64,000 nucleotides of DNA from Candidatus Magasanikbacteria bacterium GW2011_GWA2_56_11 (GTDB lineage Bacteria > Patescibacteriota > Patescibacteriia > Magasanikbacterales > UBA922), in contig LCRX01000009.1 in the NCBI GenBank assembly GCA_001004885.1, positions 1,459 to 65,458 of the forward strand. The letters are read 5' to 3'. The notes below the pieces were generated by a model. It was not told the origin of the DNA and searched no databases. It saw nothing but the letters and a program-made list of their open reading frames with translations. Both the position numbers and the translations under genes were made by a program. Positions 1 to 64,000 of the stretch are shown here, piece by piece; within the stretch, counting starts at the first letter, position 1; the number at the start of each line of letters is the position of its first letter.

Positions 1-177
1 GCCACGCTCGCCAGCGACTTCAACACCCCGGCCCTCGACTGCGCCGCGGTCCAGTGGCAGGACCCCGAGGTCTCTCTGTGCTTCATCCCGGACGACTCGC
101 GGCTCTTCTTCGACGATAGGAGCCTCCGCGCGAGCGAGTGCTTCTCCGGCGGCGTCCTCGTCCTTCGTCAGCCCTAG
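1..177 (+). CDS. 3' end of a CDS running in from upstream (high-GC codon usage), stop TAG at 175-177
   Basis: Frame 1 is open from base 1 to the TAG; about 70% GC with G/C-rich third positions, unlike the host genes downstream. Confidence 0.25.
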   Translation, partial: ATLASDFNTPALDCAAVQWQDPEVSLCFIPDDSRLFFDDRSLRASECFSGGVLVLRQP

Positions 178-692
178 CCCTCGTTCTCTTCTCCACTTGT
201 CTCTTGGATCAAGGACCTTGGTCACTTGGTCCCTCGGGCACCCACCTTTATACAGGCGGCCTTGGCTCTCACGATTCCCATCGTGATCGAGCCAGGCCGC
301 CTTCGTGTTTTAATACAAATTTTGATATATTTCTCTACTGAAAGTAGGCTCATGTACCATAGTTCCCACAGGGATTACGGCCGCCGAAATTATATATCTT
401 TGGAAACGTATTGGAGTCTGGCGGTTAATACCTAACTTCTTCCAATCGTCGGAGTGTATACGAAAGATGTAGACACTGCGTGTTTTTTTGTAGGATCCAC
501 CGTGGGGCCGCATAAAATTTAAGAGGGGTAACAACCAATAACGCGGAAGTTATGTCGGGTATGTTTTTTTGTCGTAATATTGACTTTATTTACTCCAAGA
601 TCGGACTTAATTTCACGATTCTACGCTAGGCACAGCAGAGAAGACGAGTTGGCACCAGCCATGGGTTGGTACGGTGTCCAACGACGATCTAT

Positions 693-720
693 TGACTTTT
701 TTCATAATTACTTCTATACT
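693..720 (+). promoter_or_regulatory. sigma70-like promoter TTGACT-N16-TATACT upstream of ndk
   Basis: Hexamers read directly in the sequence; AT-rich upstream region. Confidence 0.4.
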
Positions 721-747
721 CCTCACAATCCAACTAACTAAAATTCT

Positions 748-1227
748 ATGAATTTCACAGGCATATACGAAAAGACTATCCTGATCGTCAAACCGGATGG
801 TGTCCAGCGCGGACTCGTCGGCGAGGTGGTGAAGCGGCTGGAGATGAAAGGCATGAAAGTCGTGGGCTTGAAAATGATGTATTTAAACGAAGAAAAGCTG
901 CGTGAGCACTATGCCCACCACGTGGAGAAACCGTTTTACCCGGGGCTCGAGAAGTTCATGAAATCGAGCCCGGTAGTCGTGATCTGCGCCGAGGGCAAGA
1001 ACGCTGTGTCCGCCGTCCGGCTCATCGCCGGGGTAACCGACGCGGGCAAGGCTGACGCCGGCACTATCCGCGGCGACCTGGCTATGGGGATGTGCAACGT
1101 GGTCCACTGCTCAGACTCGGTTGAAACCGCGGTGGCCGAAGTTAAACGGTTCTTTGACGAAGCAGAGATCTTCGATTACAGCAAGACCGAATATTTGCAT
1201 GTTTACATGGAGGACGAGCGGGCCTAA
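748..1227 (+). CDS. ndk: nucleoside diphosphate kinase
   Basis: 159 aa; IVKPDGVQRGL...NVVHCSD motifs typical of NDK. Confidence 0.95.
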   Translation: MNFTGIYEKTILIVKPDGVQRGLVGEVVKRLEMKGMKVVGLKMMYLNEEKLREHYAHHVEKPFYPGLEKFMKSSPVVVICAEGKNAVSAVRLIAGVTDAGKADAGTIRGDLAMGMCNVVHCSDSVETAVAEVKRFFDEAEIFDYSKTEYLHVYMEDERA

Positions 1228-1235
1228 GGCCGTCT

Positions 1236-1469
1236 GTGGATAAGCCGCTTGACCAGCCCAGCCGTTTCCTATACGATAAACTAAGTATGTTGACCAATTT
1301 GCGCCACAATATTCTCCTAGCCATTAAGAATTGCCTTAAGCCCGAGGTACGTATTTTCGCGTTCGATTACGCGTTCGTACCCCAAAGCGGGATGGTTTAC
1401 CAAGGCGGCGATGAGGAGAATTGCTGCGGTGGCGGTGGATGCGGTTGCGGAGGAAAAGGCAACTGCTAA
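1236..1469 (+). CDS. small hypothetical protein with a Cys/Gly-rich C-terminal tail (CCGGGGCGCGGKGNC)
   Basis: ORF starts 8 nt after the ndk stop and is followed by a rho-independent terminator at 1487-1517. Confidence 0.4.
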   Translation: MDKPLDQPSRFLYDKLSMLTNLRHNILLAIKNCLKPEVRIFAFDYAFVPQSGMVYQGGDEENCCGGGGCGCGGKGNC

Positions 1470-1486
1470 CAGCCAGAAAAGTGTAA

Positions 1487-1517
1487 ATCATCCCGAACTC
1501 AATCGGGATGATTTTAA
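1487..1517 (+). terminator. rho-independent terminator (atcatcccga / tcgggatgat stem plus T-run)
   Basis: Perfect 10-bp stem followed by TTTT. Confidence 0.5.
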
Positions 1518-1802
1518 TTTATGAGAGGGGGATCTGGGGCGAGGGGATAGTAGTCCGTTCGCCCTAGGAATGGCCTAGATAGCTCTTTAAACCGGTGATT
1601 GCGTTCGCGATAGTGTGCGCAGTCCCATCACTTAGAGGTAGTGCAAGGTCAGGTTGGGGTAAATACTGATGACACTCGTCCGTATTTATCCTAACCTGAC
1701 CGGAGTGGCCGGTCGGGCGAACGCCAGCGGTGGGGCTTTCCACCGCATCCCGACAGAAGTCGAGAAAAACACAGCATGTCCGACGTGAAGGAGAGTAGAC
1801 GA

Positions 1803-2012
1803 ATGAGAAGGACCACCGGCGTGTCAGGAGCCCCCTGGGACTCTCGGCTTCTCCGTGCGGAGCACGACATCGAGATGCGTCGGGCGGGACTTATCGACGC
1901 CCACTCGCCGGCGTTGAGCCTGCGCGGCCGTTCGATCGAGGAGGCACTTCACGGGCTCCCCCCCGAGCTCTGGGAGCTCGCTGCCCGCGCTGAGCTGCGC
2001 GAGGACTACTAA
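1803..2012 (+). CDS. hypothetical small protein (high-GC island)
   Basis: ATG preceded by AAGGAGAG Shine-Dalgarno; about 70% GC. Confidence 0.35.
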   Translation: MRRTTGVSGAPWDSRLLRAEHDIEMRRAGLIDAHSPALSLRGRSIEEALHGLPPELWELAARAELREDY

Positions 2013-2120
2013 GCCTCCCCGTTCTCCCACCAAGGCGGCCTCCACCCCCGCTACCTCCCCTTCCAATGTTTGTTTATGTATTAAGCCGATATTGGAGGAG
2101 TCTTTATCCACATTACCAAA

Positions 2121-2285
2121 TTTTGACGTTGAAATCACAGCGAGTTTCCCCCTTTTCGCCTCAGCATATACTTATTTTCTCGGCACCAAAACTCGCTCTT
2201 ATAGACTAGGACATTGGTGCCGAGAAAATAAGTCTATGTTTCGGCTCAACTTAGGATAGGATTGCTAATAACTTGCTATCAGTTC
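2121..2285 (+). repeat. family A structured repeat, copy A1 (most diverged)
   Basis: Shares the cacagcgagttt...aaaactcgctc and inner inverted repeats with the copies at 4899, 6805, 52712 and 56636. Confidence 0.6.
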
Positions 2286-2420
2286 GTTTTTAAACAATCT
2301 GCCATAGTACACCCACTATGTTGCGACATCTCAGCCAAGCCTTTTATTTCTTTTTTTTCTTCCGTCCCCTGGCCGCTGAGGTTGTTCGTGTGCGTATCTA
2401 ACAAACACACAAAACAAAGA

Positions 2421-2450
2421 AGAGCCTCAGCTATGGGGCTCTTTTATTTT
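2421..2450 (+). terminator. rho-independent terminator (agagcc / ggctct stem plus T-run)
   Basis: Stem-loop followed by ttttatttt. Confidence 0.4.
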
Positions 2451-2512
2451 CAGCGGGCAGCGAGAGGAAACAGGTGATTGTTTTTTCTCGGGGCTCGATG
2501 AAAGGAGAGAAC

Positions 2513-2695
2513 ATGAACACCACCGAGACCAGACTGGCCTTCAACATCTTCGACGACGCGTGGATGGAGCATATCACCCAGGAAAGGGTGGACGCCATGG
2601 TCCGGGCCTACGGCCGGGACGCCGCCAGGTACTACCTGGCGATCTACCGGAATTCGCCGGGTTGCATTGTTGACAAGAACACCGTTTGGCCATAA
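2513..2695 (+). CDS. hypothetical 60-aa protein (high-GC island)
   Basis: AAAGGAGAG Shine-Dalgarno 5 nt upstream of the ATG. Confidence 0.4.
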   Translation: MNTTETRLAFNIFDDAWMEHITQERVDAMVRAYGRDAARYYLAIYRNSPGCIVDKNTVWP

Positions 2696-2708
2696 ATGGA
2701 GGCCGGCA

Positions 2709-2840
2709 TGTGGGCGAACGCGACAGTCATCACGCAGCAGGATATTGATGAGCTTCTCCGGCGATACTCCAGGGAGGATGTTGTCAGGTGGCTCAAGGTC
2801 TGGGGCGACAGTGGCTGCATCATCGAGGGAGAGGCGTAAT
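2709..2840 (+). CDS. hypothetical 43-aa protein (not in the ORF track)
   Basis: GGAGG 5 nt upstream of the ATG; translates MWANATVITQQDIDELLRRYSREDVVRWLKVWGDSGCIIEGEA. Confidence 0.35.
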
Positions 2841-2856
2841 AGTATAGGAGGATAGC

Positions 2857-3144
2857 ATGGACTGGGCGACGAGGTGTGTCCAGGAAGGCCGCCTCCCGGC
2901 CGAACTCATCCGCGACGGACAGGAAGTCGAGTTCAAGCCTGGGTGGAGGATCAGGCCGACACCGGACCGGGACGGGCCATACCGACGGTACGTCATCGAG
3001 ACGGACGTGCTGGTGCCGGGAGTCGAGCCGGACTGGCCGTTCTCGCCCCGGCAGACTCCGGAGGTGCGCTGTACGGTCTACGTGCACTGCGCCCGCGCCG
3101 CTGCTTGGGCCGCTGCCGATGAGACGTCGGCTGCTCCGGCCTAG
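2857..3144 (+). CDS. hypothetical 95-aa protein (high-GC island)
   Basis: AGGAGG Shine-Dalgarno 6 nt upstream of the ATG; third of three tandem small genes. Confidence 0.45.
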   Translation: MDWATRCVQEGRLPAELIRDGQEVEFKPGWRIRPTPDRDGPYRRYVIETDVLVPGVEPDWPFSPRQTPEVRCTVYVHCARAAAWAAADETSAAPA

Positions 3145-3184
3145 ACTACGCGCTTCTACGGCACACTCCTCTCGATCGCCAACA

Positions 3185-3260
3185 ACCGCCCACGCCAACA
3201 CACTTGAGGTCGGAAACATTGTTTCCGGGCTGAAGGAGACAGGCGTGGGCGGTTTGTTTT
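3185..3260 (+). terminator. long-stem terminator (accgcccacgcc...ggcgtgggcggt plus ttgtttt)
   Basis: 12-bp perfect inverted repeat with a large loop followed by a T-rich tract. Confidence 0.4.
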
Positions 3261-3291
3261 GCGCCAGGTTAAGCTGATGCCGGTCAATTTG

Positions 3292-3321
3292 TTGACAGTG
3301 GATAACCAATTATTTTATACT
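3292..3321 (+). promoter_or_regulatory. sigma70-like promoter TTGACA-N18-TATACT
   Basis: Hexamers read directly; an AGTGGATAA (near DnaA-box) sits in the spacer. Confidence 0.4.
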
Positions 3322-3325
3322 TATG

Positions 3326-3494
3326 GCAGATCCGCTCGCGACAGCATATCTCATTCTACAACATCGTTATCATGGGAGGCCTACATTGCCTGCGGCCCGT
3401 GGGTCCAGGTTGCGGCCACCCACCTGGTACATACAGGGATGACGATAGTGCTGTCTTGGGCAGGATCCAAAAGGTCCCCGGCTGGGGATTTTTT
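3326..3494 (+). ncRNA. candidate small RNA or leader of about 170 nt between the promoter and an intrinsic terminator
   Basis: Promoter at 3292-3321; terminator ccccggctgggg plus attttttg at 3476-3494; no convincing ORF. Confidence 0.25.
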
Positions 3495-3542
3495 GTACCC
3501 GCCGTTGGGCGCGCCGGATAACCGGCATTGAAATTATTTGGT

Positions 3543-4718
3543 ATGCTCAAGTCATACATTGAAATACCGCCTTCGGCTACCCTGAGAATGAACACCCTGG
3601 CGCTCGCGAAAAAGCAGCGCGGAGAAAGAGTCTACAACTTGAGCGCGGGCGAACCGTTTTTGCCGACGGATTCGGGGGTAATTGAGGCGGCCTGTCGCGC
3701 TATGCGAGCCGGACAGACGCACTATCCGCCGGTTTTGGGCCTGCCGGAATTGCGCCGCGCGGCAGCCGAGTGGATGAACAGCACGTACGCGACCGCCTAT
3801 GCCCCGGACGAAGTAATAGCCACCTGCGGCGGCAAATTCGGTCTTTATGCTTTGTGCCGGGCATTGCTCGGGCCCGGAGACGAGGCGCTCATTATCGCGC
3901 CATACTGGGTGTCTTATCCCTCTCTGATTCAACTCGCGGGCGCGTCCGCGGTTACTGTGGCGACTGCTCCGGAGCGCGGTTGGAAGGCAAGCCGACAGGA
4001 TCTCGAACAGGCGATAACGCCGCGCACGCGGGTAATCATTTTCAATAATGCCGCCAATCCGACCGGCGTCGTGTACCATCGGGAGGAAATTGGCGCTTTG
4101 CTGGAGTGCGCGGCCGCGCACGATTTGGCCGTTGTTTCCGACGAAGTCTACAGCGGCCTGGTATACGACGGGCGCATTTTTGTCTCGGCCGGTTCTTTTC
4201 CTGAGCATCACGGCCGGGTATTCGTCGTGCAAAGCGTGTCCAAACATTTTGCCATGACAGGCTGGCGGGTGGGATTCGTGCTGGGCGATAAAGGAATTAT
4301 CGAATCCCTGGGAGTTTTGCAGAGCCAAAGCACCACCGGAACCGCCAGCATCAGCCAGTGGGCCGCCACCGCCGCCCTGGCCATGGCGCCGGCCATTATG
4401 TCCGAAGTTTCACAAAAAATGAGCGAGCGGCGGGATGCGCTGCACAGCGCGCTCCAAAGTACGTTCGGCGGCTTTGTGGCCAAACCGGCTTCAGGACTGT
4501 ACACATTGGCGGCGTTGGCCGATTTGGGGGTAAAAGATACCGCCTCGACAGCCTTTTGCGAACGCCTGCTTGAGCAGGCTAACATCGCTCTCGTACCCGG
4601 GGCGCCATTCGGCCAGGAAGGTTATGTGCGTTTTTCGTTTGGCGAAGACAGCGCGGAACTCTGCGCGGCCGTGCGGGCTTTGGGGGAGTACTTGAAAAAA
4701 ACGCGCCTTTTGGTATAA
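3543..4718 (+). CDS. class I/II pyridoxal-phosphate aminotransferase (aspartate aminotransferase-like)
   Basis: NLSAGEPFLPT, SVSKHFAMTGWRVGF (PLP-lysine region); start set at the first ATG, the ORF track begins at a TTG at 3528. Confidence 0.9.
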   Translation: MLKSYIEIPPSATLRMNTLALAKKQRGERVYNLSAGEPFLPTDSGVIEAACRAMRAGQTHYPPVLGLPELRRAAAEWMNSTYATAYAPDEVIATCGGKFGLYALCRALLGPGDEALIIAPYWVSYPSLIQLAGASAVTVATAPERGWKASRQDLEQAITPRTRVIIFNNAANPTGVVYHREEIGALLECAAAHDLAVVSDEVYSGLVYDGRIFVSAGSFPEHHGRVFVVQSVSKHFAMTGWRVGFVLGDKGIIESLGVLQSQSTTGTASISQWAATAALAMAPAIMSEVSQKMSERRDALHSALQSTFGGFVAKPASGLYTLAALADLGVKDTASTAFCERLLEQANIALVPGAPFGQEGYVRFSFGEDSAELCAAVRALGEYLKKTRLLV

Positions 4719-4744
4719 TACGGCGGCTGATACAATCAGCCGAT

Positions 4745-4818
4745 CGGGGTGTAGTTCAGTTGGCTAGAACGCATGCATGGGGTGCATGAGGTCGCACGTT
4801 CGAGTCGTGTCACCCCGA
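4745..4818 (+). tRNA. tRNA-Pro (anticodon GGG)
   Basis: Cloverleaf built by hand: acceptor CGGGGTG/CACCCCG, D stem GTTC/GAAC, anticodon loop ATGGGGT, T stem GCACG/CGTGT; CCA not encoded. Confidence 0.85.
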
Positions 4819-4898
4819 CAAAAGGAAACGCCAGTCTGCCAAGCGCAAAGACAAGGGGCCTAGCCCCTTTTTCTTTTTTTGTGTTAAAATAACTTTGG

Positions 4899-5041
4899 CT
4901 ATGAACTCACAGCGAGTTTCCCCCCTTTCGCCTCAAACAGAGACTGGTTTTCACGGCCCCAAAACTCGCTCTTACAGGCTCAAACATTGGTGCCGCGAAA
5001 ATCAGTCTCTGTTTCGGCTCGACTTAGAAAAGAGAATTGCC
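4899..5041 (+). repeat. family A repeat copy A2, 5' portion; its 3' tail resumes at 5206-5226 after the B1 insertion
   Basis: Aligns with the other A copies up to gaattgc; the tail taactcactgtcagttctatg follows B1. Confidence 0.65.
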
Positions 5042-5205
5042 AGAACCTACTCCCAAAAATAATTCCGAGGCAATTTTGTGCCTGTTTCGAGCGAAAATTG
5101 TCCGGGTTGAGCAGGCTAGTGGTACTATGGCGACGAAAGCCGGACAATTTGCAGCCGAAACAGGCCAAAATTGAGCCGGAAGTTATTTTTGGAAGTAGGT
5201 TCTAG
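5042..5205 (+). mobile_element. family B MITE-like element copy B1 (about 164 bp with terminal inverted repeats AGAACCTACTCCCAAAAATAA)
   Basis: Terminal inverted repeats and an internal long imperfect palindrome; inserted inside copy A2. Confidence 0.6.
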
Positions 5206-5223
5206 TAACTCACTGTCAGTTCT

Positions 5224-5802
5224 ATGGAAGCGCTCGATCCTTTGTATTGGCTTACGCTTTATCACGCCCCTGCCATTTTCGCGGGTGCTTTTCTTTTTGG
5301 CGAGACAATCATTTTGAGCGCGGCCTTTTTGTCGGCGCAGGGCTGGTGGCAACCGGGCACGGTTTTCTGGTTTTCTCTTCTCGGCACGGTAATCGCGGAT
5401 TGCGTCTGGTTTTTTTTCGGCCACCTGGCGACGCGTACCCGGCGCTGGGAAAAAAACCAGGAAAAATACGCGCGCGTCATCGAGTTTGTCGAGCGCAAAA
5501 CCGGGAATCGGCCATATCTGGCGCTGATACCGATTAAGTTCATGTACGGAACGCGGATACTCACCATTATTTATCTTTCGCTCCATCGCGTTAAGTTTTG
5601 GTCTTTTCTGGCGGCCGACCTGGCGGCCACCGCTCTTTTGCTGGCCGTTTTGATACCCCTGGGCTGGCTGGCCGGGCGGGGTTATACTAATTTGTTAACG
5701 ACCTACCACGGAGTAACCTACGCGTTAGGCGGCGTCCTGGTTTTGTTTGCGGCGTATAAAATAGTAACTGTATGGCTCAGCCGACGGATAATAAAAAAGT
5801 AA
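5224..5802 (+). CDS. DedA/VTT-domain family membrane protein
   Basis: 192 aa with multiple TM segments and DedA-like sequence; the ATG lies within the tail of the A2 repeat. Confidence 0.65.
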   Translation: MEALDPLYWLTLYHAPAIFAGAFLFGETIILSAAFLSAQGWWQPGTVFWFSLLGTVIADCVWFFFGHLATRTRRWEKNQEKYARVIEFVERKTGNRPYLALIPIKFMYGTRILTIIYLSLHRVKFWSFLAADLAATALLLAVLIPLGWLAGRGYTNLLTTYHGVTYALGGVLVLFAAYKIVTVWLSRRIIKK

Positions 5803-6770
5803 GCGCCATAGTTCCGGCCCACAACGAGGCCGAAAGGATCGGACGAGTGTTGGCGGTGCTGACCACTTCTCCCCACATCCGCGAAGTGGTGGTAGTGGAT
5901 GACGGCTCCACTGATGGCACGGCAGCGGCGGCCGCGCGTTATCCGGTGCGCGTGCTTAGGCTAGGCAAAAACCAGGGCAAGGGGAGAGCGCTCGATGCCG
6001 GCGTCGGCGCGGTCGAGAGTCCGGTCTTGCTGTTTTGCGATGCGGATATGCAGGGTATTACGCACCAGATGATAGCCGAAATTATCCAGCCGGTGGCCGA
6101 GGGAAAACTGGACATGTTTATCGCGATGATGAACCGCAGGAGCTACGCGTTGCGCTTTATGCTGTCGTTTGTGCCGCTGCTCGGCGGCCAGAGGGCTCTG
6201 GCCAGAGAACTCTGGCAGCGCCTGCCAGAGTTCTACAAAGACCGGTTCCGGGTTGAAACCGCCCTGAATTTTTACGCCAAATATTACGGTCTCGGCTTTG
6301 GGTTTAAGGTTTTTACCGGTCTGGGGCAGACCATAAAGGAGAAAAAATACGGCCTGTTGTCCGGTTTTTACCGCCGGGCACTCATGCTCTATGATGTGTT
6401 CGGCGCCCAGGCGCGCCTCCAGCTCGCCAGCGTACCCCATACCCTAAAGAGCAAGCGTTTGTCCGCGTTGGGCAGCTTGGTAAGTCTTGGGGGGCTCGGC
6501 ATCGGCGCGCTCGTATTGGCGGCCTCGTACACCGGTCCGCTGCAATTTTTGCAATCGCTCTTTGCCGAACGTTTGCGCGAGGATCCAAGTACGCCGGTAG
6601 TCGATTATCTGCTTTATCTGGCCGCGGCTGCCAGCCGCGATTTGCTGCTTTTTTTCGGAGCGCTTTTGATCCTGATAAATTTTTTTTTCTTGGCGCTGGA
6701 AACGCGCCACCTGGTGGGCTGGCGCGTGGCCGAGGCAGCCAACGGCCGGAAGAATTTTTCCGAGTCCTAA
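5772..6770 (+). CDS. family 2 glycosyltransferase with a C-terminal membrane region
   Basis: VSAIVPAHNE...VVVDDGSTDGT...LFCDADM motifs. Confidence 0.8.
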   Translation: MAQPTDNKKVSAIVPAHNEAERIGRVLAVLTTSPHIREVVVVDDGSTDGTAAAAARYPVRVLRLGKNQGKGRALDAGVGAVESPVLLFCDADMQGITHQMIAEIIQPVAEGKLDMFIAMMNRRSYALRFMLSFVPLLGGQRALARELWQRLPEFYKDRFRVETALNFYAKYYGLGFGFKVFTGLGQTIKEKKYGLLSGFYRRALMLYDVFGAQARLQLASVPHTLKSKRLSALGSLVSLGGLGIGALVLAASYTGPLQFLQSLFAERLREDPSTPVVDYLLYLAAAASRDLLLFFGALLILINFFFLALETRHLVGWRVAEAANGRKNFSES

Positions 6771-6804
6771 GCCAAAGAACCGCCGATATTTTTTTCTGTC
6801 CATT

Positions 6805-6966
6805 CTATGAACTCACAGCGAGTCTCCCCCCTTTCGCCTCAACATAGACTGATTTTCGCGGCCCCAAAACTCGCTCTTACAGGCTCAGACATTGGTGCCG
6901 TGAAAATCAGTCTATGTTTCGGCTCAACTTAGAAAATAGAATTGCTGATAACTCATTATCATTTCT
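6805..6966 (+). repeat. family A repeat copy A3
   Basis: Near-identical to A4 and A5; the tail ttctatg supplies the ATG of the downstream gene. Confidence 0.65.
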
Positions 6967-7410
6967 ATGTATATTCTGTCTTCAGCCTTTTCCAACGGCG
7001 GAGAAATCCCCGCCGAATATACTTGCGACGGCGCCGATACTCCGCCGCCGCTCTCTTGGGGCGGTATTCCGGAAACGGCCCAGAGCCTGGTCTTGATAGC
7101 CGACGACCCTGATGCCCCGTCCGGAACATGGGTACATTGGACAGTGTGGAATCTGGATCCCAAGGCTGCCGGTCTCGAAGGTAAAAAAATCCCCCCGGGG
7201 GCGGTAGAGGGAACAACAAGTTTTGGCCGTCCCGGTTACGGCGGTCCGTGTCCGCCCTCGGGAGTGCATCGTTACTTTTTCAAGTTACTGGCTCTCGATA
7301 CGCAGCTCGGCTTGCCGGCGGGAGCCGGTTATGCGGAATTGGATCGGGCCGTGCAGGGACATATCATAGCCAATGCCGCGCTTGTCGGCATCTATTCGAG
7401 GAAACAATGA
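6967..7410 (+). CDS. PEBP / YbhB-YbcL family protein
   Basis: ADDPDAPSG...HWTVWNL...GYGGPCPPSGVHRYFFKLLAL. Confidence 0.85.
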   Translation: MYILSSAFSNGGEIPAEYTCDGADTPPPLSWGGIPETAQSLVLIADDPDAPSGTWVHWTVWNLDPKAAGLEGKKIPPGAVEGTTSFGRPGYGGPCPPSGVHRYFFKLLALDTQLGLPAGAGYAELDRAVQGHIIANAALVGIYSRKQ

Positions 7411-7485
7411 AAAATTCAGGGCAGTATTAACCCTAAAAAAATTCTCCGGGCAGCTTGTCCCGGAGAATTTTTGTCCCTTGTTTGT

Positions 7486-7650
7486 TTACGCCGTTGGCTT
7501 TGCCAGCGTGCGGATGCAACGGGTGCAGAGCTTGTTGTCTCCCACCTTTTGCAGGTTTGGATACTGGCGGCGAATCGTTTTGATGTTCGAGTGGCTTCGG
7601 CTGGCGGATTTCTGTGAACCCTTGCCGCAGCGGTCGCAGGTGCGGGCCAT
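7486..7650 (-). CDS. rpmB: ribosomal protein bL28
   Basis: Hand translation of the minus strand gives MARTCDRCGKGSQKSASRSHSNIKTIRRQYPNLQKV...CTRCIRTLAKPTA (54 aa); absent from the ORF track because it is under 60 aa. Confidence 0.75.
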   Translation of the reverse strand: MARTCDRCGKGSQKSASRSHSNIKTIRRQYPNLQKVGDNKLCTRCIRTLAKPTA

Positions 7651-7870
7651 ACTAGTCTGAAATAAACAAGTCTAAATTTAAGGTGGAAACCGGGGCGGCC
7701 GGAGCGCGCGGGATTGTTTAAATTAACCGGTCGCGCTATACTGTCCAAAGTGAGCCTTATACTACACCCGGACAAAGAATTTGTCAATATTGTACCTGGC
7801 CGCCTGTCCGACGCGTGGCCGGCGGGGTAAAGTTGGCGGCCCATTATATCCAGATTTTTTGGTTTTCTCT

Positions 7871-8388
7871 ATGGAATTTACTTCTCTCCTTTTCTATTTT
7901 TTCATCATCATACCCTCGGCCATCTTTCATGAGTATGCCCACGGCTGGATGGCCGACCGGCTGGGTGATCCGACCGCGCGCTATGCCGGGCGCCTGACTC
8001 TTGACCCGCGGCCGCATATCGACAAAATCGGCACGCTGCTTTTGCCGCTGATGCTCTTCGTTTTTACCGGCGGGCGTTCTTTGTTTGCTTATTTACTTTT
8101 GGCGCCATTCTTCAGTTCGTGCCTTCCGGCAACCTGGCCGTATTTTTGTCCATTATTGTTTACGCCAATGTCCTTTTGGCGGTGTTCAATCTCGTACCGA
8201 TTCCACCCCTTGACGGATCAAAACTACTTTACGCGCTTTTGCCCGCGTCTTGGCACCAGTTGCGCGATGCGCTTGACCGGTTCGGTTTTGTATTTTTGCT
8301 CTTTTTTATTTTTTTCTTATCCCCGGTCATTATCCCCGTAATTCAGTTTGTATACCAGCTGTTCACCGCCGGAAAGGGGTTGTTCTAG
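7871..8388 (+). CDS. M50 (site-2 protease) family metalloprotease, apparently frameshifted near 8070-8090
   Basis: HEYAHG motif in frame 1 (7781 ORF); FGAILQFVP...NLVPIPPLDGSK in the next frame (8119 ORF, GTG-initiated in the track). Confidence 0.6.
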
Positions 8389-8427
8389 ATTTTAGGGCTC
8401 CCTCTCAAAGCTCTGCTGCCGACCGGC

Positions 8428-8456
8428 TTGACAAACTGCGGCGCCGGGTTTATACT
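8428..8456 (+). promoter_or_regulatory. consensus sigma70 promoter TTGACA-N17-TATACT
   Basis: Exact hexamers with a 17-nt spacer. Confidence 0.5.
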
Positions 8457-8461
8457 GAGCC

Positions 8462-8755
8462 CAGTTGCTCGTCTCTCGACGAGAGAGACCAAAGAACGGA
8501 GTAATCTCCGGTTAACCCGGAGGTGAAGCAAATCACGGCTGATTTGAACGTTCGGTACCCGCACGCTCTGGTGCGGGAAAGCCTTGGCGCGCCAAAGAAA
8601 AGCGCTGCCCTGGCTTGCCCGCTATCCCCAAAGGTAACGGGATCCGAACCTAGCCCCCTGGCTGGGATTTTTATTCCCCAACCGGATGGCCGGAGACGCG
8701 GCCGGGGAATAATAAAATTGCGATCAATATAATTTGTTAACAGTAAGCAACCGTT
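8462..8755 (+). other. roughly 300-nt structured noncoding leader or sRNA upstream of rpsL
   Basis: No ORF; several hairpins (ctccggttaacccggag, cccgcacgctctggtgcggg); lies between the consensus promoter and the rpsL start. Confidence 0.2.
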
Positions 8756-9175
8756 ATGCCGACCATGAATCAAATTTTGCGCCAAGGCCGGGAGAAAGCC
8801 CGCCGCAAGTCCAAGGCGCCGGCGCTTCAGAGTACTTACGACAGTCTCCACCGCAAGCGCACCGAGCTTACCAAGGGAAGTCCGTTCAAGCGGGGCGTGT
8901 GCACCAAGGTGTACACCACGACCCCTAAAAAACCGAACTCGGCGCTGCGCAAAGTGGCCAAGGTTCGCTTGTCGAACGGCATGGAAGTTATTGCCTACAT
9001 CCCGGGCGAGGGCCACAATTTGCAGGAGCACTCTATCGTGCTGATCCGCGGCGGACGCGTAAAAGACCTGCCGGGTGTCCGGTACCATATCGTGCGCGGC
9101 GTTTACGATACTCAGGGCGTGAGCAATCGCCGTCGCGGCCGTTCTCTGTACGGCGGCAAGCGGCCGAAGAAGTAA
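8756..9175 (+). CDS. rpsL: ribosomal protein uS12
   Basis: Unmistakable S12 sequence. Confidence 0.97.
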
Positions 9176-9255
9176 CCTCCGCTACCCCAGCGCTGTCTTT
9201 TTGAAGAGCGCCGGGCGAGGGCCACATCATTTACCAATAATTTAACTACGAGCGT

Positions 9256-9735
9256 ATGTCCCGTGGAAAGTCAGTCGTCAAGCGCGTCGTCGCACCGGAT
9301 CACAAATACAAGAGCGTCCTAGTGGCGAAGTTTGTCAATTTTATCATGAAAAGCGGCAAAAAAAGCACGGCCGAGCACATTGTGTACGAGGCGCTCGAGG
9401 CGCTGGCCAAAAAACGCAATGAACCGCCGTTGCCGATATTTGAGCGTGTTATCGACACTATCCGTCCGCAAGTGGAAGTTCGTTCCCGGCGGGTCGGCGG
9501 CGCCAACTACCAGGTGCCAATGCCGGTGTCGGGCGACCGCCAAAACGCTTTGGCTTTCCGCTGGCTGACCGCCGCGGCCAAGGCGCGCAAAGGCCATTCG
9601 ATGGCCGAGAAATTACTCGGGGAATTTGTCGATGTTCTCGACGGCACGGGTGGCGCCATGAAGAAAAAAGAAGACGTGCACCGCATGGCCGAAGCCAACA
9701 AGGCGTTTGCGCACTTTGCGCGCTTTAACCGGTAA
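9256..9735 (+). CDS. rpsG: ribosomal protein uS7
   Basis: S7 sequence. Confidence 0.97.
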
Positions 9736-9754
9736 TCAATGTCCTTTTACCCCT

Positions 9755-11830
9755 ATGCCTCGTGAATATTCACTGGAAAAAACCCGTAACATCGGCATCA
9801 TGGCCCATATTGACGCCGGCAAAACTACCACGACCGAGCGCGTTTTGTTTTACACCGGCCGCAAGCATAAAATCGGCGAGGTGCACGAGGGCGCGGCCGA
9901 GATGGACTGGATGGAGCAGGAGAAGGAACGCGGCATCACTATTACGAGCGCCGCGACTACTTGTTTTTGGAAAGACAACCGGATTAATATTATTGACACC
10001 CCGGGCCATGTAGATTTTACGGTCGAGGTGGAGCGGTCGCTGCGCGTCCTCGATGGCGCAGTGGCTTTGTTTGACGGTTCCCAGGGCGTGGAGCCGCAGT
10101 CCGAAACCGTCTGGCGCCAGGCCGACAAGTATCGGGTGCCGCGGCTGTGTTTTGTCAACAAGATGGACAAGATGGGCGCGGATTTTTACATGAGCCTGCA
10201 GTCCATCAAGGACCGGCTGTCGCGCAAAGCGGTGGCCATCCAGATTCCGATCGGCGCCGAGTCGTCTTTTTCGGCCATTATCGATCTCATTGAACAGAAG
10301 GCTTACCACTTCGAAGGCGACCACGGCATGAAAATTTCCGCTTTCGATATCCCCGAGGAGATGAAGGACGCGGTGAAGAAATACCGGGCGGAACTCATGG
10401 AAAAAGTCGCCGAGGCAAACGACGAACTGATGAACAAATATCTAAACGGCGGCGAATTTTCGGTAGAGGAGATCCGGGGCGCTATCCGCGCTCTGGTCTT
10501 GAGAGACGAGATCTACCCAGTAATGTGCGGTTCGGCGCTCGGCAACATGGGCGTGCAGCTCATGCTCGACGCGGTTACCTACTACCTGCCGGCGCCGACA
10601 GATTTGCCGGCCGTAATCGGCACCGACCCGGCCGACGAAGAAAAAAAGATTGAGGTGAACGCCAACGATGACGAGCCGTTTGTCGGGCTGGCTTTCAAAA
10701 TCGCCACCGACCCGTTTGTCGGCAAGCTGGCATTTTTCCGCGTTTATTCGGGCAAGCTGGTGGCCGGCTCTTACGTAATCAATGCCCGCACCGGGCAGAA
10801 GGAGCGCATCGGCCGCATTGTCCGCATGCACGCCAACCATCGCGAAGACGTGAGTGAAGTTTATTCCGGCGAGATAGCGGCCGCGATTGGCCTTAAAAAT
10901 ACCATCACCGGAGACACCATTAGCGATGAGAACCGGTCCGTTCTTTTGGAGAGCATTACTTTTCCCGAACCGGTTATCCATATCGCCATCGAACCCAAGA
11001 CCAAGGCCGACCAGGAGAAAATGGGCATTGCGCTGCAGAAACTGGCCGAAGAAGACCCGACATTCCGTATCCACACGGACGAGGAGACATTGCAAACCAT
11101 TATTTCCGGCATGGGCGAACTTCACCTGGAAATTATCGTGGACCGGATGAAGCGCGAGTTCGGAGTGCTCGCCAACGTGGGCGCGCCGCAGGTGGCCTTT
11201 AAAGAGACCATCCGCCAGAGCGCCGAGGCCGAAGGGAAATACATCAAGCAATCGGGCGGTCGAGGCCAGTACGGCCACTGCTGGCTCAGGCTCGAACCGA
11301 TGGAAGCCGGCCAGGGATTTGAGTTCGTGGATGAGATCAAGGGCGGGCTTATTCCGCGCGAATATATACCCGCCATTCAAAAGGGCGTCAAAGAGGCAAA
11401 AGACAAGGGTGTGGTGGCCGGCTATCCGCTGGTTGACATCAAGGCCACTGTCTTCGACGGCAGCTATCACGAGGTCGACTCTTCGGAAATCGCCTTTAAA
11501 ATGGCCGGGAGCCTGGCTTTTCAGGAAGCGGTAAAAAAGGCTTCGCCGGTAATTCTTGAGCCTATTATGGAGGTGGAGGTAACCACTCCGGAGGAATACA
11601 TGGGAGACATTATCGGAGACCTGAGCGCCAAACGCGGCCAAATCCAAGAGATGACCGAGCGCGGCCAGTCCAAGGTGGTGCGGGCCATGGTTCCCCTGGC
11701 CAGCATGTTCGGCTACGCCACTTCTTTGCGCTCCATGTCGCAGGGCCGGGCCAGTTACGCCATGGAGTTCCACCACTACGCGGAGTGCCCGAAAAACATT
11801 GAAGCTGAAATCGTGGCGGGGAGAAAGTAA
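9755..11830 (+). CDS. fusA: elongation factor G
   Basis: [20 protein letters not shown]; start set at the ATG just after the rpsG stop (the track ORF begins upstream at an alternative start). Confidence 0.97.
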
Positions 11831-11845
11831 CCGCCCGCGAATTAA

Positions 11846-12008
11846 CTAGAACCCATCTCAAAAATAATTCCGGCTCAATTTTGGCCTGTTTCGGCTGCAA
11901 ATTGTCCGGTTCTCGTCGCCATAGTACCACTATGCCTCCTCAACCCGGACAATTTTCGCTCGAAGCAGGCCAAAATTGTCTCGGAATTATTTTTGAGATG
12001 GGTTCTAA
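11846..12008 (-). mobile_element. family B MITE-like element copy B2 (inverted orientation)
   Basis: Terminal inverted repeats TAGAACCCATCTCAAAAATAA / TTATTTTTGAGATGGGTTCTAA; internal palindrome. Confidence 0.6.
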
Positions 12009-12010
12009 TA

Positions 12011-12040
12011 AACGACTCCTTGCCCGGGGTCGTTTATTTG
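12011..12040 (+). terminator. rho-independent terminator after fusA
   Basis: aacgac...gtcgtt stem plus tatttg. Confidence 0.45.
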
Positions 12041-12244
12041 TTAATCGCGCGTTTTTGTCCTGTTTACGCGAAAGCGGGTTATCCACATATCTCTTGGAAG
12101 TGCAGGTTTTTTAATGCCCAGCTTTATTGTATACTAAACAATATTTAATTAATGCCGTTTAGGCATAATTACTTATCCTACTGAACCCGCGGGAAGCAGT
12201 TAATTTTTCCTTGGGGGACGCTTTAGGGTAAGTGTATAGGACTT

Positions 12245-13930
12245 ATGCACGATTTCAAGAAAATCGGCAAAAAGTTCGCCACCCTTACCGTTGTCGGCGC
12301 GACAATGGCGTGGAGTGTCGGACTTTCCGCGCTCGTTCCGTCGGGCGTGTCGGCCGCCACTTGCCCCGAGCTCAAGGCCGGGGAGCGTTTTAAAGTGAAA
12401 GGAAACGCGGCTGTCTATCTCCTGAACGCGGAGATGCAGCGCATGTACTTCCCGAATTCGGAAGTTTACTTCACTTGGTACAACGATTTTTCGGGCGTTA
12501 CCGAAATTGACCCGTCGTGCACCGACGCGTATCCCAGCGGCGGCGGCGTTAACTACCGTCCCGGTTCCCGGCTGGTTAAAACCCCGATCTCCCCGAGCGT
12601 CTTCGTGATCGGCGTCAACAACACCAAGCACAAGCTGGAGAGCGAAGATGTGGCCAAGGCTCTGTTCGGCGCCAACTGGGCCAAGCTGGTGCGCGACCTG
12701 GCTGATGCTTTTGACGCCAACTACAAAGTCGGGCCGGCCATTACCCAGGTCAAACTCGTGGATGGCATGCTCGTTCGCAAGGCCGGCAGCTCCGAAGTGT
12801 ACTTTGTGGCGGGCGGTAAACTGAAGCTCGTCAAAGGCACCCTGCCGAAGTCTTCAAAGAATGACGTCCGCAACGTCTCGGACGAGGTGTTGGCGACGGC
12901 TGAACTCGCTTCCGACGAGGCGGCCCCGGTCGCTCTCACCAGCGATCCCACCCAGCGGGGAGGGATAGAGGTGGATACGACGGTGAGTGAAGAGCTCGAT
13001 CCGAAAGCCGGCGGTTCCGAGAATGACAGCCCGGCGGCTAACCCTGACGCGGTCGAAGCCGACCTGAAAGAGGAAGCCTCGAAGACCGACAGCTCCACGG
13101 ACACCAAGACTACCACTGACACCAAAACCACCGACACCACTACCGAGACCAAAACTACCGAGACCACACCGGCCGGCACTGGTGCCTACCGCTTTAAGGC
13201 CGGCACCGGGACCGATGCCGACGGCTGGGTCGACTGGACCAAGGTTAAAGCCTCGGACTTCTCCGGCGTCTCCGGCCTGACGGTCCAGTTGCTGCCGGAC
13301 AACGCGGTGGACTTCTCCAAAGGCCATAAGGAGAGCTTATTTGGGAGTGGCAGCTATTCATGGGAATTCCTGGAGCCCCGCACCGAGAGAAAGTACGATG
13401 TTTATAACGGCCATTACGTCATGGTCATTGACGGCAAGGCGGACACCGGCAGCTTTTACGACGACGTCGGCATCGCGGCCGAGGAGTTGGTCAGCAACCA
13501 GGGCCAGCCGACGCTCAACATCAAACGGGTAGATCTCGGGGTGGACGACGAGACCAAGTACACGGCGCGCCAGTACGCCGAAGAGTGGTACACATCCATC
13601 AAGAACGCGCTCTTGGACCTGGCCAAGAAACAGCCCCCGACAAATTGCGAGCTGACTGACGCGGCTTACGACACCAAGACTTACGGCGCGAACGAATTCG
13701 TGCTTGTAAGCTGGATTCAGGTGTGCAAGGTGAGCGGCTCGGACGGTTCGCCGTGGAAGGTGCCGGCCTACGCTTTTGCCAAAAGCAAGAGTACCGGTAA
13801 AATCCTCGCGGTCTATTTCCTCAACAGCAATCTAGACGCCCGCAAAGGCGGCACCAACGATCTTGATCCGGCCAAGGAAATCAGCAGCAAGTTTGTTGAA
13901 CAATTCCTAAGCAAGATTAAGTTCGAGTAA
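12245..13930 (+). CDS. secreted hypothetical protein with a signal peptide and a Thr-rich low-complexity linker
   Basis: 561 aa; N-terminal signal peptide; TDTKTTTDTKTTDTTTETKTTETT tract. Confidence 0.7.
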   Translation: MHDFKKIGKKFATLTVVGATMAWSVGLSALVPSGVSAATCPELKAGERFKVKGNAAVYLLNAEMQRMYFPNSEVYFTWYNDFSGVTEIDPSCTDAYPSGGGVNYRPGSRLVKTPISPSVFVIGVNNTKHKLESEDVAKALFGANWAKLVRDLADAFDANYKVGPAITQVKLVDGMLVRKAGSSEVYFVAGGKLKLVKGTLPKSSKNDVRNVSDEVLATAELASDEAAPVALTSDPTQRGGIEVDTTVSEELDPKAGGSENDSPAANPDAVEADLKEEASKTDSSTDTKTTTDTKTTDTTTETKTTETTPAGTGAYRFKAGTGTDADGWVDWTKVKASDFSGVSGLTVQLLPDNAVDFSKGHKESLFGSGSYSWEFLEPRTERKYDVYNGHYVMVIDGKADTGSFYDDVGIAAEELVSNQGQPTLNIKRVDLGVDDETKYTARQYAEEWYTSIKNALLDLAKKQPPTNCELTDAAYDTKTYGANEFVLVSWIQVCKVSGSDGSPWKVPAYAFAKSKSTGKILAVYFLNSNLDARKGGTNDLDPAKEISSKFVEQFLSKIKFE

Positions 13931-14081
13931 ACCGTTGAATCCAAAAAGAACCCCGGCCATACCGGGGTTCTTTGTTATTCAGGTGGAGTGCCGGCAAAGC
14001 AGAGGAGTTGGCTCCGGGGCGCGGCGCGTCATTGATTTTTCTTCTCTCGATTGGTATAGTCTAGGCAATCAAAAACAGCGT

Positions 14082-14810
14082 ATGAAATTCAACGTCATCA
14101 CTATTTTTCCCGGCATCATAACCGGCTATGCTTCAGAAAGTATTTTGGGCCGCGCCCAAAAGGCGGGGATTATGGCTGTCCGGGCCGTTAACCTGCGTGA
14201 TTTTACTACCGATCGCCACCAAACTGTCGACGACACCCCTTGCGGGGGCGGGGCGGGAATGGTAATGAAGCCTGAACCGATTTACGCGGCCTTGAAGAGC
14301 CTGGGCGCGATTCCGTTCCGGAAAGATGACGGACTGGCCAAGATCAAAAAGATCATGACCGGGGATATCGCCAAAAAGAAGCGCACGGTCCTTCTTTCGC
14401 CGCGAGGGCGGCAATTTGATCAGCGTACAGCCGAGCAGTGGAGCAAGCTTTCGGAATTGACCCTTATGTGCGGCCGTTACGAAGGTGTGGACGAACGGGT
14501 GGCCGAACGCATGGTGGACGAAGAGATTTCCATCGGCCCTTACGTGCTCGCCGGCGGCGAACTTGGAGCTTTGGTGATAATAGAAGCGGTGGCGCGGTTG
14601 TTGCCAGGGGTTTTGGGGAATCCAGAGTCGCTGATGGAAGAAACGCACGGCCGGACTCCGGAGGCGGGGGAGATGACCGGAGAAGAAGCGCGCGGCGAAT
14701 ACCCCCAGTACACCAAACCGGCGGAGTTTAAGGGTTGGAAAGTGCCAGACGTCCTGCTGTCGGGCGATCACAAGCGCATCGCCGAGTGGCGGCGTAAAAA
14801 TCGCCGGTAA
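14082..14810 (+). CDS. trmD: tRNA (guanine37-N1)-methyltransferase
   Basis: MKFNVITIFPG...LMCGRYEGVDERV...GGELGALVIIEA. Confidence 0.9.
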   Translation: MKFNVITIFPGIITGYASESILGRAQKAGIMAVRAVNLRDFTTDRHQTVDDTPCGGGAGMVMKPEPIYAALKSLGAIPFRKDDGLAKIKKIMTGDIAKKKRTVLLSPRGRQFDQRTAEQWSKLSELTLMCGRYEGVDERVAERMVDEEISIGPYVLAGGELGALVIIEAVARLLPGVLGNPESLMEETHGRTPEAGEMTGEEARGEYPQYTKPAEFKGWKVPDVLLSGDHKRIAEWRRKNRR

Positions 14811-14834
14811 CCAGCCTGCGCATAACAAATCCTT

Positions 14835-14860
14835 ACCCGGCCCCGGCCGGGTATTTTTTA
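14835..14860 (+). terminator. rho-independent terminator after trmD
   Basis: acccggcc / ggccgggt stem plus a T-run. Confidence 0.5.
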
Positions 14861-14962
14861 TTGGCAAAGGCTGTCAAAGGGTTTTGCCTGTGTCAGGTAT
14901 GGACTAAACGGATAAAATATAGTGGCTGAGCTTATCCACAGTTTTTGTGCCGGGAGCTGGGC

Positions 14963-14990
14963 TTGACAAGGTTTTTGGGTATGATACAAT
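14963..14990 (+). promoter_or_regulatory. sigma70-like promoter TTGACA-N16-TACAAT upstream of the 16S rRNA
   Basis: Hexamers read directly; a TTATCCACA box sits about 30 nt upstream. Confidence 0.5.
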
Positions 14991-15642
14991 GTCCAAGCCT
15001 AAAGAAATTCCCTACAACTGAAGATTTTCCCAAGTCTTAACCGACCGCTCCGGCTGGGCCGGGGCCGGGTAAAGAAACTAGGAAGAGAGAAGAGCAACCC
15101 GATTAGTAGGTTTCTCTTTTTTCTTTTGGGGGAGTGCGATCTTTACAATTTATAACAAGCAAACAACGGTAAAACCGGCACCAAATGGTGCTGGAGGTTC
15201 ACATTATAAACGTGACAAGAACCAATTCCAACGCAAGTTGGAGATCGTCTATTCTAGTATAGGAATCAACCTCCTCTGGAGCTAGTCTCCAGGGAGTTTC
15301 TCATTGTCCTTCGGGACTTTATTGAGAGTTTGATCCTGGCTCAGGACGAACGTTGGCGGCGTGTTTAAGGCATGCAAGTCGAGGGATCGGCCGTAGCAAT
15401 ACGGTACGGACCGGCAGACGGGAGAGGAACACATTGGCAACCTACCTTCGAGACGGGGATAGCCCCGGGAAACCGGGATTAATACCCGATGGTCATGGGG
15501 GGACATAAGTCATTCCCATGTAAATCATTTCTGGCTCGAAGAGGGGCCTATGCCCTATCAGCTAGTTGGTGAGGTAATAGCTCACCAAGGCTACGACGGG
15601 TAGGGGACGTGAGAGCGTGACCCCCCTCACTGGGACTGAGAA

Positions 15643-15673
<31 letters not shown>

Positions 15674-15807
15674 AAGAATCTTCCGCAATGGACGAAAGTC
15701 TGACGGAGCGACGCCGCGTGCAGGATGAAGCCCCTCGGGGTGTAAACTGCTTTTATAGGGGACGAATTTGTGACGGTACCCTATGAATAAGAGGTTGCTA
15801 ACTCTGT

Positions 15808-16673
15808 AAGCCCAAACCGGGCCTGGTGCAGAGTGATTGTGGTAACACAGTCAAAGAAAATCTCGCTATATGCTGGAAACTTCTGTTAATGGCACACTAC
15901 CTAAAAACGGTGACAATGTGTGTCAAACCCAAAAAAACGTACTACCGCACGTATAGGGGTTGCAGAACAATCAGCAGGAAACCGCAAACTACAACCGGTT
16001 TGCGGGCTCCTCAGAGACTACACGCGAGACTCCCGAGTTAGTCGGGATGATGATATAGTCCAACGAGCTCTTCATATGAAGGCAGAAGTGAAAGAAATAG
16101 TAACCGCCTCGCTTTTAGGTGATGGTTGGTTGACGGAATTGAAGCCGAGAACAGGAACCGCTATGTACTATGTGAAATATCATGGTCGTAGCCGGGATTA
16201 TCTGCAATGGCTTCACGGACAAGTTCGCGAACTTGGTCCTTCTGAACTGAAGGAAGTCGCGCGCTATGGTCAATATTATTTCTACACGAAAGCCCGAACA
16301 GACATCGGCGAACTAAGAAAACTTTTTTACCCAAACGAGGGAAGAAAAGTGATTCCGCGAAATATCCGCGAACTGCTATCTACGCCCAAAGCCTTGGCCA
16401 TTTGGTACCAAGACGATGGAACATTAGATAAACGGTCGCGTGATCATTGGAATGCAATGTTCGCTACGTATTGTTTTGGTTATGAAGAGTGCGAGCTGCT
16501 TGCGAAAACACTGAAAGATAACTTCGACCTGGCTGTATCGGTTTGCCGATGCCAGATGCGGGGTAAAATGTATTATCGGCTTTATGTGCGATCCCAAAGT
16601 ATGAATAACTTCATACGACTCGTACAGCCGCATATACACCCATCATTCAGTTACAAAATTTCGCTTAACAATG
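15808..16673 (+). mobile_element. group I intron in the 16S rRNA (866 nt) carrying a homing endonuclease ORF
   Basis: Exon 1 ends ...CTAACTCTGT (terminal U); the intron ends ...AATG (terminal G); exon 2 resumes GCCAGCAGCAGCGGTAATAC. Confidence 0.7.
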
Positions 16674-16690
16674 GCCAGCAGCAGCGGTAA
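16076..16690 (+). CDS. LAGLIDADG homing endonuclease (two-motif, intron-encoded)
   Basis: LLGDGWL and WYQDDGT LAGLIDADG motifs; the ORF reads through the 3' splice site into exon 2. Confidence 0.8.
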   Translation: MKAEVKEIVTASLLGDGWLTELKPRTGTAMYYVKYHGRSRDYLQWLHGQVRELGPSELKEVARYGQYYFYTKARTDIGELRKLFYPNEGRKVIPRNIRELLSTPKALAIWYQDDGTLDKRSRDHWNAMFATYCFGYEECELLAKTLKDNFDLAVSVCRCQMRGKMYYRLYVRSQSMNNFIRLVQPHIHPSFSYKISLNNGQQQR

Positions 16691-17636
16691 TACAGAGACC
16701 TCAAACGTTGTCCGGATTCATTGGGCGTAAAGCGTCCGCAGGTGGCATGGAAAGTCAGGGGTCAAAGCTTCCGACTTAATCGGAAATCTGCTTCTGATAC
16801 TTCCAAGCTAGAGGTTGTGAGAGGCACACGGAACTGCCGGTGTAGTAGTAAAATGCGTTGATATCGGCAGGAACACCAAAGGCGAAGGCAGTGTGCTGGA
16901 ACAATCCTGACACTCAGGGACGAAAGCGTGGGGAGCGAATGGGATTAGATACCCCAGTAGTCCACGCCCTAAACTATGTGTACTAGGTATATGGAGTATC
17001 GACCCTCCATGTGCCGTTTAAAAAAGCTAACGCGTTAAGTACACCGCCTGGGGAGTACGGCCGCAAGGTTAAAACTCAAAGGAATAGACGGGGACCCGCA
17101 CAAGCGGAGGATCATGCGGCCCTTAAGTGGGGTAACGAGCGCAACCCTCGTTGTGTGTTACATTGGACACACGAGACTGCTCGCGCAAGCGAGAGGAAGG
17201 TGGGGACGACGTCAAATCAGCATGGCTCTTACGTCCCGGGCGACACGCATGATACAATGGCCAGTACAAAGGGTTGCCAAGCCGCGAGGTGGAGCTAATC
17301 CCATAAAGCTGGTCTCAGTTCGGATTGCAGGCTGCAACTCGCCTGCATGAAGCTGGATTCGCTAGTAAACGCGCATCAGCCACGGCGCGTTGAATACGTT
17401 CTCGGGTCTTGTACTCACCGCCCGTCACACCACGAAAGTTGGCAATGCCCGAAGGCTCTCGTTCGAGGGACGAAGGCAGGGTCAATGATCAGGGTGAAGT
17501 CGTAACAAGGCATCCGTAGCGGAAGCTGTGGATGGATCACCTCCTTTCTGGAGTTACTCTCGGGAAACCGAGTGAAACTACTAACGAGTACAAAAAGAGT
17601 AGATGATCGGTTTCTTGTCACGTTTATCGTGTGAAT

Positions 17637-17667
17637 TAAAAACAGCCCTGTGGAGGGCTGTTTTTTG
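17637..17667 (+). terminator. rho-independent terminator just after the 16S (aacagccctg...cagggctgtt plus TTTTTT)
   Basis: Perfect stem plus T6. Confidence 0.6.
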
Positions 17668-17671
17668 CGCC

Positions 17672-17700
17672 TTGACGGCCCCGGTTTCTACCCCTATAAT
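17672..17700 (+). promoter_or_regulatory. sigma70-like promoter TTGACG-N17-TATAAT
   Basis: Hexamers read directly. Confidence 0.4.
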
Positions 17701-17728
17701 CCCCACGTAAAATTAACACCTTATACTT

Positions 17729-18247
17729 ATGACCAAGCGTTTCGACCGCCTGTTGTCCCTGGCCCAGAAAACCGGCAATCCGCTTATTGTCCACGATCGA
17801 TCCGAAAAGCGTGACATGGTGGTCTTGAGTGTCGACGAATACGAGATGATGCTCGACACGCAGGAGTTTGCCGGCGAGGAGCCGCTCCGGGATGTCCGGG
17901 AGTTGTCCGAGGGCGAGATGCTCGATAAGATAAACCGCGATATCGCTATCTGGCGTTCGGCGCAGGAACTAGACGGGGCAGAAGACAGGGGCGAGATGCT
18001 CGCGGAGGAATGGCGCCAGAGTGCGGTCGAAGCGACAGCCAATCGCGGCCGGCATCAGGCAGGCGAGGTGATCAGGAAAACTTATCCGGCAGAGAGTCCG
18101 GACGCCGCTATCCGCTATGAGCCTGCCGGCGAGGAATCGTTGACCGGCCCCCAGCCCATTCCCGAGGCGGCCGCCGAATCGGCGGCTATCGGAGGCGGGG
18201 AGCCGCTCGAAGGCGACCCGATATTCTTTGAGGAACCGGTGGAATAG
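17729..18247 (+). CDS. hypothetical acidic protein; the N-terminus weakly resembles Phd/YefM antitoxins
   Basis: 172 aa; LIVHDRSEKRDMVVLSVDEYEMM pattern; very acidic C-terminal half; no partner toxin nearby. Confidence 0.55.
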   Translation: MTKRFDRLLSLAQKTGNPLIVHDRSEKRDMVVLSVDEYEMMLDTQEFAGEEPLRDVRELSEGEMLDKINRDIAIWRSAQELDGAEDRGEMLAEEWRQSAVEATANRGRHQAGEVIRKTYPAESPDAAIRYEPAGEESLTGPQPIPEAAAESAAIGGGEPLEGDPIFFEEPVE

Positions 18248-18270
18248 CCCAACAATCCCCAGATTATCCC

Positions 18271-18299
18271 TTGACTTACCGGTGCGCTTTCGTTATAAT
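18271..18299 (+). promoter_or_regulatory. consensus sigma70 promoter TTGACT-N17-TATAAT upstream of tuf
   Basis: Hexamers read directly; TTATCCACA lies 14 nt downstream. Confidence 0.5.
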
Positions 18300-18440
18300 C
18301 CTAGACGCAATCGGTTATCCACATATTTTGGCTACATTAAGCGCTGCTTATTGTAACCAATTATTTTTTTACTAACTGTTATATCGCTGGTTCACAAATC
18401 TGCTTTAGCCACCTAAAGCAGTGCGATATACGCCAACCGT

Positions 18441-19631
18441 ATGGCAGATTTTCAGAGAACCAAGCCACACGTCAACGTCGGTACCATCGGTCACGTCGAC
18501 CACGGTAAAACGACGACCACCGCGGCCATCCTTAAGGTAGCCGCCGCGCACGGCCTCAACGCCGACCTTAAAGAGGTAAACGACCTCGACAAGGCGCCGG
18601 AATCCAAAGCGCGCGGCATCACCATCGCGACCGCGCACGTCGAGTATGAGACCGAGAACCGCCACTACGCGCACGTTGACTGTCCAGGCCATGCCGACTA
18701 CGTCAAGAACATGATCACGGGCGCTGCCCAGATGGACGGCGCTATCCTCGTGGTTTCGGCTGCCGACGGTCCCATGCCCCAGACTCGCGAGCACATCCTG
18801 CTCGCCCGCCAGGTCGGCGTACCGTATATCGTCGTGTTCCTCAACAAAGTTGACCAGGTTTCCGACCCGGAGCTCATCGACCTCGTGGAAGAGGAAGTGC
18901 GCGATCTTTTGAAGAAGTACGAATTCCCCGGCGATGTTACTCCGGTGATCCGCGGTTCGGCCCTGAAGGCCCTGGAGAATCCGAACGACGAGGCCGCGGC
19001 CAAGCCGATAATGGATCTTCTGAAAACCCTGGATGAGTACATCCCGGAGCCGCAGCGCGATCTCGACAAACCGCTCCTGATGCCGATCGAAGACGTTTTC
19101 TCTATCGAGGGACGCGGCACCGTGGTTACCGGACGTATCGAGCGCGGCAAAGTGAAGATCGGCGATGAAATCGAAATCGTCGGCATGAAGCCGGAGACGA
19201 TGAAGACCACCGTTACCGGTATTGAAATGTTCAACAAGAGCCTGCAGGAAGGCATGGCCGGCGACAACGCCGGGGTCCTTCTGCGCGGCACCAAGAAGGA
19301 CGAAGTGGAGCGCGGCATGGTGCTCGCCAAAACCGGCACTATCAAGCCGCACACCGAGTTCGAGGCCAAGGTGTACGCCTTGACCAAAGAAGAAGGCGGC
19401 CGCCACAAGCCCTTCTTCAACGGTTACAAACCGCAGTTTTACATCCGCACGACCGATGTAACCGGCGAGGTAACTCTCCCCGAGGGCACCGAGATGGTGA
19501 TGCCGGGGGACACGACCAATCTCAAGGTCAAACTCATCATGCCGGTGGCTATCGAAGAACAAATGCGCTTCGCTATCCGCGAAGGCGGCCGCACTGTCGG
19601 CGCCGGCGCGGTAACCAAGATTCTTGTCTAA
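18441..19631 (+). CDS. tuf: elongation factor Tu
   Basis: [21 protein letters not shown] motifs. Confidence 0.97.
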
Positions 19632-19641
19632 TTATCGACGA

Positions 19642-19677
19642 CCGCCCCCCGACTTGAGCCGGGGGGCGGGTTTGTTC
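19642..19677 (+). terminator. GC-rich hairpin terminator after tuf
   Basis: ccgcccccc...ggggggcgg plus gtttgtt. Confidence 0.45.
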
Positions 19678-19695
19678 CTTAACCGGATTTCTGGT

Positions 19696-20058
19696 ATGAC
19701 CCCGACTGATACGACAATCAAGAAGGCAGACAAAGACGACGCCGCGAACGCCGGCCCCAGGGTGCGCATCAAAATCAAGGCCTACGACCACAAAATCATT
19801 GATACGGCCACCAAGACTATTATTGACACGGCCGAGCGCAACAACGTCAAAGTTATCGGCCCGGTACCCCTGCCGACCCAGATCAGCAAATACAGCGTTA
19901 ACCGTTCGACTTTCGTGCACAAAACTGCCCAGGAGCAGTACGAAATGCGCACGCACAAGCGTTTGATTGATATTATCAGTCCGTCGCCCAAGGCGCTCGA
20001 CGCTCTTATGAACCTTAACTTGCCGAGCGGGGTGGACGTGGAAATCAAAATGATGTAG
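19696..20058 (+). CDS. rpsJ: ribosomal protein uS10 with a short N-terminal extension
   Basis: RIKIKAYDHKIIDTA...GPVPLPT...THKRLIDI; start moved downstream of the terminator hairpin. Confidence 0.9.
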   Translation: MTPTDTTIKKADKDDAANAGPRVRIKIKAYDHKIIDTATKTIIDTAERNNVKVIGPVPLPTQISKYSVNRSTFVHKTAQEQYEMRTHKRLIDIISPSPKALDALMNLNLPSGVDVEIKMM

Positions 20059-20400
20059 TCCGAGGTTTTTGGGATGTTCGGGTGTGGACAGAGCCCCTAT
20101 TTCTACTTGACAGAGGCGGCGGCATAGTATACACTATCGCTGCCATCAAAGCCCATTGGCAGCTGGCCAGATAAGATCCCCAAGCTTTAGGTTTGGGAGA
20201 AAACATCTGGGAAGAGTCCCATGGGTAGAGGAGTAATGTTGCCTTAAATTAAGAACAAAGCCGTTATTCTTGCGAATAAGAGGCTAGAAGGCAGATCGTG
20301 GAAGTTGGTTTGTGGCCAGAATCCGGCCCTCCGACGTCCTCCCCGGTTTACCTTCTAGTTTTTTATATCACGATCAGACTAGAGTTGAGATTTCTGGACT

Positions 20401-20955
20401 ATGAAGTTCATTGTCGGTAAAAAAATAGGCATGTCCCAGGTTTTTTTGAATAACGGCACGGTTGTGCCGGTAACGCGGATTCAAGCCGGGCCATGTGTCG
20501 TTACCCAGATCAAGTCTCAAGCCAAAGACGGCGTAGACGCGGTCCAGGTGGGTTTTGGAATTCAAAAAGCATTTCGTTTGAGCCGCCCTGAACAGGGCCA
20601 TCTCAAGGGCATTGACATGGGAACCGGGTTAACCGTGCGTTTTTTGCGGGAGCGACCAATGGCCGAGGCCGCCGATCTTAAGCGCGGTGATGTTTTTACA
20701 GTGAAGGTTTTTTCCCCGGGCGAGAAGGTCCAAGTGGTTGGCACCTCAAAAGGCAAGGGCTTCCAAGGCGTGGTCAAACGCCATGGCTTTGCCGGCGGTC
20801 CGGCCTCGCATGGACACAAGGACAACCTGCGCATGCCGGGAAGTATCGGTGCCGGCGGCGTCCAGCGCGTGTTCAAAAATATGCGTATGGCGTGGTTATC
20901 TCTACCCCCGAAGGCAAGATTGAAGTTGAAACACTTCCCGTGGAAGCGCCGATAG
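20401..20955 (+). CDS. rplC: ribosomal protein uL3 with an atypical C-terminus
   Basis: GKKIGMSQVF...GTSKGKGFQGVVKRHGF...PGSIGAGG; the conserved C-terminal VTVQNL...VKGAVPG segment is not found in any frame. Confidence 0.85.
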   Translation: MKFIVGKKIGMSQVFLNNGTVVPVTRIQAGPCVVTQIKSQAKDGVDAVQVGFGIQKAFRLSRPEQGHLKGIDMGTGLTVRFLRERPMAEAADLKRGDVFTVKVFSPGEKVQVVGTSKGKGFQGVVKRHGFAGGPASHGHKDNLRMPGSIGAGGVQRVFKNMRMAWLSLPPKARLKLKHFPWKRR

Positions 20956-21100
20956 CCGCCGAACCCGCCGCGTTGGCGCCAGCCGCCCCGGTCGAAGAGA
21001 TTTTGCCAGACGAAACGCCGGCCGAACCAGCTTCCGCGGCGGCCACAGAAACGGCAGAGCCAGATGAGAAATCCGCCTAAGGGCGCAACCAGGATAGAAT

Positions 21101-21730
21101 ATGACCAAAGTTAAAGTCTACAATCCAGCGGGCGAAGCTGTTCGGGAAATTGAACTGCCGGCGGTCGTGTTCGGTATCTCTCCCAAGTCCGAAGTAGTGC
21201 ACCAAGTCTATACCGCCCAGATAGCCAATGAACGCGAACCCTGGGCCGACACGAAAGACCGCGGCGAGGTTCGTGGCGGCGGCAAAAAGCCCTGGAAGCA
21301 AAAGGGTACCGGGCGGGCCCGCCACGGTTCGATCCGGTCGCCGATTTGGAAAGGCGGCGGCGTTACTTTCGGGCCGCTGTCATGGCGTAATTACGCTCAG
21401 AAAATCAACAGAAAGATGAAACAGCTGGCAGTTAAAATGTGCTTGGCCGACAAGGCGTCCAACGGCACTTTGGTCGTTTTGACCGAGTTGCCGTCAGACG
21501 GAAAAACGAAAAGTTTGGCCGAGTTACGCCGGCGCTTGCCGGGCGACAACCGTCGGGCAGTGGTCTTGACGGCCGAGTATGACGCCGCGGCCCTCCGGGC
21601 CGGACGCAACGTACCGCAGACCCAGGTTCGCGAAGCCCGTGAAGTCAGTGTGGTAGACCTTTTGCGCTTTCAATACGTAATCGCGACCGAAGCGGCGATT
21701 AAGGTGCTCGCCGAGCGTTTGACTCGTTAG
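21101..21730 (+). CDS. rplD: ribosomal protein uL4
   Basis: L4 sequence. Confidence 0.95.
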   Translation: MTKVKVYNPAGEAVREIELPAVVFGISPKSEVVHQVYTAQIANEREPWADTKDRGEVRGGGKKPWKQKGTGRARHGSIRSPIWKGGGVTFGPLSWRNYAQKINRKMKQLAVKMCLADKASNGTLVVLTELPSDGKTKSLAELRRRLPGDNRRAVVLTAEYDAAALRAGRNVPQTQVREAREVSVVDLLRFQYVIATEAAIKVLAERLTR

Positions 21731-21759
21731 TTTTTGCCCCCAAATTCCTGATCAGCTAT

Positions 21760-22185
21760 ATGGGAATACTTGAAAAAATCAAAAAAACCAAACCGGACTC
21801 CGAAGCTGGAGCCAGCGTTGACGCCGGGGAAAAAAAGCCGGCCGGGCGCAAAGGCAGCGTCGCGGCGCCAACAGCGGCCCCGGAGAAACACGCTGCCCGG
21901 GGTCTGGCATACCGCATTTTGCTTAAGCCTTTGCTGAGCGAAAAAGCGACTCACGGAGAGCGCCACGGGGCCTATATTTTTATGGTGGCTAAAACCGCCA
22001 CTAAGCCCGAAATTGCCGCGGCTGTCCAAGCGGTGTACGGAGTGAAACCGCAAAAAGTTAATACTGTCAGCCTGGAGGGCAAAGAAGTCCGTTTTGGCCG
22101 CCGCACCGGCCGCCGCAAGGGCTGGAAAAAGGCAGTGGTTTTTTTGCCCAAAGGCAAGTCAATCAGCATTCACGCCGGAGTTTAG
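21760..22185 (+). CDS. rplW: ribosomal protein uL23 with a Lys/Ala/Pro-rich N-terminal extension
   Basis: LLKPLLSEKAT...IFMVAKTATKPEI...GKEVRFG. Confidence 0.9.
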   Translation: MGILEKIKKTKPDSEAGASVDAGEKKPAGRKGSVAAPTAAPEKHAARGLAYRILLKPLLSEKATHGERHGAYIFMVAKTATKPEIAAAVQAVYGVKPQKVNTVSLEGKEVRFGRRTGRRKGWKKAVVFLPKGKSISIHAGV

Positions 22186-22200
22186 GGTTACGCTACCGCT

Positions 22201-23046
22201 ATGACCATAAAACACTACAAACCAACTACCCCAGGCCGCCGCAAAGCCAGCGTGCAGGATTTTTCTGATGTTACGAGCGGCAAACCCGTGCGGTCGCTGG
22301 TCAAAGTTTTGAAACAGCACGCCGGCCGCAACAATAGCGGCCAGATTACGGTGCGCCACCGCGGCGGCGGAGTTAAGCGTTTGTACCGTCTCATTGACTT
22401 CAAACTCACGAAGTACGACGTTTCGGGCACCATAAAGACTATTGAATACGATCCGAACCGCGGCGCCCGCATCGCTCTCGTAGAGTACGCCGACGCGGAG
22501 AAAGCGTACATCGTGCTTCCGCAGGGGCTAAATGTCGGGGATAAAATTATTTCTTCGAGCGGTCCGGTGGAAGCAGCTCCCGGGGTGCGGATGCCTCTTA
22601 AGTACATTCCGGTCGGTTTGTTTGTTTACAACATTGAATTGGAGCCTGGCCGGGGCGGCCAGCTGGTGCGCAGCGCCGGAGTCGGGGCGCAGATACAGAC
22701 GCTTGAGGGCGGTTATGCCCAGCTAAAGTTGCCTTCGGGCGAGATCAGAATCCTGCCGGAGGCCTGCCGGGCGACTATAGGGCAGGTAAGTAACCCCGAC
22801 TTTAAGCTGGTGCGTTTGGGCAAGGCCGGTCGCAAGCGCCACATGGGCTGGAGGCCGGTGGTGCGCGGCAAGGTAATGAACCCGATTGACCATCCGCACG
22901 GCGGCGGCGAGGGCCGCAATTCGATTGGTTTGAAAGACGGTCCGAAAACAGCCTGGGGGAAACCGGCGTTGGGCGTCAAGACTCGCCGCCACAAGAAGTC
23001 CAGCGATAAACTTATTATTCAGCGCCGGAAAGCACGGAAGAAGTAA
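22201..23046 (+). CDS. rplB: ribosomal protein uL2
   Basis: L2 sequence. Confidence 0.97.
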
Positions 23047-23058
23047 CCTGGAAACGTT

Positions 23059-23388
23059 ATGTCACGAAGTTTAAAAAAGGGACCGTTTGTAGATGGCAGA
23101 CTCTTGGAGAAAGTGCAGAAGGCCAGGGCCGGCGGCAACCGTACGCCGATAAAAACCTGGTCGCGCGCTTCAACAATCACGCCTGAGATGGTCGGAATGA
23201 CATTTTCGGTGCACAACGGCAAGACATTCATTAGCGTTTTCGCGGAAGAAAACATGGTCGGACACCGTTTGGGAGAGTTTTCCCCGACGCGCAAGTTTTT
23301 GGGACATGGCGGCAAGATGGCCAAGGAGCAGACTAAAACCGCCGGTGCCGCCGCTCCTGCGCCGCAAGCCAAAGCCACGAAACGATAA
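23059..23388 (+). CDS. rpsS: ribosomal protein uS19
   Basis: S19 sequence. Confidence 0.95.
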
Positions 23389-23448
23389 TCGGTTGGGAGC
23401 GGCAGAGCGGGGTTCACCCCAGCGTTGCCCGCCCAGAACTTTGTCAGT

Positions 23449-23865
23449 ATGAATTTTGAAGCTACAGCACAACTTAACAGCCTGCGCATCAGCCCGCGCA
23501 AGGTCCGGCTCGTAACGGACGTGATCAAAGGCCTGCCGGTGGAGCGGGCGCGGCAGGAATTGAAGTTTTCGGCCAAAGATGCCGCCCGCCCGGTGTTGAA
23601 GCTCCTGGAATCGGCGGTGGCGAATGCCGTGCATAACCACCACCTGAAACCGGAGACGCTGGTCGTAAAGCACACGGCCGTGAACGGCGGTTCGATTTTG
23701 TACCGCTGGATGCCGCGCGCTATGGGACGGGCGACGCCCCTGCGCAAGCGGACGGCGCATGTGTCGATGGTACTTTCCGGCGAGGTTGACGAGAAGGCCA
23801 AGGCAGTCGCGGCCGCCGGAGCGGATGCTCCGGCCGAAAAAACGCCGGCCGGGAAAGCCGAATAA
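23449..23865 (+). CDS. rplV: ribosomal protein uL22
   Basis: RISPRKVRLV...; start set at the internal ATG. Confidence 0.9.
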   Translation: MNFEATAQLNSLRISPRKVRLVTDVIKGLPVERARQELKFSAKDAARPVLKLLESAVANAVHNHHLKPETLVVKHTAVNGGSILYRWMPRAMGRATPLRKRTAHVSMVLSGEVDEKAKAVAAAGADAPAEKTPAGKAE

Positions 23866-23938
23866 TGTAATCTAAACTAGCCGCCAGAGTGGCCGCGCCA
23901 GGGGCAGGTCCCGGACGAAAACTCTGACTTTCTAAATT

Positions 23939-24622
23939 ATGGGTCATAAAGTCCATCCGAAAATTCACCGCATGCCGATTCTTTTTCCCTGGCCGTCGCG
24001 CTGGGTAGATACGGCACACTACGCCGACCGCGTGGCCGAAGATATCAAGATTCGCGAGTACCTCAAGGCGAAATTTAAAGATGCCCAAATTGACAGCATC
24101 TTTGTCGAACGCAGCGCCAAGAACATGACCTTGACGATATTCGCCGGCAAGCCGGGCATTGTTATCGGCCGGGGCGGGCAGGGGTTGGACCAGATCCGCA
24201 AAGAAATCGAACGCCAATTTTTGAAAATGGCGATGAAAGTGAAGTTGAATATCCAGGAAGTAAGCTCGCCGTCGTTATCGGCCGAGATTATTGCCCAGAG
24301 CGTCGTGCGCGACACCGAGGGGCGGCTGCCGTACCGCCGGGTGATAAAACAGCACTTGGAGCGGGTGATGAAATCCGGCGCCCTCGGGGTCAAGATAGGC
24401 ATGGCCGGCCGGTTGAACGGCGTGGAAATCGCTCGCGAGGAAATTCTGGCCAAGGGCAAAATTCCGCTCATTACCCTGCGCAGCAATGTGGACTATGCTT
24501 ACGCCATCGCCAAGACGATGTACGGCACTATCGGGGTAAAAGTATGGATTTACAAAGGCGAGTCGTTCGAGCGCGTTGATCGTTTAACCGAGGCGAAGGA
24601 AACCGCCAAGGAGCGCACCTAA
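23939..24622 (+). CDS. rpsC: ribosomal protein uS3
   Basis: MGHKVHPK...; KH domain present. Confidence 0.95.
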   Translation: MGHKVHPKIHRMPILFPWPSRWVDTAHYADRVAEDIKIREYLKAKFKDAQIDSIFVERSAKNMTLTIFAGKPGIVIGRGGQGLDQIRKEIERQFLKMAMKVKLNIQEVSSPSLSAEIIAQSVVRDTEGRLPYRRVIKQHLERVMKSGALGVKIGMAGRLNGVEIAREEILAKGKIPLITLRSNVDYAYAIAKTMYGTIGVKVWIYKGESFERVDRLTEAKETAKERT

Positions 24623-24631
24623 AATTAGTGT

Positions 24632-25045
24632 ATGTTGCTACCAAAGAAAGTTAAACACCGCAAATGGCACAAGCCCCGCCGCCGCAACCTGGGCGTGGCG
24701 ACCCGTCTCAGCACCGTGGCTTTCGGCAGTTTCGGGCTCAAGTCCATGGACCATGCCTGGATCAGCTCCCGCCAGATCGAGGCAGCGCGCCGGGTTTTGA
24801 CCCGCTATGTTAAGCGCGGCGGCAAGATTTGGATTCGAGTTTTTCCGGACCGTCCGGTAACCAAAAAGGGCAATGAAGTGCCGATGGGCGGCGGCAAAGG
24901 TTCGCCGGAATATTTTGTCTGCACCATTAAGCCGGGTACTGTCCTGTTTGAAATGGAAGGCATCCCCGAGGACAAAGCGCGCGAGGCGCTGTTGCTCTCG
25001 GCGCACAAGCTGCCGCTCAAGGCTAAGTTCGTGAGGCGCGGCTAA
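24632..25045 (+). CDS. rplP: ribosomal protein uL16
   Basis: L16 sequence. Confidence 0.95.
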
Positions 25046-25104
25046 CTAATTCGGAGTACCCAGACCGGCGATCAGATTTCCCCGGTCTGGGTACTCCGAA
25101 TTAG
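25046..25104. repeat. perfect 23-bp inverted repeat with a 13-nt loop between rplP and rpmC
   Basis: ctaattcggagtacccagaccgg / ccggtctgggtactccgaattag. Confidence 0.5.
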
Positions 25105-25131
25105 ACCAGTTAACCGGAGTAAGTATTCAGT

Positions 25132-25350
25132 ATGGAGATGAGCGAACTAAAAAATAAATCGTTATCAGAGCTTCATCGGTCTCTCGGCGAGATGCGCGAG
25201 GAACTGCGGGAGCTGCGTTTCAAAGTCAGCGAGCGCCAGCTGGCGCAGGTGCGCCGTGTCCGCGCGCTTAAGCGCCGCATTGCCCAGGTGCTGACCGCTA
25301 TCAATCATCGAGCCAAAGCCGCCACTAAGCCGGCCGGGCAAAAGTCCTAG
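25132..25350 (+). CDS. rpmC: ribosomal protein uL29
   Basis: L29 sequence. Confidence 0.9.
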   Translation: MEMSELKNKSLSELHRSLGEMREELRELRFKVSERQLAQVRRVRALKRRIAQVLTAINHRAKAATKPAGQKS

Positions 25351-25363
25351 CCCTTAAATTGTT

Positions 25364-25636
25364 ATGAAGCAAGTTACCCCCCAGACTCCTGCCGCCAAGC
25401 CGCCGCACCGCCGTTTTTCCGGCGAAGTGGTAAGCGTGAGCGGGCAAAAGACAGTGCGGGTCAAAGTGGAAACGATCAAGATGCATCCCAAGTACCGCAA
25501 GCAGTACACCACGCGCAAACACTTCGCGGTGCACGACGAAAAGAATGCGGCCCAGGTCGGTAACGTAATTTTGTTTGAAGAGTGCCGGCCATTGAGCAAG
25601 ACCAAGCGGTGGCGGCTGATCGCGGTCGTGAAGTAA
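25364..25636 (+). CDS. rpsQ: ribosomal protein uS17
   Basis: S17 sequence. Confidence 0.9.
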   Translation: MKQVTPQTPAAKPPHRRFSGEVVSVSGQKTVRVKVETIKMHPKYRKQYTTRKHFAVHDEKNAAQVGNVILFEECRPLSKTKRWRLIAVVK

Positions 25637-25657
25637 GTTAATCCCTGAGTAACGATT

Positions 25658-26029
25658 ATGATCCAGCATCGCAGTATTCTCAAAGTAGCGGATAACAGCG
25701 GAGCCAAAAAACTCATGTGTATTCGAGTTCGCGGCGGCTACAAAAAACGGTACGCGCGGCTGGGAGATATTATTACCTGCGCCGTGAAAGAAGCCGCGCC
25801 CCGCGGAACGGTGAAAAAAAGCGAAGTCGTGCATGCCGTTATTGTCCGCCAGAGAAAAGAGGCGCGCCGCGCTGACGGTACGTATATCCGTTTTGACGAG
25901 AATGCGGCCGTGGTCATAGACGAAAAGAACAAAGAACCTAAGGGGACGCGTATTTTCGGACCGGTGGCCAGGGAATTGCGCGCCAAGGGATTCCAGAAAA
26001 TAGTGTCTTTGGCCCCGGAAGTGTTGTAA
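25658..26029 (+). CDS. rplN: ribosomal protein uL14
   Basis: L14 sequence. Confidence 0.97.
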
Positions 26030-26053
26030 GAGGGTTAACTTAAACACGAGAGT

Positions 26054-26374
26054 ATGAAAATTAAAACCGGCGATAAAGTTAAACTCCTCTCGGGGAAAGA
26101 CCGCGGCAAGACCGGCAAGGTTATTCAGGTACTTTACAACCGCGACAAACAGGCGCACTATGTGGTTGTCGAGGGAGTGAACAAATTGAAAAAACATCTG
26201 CGCGCCGGCCGCCGTTCGGAAAAGGGACAGGTAATAGAACTGCCCGCGCCGGTCCAGATTAGCAAAGTAATGTTGGTTGATCCGAAGTCGGGGAAACCGA
26301 CCCGGGTCGCTTTCCGGGCCGAGGGCGCCACCAAGAAGCGCGTGGCCAAGGTAAGCGGCGAGGCAGTTGATTAA
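26054..26374 (+). CDS. rplX: ribosomal protein uL24
   Basis: L24 KOW sequence. Confidence 0.95.
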   Translation: MKIKTGDKVKLLSGKDRGKTGKVIQVLYNRDKQAHYVVVEGVNKLKKHLRAGRRSEKGQVIELPAPVQISKVMLVDPKSGKPTRVAFRAEGATKKRVAKVSGEAVD

Positions 26375-26429
26375 AAGAACGCCGTCTCCGGCCAGAGACT
26401 TTCTCGGCCGCGGATGGCGAATTATACCT

Positions 26430-26978
26430 ATGTCGTCACGTCTTTATACCCACTACAAACAGACAGTCGTACCGGCGCTCAAGTCAGAATTGGGCTATCG
26501 GAATATCATGCAGGTACCTCGTCTCACCAAAATCGTCCTCAATATCGGTTTTGGCCGGCATGCCAAAGAAGAGAAGTTCATCGAGAGCGCGCTTTCGTTG
26601 CTCTCGACCATTACCGGGCAGAAGCCGGTGCGCGCCAAAGCCAAAAAGTCGATTTCGAATTTTAAAATCCGCCAGGGCATGGACATCGGCGCGGCCGTAA
26701 CTCTTCGGGGAGAGCGGATGTATGATTTTTTTGACCGCCTGATAACATTGACCCTGCCGCGCGTGCGCGATTTTCGCGGACTCTCGCGCAAGAGTTTTGA
26801 CGGCCGAGGGAACTACACCTTCGGTTTCAAAGAACACCTGGCGTTTCCGGAAATTACCGGCGTGGAGGTGGGCGATATTATCCACGGGCTCGAGATTACG
26901 GTCGCCACCAATGCCAAGACGGATGAGGCCGGTTATGCTTTGCTAAGCAAACTGGGCCTGCCGCTGCGCCAGAAATAA
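26430..26978 (+). CDS. rplE: ribosomal protein uL5
   Basis: L5 sequence; start set at the internal [13 protein letters not shown]. Confidence 0.95.
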
Positions 26979-27004
26979 TATTTATTGTCTCACGAGCATA
27001 CGTT

Positions 27005-27190
27005 ATGGCTACCGAAGCCCAAAAAATTAAATCGAAACGCAAGCCCAAGTTTGTCACCCGGGTAGTCAACCGGTGCTGGAAGTGCGGCCGCAAGCGCAGC
27101 TACATGCGCAAATTCAAACTTTGCCGCATCTGTTTCCGGGAATTGGCCAATCAGGGATTCCTGCCCGGAGTGCGCAAATCAAGCTGGTAA
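27005..27190 (+). CDS. rpsN: ribosomal protein uS14, zinc-binding type Z
   Basis: 61 aa; CWKCGRK...CRICFRE. Confidence 0.9.
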
Positions 27191-27218
27191 ATCAGTTGCT
27201 TAAGCAGATTACACAAGT

Positions 27219-27608
27219 ATGATGACGGATACTATCGCAGACATGCTTACCCGGATAAGAAACGCCCAGATGGCCGGCAAACGCCAGGTGAGCGTGCCTT
27301 TGTCGCGGGGAAAGTACGCGATTGCCAACTTATTGAGCCGCGAAGGCTACGTGGGCAAGGTGGAGACAGTGGAAGGCACCCCGGCCCAGCTCATGATAGA
27401 GCTTAAATACCGCGGGGCCGAACCGGCTATCCAGTCTATAGACCGCGCGAGCAAGCCGGGGCACCGCGTATACCGCCAGGCTTCCGAGCTGCCGGTGGTT
27501 TTGAACGGCTATGGCATCTCCATAGTGTCTACCTCGCAAGGCATCATGACCGGCGCGGAGGCGAAAGAACGCGGTGTCGGCGGCGAGATTATTTGTTCAG
27601 TCTACTAA
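27219..27608 (+). CDS. rpsH: ribosomal protein uS8
   Basis: S8 sequence. Confidence 0.95.
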   Translation: MMTDTIADMLTRIRNAQMAGKRQVSVPLSRGKYAIANLLSREGYVGKVETVEGTPAQLMIELKYRGAEPAIQSIDRASKPGHRVYRQASELPVVLNGYGISIVSTSQGIMTGAEAKERGVGGEIICSVY

Positions 27609-27687
27609 GAGGATTTCGGATATCAGGGGTCGGATTTAAACCAGAACCGCGTGCCAGATCCGAAGTCCGATATCCGAAATTTGAAGT

Positions 27688-28242
27688 GTGAAACGTATGT
27701 CACGAATTGGCAAACAACTTATCGTATTGCCGGCAGGCGTTACCATGGCGGTTGACGGCCGTGAGGTAACCGTAAAAGGCCCGAAAGGGGAGCTTAAACG
27801 CACTTTGCCGCCGGGGATCACCGTGGCCGTATCCGGTTCAGAGGCGCAGGTGTCCGCGGCCAACCCGGACGAAAAAGCCGAGCGTTCTTTGTGGGGCACC
27901 CTGGGCGCCCATTTGAGGAATATGGTCAAGGGAGTTACCGCCGGGTTCAGCAAGCAGCTGGAAATTAACGGTGTCGGCTATCGCGTGGCCATGCAGGGCA
28001 AGGATCTCAAGCTGGAGGTGGGGTACTCCCACCCGGTGGTATTCGCGATTCCTGCCGGCGTGCAGGCGGCGGTGGAAAAGAACCTTATTACTCTTTCGAG
28101 CATAGATAAAGAACTTTTGGGCAACGTGGCCGCCGAGCTTCGCTCCGTGCGCCGCCCGGAGCCTTACAAAGGCAAGGGAATAAAATATGTTACGGAAGTT
28201 ATCCGCCGCAAGGCGGGCAAGGCAGCCTCTAAGGGCGCCTAG
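27688..28242 (+). CDS. rplF: ribosomal protein uL6
   Basis: L6 sequence. Confidence 0.95.
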   Translation: MKRMSRIGKQLIVLPAGVTMAVDGREVTVKGPKGELKRTLPPGITVAVSGSEAQVSAANPDEKAERSLWGTLGAHLRNMVKGVTAGFSKQLEINGVGYRVAMQGKDLKLEVGYSHPVVFAIPAGVQAAVEKNLITLSSIDKELLGNVAAELRSVRRPEPYKGKGIKYVTEVIRRKAGKAASKGA

Positions 28243-28257
28243 TGAGAGATTTTACTT

Positions 28258-28638
28258 TTGCGTATGAAACAGAAGGCCACTATCGAAGCCAAACGTCATA
28301 TCCGGCAAACGCGCGTTCGCATGCGGCTGTCCGGCACTGCCGCGCGTCCCCGGTTGAATGTTTTTCGCAGCCTGCGCGGAATTTACGTCCAGCTGATTGA
28401 CGACGCCAAGGGTAAAACCCTCTTGAGCTTGCACAGTAAAACAGCCGACTTGGCCGGCTTCGATACCGAAGGCCGCGCCGGCAAGCTGGCAGTAGCCTAC
28501 GCTTTGGGCCAGGCTATCGCCAAAAAAGCCAAAGATATGAATATAACAAGCGTGGTATTCGACCGCGCCGGCTACCGTTATCACGGTCGCGTGCAAGCGG
28601 TGGCAGAAGGCGCTCGCGCCGGCGGACTGGAATTCTAA
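28258..28638 (+). CDS. rplR: ribosomal protein uL18
   Basis: L18 sequence. Confidence 0.9.
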   Translation: MRMKQKATIEAKRHIRQTRVRMRLSGTAARPRLNVFRSLRGIYVQLIDDAKGKTLLSLHSKTADLAGFDTEGRAGKLAVAYALGQAIAKKAKDMNITSVVFDRAGYRYHGRVQAVAEGARAGGLEF

Positions 28639-28652
28639 CTTCATCTCTAAGT

Positions 28653-29315
28653 TTGTATATCTTGCGTATGGACAAGGGAAAACGCAACAAAAGAGGAGCC
28701 CGTCCGCCTAAGGAGAAACCGGAATTTGACCAGTACATTCTTGATTTGGCGCGCGTAACCCGAGTTACCAAAGGCGGCAAGCAGCTGTCTTTTCGCGCCT
28801 GCGTGATCATCGGCGACCGCCGCGGCCGCGTCGGCTATGGCGTGCAGAAGGGCAAAGACGTGCAGATGGCGGTGGAAAAAGCAGTCAACAACGCCAGAAA
28901 GAACATGATCCGCGTGCCGATTATCAAAGACACTATCCCGCATCGCGTAGAGGCCAAATTCAAGGCGGCCAAGCTCATGATTAAGCCGGCTCCGCGCGGT
29001 TCCGGTCTCATCGCCGGCAGTATGATCCGCAACGTTCTTGATCTCGCCGGCGTGCCGAACGCCTCGGCCAAGATGCTCGGTAAAAGCAACAATAAAATAG
29101 CCAACGTGAAGGCGGCATTTTCGGCCTTGCAATCTTTTAAGCCGTCCGCGCTCGCTCCGGCTCCTGCCCCGGTTAAAGCGTCCGTCGAGAATAGCGGCGG
29201 CGCGGCCGCTCCGGCGGCAGCGCCTGATTCGGCGAAGCCCAAAAAGACGCGCGCTCCGCGCGCCGTCAAAAAAGACGACGGCGTCACCCACGACAAAACT
29301 TCGGCCGCGGCCTAA
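28653..29315 (+). CDS. rpsE: ribosomal protein uS5 with an Ala/Pro-rich C-terminal extension; no L30 gene follows
   Basis: S5 sequence. Confidence 0.95.
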   Translation: MYILRMDKGKRNKRGARPPKEKPEFDQYILDLARVTRVTKGGKQLSFRACVIIGDRRGRVGYGVQKGKDVQMAVEKAVNNARKNMIRVPIIKDTIPHRVEAKFKAAKLMIKPAPRGSGLIAGSMIRNVLDLAGVPNASAKMLGKSNNKIANVKAAFSALQSFKPSALAPAPAPVKASVENSGGAAAPAAAPDSAKPKKTRAPRAVKKDDGVTHDKTSAAA

Positions 29316-29337
29316 AGTTTGACTTTCGTAAATATTT

Positions 29338-29781
29338 ATGACACTGCTTGCACACACACTACGTCCGGGACGCGGCTCTAAACGTAACGCCAAGCGCGTT
29401 GGCCGCGGCAATGCCTCGCAAAAGGGGACTACCGCGGGACGCGGCACCAAGGGGCAGAAGGCCCGAACCGGCGGCCGCGGCGGGCTTAAGCTCAAAGGCC
29501 TGAAGCAGAACTTGCTCAAAGTACCCAAGAGCCGCGGCTTTAAAAGCCACCGGCCGCAGCCGGCCACCGTAACCCTCGGCGCCCTTAACCGCCATTACGA
29601 AGCCGGAGCCAAGATTACTCCTGGCGGCCTCGCCAAGGACAAGGTGGTATCAACCGGCGCCGCCGGAGTCAAGATCGTCGCGACCGGAGAGATCGGCAAG
29701 GCGCTGACAGTGTCGGGCTGCCTGGTGTCCAAAACAGCGGCCGCCGCCATCGAAAAGGCCGGGGGGAAGATCGTCTACTAA
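29338..29781 (+). CDS. rplO: ribosomal protein uL15
   Basis: L15 sequence. Confidence 0.9.
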   Translation: MTLLAHTLRPGRGSKRNAKRVGRGNASQKGTTAGRGTKGQKARTGGRGGLKLKGLKQNLLKVPKSRGFKSHRPQPATVTLGALNRHYEAGAKITPGGLAKDKVVSTGAAGVKIVATGEIGKALTVSGCLVSKTAAAAIEKAGGKIVY

Positions 29782-29831
29782 CCGCGGAGTGAGTGGCGCG
29801 GCAGCCACTGTTTACCGTCTGAATTGCGCGT

Positions 29832-31103
29832 ATGTGGGAAAAACTGGTCCGCATCTCTAAAATTAAAGCGTTGCGAAACAACGTGCTGTTTGTGGTGGCA
29901 ATGCTCATTATTTTTCGCGTCGCGGCGCATATCCCGGTGCCGGGGGTGAATATCGAGAACCTGCGCCGTTTTTTGGAGGGCAACCAGGTGCTCGGACTTT
30001 TGAACTTGTTTTCGGGCGGAACCATGGAGAATTTCTCGATTGTGCTCATGGGTGTCGGTCCCTACATTACGGCGTCTATCATTCTGCAGCTTTTGACCAT
30101 GGTAGTGCCCAGTCTGGAGGAGCTGTCGAAAGAAGGGGAATCGGGGCAAAAGAAAATCAACCTGTACACGCGCCTGGCCACCGTGCCGCTGGCTTTTTTG
30201 CAGGCTTTTGGCATGATCAAGCTTTTGAGCCAGTCGCAGTACGCCATTATCGGCAGCCTGACGCCGTTTCGGTTTGTTTCCATCATACTTACCGTAACGG
30301 CCGGGACAGTATTCCTTATGTGGATAGGCGAACTCATTTCCGAACGCAAAATCGGCAACGGCATCTCGCTCCTCATCTTTGCCGGCATCATCTCGGCCCT
30401 GCCGACCGCGGTTCAGAACGCGATCGTGAACTATAACCCCTCTGACCTGACCACCTACCTGCTGTTTGTCGCGCTCGCGGTCATAACGATCGTCGGGGTA
30501 GTTATCATCAGCGAAGGCCAGCGGAATATTCCCATTAGCTACGCCAAACAAATTCGCGGCAGCCGGGCGTTCGGCGGCGCGAAAAGCTTTTTGCCCCTGC
30601 GCGTAAACATGGCCGGCGTGATACCGATAATTTTTGCCGTTTCCGTGGTGCTTTTTCCGCCCATGATCGCCCAGTTTTTTGTCCGCGGCGGCGGGGCCAT
30701 GGCCGGGGCGGCCCAGGGTGTCATCAACCTTTTCAATAATCAACTGTTCTACGGCCTTCTGTATTTCACTTTGGTTTTCGGTTTTACCTATTTCTACACG
30801 GCCGTTATTTTCCATCCGCAAAAAATGGCCGAGAATTTGCAGCGTCAGGGAGCGTTTATCCCGGGAATCCGGCCGGGCAAGCAAACCGAAGAGTATATCG
30901 GCAAAACCATGAACCGGTTGCTTTTTCCGGGCGCGCTGTTTTTGGGCGCTATCGCCATTTTGCCGATCGTGGTGCAGGCCTTTACCAAGTCGCAAACGCT
31001 CGTGATCGGCGGCACCAGCCTGCTGATTGTCGTCTCGGTGGCGATCGAAACGGCCAAGCAGATCGAGGCGCAGCTGACGATGTACGAGTACGACAAAATT
31101 TAG
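29832..31103 (+). CDS. secY: preprotein translocase subunit SecY
   Basis: 10 TM segments; SecY sequence. Confidence 0.97.
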   Translation: MWEKLVRISKIKALRNNVLFVVAMLIIFRVAAHIPVPGVNIENLRRFLEGNQVLGLLNLFSGGTMENFSIVLMGVGPYITASIILQLLTMVVPSLEELSKEGESGQKKINLYTRLATVPLAFLQAFGMIKLLSQSQYAIIGSLTPFRFVSIILTVTAGTVFLMWIGELISERKIGNGISLLIFAGIISALPTAVQNAIVNYNPSDLTTYLLFVALAVITIVGVVIISEGQRNIPISYAKQIRGSRAFGGAKSFLPLRVNMAGVIPIIFAVSVVLFPPMIAQFFVRGGGAMAGAAQGVINLFNNQLFYGLLYFTLVFGFTYFYTAVIFHPQKMAENLQRQGAFIPGIRPGKQTEEYIGKTMNRLLFPGALFLGAIAILPIVVQAFTKSQTLVIGGTSLLIVVSVAIETAKQIEAQLTMYEYDKI

Positions 31104-31112
31104 GTTTAGACC

Positions 31113-31277
31113 AGAACCTACTCCCAAAAATAACTTCCGGCTCAATTTTGGCCTGTTTCGGCTGCAAATTGTCCGTCTTTCGTCGTCATAATACCATTAT
31201 GCCTCCTCAACCCGGACAATTTTCGCTCGAAACAGGCACAAAATTGCCTCGGAATTATTTTTGGGAGTAGGTTCTAG
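31113..31277 (-). mobile_element. family B MITE-like element copy B3 (inner core in the B2 orientation)
   Basis: Terminal inverted repeats AGAACCTACTCCCAAAAATAA / TTATTTTTGGGAGTAGGTTCT; 165 bp. Confidence 0.6.
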
Positions 31278-31286
31278 AAAAAAATA

Positions 31287-31320
31287 AAAATACCCCGGTT
31301 TGAGCCGGGGTATTTTTATT
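31287..31320. terminator. bidirectional rho-independent terminator (A-run, taccccgg / ccggggta stem, T-run)
   Basis: Serves secY on the plus strand and the small gene on the minus strand. Confidence 0.55.
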
Positions 31321-31398
31321 GTCTCCCTCCTCGGCTTCCCGGAGCGGTCGAGCCAGGAACAATCCGGGAATTGGTGGAGCCGGGGAGGCAGGATTGGC

Positions 31399-31695
31399 CT
31401 ACTTGATGACACGCAGGCGTGGCGGCAGACGCGTAATACCTCTTAATGTCGGATCGGTATGGCCACCGGTCTGGGTTTTTCCTGGCGACATCGCTTTGAG
31501 CCTGGCGGCTTCGAATGATCGGTTCACGCTCAGGAGCGAGGTGAGGATGGTGGCGATCAAGAGCGAAAGACCGATCGCGAAGTTCACCTCCGCTTCGAAC
31601 TCCAACCGTCTGCCTACAGCCAGAAACGCCGCGAGCGTGGTAGACCATACTATGGGTAGGGACCAGCGTAACAAGATTTTTTTTCTTTCGGACAA
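31399..31695 (-). CDS. small hypothetical membrane protein (two predicted TM helices), TTG start
   Basis: AAAGGAG Shine-Dalgarno 8 nt before the TTG; hydrophobic helices; the plus-strand ORF opposite looks like junk. Confidence 0.35.
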   Translation of the reverse strand: MSERKKILLRWSLPIVWSTTLAAFLAVGRRLEFEAEVNFAIGLSLLIATILTSLLSVNRSFEAARLKAMSPGKTQTGGHTDPTLRGITRLPPRLRVIK

Positions 31696-31758
31696 GGCTT
31701 TACTCCTTTCGAGGGGTCGCCTCTACCCTAGGGGAATTTTAGGATTTTTCTTTTTTGG

Positions 31759-31788
31759 TTGTCAACGCTGTGGACTAGTGATATACTT
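31759..31788 (+). promoter_or_regulatory. sigma70-like promoter TTGTCA-N18-TATACT
   Basis: Hexamers read directly. Confidence 0.35.
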
Positions 31789-31811
31789 ACCCGGTAAGTT
31801 TAAGCTAACTT

Positions 31812-32105
31812 ATGGGCATTTTTAGCAATTTTTTTGGTTCGAGCTCGAGCCGTTATCCGACCCGCGAGTTCCCTTTGCCGGAGGTAAAGTTGCGCCAGCT
31901 GGTGTCCGGCACCCTGATAGGAACTCTGGAATCGTCCGAGGAAAAGGCGGTGGAAGAAGCTATTCTGGCCCGGCGTTTCGGCGACGGCAAAATTTCTTTG
32001 CGGCAAATTGATGAGGTACTCCGGAGATTGCAAGATCAAAACAGGATAAGCCCGAATGACCGGCGGTCGCTCATGCGCGTGTTTGAAAAGTATTGCCAGG
32101 CATAG
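31812..32105 (+). CDS. hypothetical 97-aa protein
   Basis: ORF downstream of the promoter-like element. Confidence 0.4.
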   Translation: MGIFSNFFGSSSSRYPTREFPLPEVKLRQLVSGTLIGTLESSEEKAVEEAILARRFGDGKISLRQIDEVLRRLQDQNRISPNDRRSLMRVFEKYCQA

Positions 32106-32162
32106 CCGCTGGGACGACTCTTGGTAGCCCCCTTGGTTTTTGAATCATCAGATTGTGGGTTT

Positions 32163-32825
32163 ATGAAAAAGATTATCATGCTCATGGGCGTCCCCGGCAG
32201 CGGCAAGGGAACACAGGCGAAGCGGCTCGCGGCGCGCTACGGGTACGCGCATATCTCGACCGGCGATTTGCTGCGCGCGCTTGACCTCGACCCGAAGGCC
32301 GATCCGGAGGATAAGCGCCAGCTCGCCGAGATGAAAGCCGGCCGGCTGGTGCCGGCGGGCCTTATTTACAAGCTGGCCTTTCGTGAGATCGAAAAGAATC
32401 TCGCGACCGGGCAGGGCGTGGTGCTCGACGGCGCTGTGCGCACCGTGGAGCAGGCCAGGGAATACCAGAATTTTTTCCGGGAAAAGCGAGTCGAGTCCGA
32501 GCTCGTAGTCATAGAAATCGCGCTTGACGATGAAACGACGTTCCAGCGGCTCACCAAGCGCAAAGTATGCGCCGAGTGCGGCAATATCATCCCGTATTCT
32601 GCGGATAACGAACGGAAAACTGTCTGCGACCGGTGCGGCGGCGCCCTCATGGTGCGCGCCGACGACAATCCGGAGGCGATCCGGCGCCGGATCGCGGAGC
32701 AGGGCAATGCGGCCTTGCAACCGATCTTGGACTACTATCGCGAGCTCGGTGTGAGTCGGCGGGTGGCGGGAGAGAAGGAGATAGACGAGGTGGCGCTGGA
32801 GATTGAAGAAAAACTGGCGGAATAA
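32163..32825 (+). CDS. adk: adenylate kinase with a zinc-finger lid
   Basis: GVPGSGKGTQA P-loop; CAECG...CDRCGG lid. Confidence 0.95.
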   Translation: MKKIIMLMGVPGSGKGTQAKRLAARYGYAHISTGDLLRALDLDPKADPEDKRQLAEMKAGRLVPAGLIYKLAFREIEKNLATGQGVVLDGAVRTVEQAREYQNFFREKRVESELVVIEIALDDETTFQRLTKRKVCAECGNIIPYSADNERKTVCDRCGGALMVRADDNPEAIRRRIAEQGNAALQPILDYYRELGVSRRVAGEKEIDEVALEIEEKLAE

Positions 32826-32840
32826 ACAGTATTGTTTCAG

Positions 32841-32870
32841 AAAAAGAGGCCGTTACCGGGTCTCTTTTTT
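32841..32870. terminator. bidirectional terminator between adk and the convergent regulator gene
   Basis: aaaaagaggccgttaccgggtctctttttt. Confidence 0.45.
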
Positions 32871-33656
32871 CATTTCCGGATGTTTCCGTACGAATACATC
32901 TAGCGGCTCGGCGCTTTGCCAGGCGAGGGAGAAAAGGGTCCGCAACGTATCGGCCAAAACTTGGCTTTGGATGAGGGTGGTGAAGAGCTTGCCCGCGAAT
33001 GATACCATCATGATTTTATCTTCGAAGATGGCGTTATCGGTGCCAACGAACTGCTGCGAGAATTCCGGCGGCACGACGCGAACCTCGTGACGCGGATTGA
33101 CGGCGAGTATTTTTTGGCCGTAGGCGATATCCACCGGATCGGGATTTACAAATTCTTTGGCCTGGCGCTGATAGTTGGTCTCTCCGGTGGCATCGGCAAT
33201 CCACAGGTCGAGCAGGTCCGGGAGCGCCTCATAGATTTTTCGTATAGAGGAGAAAAACAGAATTTCGGTTTTGCTCTTCCAGACGGTTTCGAGGTACACC
33301 TGCTTCATTCCCTCTATCCCCTCGTACACCCGCACTTGCGGCTTGCCCTTTTCGACATTGTACATAGCCCTAAGAAAGGGGAGCGCCTGTTTTACCGAAT
33401 GCTGCCGCTCCTGCACGACGCGGGCGAGCTTGTCCGGATCTTCGGCTATGTAAGTGGAGCCGCGCTCGGTCGGCTTTTCCGACAGCAACCCGCGGCGGAT
33501 TAGGTCTTCGATAATGACGTAAGCGGTCGGGCGTTTGATTCCGGCTTTTTGGGCGATATTTTGCACTGAGTCGGTTCCGAGCTCGAGCGCGGCCAGGTAG
33601 ATTTTCGCTTCTTTTTCGGAGAGGCCGAAATCGAGCAGGCTTTTTTCGAGAAACAT
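32853..33656 (-). CDS. TrmB-family helix-turn-helix transcriptional regulator
   Basis: N-terminal wHTH LSEKEAKIYLAALELGTDSVQNIAQKAGIKRPTAYVIIEDLIRRGLL. Confidence 0.65.
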   Translation of the reverse strand: MFLEKSLLDFGLSEKEAKIYLAALELGTDSVQNIAQKAGIKRPTAYVIIEDLIRRGLLSEKPTERGSTYIAEDPDKLARVVQERQHSVKQALPFLRAMYNVEKGKPQVRVYEGIEGMKQVYLETVWKSKTEILFFSSIRKIYEALPDLLDLWIADATGETNYQRQAKEFVNPDPVDIAYGQKILAVNPRHEVRVVPPEFSQQFVGTDNAIFEDKIMMVSFAGKLFTTLIQSQVLADTLRTLFSLAWQSAEPLDVFVRKHPEMKKETR

Positions 33657-33667
33657 AAGAGAATTTT

Positions 33668-33718
33668 AGAACCTACTCCCAAAATTGAGCCGGAAGTTAT
33701 TTTGGGAGTAGGTTCTAG
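33668..33718. mobile_element. family B element B4: 51-bp internally deleted derivative with TIRs only
   Basis: AGAACCTACTCCCAAAA...TTTTGGGAGTAGGTTCT with the centre missing. Confidence 0.55.
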
Positions 33719-33742
33719 CTAGAGCTAGTATACCTCTTTTTT

Positions 33743-33800
33743 ATTATGTTGTCAATAGTTTTGACAACATAATACTAATTTAGCTATATATAGCTAAATT
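33743..33800. promoter_or_regulatory. two adjacent perfect palindromes (13-bp arms ATTATGTTGTCAA/TTGACAACATAAT, and a 24-bp AATTTAGCTATATATAGCTAAATT); candidate operator site
   Basis: Perfect dyad symmetry in an AT-rich stretch 90-145 bp from the TrmB-like gene start; a TTGACA hexamer is embedded. Confidence 0.3.
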
Positions 33801-34012
33801 AGTTAGCTTTTTTTACATAAAATCATTGACAAAATGTGTTAAATCAAGTATAATCCGGCGTTAAACTTGATAATAAGTTCTTTCCAATTACCCCCCCGTA
33901 AGGAAAGACTCGTGCCAGAGCGCTCCACAGTTGCCTTGACACGAGTCTTTCCTATCTGGTCCGGGGACTCGGCGAGCAGGCGCTCGCAGTAGACGGACCG
34001 AGGCGACGGGGG

Positions 34013-34774
34013 TTGAGAATGAAGAGCGTGAACGACGTCCTCGGCAGCGTGCAGGAGTGTGGCGGTTCGGCGGTGCTCGTGCAGCGGCACGGGAGCTACA
34101 TGACCGGCCACGTCCGGGCCCGGTGCCCGGACGGGCACGTGCTCGCCGCGCGCAACTACGCGCGGCTCGAGCCCGACTGCATGTGGCCCCTGGCCTTCGA
34201 GGCGATCCAGGAGTGCCACGCGCAGGCGGCGATGCTGGCCGCGGCCGGCATGAAGGTCGAGGAGGTCATCGGTTCTCACCAGGGGCGGGGCCCGCACACC
34301 GGGCAGTGCCTCTCCGAGGGTTACGCCCGCGCGACCGGCGGCACCTGGCTCCCGTTCCGCTGCGACGCGGCTTTCGACTACCCGGTCTACGACTACGACC
34401 AGGCGCTCGCGGCGCTCCGCACGGTCGGCGACCCGATGGTCGCCGAGTGGCTGAACGGCAAGCGGCCGGGGCTCATCGTGGGCGAGACGCCGGCGAGCTT
34501 CGAGCGCCGGATCATGTCGGCCCTCGAGGGTCTCATGGCCGAGTCGGGCAGCCGGATCGTCACCTCTCACTTCGAGATCGTGACGCTCGTCCGGGCGCTC
34601 ACGGTCGCGGGCGAGCGGCTCGGCTCCGTGGACGAGGGCTGGTTCCCGGTGAAAAACGGCGGCGTCATCCTCTGGCGCGAGTCGGCCACCAGCCAGAGCT
34701 GGCACGCGGCCGAGTACGGGCCGGACTACACCCTCCGGGGCGTGGCGGTCTTCACGCTGCCGCCCGCTGTCTAG
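34013..34774 (+). CDS. hypothetical protein on the high-GC (about 70%) island
   Basis: 253 aa with balanced composition; the alternative Arg-rich frame at 34057 looks spurious. Confidence 0.5.
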   Translation: MRMKSVNDVLGSVQECGGSAVLVQRHGSYMTGHVRARCPDGHVLAARNYARLEPDCMWPLAFEAIQECHAQAAMLAAAGMKVEEVIGSHQGRGPHTGQCLSEGYARATGGTWLPFRCDAAFDYPVYDYDQALAALRTVGDPMVAEWLNGKRPGLIVGETPASFERRIMSALEGLMAESGSRIVTSHFEIVTLVRALTVAGERLGSVDEGWFPVKNGGVILWRESATSQSWHAAEYGPDYTLRGVAVFTLPPAV

Positions 34775-34787
34775 TTGTTCTTTTCTT

Positions 34788-34822
34788 GGCGCGCGCGTCT
34801 TGCACTCGAAGACGCGCGCGCC
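34788..34822 (+). terminator. perfect 14-bp GC hairpin (ggcgcgcgcgtctt / aagacgcgcgcgcc) without a T-run
   Basis: Read directly; resembles a high-GC-organism terminator. Confidence 0.35.
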
Positions 34823-34892
34823 ACCCACCACTCTAGAACTTAGTGATGGAAGGCGGTTGTACCGCAGTCGATTTCTAAATTTTAGACTGGTC

Positions 34893-35067
34893 ATTCTCAT
34901 TAGAACCCACCCGCCAAATAATGCCCAGGCAATTCCGCGCCTGTTTTCTCTCCTAAATTTTCCGCATTGAGGAAGATTGGCTGTTCTATAGCGACAAAAG
35001 CCGGACAATGTTAGGAACCGCAAGAGGCCAAAGTTGAGCCGGAAGTTATTTGGTGAACAGAGGTTGC
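34893..35067. mobile_element. family B element copy B5 (degenerate)
   Basis: AGAACCCACCCGCCAAATAA...ccggaagttatttggtgaacagaggttgc; recognisable core ccggacaat/gcctgttt. Confidence 0.4.
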
Positions 35068-35340
35068 ACACTGCCGCGCTAGGGCCGGCTCGCCCTGGCT
35101 TCGGGACCAGGAATATTCTTCGGGGACATCAGCTCGCTAACGGCTCGAAAATGTCCCCGGAGAATATTCCTGGTCCGGAAGCTGGATAGGATTAGGACGG
35201 GTATATGACCAGGACGGAGCGGAGACGCGTCAACCCGCCGGGAAACCGGACAGTTTAGGAGCCGGGAGAGGGTGAGGTTTAGTCGGGATTTTTCTCGCGC
35301 TCGTTCGGATGGTTTGTCTGCTATTGATACAAATACTGCT

Positions 35341-36768
35341 ATGTCCTTAATTATCAAAGGCACCGGCGCCAGCCGCGGGCGGGCGCGCGGGCCGGTGAAA
35401 ATCATTACCGGAATCGCTGACGCCGGCAAATTTCAGGACGGCGATATTCTGGTAACCCGGATTACCAGTCCGGCCATGGTGGCGATGATGGCCCGGGCGG
35501 CGGCGATTGTCTGCGATGTCGGGAGCGTCACCTCGCACCCGTCTGTCGTCAGCCGCGAACTGGGCATTCCCTGCGTGGTTAACACGCGGGAGGCGACGGC
35601 CCGGCTACAGGATGGTTTAGTGGTTGAAGTGGACGGGAGCGAGGGGGAAGTCAGAGTGATTTCCAGGGAACCGGAGGGCGCAAAAAATCCGGCGGTATCT
35701 GCCTTAAATCTCGACAGCGAAATTGATACCTGGCTCGACATCGCGGTCGAGGCCGTGTCGGCTATGGATTTTTCCACCTTCGAGGACGTCGTCGCCTGGT
35801 ATCGCTACGATCCGCTCGCGGCTCGGCCGTGGCTCGAACACGTGCGCCGGATTGTCCGGCAATGCCGGGTGGAGAGGCTGACGGCCATGGAAGCGGCGCG
35901 TTTGTTGCCCAATCCGAGCGAGATCCGCGGCACCATGATCTTTGATTTGTACGCGACCAAGTATGCCGGCCTGTCCAAGGCGGAACGCCTGGAAATTTTT
36001 GACTTTTACCGTCGGATGCTGAGAGCGCTGTGCCTTGATGACCCCTACGCCCGGGAAAAAAATGTCATCCACTCGAAAGAAAAAATCCGGGAACTCGCCG
36101 CCGCGGCCGATCCGGCCACGCCGCCCATCGCCCGCGCGCTCGGCCGACTGGTGAGCGCCGGCTATCACGTGGGACACGCGCTTTACAGCGACATGCACCC
36201 GAGCATCGTCTACGATAACTACGCTCCGTATGATGTCTCCGACCTCTACGGGCCAAGGTCTGTGGCCGTGATCAAGGAATTTAACAACCTGAACTGTCCC
36301 GAAATTTGGCCGGAGTTGAAGCCGGTACCGGCCGACAGCGTGCGCATAGTATGCGTTTACGAAAACGTCTTGGCCCGCGTGGACACGGTTTCGCATATCG
36401 TCTACGACGGCGACACGGTGAACGGCCTTAAATACGCCGCGGTCTATGTGGACGGGCAAAAGCGCGATCCGCTCTCCCTTTCCGGACTTTCCGCCGGGCT
36501 GGAACAGGCGGCCATTGACGCCTTTACCCGCTGGCAAGGATTTGATCTCGAAGAACGCAAGCGCCGGTATTATCTGGCCAAGGCCTATGATTTCAAAAAT
36601 CTGGCCGGGAAACTGGGACTCGACTGGAAGCCGGGAGAAGAACTCTCTGCGGCCGTTCGCGGGAAACCTTTGTGTCGGGTGGAGTGGCCGGTCGAGAAAG
36701 CGGCCGTTAAATATCGGCTGCGGTCCATTCTTGACCCCCGCATCGAGCCGGCGGCCGGACTCCTTTAG
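35341..36768 (+). CDS. protein with an N-terminal PEP-utilising-enzyme mobile (phosphohistidine swivel) domain fused to an unrecognised domain of about 370 aa
   Basis: GASRGRARGPV...GDILVTRITSPAMVA...GSVTSHPSVVSRELGIPCVVN matches the PEP-utiliser signature around the catalytic His. Confidence 0.7.
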   Translation: MSLIIKGTGASRGRARGPVKIITGIADAGKFQDGDILVTRITSPAMVAMMARAAAIVCDVGSVTSHPSVVSRELGIPCVVNTREATARLQDGLVVEVDGSEGEVRVISREPEGAKNPAVSALNLDSEIDTWLDIAVEAVSAMDFSTFEDVVAWYRYDPLAARPWLEHVRRIVRQCRVERLTAMEAARLLPNPSEIRGTMIFDLYATKYAGLSKAERLEIFDFYRRMLRALCLDDPYAREKNVIHSKEKIRELAAAADPATPPIARALGRLVSAGYHVGHALYSDMHPSIVYDNYAPYDVSDLYGPRSVAVIKEFNNLNCPEIWPELKPVPADSVRIVCVYENVLARVDTVSHIVYDGDTVNGLKYAAVYVDGQKRDPLSLSGLSAGLEQAAIDAFTRWQGFDLEERKRRYYLAKAYDFKNLAGKLGLDWKPGEELSAAVRGKPLCRVEWPVEKAAVKYRLRSILDPRIEPAAGLL

Positions 36769-36851
36769 CGTGCCGGTTTTGCCGTCTGTTGGCTTGTTTT
36801 TTCGCGGCCGTGTGCTAGACTACCCTCTAGTTTCGAATCGGCGCGCGGGCT

Positions 36852-37679
36852 ATGTACGTCAAAAAACCCCATGAAATCGAACTTATCATCGAGGGCGGGC
36901 GCCTGATGGGCGATGTTCTCGATCGACTTTCCGGGATGATCAAACCCGGCGTGTCGGCGTGGGAAATTGATCAAGCGGCCGAGGCCATGATCCGGGCGGC
37001 GGGCGGCGCGCCGGCGTTCAAAGGCTACCGCGGTCGGAAGAGCGACCCGCCGTTCCCTTCCACATTGTGTTTTTCTGTCAACGAAGAACTGGTGCATGGG
37101 ATAGCGACGAAAGAAAAAATAGTCAAAGACGGGGACCTAGTGAGCCTGGATATCGGCATGGAATATCCGGCGGGCCAAAACTCCAAGGCAAAAAATCAAA
37201 AATCCGGACGCGGGTATTTTACTGATACGGCGCTGACTGTGGCGGTGGGCAAAGTCCCGGAAAAGATCCAAAAACTGTTGCGGGTTACCGAGCAGGCGCT
37301 CGAGGCGGGAATAGAGGCGTCCCGGCCGGGCCGGACAGTGGCCGATATCGGCCGGGCGATTGAACAGTATGTCTACCAGCAGGGACGCTACGGCATCGTG
37401 CGCGATCTGGTCGGACACGGCGTCGGGCACGCGGTCCACGAAGAGCCCAGGGTACCCAATTACTACGACGAAGATCTGGAAACCTGGATTTTGCGACCGG
37501 GTGTCGTGATCGCCATCGAACCCATGATTAGCCTGGGCTCTTACCAGGTAAAGGTGGCGCGCGACGGCTGGACAATTTCGACCGCGGATCAGAGTCTCAA
37601 CGCGCATTTTGAACATACCATTGTCATTACCGAAGACGGTCCGCTGGTCGCGACGCGGCGGCCGTCCGAACGGCCGTAA
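36852..37679 (+). CDS. map: methionine aminopeptidase type I with an internal insertion
   Basis: FSVNEELVHGI...DIGMEY...LVGHGVGHAVHEEP...IAIEPM...HFEHTIVIT. Confidence 0.9.
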   Translation: MYVKKPHEIELIIEGGRLMGDVLDRLSGMIKPGVSAWEIDQAAEAMIRAAGGAPAFKGYRGRKSDPPFPSTLCFSVNEELVHGIATKEKIVKDGDLVSLDIGMEYPAGQNSKAKNQKSGRGYFTDTALTVAVGKVPEKIQKLLRVTEQALEAGIEASRPGRTVADIGRAIEQYVYQQGRYGIVRDLVGHGVGHAVHEEPRVPNYYDEDLETWILRPGVVIAIEPMISLGSYQVKVARDGWTISTADQSLNAHFEHTIVITEDGPLVATRRPSERP

Positions 37680-37746
37680 ACATTTTTAGCGGACGGTTTT
37701 TCCGCGTCGGACTGCCGGCGCGGAAGTTCATTATTACTTTTTCCAT

Positions 37747-39354
37747 ATGCCGACTCGTGTATTTTTTTTAGCGGTTTTTTTGGCCGCGTCCGCGGCGTTT
37801 TTTCCGCTAAGCGTCCGGGGCGAGGATACGGCCGGCGGCCAATCCGGCGCGGCGAGCTGCTTGTCCGAGGCGCAGTATTGGTACAATGCCGCCGTCGGCG
37901 GCTGCTTGACGAAAGTCGCCGCTGATATTGGCAACGCCTACGCGAGCACGTCGATCGGCGAATACACCACCCCAGAACAGGCGGCCCTGGTGGCCGAAGA
38001 ACTGCAACAGCAGCACAGGCAGCTGTTTGCCGACATTCAAGAACGCCAGGCAGCTTGCTATTCCGGAGATATTGCCGAGACTTACCAAAAGAAAACTGCC
38101 GAATGCTACGCCAAAAATACCTTTGGGCCGGTATGGGACCGGATACCAGTTCTAAAAGGCGCGCTCGTGAACACTTTTCAGGATTACGATAAGTTGTCCC
38201 CGGCCCAAGCCCAGGAGCTGGGGATTTGCATCGAGCAGTGGTCGCAAATTTATGATGTTAAGCTGGTTTCCGGCGAGTCGGAGCGCGCTTTGAGCCGGTG
38301 TTTTACGGCTGCCGGCCTATCCGGCCTGGCCGGGGTTTATGAAAAGGCAGCCATTGTTATCGACTGCGCCCAGGAACAGTCGCCGTTCAAAAGCCCGGAC
38401 GACGTCGCCCGGCTGTTTCAGGCGCAAACACCGGCGGAGGCCGCGTATATTGAACAGTGTGTTATCAAGCGCACCGCACCGGTCGTGGCCGGTATCGCTG
38501 TTTTGAATCTGCCTTGGGCCGCCGGCTGGCATAATGTATTTCTACTCGGCCAGCTGATAGTTACCCAGCCGTTCTTTCTTATCCGGCGGCGCAAGTACAA
38601 GACCTGGGGCAAGGTATTCGACGCGGTTACTACCAGTCCGGTGGACCTGGGCAGCGTCAGGCTGGTCAACGACGAAACCAAGAAAGTCGTCTCGACCCTG
38701 GTTACCGGGCGGGACGGCGCTTACTTCTTTTTGCCTCCGCCCGGCACTTACCGGGTGGAGGTGGACAAGCCCGGCTACCGGTTTCCGTCGGCGCTGCTTT
38801 CCCGGCAGGCCAAGGAGGCTGGCCAGTATTTTGGCGAGCCGATCCCGATTGCGCGCCGGGAGGACGTGATTGACCGGCATATTCCGGTGGATCCGCACGT
38901 GGCGCGCGTATCGGCGGCGCATTTTATCTGGCGCAAGTGGAAGTACCGGGCGGCGCTCGCTGTCGGGCTCGCGGCGCCTTTGCTGTCGCTCTTTGCCCTG
39001 GCGTTTTCGCGGGCCTGGTGGGTGGTGACGCTTTTCTTTGTCCACCTGGTGTTGTTGGTTTTCTTTCTGCGCCTGTCCCGGCGGGACAGGGCGCGCAAGT
39101 TTGGCGTGGTTACCGGGCCGGGCCAGGGTCCTTTGGGGGGAGTAGTGGTCTCTCTGTTCCGGAAAGAGGACAATAAACTTTTGCACTATTGCGTTACGGA
39201 TATGTTTGGACGGTATTATTTTCCGCGCGTAGAGGGTAACTTTGCCCTCACCTTTAAGAAATCGGGGTACGCGGAAAAACAGATACCGCTGTCGGTAAAA
39301 GACAGCGACAGCCGGACGTCGCTCAAAGCGGACGTGAGTCTGGAGAAGGGATAG
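37747..39354 (+). CDS. secreted/membrane hypothetical protein with two carboxypeptidase-regulatory-like (prealbumin-fold) segments
   Basis: Signal peptide; VTGRDGAYFFLPPPGTYRVEVDKPGY and VTDMFGRYYFPRVEGNFALTFKKSGY. Confidence 0.65.
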   Translation: MPTRVFFLAVFLAASAAFFPLSVRGEDTAGGQSGAASCLSEAQYWYNAAVGGCLTKVAADIGNAYASTSIGEYTTPEQAALVAEELQQQHRQLFADIQERQAACYSGDIAETYQKKTAECYAKNTFGPVWDRIPVLKGALVNTFQDYDKLSPAQAQELGICIEQWSQIYDVKLVSGESERALSRCFTAAGLSGLAGVYEKAAIVIDCAQEQSPFKSPDDVARLFQAQTPAEAAYIEQCVIKRTAPVVAGIAVLNLPWAAGWHNVFLLGQLIVTQPFFLIRRRKYKTWGKVFDAVTTSPVDLGSVRLVNDETKKVVSTLVTGRDGAYFFLPPPGTYRVEVDKPGYRFPSALLSRQAKEAGQYFGEPIPIARREDVIDRHIPVDPHVARVSAAHFIWRKWKYRAALAVGLAAPLLSLFALAFSRAWWVVTLFFVHLVLLVFFLRLSRRDRARKFGVVTGPGQGPLGGVVVSLFRKEDNKLLHYCVTDMFGRYYFPRVEGNFALTFKKSGYAEKQIPLSVKDSDSRTSLKADVSLEKG

Positions 39355-39480
39355 ATAATCGGGAGCGTCCGCTGATCGGCACGCCGCTGGCGCGGACGAT
39401 CGCGCTACGCAAACCGGCCGAATTGGTTTGGTATCGCGCGGTATGATTATGCCGGCGCGGTTAGGTGATGACCACATTAT

Positions 39481-39906
39481 ATGAACATATTGGCTATAGA
39501 TTACGGCAGTAAAAATATTGGCTTGGCCTGGGTGCAGGCAGGGCTAGACGTGGTGCTGCCGTTCGGGCGAATTTCGGCCCTGTCCGGAACCGGGAAGGGC
39601 AGAGGGGGGGTGGAAGATGTCGCCCGGGTGATAAAAGAAGAGGGCGTCGGCCTCGCGGTCGTCGGCTTGCCTTTGGGCCTGGATGGGAAAGAAAACGAAA
39701 ACACCAGGCGGGTGCGGTCGTTCGCGCGGGAGCTGCGGCAGGCGGCAGGCATCCCGGTAAAACTATTTGACGAGCGTTTTACTTCCCAAGCTGCTGACCG
39801 GCTCGGCCAGGGCGGCGCGAGCCGGGACGAGAAAGCGGCCATGGCCATACTGGAGACATATTTGGGGCAGGAGAAGCGATCCGGTTCTGGTCCGGACAGG
39901 CTTTAA
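39481..39906 (+). CDS. ruvX: YqgF/RuvX Holliday-junction-resolvase-like pre-16S nuclease
   Basis: ILAIDYGSKNIGLA...VVGLPLGLDGKE. Confidence 0.85.
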   Translation: MNILAIDYGSKNIGLAWVQAGLDVVLPFGRISALSGTGKGRGGVEDVARVIKEEGVGLAVVGLPLGLDGKENENTRRVRSFARELRQAAGIPVKLFDERFTSQAADRLGQGGASRDEKAAMAILETYLGQEKRSGSGPDRL

Positions 39907-39916
39907 TGTTTTTTTT

Positions 39917-40699
39917 ATGCTCGCCATAGTTCTTTCCCGCCGAGACTTTCGCGAGTTCGACCAAATAGTGTCTGTGTACACGTATGAGGCCGGCAAGAGG
40001 GAACTGCTCGCGCGCGGGATTAAAAAAATTACCAGCAAGCACGCGGCCCACTTGGAGCCGTTTTCTGTGGTTGATGTTTCCGTGGTGCCGGGCAAAGAAA
40101 TTGACCACCTGACCACGGTGCAGCCGGTGGAATATTTTCCGGCCATCCGCGGCGATTTTAAAAAAAGTTTTCTGGCTATGGCTATGGTCATGATCACTGA
40201 CCGGCTGGTCGGGACGCACGTGCCTGATAAAGGACTTTTTCGAGCGCTCAAAACCTGGCTCGAGGCTGTGTCCCAGGCGCCGGCGGCAGCGGGGGCGCTC
40301 GCGGACGCTTATGTCATGGTTATTCTGGAGCGCCTGGGTTTGGCTCCGGTTTTGGAGGGCTGCGTTTGCTGCGGCAAAACTTTTTCTGGTATTGGCCGCG
40401 AGGCCCTTAAGCCGGGCGAAGATACTGCCCCGGGAATATATTTCGGGGGCGGCGGACTGGCCTGCCCCGATTGCCGCCGTCTCAAGCTGGCGGCGGGCGA
40501 ACAAGTGATGGCGGCCGGCCTTAAGGAGATTAGCCTTTTGGGCCTTCTTCTTAAGGGTGACTGGCGGCTGATAAACAATTATGAGTTTGGCTCTGGGGAG
40601 GCCGAACGCCTGCACGATTTGGTTTATGCCTTTGCGCTCTACCATAGCGAGCGGAAGCTGGGGGACTGGGGGAATTTACCCCTGGAGCCAAAGTTTTAG
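39917..40699 (+). CDS. recO: DNA repair protein RecO
   Basis: N-terminal OB region (AIVLSRRDFREFDQIVSVYT) plus the C4 zinc finger CVCCG...CPDC. Confidence 0.8.
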   Translation: MLAIVLSRRDFREFDQIVSVYTYEAGKRELLARGIKKITSKHAAHLEPFSVVDVSVVPGKEIDHLTTVQPVEYFPAIRGDFKKSFLAMAMVMITDRLVGTHVPDKGLFRALKTWLEAVSQAPAAAGALADAYVMVILERLGLAPVLEGCVCCGKTFSGIGREALKPGEDTAPGIYFGGGGLACPDCRRLKLAAGEQVMAAGLKEISLLGLLLKGDWRLINNYEFGSGEAERLHDLVYAFALYHSERKLGDWGNLPLEPKF

Positions 40700-40860
40700 A
40701 GCCTGCTGCCAAAAATAATTCGGAGTCAGTTTCGGGCCGATTTTGAGCGAAAGATGTCTGGGTTGAGGAGGTATAATGGCGTTATGACGACTAAACCACG
40801 AACTTTTTGCAGCTAAAATCGGTCGAAAATGAGCCAGAATTATTTTGGGATTAGGCTCTA
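40698..40860. mobile_element. family B element copy B6 (diverged)
   Basis: TAGAGCCTGCTGCCAAAAATAATT...AATTATTTTGGGATTAGGCTCTAA. Confidence 0.45.
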
Positions 40861-41033
40861 ACAATTCAGGCGGAGATTCGTATCCGAGTCTTGTCAGTCG
40901 GGTTTTTACGTGATAGAGTGTGGGTGGTTTGTCTGCTTCGGCCGACGAATCCGGTCTTGCGCTTCGCCGCTTGTTTTAGCCCGGCGTGGTTATGCCGGGG
41001 CCGGCTGGAATTAATTTGTTTTTCTCTTTGTGT

Positions 41034-42329
41034 ATGCATATTTTTATCCGGGATGTCGCCGGCCATGTCGGCGGCAGCGTAACAGTCAAAGGCTGGCTCT
41101 ACAACAGCCGTTCTTCCGGCTCGCTTGCTTTTTTGGAGTTGCGCGACGGCACGGGATTTATTCAGGCGGTCGTGGCCAAAGACAGCGTTAGCCCCGAAAC
41201 TTGGCAGGCTGCCGGTAGCCTGACCCAGGAGTCTTCTCTCGCCGTTACCGGCATTGTCAGCGCCCATCCGAAGAAGATTAATGTTTTTGAACTCCAGGCA
41301 ACCGAGATTGCTATTATCGGGCTGGCCCAGGAATATCCGATCGCGCACAAGGAGCACGGTCCGGAATTTCTCATGGACAACCGGCATCTCTGGCTTCGAA
41401 GCAAACGCCAGTGGGCGATTTTACGGATTCGCGACGCGGTAGAGACGGCGATTCATGATTTTTTGCACGAGGAGAATTTCGTCCGGACAGATTCTCCCAT
41501 TTTTACCCCCAATGCCTGCGAAGGGACCACGACTCTTTTCTCGGTGCCCTATTTCGATCTGGGCGAGGCCTATCTGTCGCAGTCGGGACAGCTCTACATT
41601 GAAGCCGCGATTGCTTCGGTGGGCCGGTGTTATGATTTTGGCCCTGTGTTTCGCGCCGAAAAAAGCAAAACCAAGCGCCATTTGACTGAATTCTGGATGA
41701 TGGACGCGGAGGCGGCGTTTGTCGGACATGAGGAAAACCTGAAAATCCAGGAAGGACTGGTTAAGGCGATTGTCCGGCGCGTGCTCGAGAAATGCTCGCC
41801 GGAGCTGGCTGTTTTGGAGCGGGACGCGGCGCCGCTCCAGGCGGTGCTGGAGCAGGCGTTTACGCGCTTCACTTACGATGAGGCGGTCGCCAAACTGCAG
41901 CAAATGGGTTCTGACATCAAATACGGCGAAGACTTGGGCAATGACGATGAAAGTCTCTTGACAGAGGACAGCCCGGTGCCGGTTTTTATCGAGAAGTGGC
42001 CGCGGACGATCAAGCCGTTTTACATGAGAATCGATCCGGAGAACGGCGCCCGCGTGTTAAACGACGACCTTATCGGCATCGAGGGATCGGGAGAGATCAT
42101 CGGCGGATCGGAGCGCGAGAATGACTTCGATCTTCTCTTGTCCCGCATTCGGGCGGAGGGGTTGCCGGAAAGTGAGTACGCCTGGTATCTGGATTTGCGC
42201 CGGTACGGCAGCGTGCCGCACGCCGGCTTTGGCATCGGGCTCGAGCGCATGGTCCGCTGGATGGCCGGTGTCGAGCATATCCGCGAGTGCATTCCCTTCC
42301 CCCGCACCATAAACCGGCTGCGCCCCTAA
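41034..42329 (+). CDS. asnS: asparaginyl-tRNA synthetase
   Basis: Class II motifs; [25 protein letters not shown]. Confidence 0.9.
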
Positions 42330-42341
42330 GGTTATTGAGGC

Positions 42342-43337
42342 ATGGCAAAAAAGTCTTTAGCCAACAAATCCGCCGGGCTGCCGGAGCAGTTTCTGCGCCG
42401 GCTTACCGGCATAGCGGGCCAGTCTGCGTACCAGGCGGTGGGCCGGACTTTTGTCGAACGTCCGACCACTTTTCGCGTTAACACGCTCCGGTCTGCCCGC
42501 CAGGAGGCGGCGCAGGCTTTGGGCGACGCTGGTTTTAGGATTAGAGAGATCCCCTGGTACCAGGGTGCCTTTGTGTTGCTCAACAAAACCAAGCGCGAAC
42601 TGACAGAGACGCCGCTTTACGGCCAGGGTAAAATATACATCCAGAGTCTGGCGAGCATGGCGCCGCCCCTGGTTTTGGGGCCGAGGGCAGGGGAAAAGGT
42701 TCTCGATCTGACGGCCGCGCCCGGGAGCAAGACCTCGCAAATTGCCGCGCTCATGGATCGCCAGGGTGAACTGGTGGCCAACGACAACAACAAAGTCCGT
42801 TTTTTTAAGCTCAAACATAATATGGAGCTTTTGGGCGTGGCAGAGAACGCCGCCGGGTGGCGGTTCACTCTGCGGATGGAGCCTGGCGCCGGATTATGCC
42901 GGGAGTACCCGGAGTATTTTGACCGGATTCTTTTGGATGCGCCGTGCAGCGCCGAGGCGCGTTTTATAGAGGGCGACGCCAGAACTTATGGATATTGGAG
43001 CGAGCGCAAAATAAAAGAGATGGCCTACAAGCAACGCCAGCTATTATTTTCTGCCTGGGGGGCGCTCAAACCGGGCGGCACCTTGGTGTACTCAACCTGC
43101 ACTTTCGCCCCCGAAGAGAACGAACTGCAAATTGCCCGCCTGGCAGAGCGTTTTCCGGCCGGCTCTCCCGCCGGCGGGGCGCGGCTCTCGCCGGTTGACT
43201 TGCCCGGCCTAAAGCGTCTGCCGCCGGTGGCGGCCTGGAAGGGTAGGGAAATGCTTCCAGAGATTAAAAAAACTTTCCGGATTATGCCGACGAACGAAAT
43301 CGAAGGTTTTTTCGTGGCTTGTCTCAAAAAGATTTAG
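42342..43337 (+). CDS. NOL1/NOP2/Sun-family rRNA cytosine-C5 methyltransferase (RsmB/RsmF-like)
   Basis: LDLTAAPGSKT...LLDAPCSAE...LVYSTCT. Confidence 0.8.
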   Translation: MAKKSLANKSAGLPEQFLRRLTGIAGQSAYQAVGRTFVERPTTFRVNTLRSARQEAAQALGDAGFRIREIPWYQGAFVLLNKTKRELTETPLYGQGKIYIQSLASMAPPLVLGPRAGEKVLDLTAAPGSKTSQIAALMDRQGELVANDNNKVRFFKLKHNMELLGVAENAAGWRFTLRMEPGAGLCREYPEYFDRILLDAPCSAEARFIEGDARTYGYWSERKIKEMAYKQRQLLFSAWGALKPGGTLVYSTCTFAPEENELQIARLAERFPAGSPAGGARLSPVDLPGLKRLPPVAAWKGREMLPEIKKTFRIMPTNEIEGFFVACLKKI

Positions 43338-43429
43338 ACGGCGTGCTGTGTATAACCCGGTCCCTTCGTGGCCGGGAAGGGGAGAATGTGCTATACTCAA
43401 GAAAAGTTTAGCGTGTTTAACTAACATTC

Positions 43430-46400
43430 ATGGCGCCATTCCTTTTGCCGTATTTGCGACGCATAAAGGAAATCCTGCCGGGTAGGCTCCGCCAGTACCG
43501 CTGGTTGGCGTTTTTTGTTGCTGCCGTCGGCATTGGCATGCTGGTTTGGGCGGGGCCGGCGGCGGCTCTCGACGGAACCGATGTTTTGAACGCCTTTATC
43601 AAGGCTATCGCCTGGCTCATGCTGGTTATCGCCCAGATTTGCATCGGGCTTACCATTTTTTTCCTGCGGTTTTTCATTTCCATCGCGAGCTACAACAACT
43701 ATATAGACGTGGACGTGGTCCAGCTGGGTTGGATAATGGTACGCGACGTGGCCAACATGTTTTTTGTCGTGGCGCTCTTGGTAATTGCCTTTGGCACCAT
43801 CTTGGGCCTCGAGGAATACGAGTGGAAAAAGAATCTGGTGAAACTGGTTTTGGCCGCCATTTTCATCAACTTCAGCAATCTTATCGCCCAGCTTATCATA
43901 GACGTGGCGCACGTTTTTACGATTACGTTCCTGAACGCGGTTTCGGCCACGGCCGGCGGCAATTTGATCAACATGTTCAAGCTGCAAAATATCCTGTCCA
44001 TCACCGGTACCGCAAACTCAGCCGACGACGATATTTTGCTCGCCACGCTGACCGGCGCCATTACGGCCGTGATTTTTTCCGTCATGGCCGCCATTGCCAT
44101 GGGTTCGTATGTTTTTGTCATGGCGTCCCGCGTCGTGGTCCTTTGGGCGCTTATCATCCTCTCGCCCCTGGCTTATCTTTTGGGCGTTTTGCCCAAAACC
44201 AAATCATACGCCGATCGCTGGTGGAGCGAGTTCGGCAAGCACGTGATCGTCGCGCCGGTGATGGTGTTCTTTCTTTGGCTGTCCTTCGCCACCCTGGGGA
44301 CCGGAGATATTATCACCGATATTGAAGCAAACGTCCCCAAATCGCAGCAGCTCGAGCAGATGGAGAATAGCGGCAAAGCTACCCAGATTTCGCTTTCCGA
44401 CGTTACTACCTGGGAAAACATGGCCAACTTCATCCTGGCTTTGGCCTTTATGATCGTCGGCCTCAAGGTTACCCAGGAAACCGGGGCCTACGGCAGCGGC
44501 GCGGTGAGCAAGGCCGTGGATTTCGGCAGAAAAGTGGCTACTATCGCGACCGGCTACGCGGCCGGCCGGTGGCTCGTGGGCAAGGGCCAGGATGTGGCGG
44601 CTTTTGCCGGCAAGGGTATTGCCAAGGGCGCCTATATCGCCACTCTCGAAAATCCGGTGGAGCGCTTCAAGATGGGTTTCATGCGCAACGTGGTCGAAGG
44701 TTATCGCGAGTGGCGCGCGCGCGGTCCGCTGATCGCCAAACGGGAACGCGAGGCCGAGTTGGCAGAGGGCCAAGACCTGACGGTGGCCGAGAAAGCCGCC
44801 GGCATGAAAGTGGTTGAGAACCGGGCCGACGCCACGGGCAAAATTTTCAAGTCCGAGCTGGCCGAGGGCGAGCAGTTGACCGACGCCGAGAAGGCGGCCG
44901 GCATGCGGGTGGCGGAAAGAGCCAAACGTTTCAAGGGTAACAGCCGGGGTGAGATCCTCAAAGAAAACTACTTCGAGTTCGAAAAGAACGATCCGCGCAA
45001 CGCCTTGGTCCGTTTCGTTCACGGACGATTGCACAGCCGCCACGAGAAGCTGATCAAGTCGAAAAAACTTTTGGAAAAAGTTACGAAAGAGAAGGGTTAT
45101 AATGAAGAACTCATGGATAAGCGGGTAACCGCCAGCCCCAAGCACCTTTTTCAGAGTTTTGAAGGCATAGAAGGCGTGCACCGCTTCGACGCCCTTGACC
45201 GTATCGAACAGGGTATGGTCGAGGCCGAGAAAATGCGGTCGGCCGCCAAAACAGAGGAGTTCTCGGCTTACGGCAAGGCTTTGATTTTGGAAAACCCGCG
45301 TTTTAAAGACGGCGAGTGGAAGGTACCGGGTACGAGGGGCGCCAAAGGCAGCATGATCGAGCAAATCGTCGAGCACAAGGAAAAGGCGGCCCTCGCGGAG
45401 CAGCGCATCCAGCAGCTGACAAGTGGCACCAAGGAAAAGTACCTGAAAGGCTCCAAGGGCCAGATGACGCTCCAGGGCCGGATAAAGGCCGAACTCGAGA
45501 CCAAGGCGCACGACGCCGAAGCGCAAAATCTGCAGGCCGCGGCCCAATTCCAGGTGGCCAACACCGATGTGCGCGAAATGGAGCGCCGCCGGAAAGAGCT
45601 GGACGACAAGGTGGCGCGCGGCGAGATGTCGCCAGAGCAGGCGGAAAAGGAAAGAAAAAAGCTGCGCGACGTTATCGCCCGGACCGTGGCCTCCGAAAAG
45701 CAGGCGCACACCTCGGAGATGGAGACCGAGGAATTGACCAAGGGGAAAGAGCGGGAGTATTACGGGACCAGGCATGGCGAAGAAGAACTGGCCAAGGAAG
45801 CCGAACTCAAGCGCAAGATCGCCTTGTCCGAGGCAGCGGTTAAATCGAAAGAAACCAAGGCGGAGGAAGAGTTCGCCGAAGATAAGGGCAGAAAAATAAT
45901 CCAGGAAACGAAGGCTCTGGAGGCCGAGACCACCGGCCAGGAGGCGGCCGCCAAGCGGGTCGAAGCCGAGGAACGGCGGAAGTTTTTGGCCACTGAACCG
46001 GGCCGCGATGTAGCCAGGAAAATCCAGGCCGAAGAGCTCAAAACCGGGGCCGAAGAAGAGGTCGTCAAACAGATTGAGGCCGAAGAAAAGAAGAAATTTG
46101 CCGATAGCATGCCCGGGCAGCAGGTCATCGAACAGACCAAGGCGGCTGAACTGGCCCGCGAGGTGGTTGAGGCGGAAATCAAAAAGATTGAAGCGCAGAA
46201 GCGCCGCGAGGTGCGCGAGCCGAGCCGCCAGAAACTAGATGATTTGTACCGCGAATTGGAAGAGATTGACGGGCGGACTGGTTTGACCGGCATCGACAGG
46301 GAGCTAGAGGCCAAAAACAGAGATATCGCGGCCAAAGAAGAGGAAAAGCAAAGAAGATTGGAAGAAATCAACGAGTACGTTTTGGGGTCCAAGAACAAGA

Positions 46401-49216
46401 CAGAGAAAAAACAGCGGACCCAAGAAGCCAAGGCGCAAAAAGCTGCCCTTGACAAGGAAATGTCCGATCTGTACGACAGCCGGGATGAAATTGTCGGCCG
46501 CCGCCAGGCCGTCAAGAGAAGCGCCGAGGCGCAGAAGGACGAGGCCTGGAAAAGTTTCCAGGACCGTTTGGAGCCGGGAGACCTTTTGGCCCGCAAGGTG
46601 GCCGCGGAAAAACAGGCCCATACCGAAGAGCTCAAGGTGGAGCAGATCGAAAAGGCTATGGAGCGCTCTTATTTTAGCGGCACCCATGGGCAGCACGAAC
46701 TCGAAGAAGAAGTGGCGCTCAAGGCCAGGGTAGAGGCCGATTCGGCCGAGGTCGAAGAAAAGGAAGCCAAGGCCAAACGGGATTACTTTTATGCCGGTCG
46801 CCATCCGGAGGCCAAGGTGCTTTTGTTCCGCAAAGAGCAGGCTACTCTGGGTAAACAGGCGGAAGAAGGGGAAACTGAACTGATGGAGCTGGAGCAGCGC
46901 CGCTTGGCCATGACCGCCGGCGCCGGCGCCGGCGGGCGGTTTACCCGTATCCAGGACGCGGCGGTGCGCAAAGAAGCCGAACAGGCGGAGATAACCAGGA
47001 CGGAAAAAGAGGGATTGCGCCAGGCGTACGACAGGGGCGCGGAGCAGGTTACCCGCGCCAACCTGGCCGAGCAGGCGGCCAAAGCGGCGGAGGAATTTAT
47101 CAAGCAAATAAAGAGCGCCGACCTGGAGAAGCAGTTTGTCGAGGCGGGCAAAAAACTGAACGAACTGTTGAAAAAAAGCAAAAATGACCTGAAGACACTG
47201 ATAGACGAGGTGAAAAAAGGCCGCCACGACGGCATCGTATCCGCGCTCGGCGCCGCCCAGGTTATCGGGGTGCAGGAGAAGAATACAGAACTGGCGCGCA
47301 AGCGCGCGGACGACGCGGCGCATGACGCTTTTGTATACAAGCCTAATTACGGCACTACTTCTCCCTCTTCCGCTTTTGCCGACTATGCCAAAAAGCAGCT
47401 CGAATCCTTCCGCAGCATGGAGCGCGCCAAGGCTATGAAGCAGGCGACGGACATTATGGCCCATTTAACGGAGATCAAGCGTAGCAAAAAGCCGCTGACA
47501 GTTGACCAGGAGGCCGAGCTGGCGGCCTCGACCACGTTCCTGACCGAAGAGGCCTGGGTAGACGATCAGGGAGAATACATATTTAAGATGCTGGGCAAGC
47601 TGCAAAAAGGCGAGATTGACGACGAAGACGAACGGCGGAGCTGGCAACATATGGCCGAAATGTTTGCTGAAATGGGCTGGATAAAGGGGGCGGACGGGAA
47701 AAGCGACCAAGTTTTTGAAGCTGACGGTTCGCTTAAGCGGGATGCCGTGTTGCTTAATAAGTACGACCGTAAGATGGCCGGCGATTTGCAGAATCTGGCC
47801 CTGACCGGGCTGGACACCGAGTTGTCACAAGCGCACAATGCGATTGCCGCAGAGTACGATAAAAATAACGGCAAGGTACAACAAGCGGCCAGCGCAGCGC
47901 AAGATGCGGAAATCACCAAGCTTAAAACGGATGGCAAATATAGGCCTCTTTTGGATGAGGCCGAAACAAATGCGAGAGCGTCAGTGCGGCAGTATTATGA
48001 CGCCAGACTTGTCGCCGTTAAAGAGCAAGCCAGGCAGCAGGAAGAAAAAAAACTTAAAGGCGGGCCCAAGCTAGACGATGCCGCTAAACAGCAACGACTA
48101 GAAGCGGCCGTTGCCGCCGCCGAGACGCAGTTTAGAGTAGAACATGCGGGAGAAATGGAAGAGCAGATTGAATTTCAGATTAAAGTTGAACAAGATAAAG
48201 CGCTGGGGGAAAATAGCGAAGCGAAAGCGGCAATCAAAAAGGCTGTGGAGGATGCCGTTACGCCGCTTAAAAAATCATACTGGGAGGTGGCGGCAGATGT
48301 ATTGTCCACAGGGAAAGGCGGTTCCATTAGTACTGTCGAGCAGCTCAAGGACAGATTTGACCGGCACGGCGATATGCTGCAGTTCGCCACCCGGACCTTC
48401 AAAAAGAACGCTTTGGACACCGGCCACGAAGAGCTGGGTATGAACCAGGATTTTGATGAGGATGAGGACGTTTACCGTTTTCGTACGGCTGGCGAAGGCA
48501 GGGCATTGTTGAGGGCTGACCGTGTTAAGATTGATCGGAGCAAGCTTATAGCCTCTGACCAATTTCACACCAACGGCGTTTTGAACTTTCGCCATGGCAT
48601 AATTGACGATTTCGCAGAGAGCGCTCTATCCCTTACCTTTGGCAAGATAACCAAGGCCATGGAATTCACCAGAATGCCGGAAAGATCTCTTAAAGGCGGC
48701 TATTATATTCATAAAAATGAGGATGCTGCCGTGGAACGCACGCTTGATAAAACTACAGGTAAAATGGTTTCTTATGCTATTTTGGGCAGCGAATCGGCCC
48801 GGGCGAAGTTTGCAGACGATGGCGACGTTACCGCGGAGCAGCAGCGCAACCATATGATGGCGCGCGGCGTGCTTACTCATTTGATGGCTGCGGGTAGCGG
48901 CAGGGGTTTTGCTTTGGGCGCCCACAGACTGTTCCAGCACATCAGCGAGCAGCAAGCGCAGCAGGGGATTGTCAATACAAAAATAGGCGATATGCCGTTT
49001 AGAACGGCCAAGGAGGTGGCTAGGTACATTCGGACGGCTCTGGAGGGTAAGAATGCCGGTTTTATGCATGCCTTCACCCAATCAACGTATGCTGACCAGG
49101 AAGATCGCGTTTTAGCCATGATGAGACAGATCGAGAACGAAAGGCCAAAAGCAGATTTCGGAAATCAGTCGGAGGCCGAAGAGTACGATCAAATGCAGCA
49201 AACTCTGGCAGCCTAA
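43430..49216 (+). CDS. giant 1928-aa protein with a polytopic membrane N-terminus (VirB6/TrbL-like, about 8 TM) and a coiled-coil extension of about 1500 aa containing internal repeats
   Basis: Single uninterrupted ORF; hydrophobic helices in the first ~350 aa; the remainder is E/K/A/R-rich with repeated modules (for example VASEKQAHT...YYGTRHG and VAAEKQAHT...YFSGTHG). Confidence 0.75.
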   Translation: MAPFLLPYLRRIKEILPGRLRQYRWLAFFVAAVGIGMLVWAGPAAALDGTDVLNAFIKAIAWLMLVIAQICIGLTIFFLRFFISIASYNNYIDVDVVQLGWIMVRDVANMFFVVALLVIAFGTILGLEEYEWKKNLVKLVLAAIFINFSNLIAQLIIDVAHVFTITFLNAVSATAGGNLINMFKLQNILSITGTANSADDDILLATLTGAITAVIFSVMAAIAMGSYVFVMASRVVVLWALIILSPLAYLLGVLPKTKSYADRWWSEFGKHVIVAPVMVFFLWLSFATLGTGDIITDIEANVPKSQQLEQMENSGKATQISLSDVTTWENMANFILALAFMIVGLKVTQETGAYGSGAVSKAVDFGRKVATIATGYAAGRWLVGKGQDVAAFAGKGIAKGAYIATLENPVERFKMGFMRNVVEGYREWRARGPLIAKREREAELAEGQDLTVAEKAAGMKVVENRADATGKIFKSELAEGEQLTDAEKAAGMRVAERAKRFKGNSRGEILKENYFEFEKNDPRNALVRFVHGRLHSRHEKLIKSKKLLEKVTKEKGYNEELMDKRVTASPKHLFQSFEGIEGVHRFDALDRIEQGMVEAEKMRSAAKTEEFSAYGKALILENPRFKDGEWKVPGTRGAKGSMIEQIVEHKEKAALAEQRIQQLTSGTKEKYLKGSKGQMTLQGRIKAELETKAHDAEAQNLQAAAQFQVANTDVREMERRRKELDDKVARGEMSPEQAEKERKKLRDVIARTVASEKQAHTSEMETEELTKGKEREYYGTRHGEEELAKEAELKRKIALSEAAVKSKETKAEEEFAEDKGRKIIQETKALEAETTGQEAAAKRVEAEERRKFLATEPGRDVARKIQAEELKTGAEEEVVKQIEAEEKKKFADSMPGQQVIEQTKAAELAREVVEAEIKKIEAQKRREVREPSRQKLDDLYRELEEIDGRTGLTGIDRELEAKNRDIAAKEEEKQRRLEEINEYVLGSKNKTEKKQRTQEAKAQKAALDKEMSDLYDSRDEIVGRRQAVKRSAEAQKDEAWKSFQDRLEPGDLLARKVAAEKQAHTEELKVEQIEKAMERSYFSGTHGQHELEEEVALKARVEADSAEVEEKEAKAKRDYFYAGRHPEAKVLLFRKEQATLGKQAEEGETELMELEQRRLAMTAGAGAGGRFTRIQDAAVRKEAEQAEITRTEKEGLRQAYDRGAEQVTRANLAEQAAKAAEEFIKQIKSADLEKQFVEAGKKLNELLKKSKNDLKTLIDEVKKGRHDGIVSALGAAQVIGVQEKNTELARKRADDAAHDAFVYKPNYGTTSPSSAFADYAKKQLESFRSMERAKAMKQATDIMAHLTEIKRSKKPLTVDQEAELAASTTFLTEEAWVDDQGEYIFKMLGKLQKGEIDDEDERRSWQHMAEMFAEMGWIKGADGKSDQVFEADGSLKRDAVLLNKYDRKMAGDLQNLALTGLDTELSQAHNAIAAEYDKNNGKVQQAASAAQDAEITKLKTDGKYRPLLDEAETNARASVRQYYDARLVAVKEQARQQEEKKLKGGPKLDDAAKQQRLEAAVAAAETQFRVEHAGEMEEQIEFQIKVEQDKALGENSEAKAAIKKAVEDAVTPLKKSYWEVAADVLSTGKGGSISTVEQLKDRFDRHGDMLQFATRTFKKNALDTGHEELGMNQDFDEDEDVYRFRTAGEGRALLRADRVKIDRSKLIASDQFHTNGVLNFRHGIIDDFAESALSLTFGKITKAMEFTRMPERSLKGGYYIHKNEDAAVERTLDKTTGKMVSYAILGSESARAKFADDGDVTAEQQRNHMMARGVLTHLMAAGSGRGFALGAHRLFQHISEQQAQQGIVNTKIGDMPFRTAKEVARYIRTALEGKNAGFMHAFTQSTYADQEDRVLAMMRQIENERPKADFGNQSEAEEYDQMQQTLAA

Positions 49217-49228
49217 ACATATGACCGT

Positions 49229-50605
49229 ATGCACCACCTAGAAACCAAGCAATTTCTTCCGCGCTATTTCGTCGCCGACTGGCCGGTTACAGCTTCTTCT
49301 GTCCGGAAGCTGGCCGAGGCCGGCCGCCGGATAAGCGTGGACAATCCGAAGCTGGATACCGTCTGGCAGTATGCCCGGCAAATTACCGATTTTCTGGCGA
49401 CCGCGGCCGACGATCCGGAGAATTTTGTGTTGGAGCCGTGGGAGCGGCAGGTTATTTCCCTGGTGGAGACTCAGCCCTTGGAAGAGGCTGTGAGCGAGTT
49501 GGCGATGTTGGAGCAGTCAATAGCGAAAGCGAATAGACGAGGCGGGGCAGAGTTGTCGTCGGGCGGCCTGGCAGAAGCGGTTACTTTGAGTGCCGAGAAT
49601 CTGGATTTTCTTAAGCTGGGCGACGATGTGCGCGCCGAGTGGCAACCCTTTGTCCAGCATATCTATTCCCTGGAAGAGTTCCAGGCCAAGACTGCCGCCT
49701 GGGAAGACCTAAATGTCGCCCGGCTGGCGCGCAGCGCGGTAGAGCTGTCGGCAGCCGAGCACAAAAAAGACGCGGCTCAGGCCATTTTATCTTTGTGCCT
49801 CTCCTTGCCGGTCAACGACGCCACGCAGTATACCTGGGAGGAGGCGTTTCTTTTAACTGTCTTCATTCAGGTTGTTTACAGGGCTCTGCCCCAGCTGTCC
49901 GAAGACGACAGGATAAGCGCGGTTAAAAATTTTTTTTACCGCGCCATTATGCTGGGAGTGCCGGTGCGGCAAATTTGCGCGGAATTGGTTTATGATACCG
50001 ACACGCCGATAAGCTACGCGCTCGAACATCGCTCTCTCAGCCAGGCGCTCGCGGACAACGTGGAAAAAGTCGTCCTGTCTTTGGACGGGCCGGTGAGCCG
50101 GCCCTGGAGCGATACGCTGAGTGAATACCGGTCCCGCGCGCGCGGCGGGCAGGACGAGACAAATTCCGCGCGGGAGTACGCGCTTGACCTGTATCCGGAA
50201 GGTGCGGCCGAGCCTAGGCTAAGAGAATGGTACGCCGAAATGCTCGATATTTTTGTCCACCTGGAAAAAGCCGACCTGGTGCCGCATAACCGCGGCGGCG
50301 AACTCGCCCCGGATGAAGCGTATCACAACGACCTGGTCCAGCTTATCGCCTGGTTCGGCGTCGGCGAGGCCGCCCGGAAAGATCTGGTCGGGTATTTTCA
50401 GACCGCCGGCGCGCGCGTGCCGCTCGCGGCTTTCCACAAAAGTCTGGAGGCGGCGGCCGATCTAAGCCAGGATACTACCGTGGAAAACGCGCTGGCTTGG
50501 GCCGATGCCCTGCGGTCGGCCGGGCTGTTGGGTCCGGACGAGGAAATTTTGGAGTTTCACGAGAATGACGGCCGGTTCCATTGGCGCCGGCAGCTGACAG
50601 CCTAA
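49229..50605 (+). CDS. hypothetical acidic protein, paralogue of the next gene
   Basis: Shared segments with the 50610 protein (FFYRAIMLGVPVRQ versus YFYQALASGVPVRYW). Confidence 0.6.
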   Translation: MHHLETKQFLPRYFVADWPVTASSVRKLAEAGRRISVDNPKLDTVWQYARQITDFLATAADDPENFVLEPWERQVISLVETQPLEEAVSELAMLEQSIAKANRRGGAELSSGGLAEAVTLSAENLDFLKLGDDVRAEWQPFVQHIYSLEEFQAKTAAWEDLNVARLARSAVELSAAEHKKDAAQAILSLCLSLPVNDATQYTWEEAFLLTVFIQVVYRALPQLSEDDRISAVKNFFYRAIMLGVPVRQICAELVYDTDTPISYALEHRSLSQALADNVEKVVLSLDGPVSRPWSDTLSEYRSRARGGQDETNSAREYALDLYPEGAAEPRLREWYAEMLDIFVHLEKADLVPHNRGGELAPDEAYHNDLVQLIAWFGVGEAARKDLVGYFQTAGARVPLAAFHKSLEAAADLSQDTTVENALAWADALRSAGLLGPDEEILEFHENDGRFHWRRQLTA

Positions 50606-50609
50606 ATAT

Positions 50610-51590
50610 ATGCCCGCACTCGGTACCCGTACTTTTTATGAATTTCGTCTGCAGATCCCGGCCGACCTTTCCGGCGTGCTTGAGGTAGTAACGCGCGAAT
50701 TGGCGGCCAGCGCACCGGGGAACGGCGCGCCAGAGCTCGCCAAACTGTACCAGTATTTGGAGCCTCTGTACCGGTTGGCAAGCAATCCCTCGCCCCGTCT
50801 GCCGGAAGGGGTCATTGACCAGGCGACAGTCTCCCTGCTCGATGCGGATCTGGCCGACATGGCCTTGGATCCCGATCTTGATCCGGAGCTGGTCATCGCT
50901 CTGTCGGTGGAGATATCATTGGTGGCGGCCGCTACCGGCAATATGAAAGGTATCACGCCGTACACGTTCGAAGAATTTAAGGCCGTGCTTGCCGGCACCG
51001 ACGCAATTTACCACGATATTATTTTTGTCCACACGCTGCGGAGTCTTATCGGCGGACCGGGCAATCAGGAATACGCCGCGCATATTCTCAAAGCCCTGCC
51101 CGGCAAAACCAGCCGGGAGGATAACTATGCCGGCTATTTCTGGGATTCGGCTTTGGTATTCTCCCTGCTGCTCCAGGCCGCCTGGAGGTTTTTTCCGAGC
51201 CTGCCTTCGGTATCCCAGCAATACTTGCTGCAAAATTATTTTTATCAGGCGCTCGCGTCCGGCGTGCCGGTTCGGTACTGGCTTGGGGCCGCTCTCGACC
51301 GCGGGCCGGTGGGTGGCAGCCGCACGCTCAGCAATTTTTTCGTGCAGGCCGTAACCGGCAGCCGCGAAGAAGTGGTGCTCAACCCCATAGCCGGCGAAGG
51401 ACGTAATTTGACCGAGTTTGTCCGGGGGTATTTTCGCGGGCTAACCGCCAATGAACTGCCGGCCATAGCCCAGGAAAAATACCTCAACTCTTTTTATGCC
51501 GATCCAGAGCTTAGAGAAGCGTTCGGACCGTGGGCCAGAGAACTCTTGACCATAATGGTGCTCCTGAAGGATGGCGCGATAAAGATTTAG
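50610..51590 (+). CDS. hypothetical protein, paralogue of the 49229 gene
   Basis: See above; starts 5 nt after the previous stop. Confidence 0.6.
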   Translation: MPALGTRTFYEFRLQIPADLSGVLEVVTRELAASAPGNGAPELAKLYQYLEPLYRLASNPSPRLPEGVIDQATVSLLDADLADMALDPDLDPELVIALSVEISLVAAATGNMKGITPYTFEEFKAVLAGTDAIYHDIIFVHTLRSLIGGPGNQEYAAHILKALPGKTSREDNYAGYFWDSALVFSLLLQAAWRFFPSLPSVSQQYLLQNYFYQALASGVPVRYWLGAALDRGPVGGSRTLSNFFVQAVTGSREEVVLNPIAGEGRNLTEFVRGYFRGLTANELPAIAQEKYLNSFYADPELREAFGPWARELLTIMVLLKDGAIKI

Positions 51591-51604
51591 CGCTTTTTTA
51601 GCTT

Positions 51605-52699
51605 ATGTCTGCCACCCCTACTATACTGGTAAAAAAAGCCGATGGCAGCACCGTCCGGATGACGCTCGCTGAGGCCAAAAAGCTCAGCCAGCCAAAAAAT
51701 CCACCCTCGTCTCTGCCGGCGGCTGCAGCGCCCTCCGCGTCGGAGGACGCCGGACCGGACCGGCTTTTGCCTTTGGCCACACCGGCAGCGGCCAGCCAGC
51801 CGGCGCCTAGCCGGGATAAGCCTCTTTTGGAGCACGAGATCCAAGATCACGAGGTGCCCCATCGGGATATTACCGGCGCGCCCGACTACGAGGCCGCGGT
51901 CGCGCGAATTGTGGCTGTGTCCGGAGCGGTCGTGCCTGCCGAGTTGCGGACCAGAGCGCGGTCGCTTATCGTGTCGGCCCTCAAGGGTATTCGCGATCAG
52001 GAACAATTCCAGGCGTACGCGCGGCAGGCGCCAAATGACGGCGGTTTGGGCTGGACCCCGGAGACTATCCGGGCTGTCTGGTCGCGTATCGAAGGCGAGC
52101 GGGCCAACGCGTCCCGGCTTCCGCTGCCGGCCGTAACCCAGAGTCTCTCTACCACTACCCCGGTGAAAGCTATTTTTCTTGACGAAGCGCGGGCCCAGGC
52201 CTCGGCAGCGTCTTTTTCCCGGCCGCCGCAGCCGGCGGGAGAGAATCCTCGGCCGGAGTTTGTCCGGCCGGCGCCGGCAGGTGGCCTGCCCATTCCGCCC
52301 CCGGCGGCCAGGCCGGGCATGGCCCTGTCCCGTCCGGTACTCCATGACGTGGCGCCGGCCAGAGAAGCCAGGAATTCTCCGGTGACCGGGCCGATAGAGG
52401 AGATACAGACTTTCTCGCTCAAGGACTGGCGCCGTTTGGGAGCCACGCCACGCGCGGCGCGCGAGGCTCTTTTTGCCAAATTTAGCGGCTGGAAAGAAGA
52501 ATCATTGCTCCTGTTTTTGGACATACGCTCGGCCTGGCGCGAGAGTCCGCTGGTGCGCGAGTACCGGTCTCTCGCGGCCGAGGCGGTGAACTCCGGCCGG
52601 ACGATGCGGGAGGCGGCCGGCTCTCAGCCGGCCAAAGACAGGCTGACTGACGCGGATATTATGGAGATCGTTGAACTCAATAGCAGTTTAAGGGTATAA
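51605..52699 (+). CDS. hypothetical Pro/Ala-rich protein
   Basis: 364 aa ORF in the same operon-like array. Confidence 0.55.
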   Translation: MSATPTILVKKADGSTVRMTLAEAKKLSQPKNPPSSLPAAAAPSASEDAGPDRLLPLATPAAASQPAPSRDKPLLEHEIQDHEVPHRDITGAPDYEAAVARIVAVSGAVVPAELRTRARSLIVSALKGIRDQEQFQAYARQAPNDGGLGWTPETIRAVWSRIEGERANASRLPLPAVTQSLSTTTPVKAIFLDEARAQASAASFSRPPQPAGENPRPEFVRPAPAGGLPIPPPAARPGMALSRPVLHDVAPAREARNSPVTGPIEEIQTFSLKDWRRLGATPRAAREALFAKFSGWKEESLLLFLDIRSAWRESPLVREYRSLAAEAVNSGRTMREAAGSQPAKDRLTDADIMEIVELNSSLRV

Positions 52700-52711
52700 T
52701 ACCGGAGGCGG

Positions 52712-52868
52712 AGAACTCACAGCGAGTCCCCATTTTCGCCTCAAACATAGACTGATTTTCGCGGCCCCAAAACTCGCTCTTACAGGCTCAGACATTGGTG
52801 CCGCGAAAATCAGTCTATGTTTCGGCTCGACTTAGAAAATAGAATTGCTGATAACTCACTGTCAGTTC
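52712..52868 (+). repeat. family A repeat copy A4
   Basis: Near-identical to A3 and A5. Confidence 0.65.
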
Positions 52869-52901
52869 ACTATTTAAAGATTTTATTTCCCAAAAAGTTT
52901 A

Positions 52902-53336
52902 ATGCAGCAGTTCGTAGTGCCGCAATTTATCGAAGTGGAGGACAAAATTTTCGGGCCGATCACGACCCGGCAATTTTTAATATTACTCGTGGGCGGGATA
53001 CTGGTTTTTTTGGCCTACCGGTACGCCGATCTGGCGCTGTTTATTTTTACCTTGGCTTTCATCGGCGGGGCCTCGCTGGTTCTGGCGTTCGTGAAGGTGA
53101 ACGGCCAGACATTCCATTACTTTATGCTCAATATCGCGCAGACTTTGCGCAAGCCGTCCCTGCGCGTGTGGCATAAAAGCTTTACCAAGGAGCAGCTCCA
53201 ACACTGGCGCCAAAGCGATCTGGCGCCGGAATCCGCGTCCGCGGCCGCCGCTGTGCCGGTCCGGCGGGAGAGAATCCGCGATCTGGCGCTCCTCGTGAAC
53301 ACCGGGGGATTTTACCGTCCCGACGACAGCGTTTAA
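52902..53336 (+). CDS. PrgI-like (VirB3-analogue) small membrane protein
   Basis: FIEVEDKIFGPITTRQFLILLVGGILVFLAY resembles the PrgI-family signature; two TM segments. Confidence 0.6.
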   Translation: MQQFVVPQFIEVEDKIFGPITTRQFLILLVGGILVFLAYRYADLALFIFTLAFIGGASLVLAFVKVNGQTFHYFMLNIAQTLRKPSLRVWHKSFTKEQLQHWRQSDLAPESASAAAAVPVRRERIRDLALLVNTGGFYRPDDSV

Positions 53337-53355
53337 CGGGACACGAATAAACCTT

Positions 53356-54048
53356 ATGCCGGACGACAAACTCAAAAAAAAGCCAAAACCCAAGCACCCC
53401 GCTACTCAGGCGCACCTGCCGGTGGCCGAAATCAAGGACGGCGTGGTGGTGCTCCGGGACGGCACCATGCGCGCGGTGCTGTTGGTGTCGAGCATCAATT
53501 TTTCTCTCAAGTCCGAAGACGAACAAAACGCGATCATTTCCTCTTATGTCGGCTTTCTGAATTCTCTCGATTTTCCGATTCAAATCGTCGTGCAGTCCCG
53601 CCGCTTGCAGATACGCCCCTACCTGGACCGGCTGATAAAAATGGAAAGGGAACAGGTGAACGAGCTTTTGCGGATCCAGACCGCGGATTATCGTTCGTTT
53701 GTCGAAGAGCTGGTGCAGATCGGGCAGATAATGACCAAGCGGTATTACGTTATCGTGCCTTATGATCCCCTGAGCAACAAGCGCAAAAGTTTTTGGTCCC
53801 GGTTCAAGGAAGTGGTCAAACCGGCGCTTAGCGTGCGGCTGAAAGAAGAAAGGTTCAAACAGCGCCAAGAAGATATCGCCTTGCGCGTGCGCCATATCGT
53901 GAGCGGTCTGTCGAGCATCGGGCTTTCGGCGGTTGAGCTCGACACGCAGGCATTGATAGAATTGTTTTATTCCACCTATAATCCGGATACCGCGTTCGCG
54001 GAGACGCTCAGCAACGTGGAAGATATCCGCCTGGAACAGGCCGCCTAA
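53356..54048 (+). CDS. VirB4-family conjugative ATPase, N-terminal segment, separated from the rest by a stop plus a frame change
   Basis: DGVVVLRDGTMRAVLLVSSINFSLKSEDEQNAIISSYVGFLNSL typical of Gram-positive-type VirB4 N-termini. Confidence 0.6.
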   Translation: MPDDKLKKKPKPKHPATQAHLPVAEIKDGVVVLRDGTMRAVLLVSSINFSLKSEDEQNAIISSYVGFLNSLDFPIQIVVQSRRLQIRPYLDRLIKMEREQVNELLRIQTADYRSFVEELVQIGQIMTKRYYVIVPYDPLSNKRKSFWSRFKEVVKPALSVRLKEERFKQRQEDIALRVRHIVSGLSSIGLSAVELDTQALIELFYSTYNPDTAFAETLSNVEDIRLEQAA

Positions 54049-54052
54049 TTTT

Positions 54053-55918
54053 ATGCCCTTCAAGCCCATAGCTACCAAATCCGGCTCCGGCCTGTCTCCG
54101 GGCAAAAACGCCGACGAGAAAATAAAACTCCAGGAGGAACTTATCACCCTGGAGGAGGAGAGGCTGTACCGCGAAGGCACGGTCGCCATCCGCGATTTGA
54201 TCGCTCCCGCCGCGTTCCGCGTCGAGTCAAGTTTCATCCAGCTCGGGACCACTTATCTCCGGACGCTGTTTGTGGTTACTTATCCGCGTTACATTTCGGT
54301 GGGGTGGAGCGCGCCGATTCTAAACCTCAACTTGACGATGGATATCAGCATGTTTTTTTACCCGGTGAATTCGGCTATTATCCTAAAACAGCTCAAGAAA
54401 AAAGTCGGCGCCCTGGAGGCCCAGCTGTCGGCCGACGCGGAAAAGGGCGCGGCCCGCGATCCGTTGCGGGAGACGGCGTTGCGCGACATCGAGCAGCTGC
54501 GCGACGACCTGACCCAGGGAGTGGAACATTTTTTTCAGTTCGCGTTTTACGTTACCATCTACAGCCAGGATCAAAAAGACCTGGACAAGCTGACCGAAGA
54601 TATTGAGAATATTTTTGGCTCCCGGCTTATTTACAGCAAGAACGTCTTGTACCAGGCGGAGCAAGGTTTCACTTCCACCCTGCCTCTTTGCGTGGACGAG
54701 CTGGCGATTTGTTTCAACATGAACTCATCGCCCATCGCCGCCTCGTTCCCCTTCATCTCTTCCGAGCTGACGAGCGACGACGGGATACTGTACGGCATTA
54801 ATCGGCACAACAATAGCCTGGTTCTGTTTGACCGGTTTTCCCTGCAGAACGCCAATATGGTCGTTTTCGCCACCTCCGGCGCCGGCAAGTCTTACGCGGT
54901 CAAGCTGGAAGTGCTGCGCAGCCTGATGATGGGCACAGAGGTAATCATCATTGACCCCGAGATGGAGTACCTGCATCTTACCGAGGCCGTCGGGGGTACT
55001 TACATAAATATTTCTCTCTCTTCGGACAGCAAGGTAAACCCCTTCGATTTGCCCCGCCCGGTCGGCCAGCAGATCTCCACCGAGGACATCATCCGCAGCG
55101 CGGTGATTACGGCCAAAGGACTGCTGCGGATAATGTTCGGGACGATAACCGCGCAGGAGGACTCTATCTTGGATCGGGCGCTCCTCGAAACCTACGCCAA
55201 AAAGGACATTACGCCGGCGGCGGACTTGACCGCGGTCGAGCCGCCCATAATGCAGGATCTTTTGGATATCCTCGAAGGCATGCAAGGGGCGGAGCAGCTG
55301 GTTTTGAAACTGCGCAAATATACCGAAGGGACGTTCTCCGGCCTGTTCAATTCCCCGACCAATGTTAACGTGGTCAACCAGCTGGTGGTATTCAGCGTGC
55401 GCGACCTCGAGGACGAGCTCCGGCCGATGGCTATCTATTCCCTGGTTAACTATATCTGGAACATCGTCCGGTCCGAGCAGAAGAAGCGGATACTTATCAT
55501 TGACGAAGCCTGGTGGCTCATGGCGCACGAGGACAGCGCCAAATTCATTTACGCGCTGGTCAAACGCTGCCGCAAGTATTATCTCGGCGTGTCGACGATT
55601 ACCCAGGACGTAAACGACTTTTTGCGCTCGCCCTACGGGCAGGCGATCGTAACGAACTCCGCGCTCCAGCTCCTTTTGCGCCAGTCGCCGGCGGCGGTCG
55701 ACACGGTGCAGCGCGTTTTTATGCTGACCGAAGGAGAAAAGTATCTGCTTTTGGAAAGCGGCGTGGGCGAGGGCATATTTTTTGCCGGCAACAAACACGC
55801 GGCCATAAAGGTAGTCGCCTCCTACACCGAGGACCAGCTTATAACCTCCGACCCCAAGCAGCTTTTGGAAATTGAAAAGGCCAAACGGGAATTCGGGGGA
55901 CAGGCCGACCGATCCTGA
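54053..55918 (+). CDS. VirB4/TrbE/CagE-family T4SS ATPase, core and C-terminal part
   Basis: Walker A ATSGAGKSY, Walker B ILIIDEAWWL, and the YLRTLFVVTYPRY segment. Confidence 0.85.
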   Translation: MPFKPIATKSGSGLSPGKNADEKIKLQEELITLEEERLYREGTVAIRDLIAPAAFRVESSFIQLGTTYLRTLFVVTYPRYISVGWSAPILNLNLTMDISMFFYPVNSAIILKQLKKKVGALEAQLSADAEKGAARDPLRETALRDIEQLRDDLTQGVEHFFQFAFYVTIYSQDQKDLDKLTEDIENIFGSRLIYSKNVLYQAEQGFTSTLPLCVDELAICFNMNSSPIAASFPFISSELTSDDGILYGINRHNNSLVLFDRFSLQNANMVVFATSGAGKSYAVKLEVLRSLMMGTEVIIIDPEMEYLHLTEAVGGTYINISLSSDSKVNPFDLPRPVGQQISTEDIIRSAVITAKGLLRIMFGTITAQEDSILDRALLETYAKKDITPAADLTAVEPPIMQDLLDILEGMQGAEQLVLKLRKYTEGTFSGLFNSPTNVNVVNQLVVFSVRDLEDELRPMAIYSLVNYIWNIVRSEQKKRILIIDEAWWLMAHEDSAKFIYALVKRCRKYYLGVSTITQDVNDFLRSPYGQAIVTNSALQLLLRQSPAAVDTVQRVFMLTEGEKYLLLESGVGEGIFFAGNKHAAIKVVASYTEDQLITSDPKQLLEIEKAKREFGGQADRS

Positions 55919-55978
55919 GGGCAGCGGCGCCGGCTAAACCGGCGGCTTGAATCAGTTATCACCTAAATCTTTCTTGCT

Positions 55979-56581
55979 ATGCTGACTTTGCGCCAAAGAA
56001 TTTTTGCCGCCGCCAGTATCGTGGTGGCCTTGTTACTGGCGGTTATCTTGTATATGATTTATTTCCGGCGTCCGTCGGCGCCCGCTAATGACCGGAGGCC
56101 ATCGGGTTCTCCGTCGGCCGCGCTGCCCCAGCCGTCGGCCGCTGCCACGCAGAGGTACAGTGGGACGCAGCCTTTGCCTTCCGGCGGGTCCCGATCCGGG
56201 GTAATTTCCGAAGACGTTTATTTGCGCCAGTTGGCGAAAATTTTTGTGGAGCGCTTCTGGAGTTTTTCCAACCAAAACGGCAATCGGCACATTGCCGATA
56301 GCTTGGAGCTGGCCACGCCGAGCATGCAGGCTTGGATGAAAAGCCGCGCGGACGACGGCGCCGGCCTGTACGAGGGGGTAACGACAGAAATTCTGCGGGC
56401 TGAGGTCGTTTCCAAAGAAGGGGACAAAGCGGTCGTCGAGATCGGCGCCCAGCAAGAAATCAGTCAAAGAACTTCTACCACGACACCGACCGAAACCACT
56501 GTCGAAACCCGAACCGGACGGGTGGAATTGGAGCGGGTGGACGGCGAGTGGAAAGTAGATGCCTTGTACTGGGATAAATAA
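55979..56581 (+). CDS. N-terminally membrane-anchored protein, possibly a VirB8-like T4SS component
   Basis: A single N-terminal TM helix followed by a soluble domain of about 130 aa; the assignment is based on position and topology only. Confidence 0.45.
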   Translation: MLTLRQRIFAAASIVVALLLAVILYMIYFRRPSAPANDRRPSGSPSAALPQPSAAATQRYSGTQPLPSGGSRSGVISEDVYLRQLAKIFVERFWSFSNQNGNRHIADSLELATPSMQAWMKSRADDGAGLYEGVTTEILRAEVVSKEGDKAVVEIGAQQEISQRTSTTTPTETTVETRTGRVELERVDGEWKVDALYWDK

Positions 56582-56635
56582 CGGCCCCGGTCCGGTTTTC
56601 GCCGCCTAGTACCGCCGACTCTTGGCCGCGTAGTT

Positions 56636-56793
56636 GAGCTCACAGCGAGTTTCCCCCTTTTCGCCTCAAACATAGACTGGTTTTCGCGGCCCCAAAACTC
56701 GCTCTTACAGGCTCAGACATTGGTGCCGCGAAAATCAGTCTATGTTGCGGCTCGACTTAGAAAATAGAATCGCTAATAACTCACTATCAGTTC
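56636..56793 (+). repeat. family A repeat copy A5
   Basis: Near-identical to A3 and A4. Confidence 0.65.
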
Positions 56794-56845
56794 GTTGTAA
56801 TTGTACACAAAATTGGCGGCGGATTTTTTCAAATATTGGTCTGGT

Positions 56846-57562
56846 ATGACGATAAGGAGGGGGATCAGTCAGGCAGGCGTCTGGCTGGCCGAAGTTTTAT
56901 TTCCGCTCTTCTGCCTCAAGTGCGGGGCAGAAGGATCGATCCTGTGTTCCGTTTGCCGGGCGGCGCTCTCTCCCCCCGGCTTTTTTGCCTGCCCGCTCTG
57001 CCACCGGCCGCGGGCAGGGGGCAGAGCCTGCCGGCGCTGCCGGTCCGATTCGGCGCTTGACAGCCACTCGGCCCTGGCCGCGTACCGCGAGGACGATATC
57101 TGGGGACGGCTGATCCGGACCTGCAAGTATCAGTACGTGTCCCAGGCGGTTTTGGCTCTGGATCCGGCTATCGCCGCCTTTTGTCGGGCCAATCCATTTT
57201 TTTTCGGTTTCGGCCAGCCAGTCGTTATTCCGGTGCCATTACACCCCTGCCGGGAGGCCGAACGCGGTTTTAACCAGGCGAGCCTGGTAGCGCTGTCTCT
57301 GGCGGCGGCGCTCGGACTGCGCGTGGCGCCGCTTTTGGCCCGCCCAGCCTGGACGCGCCAACAAGCAAAACTCGGCCGCGGGGAGCGCGAACGCAATGTG
57401 CGGGGAGCTTTTTCGCTTGCCCGCGGCGTCTCGGAGGCGCCGCGGGCGGTTATTTTGGCCGATGATGTGTACACTACCGGCAGCACGATGCAGGAATGCG
57501 CCCGGGTCTTGAAAGCGGCCGGGGCCGGATGGGTAACCGGGTTTACCCTGGCCAGGGGATAG
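56846..57562 (+). CDS. comF: ComF-family phosphoribosyltransferase-domain competence protein
   Basis: N-terminal CxxC zinc finger; C-terminal PRTase motif VILADDVYTTGST. Confidence 0.75.
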   Translation: MTIRRGISQAGVWLAEVLFPLFCLKCGAEGSILCSVCRAALSPPGFFACPLCHRPRAGGRACRRCRSDSALDSHSALAAYREDDIWGRLIRTCKYQYVSQAVLALDPAIAAFCRANPFFFGFGQPVVIPVPLHPCREAERGFNQASLVALSLAAALGLRVAPLLARPAWTRQQAKLGRGERERNVRGAFSLARGVSEAPRAVILADDVYTTGSTMQECARVLKAAGAGWVTGFTLARG

Positions 57563-57607
57563 CCGGGCCGGCCAGAGCCGGCACTGACGGCGCTGTAGGA
57601 GCCGCGG

Positions 57608-57883
57608 TTAGCCGAACAAGTGTTTTATTTTTACGAGCTCATCGAGCAGCGAGCGGAGTTTCTCTTCCGCCTCTTTGTCGGCCGAAGGCATGGCATGGAA
57701 TTCCACCAGTTTGTTCAGGAACAGGTGGTAGATGTCGTTATAGTAATTGGCGAGGACGACGTCTTTTTCTTGGGCCGTTAGCTCGCGGTCGCGGATGAGG
57801 CGCGCGGCCGATGCGAGGGGGCCGTCGCCTACGACAAACTGGACCGTTTTTTCCCTCACGGTAGACGTGTAAGAAGAATACAT
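57608..57883 (-). CDS. hypothetical small protein downstream of radC
   Basis: ORF starting 11 nt after the radC stop; the start is uncertain. Confidence 0.35.
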   Translation of the reverse strand: MYSSYTSTVREKTVQFVVGDGPLASAARLIRDRELTAQEKDVVLANYYNDIYHLFLNKLVEFHAMPSADKEAEEKLRSLLDELVKIKHLFG

Positions 57884-57893
57884 ACGATACGGT

Positions 57894-58640
57894 CTAACCG
57901 TAATCCACTTCGATGCTGGAAAATTTGCCCGCGCCGACGATGATGTGGTCAACGAGATGGATACCCACCATATTGCCCACGGCTACGAGCTGCCTGGTAA
58001 CGTCAATATCGGCCTGGCTGGGTTTGACGACGCCCGAAGGATGATTGTGGACCAGAATAACGGCCGCGGCGCCGTATTCAATCGCCGGTTTAAAGACTTC
58101 GCGCGGGTGGATGAGGTTGGCGTTGATGGTGCCGATAGAAATCACCTCGTCGTGAATCACGCGGTGGTGGGAGTTGAGGTAAATGCCGCGCAAATGCTCT
58201 TTGGGCAGGCGCGCCATCTCGGCCGCGTAGCGATAGACGTCTTTGGCCGTGCGCAACAGGGCCGGTCCGGTCGCTTTGCGCTCGTAAAAACGCCGGCCAA
58301 GTTCGCCCACGGCGACAATCTGGGCCGCTTTGACGAGCGGGATATCCAGGTCGCGGGCCAGGCTGGCGGCGTTTTTCTGGACCGACAGCGCCCGTTCGCC
58401 GTATTCTTTCACGACGCGAGAAGCCATGTTGAGGACGTCCTCTTTGACAGTGCCGGTGTTGATGATTACCGCCAGGAGCTCGTGCACCGAAAGATTTTCC
58501 GGGCCGTATTTGATAAGTTTCTCCCGGGGTTTGTCGTCGCCGGGCAGGTCCCTGATCTTAAGGACGTATGTTCGGCCCGGCTGGGGCCGCTCCTGCTCCA
58601 GCACAACCACGGCGGAGTCCCGCAGGGCGTAGGCTTGCAT
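57894..58640 (-). CDS. radC: RadC-family JAMM/MPN protein
   Basis: HhH N-terminus; HNHPSG...PSQADI JAMM motif. Confidence 0.85.
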   Translation of the reverse strand: MQAYALRDSAVVVLEQERPQPGRTYVLKIRDLPGDDKPREKLIKYGPENLSVHELLAVIINTGTVKEDVLNMASRVVKEYGERALSVQKNAASLARDLDIPLVKAAQIVAVGELGRRFYERKATGPALLRTAKDVYRYAAEMARLPKEHLRGIYLNSHHRVIHDEVISIGTINANLIHPREVFKPAIEYGAAAVILVHNHPSGVVKPSQADIDVTRQLVAVGNMVGIHLVDHIIVGAGKFSSIEVDYG

Positions 58641-58809
58641 AGAAGACGATTACGGGTGAATAAGAAGTGCGCTCTCTGAATACAATAGTATCCCAATTAG
58701 CCGGGTTATGCAATACAAAGAAGGCGGGACAGGCCTTGGCAAGGCCGGCGATTTTTGGACCTTAATAGCGATACTTTTATAGCGTATCCTCCACTTATTG
58801 CTTTTTGTC

Positions 58810-59385
58810 TTAACTAAAAACCCTGACAAGTTCTTCGTACAACCCTCTAAGCTGGTCTTCAGTTATATGCTCTCTCATTGGCAATAGACCTTCATTGCCA
58901 TTCAAAAATCTGGGCGTACCATCGGTTGGCAAAATTGCTTCGTCATCTTCGTGATGTTCTCGCAGATTATAGCTTGATAAATTTTCAACAGGATAGACCA
59001 AAATTTTACCTTGCGCCTCAGGATTAAATTGTCCATAAGTGCCATCGATTTCCCAGGGCTTTTCATCCAGCCTTGCTTCTGTCCAATAATGATACACCGT
59101 TTTATCTCCCCTTTGGGCGTGTCCGTAAACCACCCTGGCGTCAATGCCCCTGCGTCTTAAACCTTCAGCAACGGCAGTAGCCGCATAACCGCAGAGGTTA
59201 GGTTTTGACGGCGGAGCGTAAGGTCTTCTAGCTAACTGTTGGTCAATGATGTTGTCTGACATTGTTTCCAATATTTGAAAAAATAGCGATTTTCTTTCAC
59301 TTTCGCCCATAAATTTTAGCTGTTCTGGCCAGGCCATTTTTTCGCTTTCCACAAAATTTATTCCGGTATCGAATAATCTTCGCAT
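58810..59385 (-). CDS. hypothetical protein on the AT-rich islet; possibly a transglutaminase-like cysteine peptidase fold
   Basis: 191 aa at about 42% GC; CGYAATAVAEGLRRRGIDARVVYGH spacing is suggestive only. Confidence 0.45.
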   Translation of the reverse strand: MRRLFDTGINFVESEKMAWPEQLKFMGESERKSLFFQILETMSDNIIDQQLARRPYAPPSKPNLCGYAATAVAEGLRRRGIDARVVYGHAQRGDKTVYHYWTEARLDEKPWEIDGTYGQFNPEAQGKILVYPVENLSSYNLREHHEDDEAILPTDGTPRFLNGNEGLLPMREHITEDQLRGLYEELVRVFS

Positions 59386-59400
59386 ATTGAGTTTAAAAAT

Positions 59401-59470
59401 GGTAATTAGTGGGATTCGTAACCAAGCGGTATTGTACCATGTGCTTGGTTACGAATCCCACTAATTACCA
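59401..59470. repeat. perfect 27-bp inverted repeat with a 16-nt loop
   Basis: ggtaattagtgggattcgtaaccaagc / gcttggttacgaatcccactaattacc. Confidence 0.5.
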
Positions 59471-59516
59471 TTTTTCTTCTTTCCAGTTTCCGAAATCTAA
59501 ACCAACACTATTCCAA

Positions 59517-59773
59517 TCAAAATTTTTGTACTTTTGCATACTCTAAGTGTTTTTTGATAAACGATCTTCCTGAACCAGACTTTAAATATTTTTCGAAATT
59601 AAAGGCTGTATACTTATTTTTAAAAGCAAAATAGGCAATAAGTTCTACTGGCAATCTTTTTACTGTGGCAGGCACTTGGCCTTTTTGATGACGATCAATT
59701 CTTTCTTTCAAATTTGAGGTGCAGCCAGTATATGGCTTTTATCATCACATTCTAAGATATATACATAATACAT
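59517..59773 (-). pseudogene. small GIY-YIG (UPF0213-type) nuclease gene with an apparent 1-nt frame disruption
   Basis: MYYVYILECDDKSH in one frame continues as YTGCTSNLKERIDRHQKG...LPVELIAYFAF in the -1 frame. Confidence 0.55.
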
Positions 59774-59929
59774 AAGCAACCCCTCCTTAATTTGTTTATT
59801 ATAGATATTACTATATCACAACGGCGGACTTTGTCCGCCGAAGCCTGCCCATTGATTTGTCGCGTATACAATGCTGTGAGCTAAAACATTGTACCCGCCT
59901 TCGCTCCTTTCGGAGCTACGGCGGGCGAA

Positions 59930-60018
59930 GGCGGAGAGAGTGGGATTCGAACCCACGAGGGACTTTCATCCCTACCTCGTTAGCAGTGAGGCGCTTTCGG
60001 CCACTCAGCCATCTCTCC
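59930..60018 (-). tRNA. tRNA-Ser (anticodon GCU) with a long variable arm
   Basis: Reverse complement GGAGAGATGGCTGAGTGG...CTGCTAA loop...GTGGGTTCGAATCCCACTCTCTCCG; class II variable arm. Confidence 0.85.
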
Positions 60019-60153
60019 TCAACCGGTTATTAGGGCAGGCTGCCCCGGATACCAGAGATTTCCTTTCCGGTATTCGTTGCCCCGGCCGTTCACCTGATTT
60101 TTCGTCCCCTAATATACTCCAAACGGCGGCCAGCGTCAATAATCAGTCGCGGC

Positions 60154-60183
60154 TTGTGAGGCCGGGCCTTGGTCTGCTATACT
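60154..60183 (+). promoter_or_regulatory. sigma70-like promoter TTGTGA-N18-TATACT upstream of hsp20
   Basis: Hexamers read directly. Confidence 0.35.
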
Positions 60184-60193
60184 ACCCGGTATT

Positions 60194-60667
60194 ATGGCCC
60201 AATCGTCGAAAAAAAAAGAGCGCGGCCCGATTTTCGCCATGGTGCTCGATGACCGGGAATCGGGCCAGGGTATTTATCCGGCCCGGGCAGTAGCAGCCGC
60301 CCCCGATCCGGCCGGTTGGCAGCTCGAATCCGCCGAGGGAAAGCTGGCAGTGGACATAGCCGAGACGCCGACCCATGTGCTGGTGGTGTCTACGATAGCG
60401 GGCGCTTCCCTGCGCGATATTGAAGTCTATTTGCACAATGATTTGTTGACTATCCGGGGCGAAAGACGCTGCCCGATCGGGAGCTTGCCCGGGGCGACCT
60501 ACATATATCAGGAATGTTTTTGGGGTAAATTTTCCCGCACCGTGGTTTTGCCCACCCATGTCAAGGCAGAACTGGCTAGCGCCGAGTATAAATACGGAGT
60601 TTTGACGATCAGTGTCCCCAAACGCACGACCGACACGCGCATCGCGGTCCGGATCGTTGAAGAGTAA
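60194..60667 (+). CDS. Hsp20/alpha-crystallin small heat-shock protein
   Basis: Alpha-crystallin domain with the GVLTISVPK motif. Confidence 0.85.
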   Translation: MAQSSKKKERGPIFAMVLDDRESGQGIYPARAVAAAPDPAGWQLESAEGKLAVDIAETPTHVLVVSTIAGASLRDIEVYLHNDLLTIRGERRCPIGSLPGATYIYQECFWGKFSRTVVLPTHVKAELASAEYKYGVLTISVPKRTTDTRIAVRIVEE

Positions 60668-60681
60668 CTACGACCGCAGTT

Positions 60682-62700
60682 ATGGGAGAAGCCAATCAGC
60701 CAGTCAGTCCTGGGACGGTTTTCACCAGACGGACTTTAGTCATCGTCGCCGGCGTTGTTATCGCCGCCGGCTTAATTTTCATTGCCGTTTTGGCTTACCT
60801 GGCGACGCAGGCCAAGGGCTTGGCACTGCCTTCGGCGCGCGTCGGCAGCCTGCCGATCGGAGGGTTGAGTCGGGAAGAAGTCCGCATGGTCGTCGCGGAC
60901 ATGCAGGCCAAACTCGCCAAAGAAGGGGTAGAGGTAATGGCCTATCTGCCGGCAGGCAGTATTGAATTCAGGGTTTACCCGGAAGTAACAATCGATGCTG
61001 CCGCCGAAGCCGAGCGCCTGGTAGCGCACGGCAACCAGGGCGCTCTGATCGGGCGCGGCTGGCAGGTACTTGCCAGCCGTTGGCAGGAGCTCGATTTGAC
61101 GCTCAAGACTGTGGCCGTGGATTCCGAAGGTCTTTTGGCCGCGGTGAGCCAGCATTTAGCGCCCTACCAGTCGCCTCCGGTCAATGCCGCGGTGCGTTTT
61201 AAGTCTGTCGAGCCGCTGGTCTACGAGATTACCACCTCCTCTGCCGGTACTGTCTTCAAACTTGAAGACCTGCCCGGTACGGTCGTCCGGAGTTGGTCGG
61301 TCCTGGCCGCGCCGTCTGTTACCCTAGAAGGAGAGAGGCGGGAGCCGGAGATAACCGAGGCCGACATCGAGGCCGGCAGCGGGCGGCTGCCGGCGTTGTT
61401 CGCCGGCGGGGCCGTTACCCTGACCTACCATGACGAGACTTTAAAAAAAAATTATTCGTGGAAAATCACTCCCCGGATGATGGCCGATTGGCTGGAACCT
61501 TACCTGGTCATGGACGGGGGGGTGGATTTTCGTCTCAACCGGCAATCGCTCCAGGATTTTTTTGACAATTCGGTAACGCCGAAAATCAATGCGGCGCCGG
61601 AAAACGCCCGTTTTTCAGCCAACGAAAGCCTGACGAAAGTCATCGAATTTACGCCGTCGCGCCCCGGGATCACTTTGGACGCCGAGACGACCGCCGGCGC
61701 GTTGTCCGCCGTCCTGTCGCAGCGCGCCGCCCAAGAGAACGCTTCGAGCACGTTTGCGGTTGCCGTTACCCAGGTGAAGCCGGAGATCGCTACCGCCCAA
61801 ACCAATAATTTGGGCATCGCCGAAGTGCTGGGAGTCGGATATTCCAACTTTTCCGGCAGCCCGCGCAACCGCATTTTGAATATAAAAAACGCTGTTAAAA
61901 ACAAACTTCACGGCACGCTCGTCAAGCCGGGAGAAGAATTTTCACTGGTCGGCACGCTCAAGCCGTTTACTCTCGATGCCGGGTACCTGCCGGAGCTGGT
62001 GATCTTGGGCAATCGCATTACGCCGGAGATAGCCGGCGGGCTGTGCCAGGTAGGCACTACCATGTTCCGCGCGGCCATGAATTCGGCTTTGCCGATTACC
62101 GCCCGCACCAATCACGGTTTGGTGGTGTCTTATTACAATGATCCGGCGAACGGCAACCCAGGAACTGACGCCACCATTTACGAACCGTGGCCGGATTTCC
62201 GGTTTAAAAATGACACCGACAAATATCTGCTTATCACTACCGAGATGAACACTGCCACCGGTGATCTGGTCTTTACCGTTTGGGGCACAAACGACGGCCG
62301 CAAGGGCTATTATACGGCGCCCAAAGTTTTGCAATGGTTTCCGGCCGGGCCGGCGCAGACTATAGAGACGACGGATTTGCCGCCGGGCAAAAAAGAGTGC
62401 CAGGGGGTGCACAACGGCGCTACGGCTGCCTTCAATTATATCCGCGAACTGGCCACCGGAGAAAAAATAACCCGCGAGTTTAAGAGCACGTACCGGGCTG
62501 TTCCATCGACGTGCTACGTGGGCGCGGCCAAGAAACCGGACTGCGCTCCGGACGACGCCGGCTGCGTGCCGGAGCAGCCGGCTGAGAGCGATACTCCGGC
62601 TGAGTCGGCAGAGACGCAAACGCCCCCGGCAGAGCCAGACTCCGCGCCTCCGGCAGAAACACCGGAGCCAGCCTCAGAAGTACCATCAGCCGCTGAATAG
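60682..62700 (+). CDS. VanW-family protein with an N-terminal TM anchor and a Pro/Glu-rich C-terminal tail
   Basis: VanW-domain-like core (ILNIKNAVKNKLHGTLVKPGEEFSLVG...YLPELVILGNRITPEIAGGLCQVGTTMFRAA). Confidence 0.8.
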   Translation: MGEANQPVSPGTVFTRRTLVIVAGVVIAAGLIFIAVLAYLATQAKGLALPSARVGSLPIGGLSREEVRMVVADMQAKLAKEGVEVMAYLPAGSIEFRVYPEVTIDAAAEAERLVAHGNQGALIGRGWQVLASRWQELDLTLKTVAVDSEGLLAAVSQHLAPYQSPPVNAAVRFKSVEPLVYEITTSSAGTVFKLEDLPGTVVRSWSVLAAPSVTLEGERREPEITEADIEAGSGRLPALFAGGAVTLTYHDETLKKNYSWKITPRMMADWLEPYLVMDGGVDFRLNRQSLQDFFDNSVTPKINAAPENARFSANESLTKVIEFTPSRPGITLDAETTAGALSAVLSQRAAQENASSTFAVAVTQVKPEIATAQTNNLGIAEVLGVGYSNFSGSPRNRILNIKNAVKNKLHGTLVKPGEEFSLVGTLKPFTLDAGYLPELVILGNRITPEIAGGLCQVGTTMFRAAMNSALPITARTNHGLVVSYYNDPANGNPGTDATIYEPWPDFRFKNDTDKYLLITTEMNTATGDLVFTVWGTNDGRKGYYTAPKVLQWFPAGPAQTIETTDLPPGKKECQGVHNGATAAFNYIRELATGEKITREFKSTYRAVPSTCYVGAAKKPDCAPDDAGCVPEQPAESDTPAESAETQTPPAEPDSAPPAETPEPASEVPSAAE

Positions 62701-62784
62701 CGCTTCGAGTCTATTTTGGAGTGGCGGCTACGAGATAAATTTGCCTTAAATAAGGCAAATTTTGTTCATCCACAAGCACTGTCT

Positions 62785-62813
62785 TGACAAAAAGGGATTT
62801 TTTTGGTAATATT
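62785..62813 (+). promoter_or_regulatory. consensus-like sigma70 promoter TTGACA-N17-TAATAT
   Basis: Hexamers read directly. Confidence 0.45.
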
Positions 62814-62819
62814 TGCTGT

Positions 62820-63048
62820 TGCCCTGAATTCGGGCGCAACGCGCAAAACTTTGTTATCCGGACCCCTAGATAATCATCGGTTCGAGGATCCAGAGTAAGT
62901 ATGTAGTTAGTGAGCTTGTAAGGCTAAATACATACCACCCTGTATCCACGACAAGCATGGGGGTGTGTGGTAGGGGAGTACAGGCTGCGGCTCGTCTTTT
63001 CCTATGACACACCTTCTTGGATACGGGTAGGATCCATCCTAACCATAA
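62820..63048 (+). ncRNA. candidate small RNA of about 230-260 nt, bounded by a promoter and an intrinsic terminator
   Basis: No ORF; GC-rich structured region; not recognisable as tmRNA, SRP RNA or RNase P by their hallmark motifs. Confidence 0.25.
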
Positions 63049-63085
63049 TAAAACCCCCCGTTACCGGGGGTTTTTGTTTTTTTAA
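63049..63085. terminator. bidirectional rho-independent terminator (aacccccg / cgggggtt plus T-run)
   Basis: Lies between the candidate sRNA on the plus strand and the clpP 3' end on the minus strand. Confidence 0.6.
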
Positions 63086-63094
63086 ATTTTATGT

Positions 63095-63724
63095 TCAGGC
63101 GATCACTTTGTCGGCCAGCCCGTAAGCCACGGATTCTTCGGCGCTCATAAAGTAATCGCGGTCTGTGTCGCGTTCTATTTTGGCGAGATCCTGGCCGGTG
63201 TGCTCGACCAGAATTTGGTTCAGCCGATCTTTAATCTTGAGTATGCGTTCGGCGTGGATTTTGATGTCGCTCGCCTGGCCCTGGACTCCGCCCAAAACCT
63301 GGTGGATCATCACTTCGCTGTTGGGGAGGCAAAAACGTTTGCCTTTTTCTCCCGCGGCCAGAAGCACCGAGGCCATGCTGGCCGCCAGTCCGATGCAGAT
63401 GGTCGAGACGTTCGGCTTGATGTATTGCATGGTGTCGTATATGGCCATGCCGGCAGTAACCGACCCGCCCGGCGAATTGATGTAGAGCTTGATGTCTTTG
63501 TCCGGATCCTGGTTTTCGAGGAAGAGCATCTGGGCGATAACTATGTTGGCCACGTGGTCGTCAACCGGCGTACCCAGGAAAATGATCCGATCCTTGAGGA
63601 GGCGCGAGTAAATGTCGTAGGCGCGTTCGCCGTAGGCGGTTTTTTCAATAACGGTCGGGATGAGTATTTGCGCGGTTATTTCGGCCGCGGCCGGAGTCTT
63701 TTCAGCCGTAACTAGGGAAGTCAT
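63095..63724 (-). CDS. clpP: ATP-dependent Clp protease proteolytic subunit
   Basis: Ser-His-Asp triad context [16 protein letters not shown]...MIHQ. Confidence 0.95.
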
Positions 63725-63840
63725 AATATGGGGTGGGATTAAGTACCGGAAAATCTTACGTTAAGTATAACACTTTCTCTCTTTTTTTCAATTATTTCTG
63801 GCGATTGTCGAGCGGCATCCGGCCGCCCGCAAACGGGGCT

Positions 63841-64000
63841 TAATCCCGGACAGCGGCCAGCACCTTTTCGAGCACCTCCTCGACAGTGCCCGCGACCGTA
63901 AATCCGGCCGCTTTTTTGTGTCCGCCCCCGCCGAGTTTTTTGGCCCAGGCCGAGACGTCCAGGTCATCGCGCGTGGTGCGAAAGCTGCCCTTTACAGTGC
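63841..64000 (-). CDS. 3' end of a DHH/DHHA1-family phosphoesterase gene (NrnA-like), partial
   Basis: C-terminal LGGGGHKKAAGF is the DHHA1 GGGH motif; the ORF continues beyond the window edge. Confidence 0.45.

What the first reader, a model, noticed from the sequence alone, without database searches (positions are those of the whole stretch)
35341..36768. Stand-alone phosphohistidine swivel domain fused to an unknown 370-aa domain
The N-terminal ~110 aa match the PEP-utilising-enzyme mobile domain, including the TSH phosphohistidine context. Everything after that is unrecognisable to me. There is no adjacent PTS, PPDK or PEP-synthase partner in the window. A swivel domain delivering phosphate to a novel catalytic domain would be a new enzyme architecture. 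The gene sits directly beside the B5 element and island.
Basis: partly seen in the sequence, partly recalled or inferred. Interest (0 to 1): 0.55.

Follow-up and report, generated by a model that had tools for sequence, protein, structure and literature searches.

The report
Phosphate-carrier domain fused to uncharacterised domain
This gene, annotated as PEP synthase, is really the phosphate-carrying piece of such an enzyme fused to a domain of unknown fold; it always travels with a phosphatase-like gene and a regulator, and the likely result is an uncharacterised phosphate-transfer system common in ultra-small bacteria and archaea.

Summary
ORF 35341-36768 (+) encodes 475 aa. Residues 1-107 are a PEP-synthase-type phosphohistidine swivel domain (PF00391, E 3.6e-23; T64-S65-H66). 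Residues ~123-475 (C-dom) match nothing in Pfam, NCBIfam or PDB sequences. A confident model (pLDDT 90.8) has no Foldseek match in the PDB.

C-dom is uncharacterised, but the gene is not an orphan. The family has at least 480 clusters at 50% identity, mostly stand-alone ~355-aa proteins encoded next to a free ~110-aa swivel protein. Some relatives fuse or link C-dom to a canonical PEP-synthase ATP-grasp domain (PPDK_N).

The "island" next door (34019-34774, GC3 96%) is a conserved partner gene with a histidine-phosphatase-like motif pattern. A divergent TrmB-like regulator completes the cassette. No ATP-grasp or TIM-barrel partner lies in the 64 kb.

Best reading: this is the carrier-plus-acceptor subunit of a multi-component dikinase, like HpeH of HpeHI or rifampin phosphotransferase. 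C-dom replaces the known acceptor domains, and a dedicated phosphatase accompanies it. The substrate is unknown, with weak hints towards a carbohydrate. The public "PEP synthase" annotation is wrong. New variant of a known kind; interest about 0.55.

The parts
35341..36768 (+). S-C gene: 475-aa protein made of a swivel domain plus C-dom. An alternative GTG start at 35272 gives the 498 aa of the public annotation 'PEP synthase'.
   Evidence: P0001, 100% identity; homologue N-termini align with the ATG at 35341.
35341..35661 (+). Phosphohistidine swivel domain (aa 1-107), PEP-synthase type. The catalytic His66 codon is at 35536-35538, within the T64-S65-H66 motif.
35662..35706 (+). Flexible linker (aa 108-122), pLDDT below 50.
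35707..36765 (+). C-dom (aa ~123-475), an uncharacterised alpha/beta domain. It has an N-terminal helical bundle, about 7 beta-strands and long C-terminal helices. Family-wide conserved residues are D234, D284, G/A295-P296-Y297, W323, Y340, W429 and P431.
   Evidence: (pLDDT 90.8, pTM 0.90).
34019..34774 (+). Conserved partner gene (A4 family, 251 aa, annotated hypothetical UY92_C0009G0047). Invariant R25-H26, S88/R92-G-P and H186-x-E188 resemble the histidine-phosphatase superfamily core. GC is 71.5% and GC3 is 95.7%.
   Evidence: (35% identity, E 1e-43 to the syntenic gene in L005).
32853..33656 (-). Divergently transcribed TrmB-family winged-helix regulator (267 aa), conserved upstream of the cassette in at least 9 loci.
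   Evidence: (PF01978, E 5.8e-12).
33657..34018 (.). Divergent control region. It holds a perfect TTGACA-17-TATAAT at 33826-33854 (+) and an 11/12 promoter at 33755-33727 (-). Perfect palindromes at 33742-33774 and 33774-33803 are candidate operators.
   Evidence: These are consensus matches only; function is inferred.
34775..35340 (.). Unusually long (566 nt) spacer between the partner and S-C genes. It contains a GC hairpin (34787-34823), a copy of the dispersed repeat (35028-35056) and a hairpin with 32-nt arms (35098-35182). In relatives this spacer is ~85-100 nt.

Best explanation
The 475-aa protein is the phosphoryl-carrier plus acceptor-site subunit of a multi-component enzyme of the PEP-synthase/PPDK/RPH 'dikinase' class.

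Proposed steps:
1. A PEP-synthase-type ATP-grasp subunit (PPDK_N) loads phosphate from ATP onto His66 of the swivel domain. This subunit is not in this window. It is adjacent or fused in relatives, and stand-alone copies are abundant in Patescibacteria.
2. The swivel domain, on its flexible linker, delivers the phosphate to a substrate bound in C-dom. C-dom takes the place of the pyruvate-binding TIM barrel of PEP synthase, or of the rifampin/phenol-binding domain of RPH/HpeH.
3. The conserved upstream gene, histidine-phosphatase-like, removes a phosphate. Its target is either the product or the phospho-His itself (SixA-like).
4. The divergent TrmB-like regulator controls the cassette.

The substrate is unknown; a sugar or glycan hydroxyl is the leading guess.

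Shown: the domain identities, the conservation of the family, the fusions and the operon links. Inferred: the direction of phosphate flow, the donor in this particular genome, the substrate and the phosphatase target.
For: Swivel domain:
- It is intact and of the PpsA type, with a conserved His.

C-dom conservation:
- The family has 480 representatives at E<=1e-3 and 133 at E<=1e-30.
- The model is confident (pLDDT 90.8, pTM 0.90).

Fusion and operon links:
- P0261 is swivel + PPDK_N + C-dom. P0225 is C-dom + PPDK_N, with a free swivel gene just upstream.
- L014 (Doudnabacteria) is the operon [His_Phos-like][swivel 107 aa][C-dom][PPDK_N 335 aa] with overlapping starts and stops. Its PPDK_N scores 323 bits against PEP synthase positions 5-337.
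- L016 is [swivel][C-dom][352 aa][PPDK_N].
- C-dom and swivel are adjacent or fused in every locus examined.

The phosphatase partner recurs:
- A4 type in the window, L004/5 and L011-13.
- A5 type (PF00300, 24 bits, above the gathering score) in L001 and L007. The A5-type proteins of L014 and L016 match only my own A5 profile, built from those two; L014's has no Pfam hit.
- A Metallophos gene sits at the same position in the P0006 contig.

Precedent and shared subunits:
- Split dikinases are known. In HpeHI, CreHI and phenylphosphate synthase, the ATP-grasp is a separate subunit from the substrate-binding-plus-swivel subunit. That subunit alone catalyses phosphate exchange (PMC12167813).
- Stand-alone PPDK_N proteins are abundant and 66-80% identical across Patescibacteria. 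They can serve several swivel proteins.
Against: - No PPDK_N or N-dom gene lies in the 64-kb window.
- None of the A4-type loci shows one within +/-8 kb. The ATP-dependent loading step is therefore undemonstrated for this subtype.
- The rest of the genome could not be inspected.
- No substrate evidence exists beyond soft hints. These are the TrmB-family regulator, aromatic and Asp residues conserved in C-dom, and a sugar nucleotidyltransferase and sugar-binding protein near L016.
- Assignment of the A4 partner to the histidine-phosphatase superfamily is not significant by HMM or HHalign. It rests on motifs, operon position and enrichment among sub-threshold hits.
Confidence: 0.55

Rival explanations
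1. ATP-grasp-independent His-to-His relay. The histidine-phosphatase-like partner (A4) forms its own phospho-His from a phosphorylated metabolite, as phosphoglycerate mutases do, and exchanges phosphate with His66 of the swivel domain. C-dom binds the other substrate. The cassette would then be a self-contained phosphotransferase that needs no ATP.
For: - The A4-type cassettes (window, L004/5, L011-13) never have PPDK_N nearby, whereas 3 of 4 A5-type loci do.
- A4 has an invariant R-H ... R ... H-x-E pattern typical of enzymes with a phospho-His intermediate.
- The A4 gene always sits directly upstream of the swivel gene.
Against: - In the P0006 contig, a Metallophos phosphoesterase occupies the same position. 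From general knowledge, such enzymes form no phospho-enzyme intermediate, so this argues that the conserved role is hydrolysis.
- A5-type partners coexist with PPDK_N.
- Phosphate transfer from ordinary phosphoesters to His is energetically uphill.
- The A4 fold assignment is itself unproven.
Confidence: 0.15
2. C-dom is the donor-binding domain, like the C-terminal domain of Enzyme I. It would charge His66 from PEP or another high-energy phosphate, and the swivel would then phosphorylate another protein or the partner. Alternatively the system runs in reverse, to make ATP with PPDK_N.
For: - The S-C order (swivel then C-dom) mirrors the swivel-then-PEP-binding-domain order in PpsA and EI.
- In N-S-C relatives (P0006, P0123, P0128) a second unknown domain (N-dom) sits where the ATP-grasp sits in PpsA, and it could be the acceptor.
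- From general knowledge, CPR organisms are fermenters in which PPDK-like ATP-forming reactions would be useful.
Against: - C-dom is not a TIM barrel and resembles no PEP-, pyruvate- or nucleotide-binding structure.
- When the full three-domain set is fused (P0261), the donor role is already filled by a canonical ATP-grasp.
- Residues conserved across the family are Asp, Tyr and Trp, not the Arg/Lys clusters expected for binding a phosphorylated donor.
Confidence: 0.15
3. It is a true PEP synthase (pyruvate, water dikinase), as annotated in the public record, or a decayed fragment of one with no function.
For: - The source annotation is 'Phosphoenolpyruvate synthase'.
- The swivel domain is closest to PpsA.
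Against: - It lacks both PPDK_N and the PEP/pyruvate TIM barrel. The PEP-synthase models score 107-110 bits against cutoffs of 598-740, and only over residues 3-137.
- C-dom is a conserved domain family of its own. It has 480 clusters, 32-53% identity among full-length homologues, conserved synteny and a confident fold. This excludes a decayed remnant.
Confidence: 0.03

Closest known systems
Two-component small-molecule dikinases: HpeHI, CreHI and phenylphosphate synthase PpsAB (PMC12167813)
   Same: - The enzyme is split so that one polypeptide carries the swivel His domain plus the acceptor-substrate domain, and a separate ~35-40 kDa PPDK_N ATP-grasp subunit supplies phosphate.
- Relatives of the window gene have exactly this partner next door (L014, L016).
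- The HpeH-type subunit alone can exchange phosphate between product and substrate. This gives a possible activity for an S-C protein without a nearby ATP-grasp.
   Different: - The acceptor domain here is unrelated to the RPH/HpeH rifampin-binding-type domain (hhalign probability 0.1%, no Foldseek hit to 5FBS/5HV1).
- Domain order is reversed, with the swivel first.
- The swivel keeps the PpsA/PPDK-type T-S-H motif. HpeH and RPH have Met at the -2 position.
- A phosphatase-like gene and a TrmB regulator are conserved partners.
- The swivel is often a free ~110-aa protein.
PEP synthase (PpsA) / pyruvate phosphate dikinase
   Same: - The swivel domain is most similar to that of PpsA.
- The associated ATP-grasp in relatives is PpsA-type (323 bits).
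- The N-S-C and S-C domain order matches the PpsA layout, with C-dom in the position of the TIM barrel.
   Different: - There is no PEP/pyruvate TIM barrel (PF02896) and no ATP-grasp in this protein or this window.
- C-dom is an alpha/beta domain with no detectable similarity to any PpsA domain.
Rifampin phosphotransferase (RPH)
   Same: A three-module logic: ATP-grasp, swivel His domain and a dedicated small-molecule-binding domain (PMC4844700, listed). Foldseek aligns the swivel domain at rmsd 1.5-2.2 A.
   Different: - NF041857 matches only the swivel domain (60 bits against a cutoff of 999).
- There is no similarity to the RIF-binding domain.
- The domain order differs.
Glucan, water dikinase with phosphoglucan phosphatase (GWD/SEX4) of plant starch metabolism. 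This comparison is from my own knowledge and was not tested here.
   Same: A dikinase with a swivel His is paired with a dedicated phosphatase acting on the phosphorylated product. This would explain the obligatory phosphatase partner and the sugar-type regulator.
   Different: No sequence or fold relationship between C-dom and carbohydrate-binding modules was found. The analogy is functional and speculative.
SixA phosphohistidine phosphatase acting on the PTS-Ntr carrier NPr (PMC7948535, PMC6282199)
   Same: This is a precedent (listed) for a phosphohistidine phosphatase that dephosphorylates a carrier in a PEP-utilising phosphorelay. From my own knowledge, SixA belongs to the histidine-phosphatase superfamily. 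The partner gene could play this role on His66.
   Different: - The partners here are 250-320 aa; SixA is, from memory, about 160 aa.
- They are operon-linked to the carrier.
- The A4 type is not detectably homologous by HMM.

Membership tests
PEP-utilising enzymes (PpsA/PPDK/EI) | Mobile phosphohistidine (swivel) domain PF00391 with the catalytic His | tested here: met
   PF00391 E 3.6e-23. H66 lies in the T-S-H motif and is conserved. The structural match has rmsd 1.2-2.2 A.
PEP synthase / PPDK | N-terminal ATP-grasp nucleotide-binding domain (PF01326, PPDK_N) | tested here: not met
   It is absent from the protein and from all ORFs of the 64-kb window.
PEP synthase / PPDK / Enzyme I | C-terminal PEP/pyruvate-binding TIM barrel (PF02896) | tested here: not met
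   No Pfam hit at E<=1. The model is not a barrel. There is no Foldseek hit to PpsA, PPDK or EI beyond the swivel. hhalign probability against full-length PpsA is 0.3%.
Rifampin phosphotransferase / HpeH-type dikinases | RIF-binding-type helical substrate domain preceding a C-terminal swivel | tested here: not met
   NF041857 matches the swivel only. hhalign probability of C-dom against RPH-like proteins is 0.1%. There is no Foldseek hit of C-dom to 5FBS, 5FBT or 5HV1.
Multi-component dikinase class (functional class, not a sequence family) | Genetic linkage or fusion of ATP-grasp, swivel and a third substrate domain | tested here: met
   Met for the C-dom family as a whole: P0261, P0225/L007, L014 and L016. 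Not met locally for this window or for other A4-type loci.
Multi-component dikinase class | ATP-dependent phosphorylation of the swivel His and transfer to an acceptor substrate | not testable with these tools
   This needs biochemistry.
C-dom family (unnamed; swivel-associated ~355-aa domain) | Full-length homology to the C-dom profile, including the conserved D234, D284, (G/A)PY297, W323, Y340 and W429-x-P431 | tested here: met
   The query has A295 where 97% of members have G.
Histidine phosphatase superfamily (for the partner gene 34019-34774) | RHG catalytic His, two Arg, a second His and a proton donor on the PGAM-like fold, with a significant match to PF00300 | tested here: inconclusive
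   - For: the motif pattern is present and invariant (R25-H26, R92, H186, E188).
- For: it occupies the same operon position as the A5-type partners, two of which (L001, L007) hit PF00300 above the gathering score.
- For: A5 proteins are 3 of the top 7 sub-threshold hits of the A4 HMM among 2031 ORFs.
- Against: Pfam, PDB-profile and HHalign matches are not significant.
TrmB-family regulators (for 32853-33656) | N-terminal TrmB winged-helix domain PF01978; C-terminal sugar-binding domain | tested here: inconclusive
   The HTH criterion is met (E 5.8e-12, 45.7 bits against a cutoff of 25.6). The C-terminal ~190 aa have no family match.

The most novel reading that the evidence does not exclude
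The cassette is a PTS-like phosphorelay specific to ultra-small bacteria and archaea (CPR/DPANN). A swivel domain, free or fused, acts as an HPr-like carrier and shuttles phosphate to a domain of previously unseen fold. That domain phosphorylates a carbohydrate or cell-envelope glycan, and an obligatory phosphatase completes a phosphorylate/dephosphorylate cycle analogous to plant GWD/SEX4. In the A4 subtype found in this window, the relay may run without any ATP-grasp, using the histidine-phosphatase-like partner as a phospho-His relay partner.
Probability: 0.15. Interest if true: 0.75.

Novelty: new variant of a known kind. Interest (0 to 1): 0.55.

Why it matters
1. The public annotation 'phosphoenolpyruvate synthase' is wrong. 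If it is propagated, it would create a false gluconeogenic step in metabolic reconstructions of CPR genomes.
2. C-dom defines a large protein family (at least 480 clusters at 50% identity). It has no name in Pfam or NCBIfam, no solved structure and no PDB fold match by Foldseek. It is tied by fusion and operon structure to phospho-His chemistry, so there is a concrete biochemical handle on a conserved 'hypothetical' of organisms with minimal genomes.
3. In the Magasanikbacteria lineage the cassette sits inside the conserved secY-adk-map gene cluster. In other lineages it sits among other housekeeping genes. This suggests a core physiological role rather than an accessory trait.
4. The system extends the modular repertoire of swivel-domain dikinases (PpsA, PPDK, EI, RPH, HpeHI, GWD) with a new acceptor module, free-standing swivel carrier proteins and an obligatory phosphatase.

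Tried and rejected
- **Weak Foldseek hits.** Hsp70, pyridoxal kinase and Rieske oxygenase hits have probability 0.06 or less and TM about 0.1. I rejected them.
- **BLASTP extension into PEP synthase.** The alignment with PEP synthase P0020 ran past the swivel to residue 243. Identity beyond the swivel is low and gapped, and neither profile nor structure supports it. I treat it as alignment over-extension.
- **N-dom** (the extra 340 aa in P0006, P0018 and P0123). hhalign against PpsA, RPH-like and swivel-first families was not significant. N-dom is absent from the window. Its nature remains unknown.
- **A4 partner against the histidine phosphatases.** Pfam, a PDB profile search and HHalign were all non-significant.
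- **Anti-phage defence.** PADLOC gave no hits for S-C, the partner, N-S-C or PPDK_N. Only the generic HTH of the regulator matched.
- **Genome scan.** The scan with the broad C-dom alignment failed for lack of conserved stretches. A narrower alignment returned only 5 loci, all Patescibacteria.
- **Literature.** Searches for the swivel domain together with CPR or histidine phosphatase found nothing.
- **Rfam on 33600-35400.** Only spurious microRNA-type hairpin hits, all below gathering scores.
- **Flanking genes.** Genes beyond the four-gene core are not conserved (DNA pol I, GH18, housekeeping genes). They give no pathway clue.
Full report
**1. What is in the window**

The window comes from Candidatus Magasanikbacteria bacterium GW2011_GWA2_56_11, a CPR/Patescibacteria member. 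The target protein is 100% identical to P0001 of that genome, where it is annotated 'Phosphoenolpyruvate synthase'. The mechanical ORF runs 35272-36768 (+) from a GTG (498 aa). All 16 full-length homologues begin at the position of the ATG at 35341, so I use the 475-aa form.

The N-terminal domain is a phosphohistidine swivel domain:
- Residues 31-102 match Pfam PF00391 (E 3.6e-23).
- The best NCBIfam and PDB sequence matches are PEP synthases, and they cover only residues 3-107.
- The motif is T64-S65-H66, with the His codon at 35536-35538. The His is conserved in every homologue that has the domain.
- An AlphaFold2 model of the whole protein (pLDDT 87.8) was compared with the PDB by Foldseek. 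It matches pyruvate kinase, RPH, PPDK and EI only over ~104 residues, at rmsd 1.2-2.2 A.

**2. The C-terminal domain (C-dom, residues ~123-475)**

It has no detectable relative of known function or structure:
- No hit in Pfam, NCBIfam or PDB sequences, as a single sequence or as a 16-sequence profile.
- A C-dom-only model is confident (pLDDT 90.8, pTM 0.90). It shows an N-terminal helical bundle, about seven beta-strands and long C-terminal helices.
- Foldseek finds nothing in the PDB (best E 0.17, TM about 0.1) or in viral models.
- Profile-profile comparison with full-length PEP synthases, RPH-like proteins, other 'swivel-first' proteins, N-dom and the partner families gives probabilities of 1% or less.

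**3. The family is large and modular**

An exhaustive profile search found 480 representatives (50%-identity clusters) at E<=1e-3 and 133 at E<=1e-30. I classified the best 148 plus the query with my own HMMs:

| Architecture | Count |
|---|---|
| Stand-alone C-dom (~355 aa) | 127 |
| Swivel + C-dom (as here) | 13 |
| N-dom + C-dom | 3 |
| N-dom + swivel + C-dom | 2 |
| Tandem C-dom | 2 |
| C-dom + PPDK_N (P0225) | 1 |
| Swivel + PPDK_N + C-dom (P0261, on an archaeal-looking contig with topoisomerase VI) | 1 |

The PPDK_N assignments are strong (Pfam E 2e-97 and 2e-76). Loci recovered from genomes are all Patescibacteria (Magasanikiibacteriota, Parcubacteria, Doudnabacteria).

**4. Gene context**

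Searches show that C-dom and a swivel domain are adjacent or fused in every locus examined.

| Locus | Arrangement |
|---|---|
| L011, L012, L013 | TrmB(-) \| A4 partner \| free swivel (110-116 aa) \| C-dom |
| Window, L004/L005 | TrmB(-) \| A4 partner \| swivel-C-dom fusion |
| L014 (Doudnabacteria) | A5 partner \| swivel \| C-dom \| stand-alone PPDK_N, with overlapping stops and starts |
| L007 | A5 partner \| swivel \| C-dom-PPDK_N |
| L016 | swivel \| C-dom \| 352 aa \| PPDK_N, with His_Phos_1 genes nearby |
| L006 | N-dom-swivel \| C-dom |
| L001 | S-C \| A5 partner \| swivel \| C-dom |

The L014 PPDK_N scores 323 bits against positions 5-337 of PEP synthase.

In the Magasanikbacteria lineage the cassette lies between adk and map, directly downstream of the ribosomal-protein genes and secY. 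The P0006 contig has the same synteny. There a Metallophos phosphoesterase and a free swivel gene sit between TrmB and an N-S-C gene.

**5. The 'island' is the partner gene**

- ORF 34019-34774 is 35% identical (E 1e-43) to the gene at the same position in L005.
- It has 14 homologues, all Patescibacterial hypotheticals.
- Its invariant residues R25-H26, S88, R92-G-P, H186 and E188 reproduce the pattern of the histidine-phosphatase (PGAM/SixA) superfamily. I recognise that pattern from my own knowledge.
- The assignment is not significant by Pfam, PDB profile search or HHalign.
- It is supported by three things: the motifs; the identical operon position of A5-type partners, two of which (L001, L007) pass PF00300 (24 bits); and the fact that A5 proteins are 3 of the top 7 sub-threshold hits of the A4 HMM among 2031 ORFs.
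- The gene is compositionally aberrant, with GC 71.5% and GC3 95.7%, against GC3 of 64-75% in its neighbours.
- It is bracketed by two partial copies of a dispersed repeat.
- The spacer to the S-C gene is 566 nt, against ~85-100 nt in relatives.
- I read this as a replacement of the resident partner gene by a foreign copy of the same family. It is not unrelated cargo.

**6. Mechanism**

The fusions and operons place C-dom in the third-domain slot of the swivel-dikinase scheme. The most likely mechanism has three steps:
- An ATP-grasp subunit phosphorylates His66.
- The swivel, on its disordered linker (residues 108-122), carries the phosphate to a substrate bound in C-dom.
- The partner phosphatase hydrolyses a phosphate, either from the product or from the phospho-His.

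Split dikinases of this logic are experimentally established (HpeHI, CreHI, phenylphosphate synthase). The swivel-plus-substrate subunit alone can exchange phosphate between product and substrate (PMC12167813).

Stand-alone ~311-aa PPDK_N proteins are abundant and 66-80% identical across Patescibacteria. In L018 one sits between two different X-swivel proteins. A shared ATP-grasp subunit encoded elsewhere in the genome is therefore plausible.

What is not shown:
- No ATP-grasp lies in this window, nor within 8 kb of any A4-type cassette.
- The rest of the genome could not be read.
- The substrate is unknown.

Residues conserved across 110 divergent members are D234, D284, G295 (Ala in this protein), P296, Y297, W323, Y340, W429 and P431. 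This Asp- and aromatic-rich set, the TrmB-family regulator, and a sugar nucleotidyltransferase and sugar-binding protein near L016 weakly suggest a carbohydrate acceptor. The swivel keeps the PpsA/PPDK-type Thr at -2 from the His. RPH and HpeH have Met there.

**7. Rivals**

- **ATP-independent His-to-His relay with the partner.** It is favoured by the absence of PPDK_N near A4 loci. It is disfavoured by the Metallophos substitution and by energetics.
- **C-dom as a donor-binding domain.** It is disfavoured by the fold, by the conserved residues and by the complete S-PPDK_N-C fusion.
- **A true or decayed PEP synthase.** It is excluded by domain content and by the strong conservation of C-dom.

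**8. Comparison and verdict**

The system works like the two-component small-molecule dikinases and RPH. It is not a member of those sequence families, because the acceptor domain is unrelated, the domain order is reversed and the swivel is of the PpsA type. It is not a PEP synthase either, because two of three defining domains are absent.

I class it as a new variant of a known kind: a swivel-dikinase system with a new acceptor module of undetected fold, often a free swivel carrier protein, and an obligatory phosphatase-like partner under a TrmB-like regulator. It is widespread in CPR/DPANN metagenomes and entirely uncharacterised; literature searches found nothing.

Interest is moderate (about 0.55). 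The biochemical class is predictable, but the domain, the substrate and the role of the phosphatase are open and directly testable.

Noticed in passing
window 5126-5205 (+), ~11845-11925 (-), ~31110-31190 (-), 33667-33717, 34990-35056: A dispersed intergenic repeat of ~80 nt. The core TTGAGCCGGAAGTTATTT occurs exactly 4 times, plus one copy with 3 mismatches (0.1 expected by chance). Full copies share the left arm TATGGCGACGAAAGCCGGACAATTTGCAGCCGAAACAGGCCAAAA and the right arm TTGGGAGTAGGTTCTAG. The two copies around the partner gene are partial: right half at 33685, left half at 35034. It could be a REP/MITE-like element or a small RNA or terminator module.
   Followed up: partly
window 34019-34774: The partner gene has GC 71.5% and GC3 95.7%, in a genome whose neighbouring genes have GC3 of 64-75%. 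Yet it belongs to a Patescibacteria-only family and sits in the conserved syntenic position. This suggests a recent replacement by a foreign copy of the same family from a high-GC relative.
   Followed up: partly
window 15318-17547: The 16S rRNA gene is split into two Rfam matches (15318-15868 and 16479-17547) by an insertion. The insertion contains a group I intron (RF00028, 15798-16084) and an ORF (15920-16690). From general knowledge, this is typical of CPR rRNA genes.
   Followed up: no
window 33727-33854: Divergent promoter pair: a perfect TTGACA-17-TATAAT (33826-33854, +) for the partner gene and an 11/12 match (33755-33727, -) for the TrmB-like gene. Two perfect palindromes (33742-33774 and 33774-33803) lie between and over them and are candidate operators.
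   Followed up: partly
window 35098-35182: A long hairpin (32-nt arms, 94% complementary, 21-nt loop) lies in the 566-nt spacer upstream of the S-C gene. Rfam gives only spurious microRNA-type hits below threshold.
   Followed up: no
L018 4510-8251; L012 996-2555 (-); L015 8506-9960; L016 1-2662 and 4731-6623: Patescibacterial and DPANN-like contigs carry many other proteins of ~440-630 aa with an unknown N-terminal domain and a C-terminal swivel. They are often clustered around a highly conserved stand-alone PPDK_N (66-80% identity across more than 100 clusters). This looks like a toolkit of one ATP-grasp subunit serving several swivel-acceptor subunits.
   Followed up: partly
P0006, P0018, P0123, P0128, P0135, P0146, P0147 (N-terminal ~320-340 aa); L006 100-1413: A second uncharacterised domain (N-dom) is fused upstream of the swivel and/or C-dom in some relatives. 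It has no Pfam match and no significant hhalign match to PPDK_N or RPH-like domains. It occupies the position of the ATP-grasp in PpsA, so it might be a replacement donor domain.
   Followed up: partly
L003 9508-9756, L004 3902-4105, L005 3797-3994: In the P0016/P0017 subfamily, the S-C gene is followed by a small PP-binding (acyl-carrier-like) protein, then by thioredoxin, an aminotransferase and glutamate dehydrogenase. Whether the carrier protein is functionally linked is unknown.
   Followed up: no

Follow-up and report, generated by a model that had tools for sequence, protein, structure and literature searches.

A Magasanikbacteria gene cluster is very probably the ABY1 form of the Patescibacteria type IV secretion system, with a giant VirB6-like protein and two accessory families

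Type IV secretion systems (T4SSs) of Patescibacteria, also called CPR bacteria, are known from two recent studies. Wang et al. found in 2023 that the T4SS is essential in Southlakia epibionticum (PMC10633639). A 2025 survey by Quiñonero-Coronel et al. (PMC12102498) described Patescibacteria T4SSs that comprise TrsD, VirB4, PrgI and VirB6 and have no relaxase; TrsD is their most abundant component, and class ABY1 also has comF and VirB8 matches. In the same survey, Patescibacteria VirB4 proteins form a monophyletic clade nested in MPF_FATA; pilin genes or arrays of the VirB2 type are frequent near virB4 in Saccharimonadia and Microgenomatia and are not required for membership. The genome studied here, Magasanikbacteria GW2011_GWA2_56_11, is in that dataset as a VirB4-positive member of ABY1. 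Two plasmid-borne systems show similar arrangements. The MPF_FATA prototype, Prg/Pcf of pCF10 from Enterococcus faecalis, is ordered prgH(VirB6)-prgI(VirB3)-prgJ(VirB4)-(prgK)-prgL(VirB8-like), and the Trs systems of pGO1/pSK41 carry a small separate TrsD, homologous to the VirB4 N-terminus, beside the VirB4 ATPase TrsE (NCBIfam NF041427; PMC12102498).

We analysed a 64-kb stretch of the Magasanikbacteria genome, hereafter the window. Its ORF list and translations contain nine intact ORFs, all on the + strand, that encode an extended VirB6-like protein, two U-family proteins, a Pro-rich protein, PrgI, TrsD, VirB4, a VirB8-like protein and ComF, in this order; the VirB6-, VirB3-, VirB4- and VirB8-like genes follow one another as in pCF10. 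The original prediction, made from the sequence alone, had claimed this gene order, and the ORFs lie where it placed them. The order recurs in ~120 related loci: 80 GTDB loci from Magasanik-, Falkow-, Uhr- and Kerfeldbacteria, anchored on TrsD, and 40 metagenome loci for which the Pro-rich protein served as an independent anchor. Recurrence in both sets puts the arrangement far beyond chance. Reciprocally, PrgI, TrsD and VirB4 follow in all 24 metagenome loci whose downstream sequence is long enough. All nearest relatives among the TrsD-anchored GTDB loci come from ABY1 CPR genomes, the closest being locus L007, and order and content are kept across many genera. VirB4 is thus no isolated ATPase but part of a conserved neighbourhood. 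A CPR-type host, also predicted, agrees with the Magasanikbacteria name and with a 16S gene in the window that carries a group I intron.

Taken together, the cluster is very probably the ABY1 form of the Patescibacteria T4SS, with an extended VirB6, PrgI/VirB3, a split VirB4, a VirB8-like protein and accessory proteins. It resembles the published systems in its CPR host, its chromosomal location, its MPF_FATA-like character, its PrgI and VirB6, its separate TrsD beside VirB4, its association with comF and VirB8, and the absence of a relaxase. Homology or fold identifies the VirB6-like, PrgI, TrsD, VirB4 and VirB8-like parts. The original prediction had read these genes as a T4SS core, and each point on which that reading could have fallen held up: PrgI and VirB4 score above their cut-offs, the VirB8-like protein has the fold, and the context is conserved. 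That reading is essentially the conclusion already published in 2023 and 2025 (PMC10633639, PMC12102498), and the cluster belongs to the system described there rather than to a new kind. What our analysis adds is detail: the VirB6 extension, the U and Pro-rich families, and a near-universal comF adjacency (54/60 loci). The size of VirB6, its hypervariable extension and the two families are not described in PMC12102498. Moreover, the Table S3 entries of that survey for two other Magasanikbacteria genomes give for the main cluster only TrsD, VirB4 and, in one genome, VirB3; VirB6 and VirB8 are unlisted in those entries, and naming such proteins here is a gain in annotation.

Proteins of the core are highly conserved. 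The PrgI/VirB3-like protein (52,902–53,336; 144 aa, two hydrophobic helices) scores 37.1 bits with PF12666 (E=4.8e-9; gathering score 27), as the original assignment implied, and provides the VirB3-like neighbour of VirB4. Its gene ends 20 nt upstream of the TrsD ORF, and it is immediately upstream of TrsD in 83 of 86 loci. The VirB4-family ATPase had been predicted as one gene. The ATPase itself stands, scoring 337.8 bits with the NCBIfam VirB4-like CD1110 equivalog (cut-off 325; E=1.3e-100), a Firmicutes family that is its best NCBIfam model, but the protein is divided between two ORFs. TrsD (53,356–54,048; 230 aa) is a detached VirB4 N-terminal domain covering positions 11–105 of NCBIfam conju_CD1110 (E=1.7e-7), and the ATPase ORF (54,053–55,918; 621 aa) covers positions 172–730 of the CD1110-type model, so that jointly they span 11–730. 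TrsD also matches the TrsD/TraD family (E=5.3e-5), Pfam TraC_F_IV weakly and, among precomputed matches, PF26593 (TraC-like). The ATPase matches Pfam P-loop_TraG (E=1.5e-28), retains Walker A (ATSGAGKS) and Walker B (ILIIDE) motifs in its translation, and is 82–88% identical to its nearest relatives. The two ORFs are adjacent and in different frames, and TrsD is separate in 77/77 related loci, so the split is not a frameshift. The PrgI and CD1110-type VirB4 families are those of pCF10, although there VirB4 is a single 796-aa protein; the split resembles pGO1/pSK41 Trs, which differs as a plasmid conjugation system with relaxase and coupling protein.

Directly downstream of virB4, here and in 68 of 86 loci, lies the gene for a 200-aa bitopic protein (55,979–56,581) with a TM helix, a Pro/Ser-rich linker and an NTF2-like domain. 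An AF2 model built on a 136-sequence alignment (pLDDT 90) has a helix at residues 4–29 followed by three helices and four long strands. Foldseek matched it to TrwG/VirB8, TcpC (3UB1), CagV, Bartonella VirB8, OrfG, PrgL and TraE in the PDB (E=6e-5 to 6e-4), together with generic NTF2 folds. Its best PDB sequence-profile match is PrgL of pCF10 (7AED, E=0.068), its weak Pfam matches are all to NTF2-like families, and its 863 relatives among 1.84 billion representatives are all about 190–200 aa long. The model and these matches support the predicted assignment as a membrane-anchored, VirB8-like NTF2 fold; the fold is widespread and by itself not specific, so the call leans partly on context.

The last gene encodes a ComF(C)-type protein (56,801–57,562; 253 aa) with a double zinc ribbon (Pfam DZR_2) and a phosphoribosyltransferase-like domain (Pribosyltran). 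It matches TIGR00201 comF at E=3.9e-23, at 82 bits against a curated cut-off of 233, and GntX at E=4.3e-22, also below cut-off; it is a divergent ComFC. That comF follows the module had been predicted, and it does so in nearly all related loci: in 54 of the 60 with enough sequence it is on the same strand and at most 1.5 kb from the virB4 stop, sometimes with an overlap between ORFs. It is probably co-transcribed with the module. A comF association has been reported for class ABY1 (PMC12102498). The surroundings are those of a chromosome: ribosomal protein operons, secY, recO, ruvX and rsmB upstream, radC, hsp20, clpP and smc downstream, and a GC content of 0.53–0.60 in the cluster, similar to the flanks and to ~0.55 overall. 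Among the genes of the 64-kb window, Pfam scans and precomputed matches revealed neither the relaxase and T4CP of a conjugative T4SS or ICE, nor an integrase, nor any pilin family, T4SS_pilin and VirB2 included. By gene content and composition the cluster does not sit in a mobile-element context; the absence of relaxase, coupling protein and pilin is as originally noted. The cluster is chromosomal and not a conjugative element. The 2025 survey (PMC12102498) has entries for T4CP-like matches elsewhere in Magasanikbacteria genomes. Unlike the Saccharimonadia systems, this one has no pilin array beside virB4, and a jackhmmer search with a CPR pilin query found pilin-domain ORFs within ±10 kb in only 5 of the ~120 related loci. 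The cluster also has no VirB1-type hydrolase, which counts against the overall reading; pCF10 has the PrgK hydrolase, the coupling protein PcfC, the relaxase PcfG and LPXTG adhesins and is without U, Pro-rich or comF genes.

The first gene (43,430–49,216) encodes a giant of 1928 aa in two parts. Residues 1–440 (43,430–44,749) comprise a positively charged N-terminus, a signal-anchor-like helix and ~7 further hydrophobic helices (aa 27–350), and a K/R-rich amphipathic segment (aa 350–440). The ~8 hydrophobic helices, where extended VirB6 proteins have at least five, make this the polytopic, VirB6-like member of the set. Its VirB6 identity is remote: Pfam VirB6 scores are below the gathering score, five other giants have no Pfam match at E≤0.01, Foldseek E-values are >0.001 and TM-scores 0.2–0.38. 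The best structural matches of a model of residues up to 470 are TrwI and the Dot/Icm protochannel protein DotA. At this remote level, the predicted VirB6-like assignment of the giant stands. The extension (aa 441–1928; 44,750–49,216) is 1488 aa long, highly charged (E+D 19%, K+R 17.5%), Pro-poor and Cys-free; charge drops in its last ~330 aa, which may be globular. We found no internal repeats and no sequence match in Pfam, NCBIfam, PHROG or PDB. Composition suggests that the long charged, Pro-poor part is helical, and opposite-charge i/i+4 pairs are enriched (138 versus 103.5±8.6, ~4 SD). The coiled coil originally proposed is not clearly supported, with 131 high-scoring 28-aa heptad windows where local shuffles give 97±27, and a mean score of 2.44 against 2.26±0.08, and a fibrous coiled-coil picture of the giant is not established.

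The extension is a fast-evolving class trait of the ABY1 form. Across 58 related loci its length runs from 54 to 1771 aa (median 660), it is mosaic with only patchy similarity between species, it is ~50% identical to that of the closest relative, and in one locus (L005) a separate ORF of 934 aa corresponds to it. PrgH of pCF10, at 266 aa, has no extension. Other extended VirB6 proteins, namely Rickettsiales Rvh paralogues and 700–900-aa MPF_FA proteins such as Tn916 Orf15, likewise combine at least five hydrophobic helices with a large C-proximal hydrophilic domain (PMC12857230). The extension here differs in its length of ~1500 aa (~1770 in relatives), its charge, its lack of Cys and of detectable shared sequence, and its co-occurrence with two dedicated signal-less families.

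Between the giant and PrgI lie the members of these families. The two U-family proteins (copy 1, 49,229–50,605, 458 aa; copy 2, 50,610–51,590, 326 aa) are tandem paralogues, as predicted, with 26% identity over 219 aa in BLASTP (E=1e-10); the duplication is shared with L007, and most other loci have a single copy. Copy 1 has no match in Pfam, NCBIfam, PHROG or PDB. By an iterative HMM, 49 of 58 'gap' ORFs and 20 more belong to the family; all lie on the same strand right after the VirB6-like gene, and other positions of the loci gave no match; the family is also present in 38 of 40 loci anchored on the Pro-rich protein. That protein (51,605–52,699; 364 aa, 10.7% Pro), hereafter Pro364, occurs in 76 of 86 TrsD-anchored loci. 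Alignments show a conserved N-terminal motif PTILVKKxDG, Pro-rich linkers and a short motif LSTTTPVKxIFxDEA. Its conserved segments proM (aa 96–168) and proC (aa 258–363), like the whole, have no match in Pfam or PDB. The prediction of three soluble proteins fits the sequences, in none of which is a TM segment or signal peptide seen. U and Pro364 are fused in one locus (L068), and two others (L063, L065) have the proM module in U proteins too. In the window, their genes are spaced by 4–14 nt. On this pattern, the two U proteins and Pro364 are dedicated, signal-less T4SS components.

What might such a machine move? The original prediction proposed an apparatus for touching the host or taking up DNA. 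With low confidence, we favour nucleic-acid import over effector export. VirB4/TrsD, docked on PrgI, would power transfer of nucleic acid from an attached host cell, and the nucleic acid would pass through a VirB6/VirB8 assembly in which VirB6 is the proposed channel or platform and the bitopic VirB8-like protein turns its NTF2 domain outward. The VirB6 extension, U and Pro364 would form a cytoplasmic platform that replaces the missing coupling protein, and ComFC would handle the incoming single strand at the cytoplasmic face. In H. pylori, where ComEC and ComF act further along the pathway, DNA reaching the cytoplasmic side is handled by a ComF-type protein. We infer not only direction and substrate but also the location of the extension and the physical contacts among the accessory proteins. 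Import is suggested by the comF adjacency, by a speculation in the literature that nucleotides are supplied through the T4SS (PMC11665869), and by the lack of an adjacent T4CP, as in the Helicobacter pylori ComB uptake system, an import T4SS without VirD4 or relaxase (PMC12857230) that differs in being a diderm MPF_T-type system with VirB7, VirB9 and VirB10. The platform is suggested by the charges of 35 homologues (below), by the absence of TM segments and signal peptides from U and Pro364, by the tight gene spacing and by the L068 fusion. In Saccharibacteria the T4SS is essential and ComEC dispensable, which speaks against a simple reliance on the competence pathway, though in another class, and comF could adjoin the module through inherited synteny, with no functional coupling. 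As a whole, import with a cytoplasmic platform is a tentative model to which we give somewhat less than an even chance.

Effector delivery is the usual speculation for such systems, and the S. epibionticum authors, pointing to the missing relaxase and coupling proteins, favour protein export. Here proteins would be injected into or onto the host bacterium, with U, Pro364 and possibly the VirB6 extension as substrates or adaptors. All three diverge much faster than the core, a pattern typical of host-interaction proteins: relative to L007, U and Pro364 are 30–34% identical, VirB4 86% and TrsD 75%, and Pro364 is modular, with disordered-looking linkers and short linear motifs. Yet most exporting T4SSs need a coupling protein, and none is adjacent; the fixed position, near-universal presence and occasional fusion of U and Pro364 look more like structural parts; and export leaves the conserved comF linkage unexplained. 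We regard export as unlikely, though it keeps real weight. That the cluster is instead a decayed or cryptic conjugative element, stripped of its relaxase and coupling protein and now without function, we find scarcely credible. Monoderm conjugative plasmids and ICEs do carry the same VirB4, PrgI and TrsD families, and no relaxase or T4CP is nearby, but the cluster's nine ORFs and ATPase motifs are intact, its order, content and VirB4 sequence are conserved in relatives, its flanks are housekeeping genes of similar GC with no integrase in the window, and a homologous system is essential in S. epibionticum.

The import model also depends on where the extension lies. In 35 homologues the N-terminus has a mean net charge of +4.8, and the 90 aa past the last hydrophobic helix average 11.3 K/R with a net charge of +7.3; this K/R-rich segment predicts a cytoplasmic extension. 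High Glu/Lys/Arg content, as found here, is commoner in cytoplasmic proteins. The R388 structure points the other way: only two N-proximal VirB6 helices (α1, α2) are membrane-embedded, and the rest, including hydrophobic α5–α7, forms an external stalk (PMC9259494), so by analogy the extension could be extracellular, contrary to the positive-inside reasoning. We lean slightly towards the cytoplasm, with an external location at not quite an even chance. Slightly less likely than export is a specific external form, in which an R388-type pentameric stalk would send five ~1500-aa extensions across the wall to contact the host, in place of a VirB2 pilus and VirB5 tip. The TrwI and DotA matches fit it, as do the rarity of pilin genes near related loci, the lack of pilin and VirB5 genes in the window, and the variable length and sequence of the extension, which recall surface fibrils. 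Set against it are the charged segment and composition, a heptad periodicity barely above shuffled controls, and three co-operonic partners without export signals. By the same R388 analogy, VirB6 might have absorbed the pilus and tip roles in a pilus-less, self-extending ABY1 T4SS for feeding: five extensions of 0.5–1.8 kaa would bundle into a fibre or conduit to the host, possibly >100 nm long, with U and Pro364 as chaperones or first substrates and ComFC receiving host nucleic acid. We consider this combination improbable.

A chromosomal T4SS-like machine is carried by most ultra-small CPR bacteria, and the cluster described here is its ABY1-typical form. The machine proved essential in the only species examined; reviewers call its role completely unknown. 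CPR bacteria cannot make nucleotides, amino acids or lipids, and this T4SS is a leading candidate for drawing on hosts. To this known system our results add a giant VirB6 and two accessory families, previously undescribed. The near-invariant operon link with ComFC argues for nucleic-acid handling, and placing the extension inside or outside the cell would discriminate a cytoplasmic docking platform from an external contact fibre.

The cluster is the Patescibacteria type IV secretion system (T4SS), which was surveyed phylum-wide in 2025 (PMC12102498) and proven essential in S. epibionticum in 2023 (PMC10633639). Links to comF and to VirB8 hits that are specific to ABY1 have been published as well, and the survey records genome GW2011_GWA2_56_11 itself as class ABY1 and VirB4-positive (PMC12102498). 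The original prediction of a T4SS-like module is therefore correct, yet not new. Every ORF it named is present on the + strand with the boundaries it assigned, the spacers measuring 4-60 nt and, in two places, ~200 nt, in a window with an overall GC content of ~55%. One of them, the Pro-rich 364-aa protein (51605-52699; hereafter Pro364), is identical to an NCBI protein of Magasanikbacteria with locus tag UY92_C0009G0058. These genes encode a complete monoderm-type inner-membrane T4SS core whose ATPase looks active.

PrgI/VirB3 (52902-53336) scores 37.1 bits against a Pfam gathering score of 27. The VirB4 ATPase also matches its family above cut-off, but the single gene that had been proposed is actually two ORFs. 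The larger (54053-55918) spans positions 172-730 of the NCBIfam CD1110-type VirB4 model at 337.8 bits, exceeding the 325-bit equivalog cut-off, and retains intact Walker A (ATSGAGKS) and Walker B (ILIIDE) motifs. The smaller (53356-54048; hereafter TrsD) matches positions 11-105 of the same model and also the TrsD/TraD family. In 77/77 related loci TrsD and VirB4 are encoded by two distinct ORFs, which rules out a frameshift and makes the split ancestral; the same division has been described for Patescibacteria (PMC12102498). The comF gene expected after the module (56801-57562) matches the ComF/GntX models with scores under the curated cut-offs, and its product combines a zinc ribbon with a PRTase-like architecture. 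Within the region, 17 promoter-like sites were counted versus 6.8±2.7 in shuffled sequence, all of them consensus matches only, as were the results of the promoter and terminator scan as a whole. Two resemble sigma-70 sites: TTGAAC-18-TATAAT (52671-52700), where the Pro364 gene ends and ~200 nt before prgI, and TTGATA-18-TATAAT (53953-53982), which falls within the 3'-terminal part of the TrsD ORF, ahead of virB4.

The 200-aa protein encoded directly after virB4 (55979-56581) matches no Pfam family. A profile of its domain alone found PrgL (7AED) as the best PDB sequence match (E=0.068), and its weak Pfam matches are all NTF2-like families; an hhalign comparison of family alignments with pCF10 PrgL and PrgH, each as a single sequence, gave E=0.02-0.035 with uninformative probabilities. 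An AlphaFold2 model (pLDDT 90), based on a 136-sequence alignment whose depth came from an exhaustive search of representative sequences, comprises a TM helix, a linker and an NTF2-like domain. Foldseek matched the protein to TrwG/VirB8, TcpC, CagV, Bartonella VirB8, OrfG, PrgL and TraE at E=6e-5 to 6e-4, and to generic NTF2 proteins as well. The NTF2-fold matches of this model and the gene's position right after virB4 together support its predicted assignment as a VirB8-like component.

A TrsD alignment, run against one genome from each GTDB species, yielded more than 512 relatives. The best 80, which were analysed further, are ABY1-class CPR genomes, the closest being Magasanikbacteria. Synteny comparison of these loci placed virB4 in a conserved context, as predicted, with the shared order VirB6-like, one or two ORFs of a family hereafter called U, Pro364 family, PrgI, TrsD, VirB4, VirB8-like and comF. 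TrsD occurs in 86/86 loci, PrgI in 83, VirB4 in 81, the Pro364 family in 76 and the VirB8-like protein in 68, and comF lies on the same strand within 1.5 kb after virB4 in 54 of the 60 loci with enough sequence. A reciprocal test drew on 40 metagenome loci anchored by the Pro364 N-terminal motif alone. The scan query was an 8-sequence Pro364 alignment; the 55-sequence alignment had no sufficiently conserved stretch. The U family stands upstream of Pro364 in 38/40 of these loci, and PrgI/TrsD/VirB4 stand downstream in 24/24 eligible ones. Identity to the nearest relative, locus L007, is 86% for VirB4, 75% for TrsD, 68% for PrgI, 60% for the VirB6 domain, about 50% for the extension that follows it, 41% for ComF, 37% for the VirB8-like protein, 31% for Pro364, and 34% and 30% for the two U proteins, U326 and U458. 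In a few ABY1 loci, large proteins (148-1197+ aa) with a T4SS_pilin-like domain are encoded 5-9 kb past virB4, in most cases on the other strand (L077:11033-12610, L067:19088-20635, L057:12774-15225, L075:8843-9289, L062:10120-13710); the Magasanikbacteria-type loci most similar to the window yielded none.

U458 (49229-50605) and U326 (50610-51590) are paralogues. Iterative HMM searches found one or two members of their family directly after the VirB6-like gene in nearly every related locus, and nowhere else. Pro364 is built of modules: a conserved motif at the N-terminus, linkers rich in Pro, one short linear motif, and two further segments that are also conserved (proM, aa 96-168; proC, aa 258-363). 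Proteins of both families lack TM segments and visible signal peptides, and profile searches against PDB sequences, Pfam, NCBIfam and PHROGs returned nothing meaningful. The two families exchange modules: a single 763-aa ORF (L068:4739-7030) joins U, proM and proC segments, and the U proteins of L063 (6830-8131) and L065 (6831-8081) hold a proM-like module (E about 3e-11). This fusion and the presence of proM in U proteins suggest that the two families act together. One Pro364 homologue (L083:7670-9508) has two proM copies, and L057, L058, L059, L069 and L083 lack a separate U gene between the VirB6-like and Pro364 genes.

The 1928-aa VirB6-like protein (43430-49216; hereafter the giant) consists of a VirB6-like domain (aa 1-440) and a 1488-aa hydrophilic extension. 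Such tails measure 54-1771 aa (median 660) in 58 relatives; long tails thus characterise the class, and this one lies near the upper end of the range. The extension contains no Cys and little Pro; 19% of its residues are acidic and 17.5% basic. It matches nothing in Pfam, NCBIfam, PHROGs or PDB sequences, a profile of the giant's C-terminal 368 aa found nothing meaningful in the same databases, and a Pfam scan of five other full-length giants gave nothing at E≤0.01. The giant has no internal repeats at the protein level. As for the coiled coil originally proposed for it, heptad periodicity in the extension barely exceeds that of locally shuffled controls, whereas i/i+4 salt-bridge pairs are enriched. 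The extension is charged and probably helical, and a coiled-coil fibre is at most a candidate structure.

Similarity between the extension and its relatives is patchy and mosaic; stretches at about aa 534-697 and 1166-1477 are conserved in subsets of relatives. In L005, a close relative whose VirB4 is 82% identical to the window's, a 533-aa VirB6-like ORF (N-terminus cut by the contig end) and a 934-aa ORF replace the giant (L005:7-4470). The latter corresponds to the extension; its matches are the C-terminal extensions of the giants in L053, L040 and L032, not that of the window giant. Hence either the extension is able to stand alone as a protein, or the L005 assembly is frameshifted. The U458 start (49229) is in frame with the stop codon of the giant (49214-49216), four codons further on (window 49103-49300). 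Gene calling in L001, a metagenome assembly of the same organism, gives a U458 of 500 aa (L001:5051-6553) and a giant of 1943 aa; the called starts and stops thus vary from one assembly to another.

Two lines of evidence conflict on which side of the membrane the extension lies. Across 35 homologues, the N-terminus has a net charge of +4.8, and the 90 aa past the last hydrophobic helix hold 11.3 K/R (net +7.3). By the positive-inside rule, both ends and the extension would be cytoplasmic, in agreement with the signal-less partners encoded directly downstream. However, R388 cryo-EM places only VirB6 α1 and α2 in the membrane, the other hydrophobic helices forming an external pentameric stalk (PMC9259494; PMC12857230), and by analogy the extension could begin outside. 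We lean slightly towards a cytoplasmic extension, and regard an external one as a serious possibility.

Several other features of the window deserve mention. The 16S rRNA gene (15318-17547), recovered as two Rfam matches (15318-15868 and 16479-17547), is split by a group I intron (RF00028, 15798-16084) with a LAGLIDADG_2 homing-endonuclease ORF (15920-16690; PF03161, E=1.4e-32). An intron-interrupted 16S rRNA gene is a classic CPR trait. Between fusA (EF-G) and trmD, in the ribosomal-protein region, lies a 561-aa ORF (12245-13930, +) with no Pfam match in precomputed or fresh scans. A likely surface protein of 535 aa (37747-39354, +), which carries CarboxypepD_reg and SdrD_B-like beta-sandwich repeats, is encoded 4 kb upstream of the module, with housekeeping genes in between. 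Recombination and DNA-repair genes occur on both sides (39481-40699 and 57894-58640): ruvX and recO 3-4 kb upstream, radC ~330 nt past comF on the other strand, and a DHH/DHHA1 (RecJ-like) gene and smc further on. The 2025 survey reports recG and radA near ABY1 T4SS loci (PMC12102498).

What might this T4SS do? Pfam scans, both precomputed and fresh, of essentially all genes in the 64 kb identified ribosomal protein operons, EF-G, EF-Tu, SecY, Adk, RecO, RuvX, AsnS/AspS and RsmB upstream, and RadC, HSP20, VanW, ClpP, a DHH protein and SMC downstream. They found no relaxase, VirD4/TcpA-type coupling protein or pilin, as the original prediction held, and no integrase. These flanks and absences indicate a chromosomal cluster; the genomic context rules out a mobile element, and a decayed conjugative element is very unlikely. 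The T4SS core is conserved in composition and order, belongs to the core chromosome and has no conjugation-specific parts nearby.

The system would move macromolecules between epibiont and host. We tentatively favour nucleic-acid import because comF(C) nearly always comes next, at times overlapping, because these organisms cannot make nucleotides, and because the field already suspects the T4SS of nucleotide supply. Uptake T4SSs such as H. pylori ComB, likewise without a coupling protein, also favour import (PMC12857230). Effector export, the main rival and the reading favoured by the Saccharibacteria authors (PMC10633639), seems to us somewhat less likely.

For two other Magasanikbacteria genomes, the rows of a published table list TrsD and VirB4 in the main cluster, plus VirB3 in one (PMC12102498). 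Compared with those rows, our analysis adds the giant as the (extended) VirB6, a class of proteins defined in a 2025 review as having no known role (PMC12857230), and the 200-aa protein as the VirB8-like component of Magasanikbacteria. It also adds the U and Pro364 proteins as two dedicated accessory families, and quantifies extension variability and comF linkage. The cluster thereby adds some variant-level features to the known Patescibacteria T4SS.

Follow-up and report, generated by a model that had tools for sequence, protein, structure and literature searches.

The giant protein encoded at positions 43430–49216 is, with high confidence, an extended VirB6 subunit of a T4SS with a modular tail that is not a coiled coil. 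Its gene is chromosomal and lies in a window (the whole stretch of DNA analyzed here, 64,000 nucleotides) from a Candidate Phyla Radiation bacterium of the Magasanikbacteria. This identification follows from matches of its orthologues to the Pfam family TrbL, from the adjacent genes for PrgI, a TrsD-like protein and VirB4, from conserved synteny, and from the T4SS published for Patescibacteria (PMC12102498, PMC12857230), for which VirB6 genes beside virB4 have already been reported (PMC12102498). The extended VirB6 class is known, and the tail family of the giant protein is so far undescribed.

Membrane Base and T4SS Locus

The gene, its membrane base and the genes downstream are arranged as follows.

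43430..49216, + strand: extended VirB6-like T4SS subunit, whole gene (1928 aa, single unbroken ORF)
43430..43570, + strand: predicted Sec-type signal peptide, aa 1–47 (basic n-region, hydrophobic core, AxA cleavage motif, AAA before LDG)
43571..44479, + strand: VirB6/TrbL-like core, aa 48–350 (seven long, mostly hydrophobic helices)
44480..44749, + strand: basic G/A-rich juxtamembrane helices, aa 351–440 (pI 10.4, net charge +9)
49229..51590, + strand: d1 (458 aa) and d2 (326 aa), acidic paralogues (26% identical, E 1e-10)
51605..52699, + strand: d3 (364 aa), Pro/Ala-rich soluble protein (tblastn match in 60/80 loci, beside the giant gene)
52902..53336, + strand: PrgI/VirB3-like membrane protein (PF12666 PrgI, E 4.8e-9, 37 bits, cut-off 27)
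53356..54048, + strand: TrsD-like protein (weak TraC_F_IV match; 58/80 loci, 61–76% identity)
54053..55918, + strand: VirB4-like ATPase of the CD1110 (monoderm) type (NF045971, E 1.3e-100, 338 bits, cut-off 325)
55979..56581, + strand: d5, bitopic, N-terminal TM and ~150-aa domain (35/80 loci)

An earlier note on this DNA, made from the letters alone, had recognized a VirB6-like membrane base with about 8 TM helices in the first ~350 aa, and our analysis bears this out. About eight hydrophobic segments occur within aa 26–348; the first is the signal peptide, and the AF2 model draws the other seven as long helices, among them a single long helix at aa 200–243. This is the composition of a VirB6-type fold (about seven long, mostly hydrophobic helices), and the VirB6-like protein DotA is a structural neighbour. 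An AxA-like motif is present in the signal peptide across orthologues, and suggests that this segment is cleaved. Residues N109, F112, N147-F148-S149, R234 and P246 are invariant in the core, and the juxtamembrane region, with helices predicted by AF2 at aa 356–374 and 376–401, contains the conserved motif FGKKVATIAxGYAAGRW. The window protein itself matches Pfam TrbL (PF04610) with E 0.0056 and 16.9 bits, under the 25.9-bit cut-off; among 80 orthologues, 25 reach E ≤ 0.01, the best of them 1.6e-6. Some relatives in the databases are annotated with PF19590 or PF04610. Extended VirB6 proteins are defined by at least five hydrophobic helices and at least one large hydrophilic central or C-proximal domain (PMC12857230); the giant protein has seven such helices and a hydrophilic C-terminal extension of 1580 aa. 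The earlier note's view that no family of such fusions had been described is thus incorrect, since "extended VirB6" is a named subfamily (PMC12857230, PMC7648143).

The genes for VirB4, PrgI and the TrsD-like protein are located within 5 kb downstream. Gene set and order (VirB6-like, PrgI/VirB3, TrsD, monoderm-type VirB4) are the same as in the MPF_FATA-related chromosomal T4SS of Patescibacteria (CPR; Quinonero-Coronel et al. 2025, PMC12102498; Wang et al. 2023, as reviewed in PMC12857230). A separate gene for a TrsD-like protein, similar to the N-terminal portion of VirB4, is an arrangement also described for Patescibacteria in PMC12102498; this survey detected VirB6 by HMM and mentions neither "coiled" nor a long VirB6 tail in its main text. 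The VirB4-like ATPase, which also matches the Pfam TraG P-loop, is present in 56/80 loci, and synteny around the giant gene is kept in 56–60 of the 80. The locus lies among housekeeping genes on the chromosome with no relaxase nearby, a further feature in common with these systems. One difference from the Patescibacteria systems is that we found no VirB2-like small ORF with 2 TM segments in the 36–64 kb part of the window.

The proteins d1 and d2 have no signal peptide and no TM or other hydrophobic segment, and neither these two nor d3 match a Pfam or NCBIfam family. Loci with d1/d2 downstream tend to be those whose tail has modules B and C, described below (19/32 with these modules vs 1/26 without; Fisher p = 5e-6, phylogeny not controlled). 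The bitopic d5, also without a family match, is a candidate for a further T4SS component, and one may speculate about a VirB8-like role.

Architecture of the Tail

Behind the basic juxtamembrane region, the tail continues with module A, a fast-evolving helix-turn spacer and a head of ~600 aa.

44750..45529, + strand: tail module A, ~aa 441–700 (iterated HMM, 29/62 orthologues)
45530..47029, + strand: variable repeat spacer, aa 701–1200 (self-similarity; diverged ~31-aa helix units)
47030..47809, + strand: tail module B, aa 1201–1460, helical (37/62 orthologues; AF2 pLDDT ~70 rising to >90)
48287..48829, + strand: tail module C, aa 1620–1800, alpha/beta (35/62 orthologues; AF2 pLDDT >90, beta-strands)
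48830..49213, + strand: tail module D, aa 1801–1928, C-terminal alpha/beta part of the head (3/62 orthologues, L003, L009 and L071)

Judged by sequence comparison, the ORF is a real gene and not the assembly chimera that the earlier note had raised as a concern, since colinear full-length homologues come from independent MAGs and synteny is conserved. Among 445 related loci, from Patescibacteria, 65 hold complete, colinear ORFs of 945–2108 aa, and every one of these combines the membrane base with a charged tail. Homologues with variable tail length, which the earlier note had suggested looking for, therefore exist. Modules A, B and C follow in the same order in 26–37 complete homologues, and the C-terminal region is matched at E ≤ 1e-30 by 21 representatives, mostly full-length proteins of ~1000–1900 aa. 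A public library holds an identical 1928-aa protein (P0032), and the contig index has no record of this exact protein. An artefact, either a chimera or a two-gene read-through in which a VirB6 gene had been fused with the gene of some unrelated charged protein, could be suspected because many database homologues are "partial" and stop at contig edges, and because the region shows strong purine skew with long antisense shadow ORFs. Against the one architecture of the 65 complete ORFs, the colinear modules, the C-terminal matches and the synteny on both flanks, this explanation has practically no chance and is already effectively refuted.

The repeats that the earlier note had picked out by eye are present as parts of larger units. 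Its two ~28-aa repeats correspond to a duplication in module A (LAEG..EKAAGM at aa 444–463 and 477–496, 33 aa apart). The VA(S/A)EKQAHT...Y(Y/F)..HG module, noted as occurring twice, was found at aa 751–810 and 1055–1114 (45% identical, E = 1e-16), in both cases inside the spacer and as part of a larger set of ~31-aa units. At least eight such diverged units, each a ~31-aa helix ending in F/Y followed by a G/P turn, recur with a period of ~38 aa, and 41–50% of the residues per 100-aa block are charged. The spacer is poorly conserved across orthologues; between modules A and B it measures ~500 aa in the giant protein and 35–783 aa in relatives. An HMM of the repeat unit built from the giant protein had no match in orthologues, and the repeats are lineage-specific, having expanded independently in different lineages. 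Since the spacer contains no tandem repeat at the DNA level, we can rule out a recent tandem-repeat expansion.

The reading of the tail as a 1500-aa, almost pure E/K/A/R, heptad-like coiled-coil fibre did not survive analysis. These four residues account for only 44% of all tail positions, with 49% over aa 401–1300 and 36% over aa 1301–1928. With a crude a/d score of our own against local shuffles, used in place of Marcoil or DeepCoil, most 100-aa blocks have a best-register hydrophobic score no higher than after local shuffling, and only aa 901–1100 stand out by ~2.5 SD. The longest stretch free of P and G is 47 aa. From the heptad test and the spacing of helix breakers we can eliminate a continuous coiled coil, and the folded ~600-aa C-terminal head likewise does not fit a fibre. 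Sustained heptads over long helices, as in M-protein-like surface proteins or fibrillar adhesins, are absent from the tail; a motif scan of the giant protein returned no wall anchor of the LPXTG type and no Walker A, HExxH or CxxC motif.

We also consider it improbable that the tail is a mere spacer, whether an unstructured polyampholyte "entropic" linker or an ER/K rod, with no specific function. Over aa 400–1300, 37–50% of the residues are charged, E to K/R pairs at i to i+4 are ~2-fold enriched in aa 701–1000 (10–11 per 100 aa), and both the poor conservation of the spacer and its unconstrained length would suit such a linker. This explanation, however, applies to the ~500-aa spacer alone. 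Conservation extends over modules A, B and C, where some polar residues do not vary at all, and AF2 folds the last ~600 aa with confidence. Charge density is well under that of classical ER/K helices. Pairs enriched just ~2-fold, hydrophobic residues at 18–20% in aa 701–1000, and G/P turns every ~38 aa exclude a classical ER/K single alpha-helix (SAH).

The head, comprising modules B, C and D, is predicted by AF2 to be compact and to include beta-strands (pLDDT 88.9, pTM 0.82 for the last ~600 aa). W1376, D1378 and D1379 are near-invariant in module B, and module C has the conserved pattern GHxELG..D..R..K..QxH..G..R, with invariant columns including H1666, K1700, H1713 and R1752. Module D is restricted to the closest relatives, and confidence in the model reaches to about aa 1900. 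In the family, one conserved base carries two or more alternative tails, among them the A-B-C-D type and a short one. No relative of the head, and no recognizable fold, was found in Pfam or the PDB. When the C-terminal region was the query, word-indexed searches for homologues gave only 1 and 4 matches, so that an exhaustive search was needed. Across 1.84 billion representatives, this search detected no similarity of the tail to anything outside its own family; the head had 78 matches, nearly all of them long proteins, and the shorter ones resemble fragments.

Location of the Tail

On which side of the membrane the tail lies can be approached through its charges, and from these we lean toward the cytoplasm. 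Averaged over 80 sequences, the N-terminus has a net charge of +6.1, the loop at aa 288–334 one of –2.9 and the stretch behind the last helix one of +5.4; aa 368–427 carry +1.7 to +2.8 per 20 aa, and the pI of the juxtamembrane region is 10.4. An acidic loop, then the last helix, then a basic segment fit a stop-transfer signal, and this is why a cytoplasmic tail is favored. Arithmetic from the same 80-sequence charges gives the 8-span model a K+R bias of about +15, and negative values for the alternatives. The internal loops of the core, by contrast, do not cleanly follow the positive-inside rule. Two further points speak for the cytoplasm: the giant protein has no LPXTG or other wall anchor, and modules B and C co-occur with the signal-less d1/d2 genes. 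For the VirB6 homologues of A. tumefaciens, Brucella and H. pylori, PMC7648143 cites C-termini that lie in the cytoplasm. The extracellular tail of the earlier note, which had itself named topology predictions of a cytoplasmic tail as counting against it, is doubtful as regards the charges, and keeps some plausibility through R388 and Anaplasma.

In the R388 cryo-EM structure, only alpha1–alpha2 of VirB6 are in the membrane, and a stalk in the periplasm is built from the remaining hydrophobic helices (PMC9259494); since most of these helices lie outside the membrane, counting them can mislead. A protein of the same identity could accordingly have its tail outside the cell if the helices past alpha1–alpha2 leave the membrane after assembly, as in R388. 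We regard this as possible, with a smaller chance than a cytoplasmic tail. By analogy, five tails might then pass through the wall and S-layer, with the spacer as stalk and the head touching a host bacterium or pilus. The single helix at aa 200–243 in the AF2 model would alter the parity of membrane crossings. The repeats of Anaplasma VirB6-3/-4 are trypsin-accessible and surface exposed, and mating-pair formation and entry exclusion involve TraG in F and SXT (PMC7648143); those extended VirB6 hydrophilic domains for which localization data were found are extracytoplasmic (PMC7648143). The neighbour DotA also fits an outside tail, as does the architecture of anchor, variable repeat stalk and conserved head. 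Quick change of spacer length, independent repeat expansion by lineage and the two or more tail types that share a conserved base are the kind of variation typical of surface proteins. If the tails were cytoplasmic, five of them, at 165 kDa each, would come out close to the centre of the VirB4 assembly, which may be sterically awkward. Patescibacteria, moreover, live as epibionts, and in co-culture their T4SS is essential (PMC12857230). Against a tail outside the cell stand the stop-transfer signature, the missing wall-anchoring motif, the lack of coiled-coil periodicity for a rigid fibre, the co-varying neighbours d1/d2 without export signals, and the C-termini of canonical VirB6 proteins cited above.

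The stronger version, in which five variable-length stalks carry a head of new fold through the wall and S-layer as a surface-exposed, host-facing appendage, and tail types together with d1/d2 set host specificity, seems to us unlikely. If it were true, the giant protein would be the first candidate host-recognition component of a CPR T4SS; any external tail would be a candidate host-contact device of CPR epibionts. An internal tail would give a T4SS channel subunit a recruitment platform in the cytoplasm, of a kind not yet described.

Cysteine is rare in the tails (12 in 61,499 residues). As a test for export, this was dropped: the clearly exported proteins of the window contain 0.7–1.7% Cys, and several cytoplasmic neighbours have none.

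Proposed Working

Our best explanation of the whole, held with moderate confidence once its working is included, is that the giant gene encodes the VirB6-type subunit, of the extended kind, of the chromosomal MPF_FATA-like T4SS found across Patescibacteria. The steps beyond this identity are what we infer. After cleavage of the Sec signal peptide, the seven-helix core would oligomerize at the membrane, possibly as a pentamer, by analogy only with R388 (PMC9259494) and pCF10 models (bioRxiv 10.64898/2025.12.18.695078). It would work with PrgI/VirB3, TrsD and the VirB4 ATPase, all encoded just downstream. The last short hydrophobic helix (aa 328–350) and the strongly basic segment behind it may act as a stop-transfer anchor, so that the 1500-aa extension would stay cytoplasmic. 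The extension could serve as a modular tether of module A, spacer and head, in which the flexible spacer would set the reach of the head. The head might be a docking or recruitment platform for soluble partners at the channel entrance; candidate partners are the signal-less d1/d2/d3, substrates, or the ATPase module. Since the head has no recognizable fold, such a scaffold function is a guess.

The T4SS of Patescibacteria is the only one known to be essential for its bearer, and its substrate and transport direction are open in the literature (PMC12857230). The role of the extra domains of extended VirB6 proteins is likewise stated there as unknown, with that of TraG related to mating pairs and entry exclusion. 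The family described here offers well-sampled natural variants (a conserved base, spacers of 35–783 aa, two or more types of tail). Its ~600-aa head is modelled with confidence, has polar residues that do not vary and is without known relatives, and d1/d2/d3 are candidate partner genes.

Comparison with Known Systems

R388 TrwI/VirB6 (PDB 7o3v; PMC9259494) has seven long, mostly hydrophobic helices like the giant protein, at only 10% sequence identity. TrwI ends after 342 aa without an extension, whereas the giant protein adds a putatively cleavable signal peptide and 1580 further residues. The monoderm MPF_FA VirB6-like proteins (Tn916 Orf15 and others, 700–900 aa; PMC12857230) and TraG of F and SXT likewise join a polytopic base to extra hydrophilic domains. 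The giant-protein family differs from both in its longer extensions (up to ~1700 aa), built from conserved modules of its own without a Pfam or PDB match, and no homology between the tails was detected.

The extended VirB6 proteins of Rickettsiales (Anaplasma VirB6-3/-4, Rickettsia RvhB6; PMC7648143, PMC2653234) also combine a VirB6/TrbL core with a very long, hydrophilic and repetitive C-terminal extension, the length of which varies by strain or species. These belong to P-type systems of diderms, in which several virB6 paralogues stand in tandem, whereas the bacterium of the window is a monoderm and has just one such gene. Their repeats are near-identical at the DNA level and in tandem, and their tail is experimentally surface exposed; those of the giant protein are old and diverged. 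Unlike the Rickettsiales proteins, the giant protein has a tail that ends in a conserved folded head.

Gene and Homologues

The gene at 43430–49216 (+) is a single unbroken ORF of 1928 aa coding for a VirB6-type subunit of a Candidate Phyla Radiation (CPR, Patescibacteria) type IV secretion system (T4SS) with a modular C-terminal extension. A hydropathy scan located about eight hydrophobic segments within aa 26–348, in line with the roughly eight N-terminal TM helices proposed in the earlier note. A signal peptide accounts for the first of these segments: its n-region is basic (net +6.1, mean of 80 family members), its core is hydrophobic, and it has a cleavage motif of the AxA type, which is present family-wide.

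For the membrane domain we found 30 database relatives, from Patescibacteria wherever the source is named. When one genome was scanned for each GTDB species, 445 related loci were found, the best 80 of which are essentially all from Ca. Magasanikbacteria. These 80 contain 65 complete ORFs spanning 945–2108 aa, every one with a tail of 25–38% charged residues. Of 1.84 billion representative proteins, 78 are related to the C-terminal 728 aa; almost all are long and match near their own C-terminus, and one is an identical 1928-aa protein. Given these complete tailed ORFs and C-terminal relatives, we can exclude the possibility that the gene is an assembly chimera.

Gene Neighborhood

Genes around the giant gene
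9707–31103, EF-G, TrmD, EF-Tu, ribosomal protein L2 and SecY
36852–37679, MetAP
upstream, RecO, AsnRS and an RsmB/F-like methyltransferase
49229–50605, d1, and 50610–51590, d2, directly downstream, paralogous, no family
downstream of d1/d2, d3, no family assigned
downstream, PrgI/VirB3-like protein (PF12666)
53356–54048, TrsD-like protein, 230-aa ORF
54053–55918, VirB4 ATPase, CD1110-type, 621 aa (E 1e-100)
downstream of the VirB4 gene, d5, bitopic protein

The downstream order d1, d2, d3, PrgI, TrsD, VirB4, d5 is kept in 56–60 of the 80 loci. This cluster is the Patescibacteria T4SS of Quinonero-Coronel et al., an MPF_FATA-like system with a separate TrsD, VirB6 near virB4 and no relaxase (PMC12102498), which is essential in Southlakia epibionticum (PMC12857230). 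Since EF-G, EF-Tu, L2, SecY and MetAP lie upstream, the cluster is chromosomal and not on a mobile element; about 12 kb separate the cluster from the ribosomal-protein/SecY region upstream.

VirB4 function is divided between the TrsD-like ORF and the ATPase, which are in different frames with 4 nt between them, an arrangement resembling a frameshift. The split is nevertheless retained in 56–58 of the 80 loci and corresponds to the separate TrsD gene described for Patescibacteria (PMC12102498). Apart from PrgI, window positions 36000–64000 yielded no small ORF with two TM segments resembling the VirB2/PrgF pilins. Such pilin genes near virB4 or virB6 are reported for many Patescibacteria and Gram-positive systems.

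Directly after the cluster lie a ComF-like protein (56801–57562, +; double zinc ribbon, phosphoribosyltransferase motif, 12 Cys), syntenic in 27 of the 80 loci, and a RadC/JAB protein (57894–58640, −). Two proteins flank the T4SS region: at 37747–39354 a secreted protein of 535 aa, which has 9 Cys and beta-sandwich domains like CarboxypepD_reg, and at 60682–62700 a membrane-anchored VanW/PG_binding_4 protein of 672 aa; both are possibly envelope proteins.

Architecture of the Tail

The repeats reported in the earlier note were confirmed, namely an LAEG..EKAAGM pair (aa 444–463 and 477–496) and an EKQAHT...Y(Y/F)..HG pair (aa 751–810 and 1055–1114; 45% identity, E 1e-16). The latter belong to at least eight diverged helical units of about 31 aa, each ending in F/Y followed by a G/P turn. 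The giant gene contains no tandem repeat at the DNA level. The description of the tail as almost pure E/K/A/R heptad-like sequence did not hold: these residues make up 44% of the tail, and in the best register the a/d hydrophobicity score is no higher than in locally shuffled sequence, with a weak exception at aa 901–1100. The longest stretch free of P and G is at most 47 aa.

Four conserved modules emerged when the 62 complete orthologues were searched iteratively with profiles.

Tail modules and their occurrence in 62 orthologues
A, aa ~400–700, 29/62
B, aa 1200–1460, 37/62
C, aa 1620–1800, 35/62
D, aa 1780–1928, 3/62

The spacer between A and B is poorly conserved and measures 35–783 aa in relatives (median 303); here it comprises about 500 aa of helix–turn repeats. 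Since this repeat unit has no match in relatives, several of which carry internal repeats of their own, spacers expand independently in different lineages. The 25 shorter orthologues (948–1392 aa) have other tail modules instead of B and C, and therefore at least two tail types share one conserved base.

The AF2 model of the head (aa 1201–1928; mean pLDDT 88.9, pTM 0.82) starts with long helical hairpins and continues into an alpha/beta region. W1376, D1378, D1379, H1666, K1700, H1713 and R1752 are (near-)invariant polar residues. The head matched neither Pfam nor PDB sequences, and a motif scan for Walker A, HExxH and LPXTG found none. From the lack of heptad signal, the modules, the spacer and the confident head model, we conclude that the tail is modular, a tether carrying a folded head rather than the coiled-coil fibre previously proposed.

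Such fusions had also been considered undescribed, which is incorrect. "Extended VirB6" is an established subfamily name for proteins whose hydrophilic domains lack a functional explanation (PMC12857230); extreme cases in Anaplasma have repetitive tails of 4,322 and 9,935 aa (PMC7648143), and VirB6 genes beside virB4 are published for Patescibacteria (PMC12102498). For this tail family we found no description in the literature searched, and the CPR T4SS survey mentions neither "coiled" nor a long VirB6 tail in its main text. Within this literature, modules A–D, the variable spacer, the novel-fold head and the link to d1/d2 thus appear to be new, while the kind of protein is known.

Orientation of the Tail

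Across 80 sequences, the loop ahead of the last hydrophobic helix (aa 288–334) is acidic (net −2.9), and the 60 residues after this helix are strongly basic (net +5.4). Over aa 368–427, each 20 aa carry a net charge of +1.7 to +2.8, and aa 351–440 have a pI of 10.4. Judged from sequence, this arrangement is the classical stop-transfer signature predicting a cytoplasmic C-terminal domain. By hand arithmetic on the charge distribution, K+R is biased towards the cytoplasm by about +15 if there are eight spans (signal peptide plus seven), and the values turn negative in models with the tail outside. This result agrees with the cytoplasmic VirB6 C-termini of Agrobacterium, Brucella and H. pylori, as cited in PMC7648143. 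On balance we lean towards a cytoplasmic tail.

In the main rival reading the anatomy is unchanged but the tail points outward, as an appendage facing the host; this reading strikes us as the less probable but a serious option. In the R388 structure VirB6 has only alpha1–alpha2 in the membrane, its remaining hydrophobic helices making up a stalk in the periplasm (PMC9259494); here, AF2 models aa 200–243 as one long helix and the internal loops do not obey the charge rule. Wherever we found localization data for the extensions of extended VirB6 proteins, these lie outside the cytoplasm (Anaplasma VirB6-3/-4; TraG, which acts in mating-pair formation/entry exclusion; PMC7648143), and surface proteins typically show fast-evolving repeat spacers and alternative tail types.

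Against an external tail, besides the charge pattern, stands the co-occurrence of modules B/C with d1 and d2. These tandem paralogues (26% identity, E 1e-10) are acidic, match no family and contain neither signal peptide nor TM segment. They are present downstream in 19/32 loci with modules B/C versus 1/26 without (Fisher p = 5e-6, phylogeny not controlled). Cysteine is nearly excluded from the tails (12 of 61,499 residues; 51 of 62 have none) compared with 0.25–1.7% in other window proteins. As a test of export this does not discriminate, since exported window proteins are not Cys-poor.

In the mechanism we propose, the signal peptide would be cleaved, the core would assemble into a pentamer together with PrgI, TrsD and VirB4, and helix 328–350 would act as stop-transfer. 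The head, held by a flexible spacer whose length varies, may be a platform on which soluble partners or substrates dock.

Minor Observations

Long antisense ORFs (523, 291 and 386 aa) lie within the giant gene on the minus strand at 44204–47464, where AT skew is strong (0.20–0.34). We rejected them as genes; they are shadow ORFs of the purine-rich E/K/A coding strand. Many related loci (L004, L006, L008, L010, L012 and others) come from TPA MAG records titled "uncultured Gammaproteobacteria bacterium", yet contain a Magasanikbacteria-type locus whose synteny is the same and whose VirB6 core is 54–60% identical; this organism label looks wrong.
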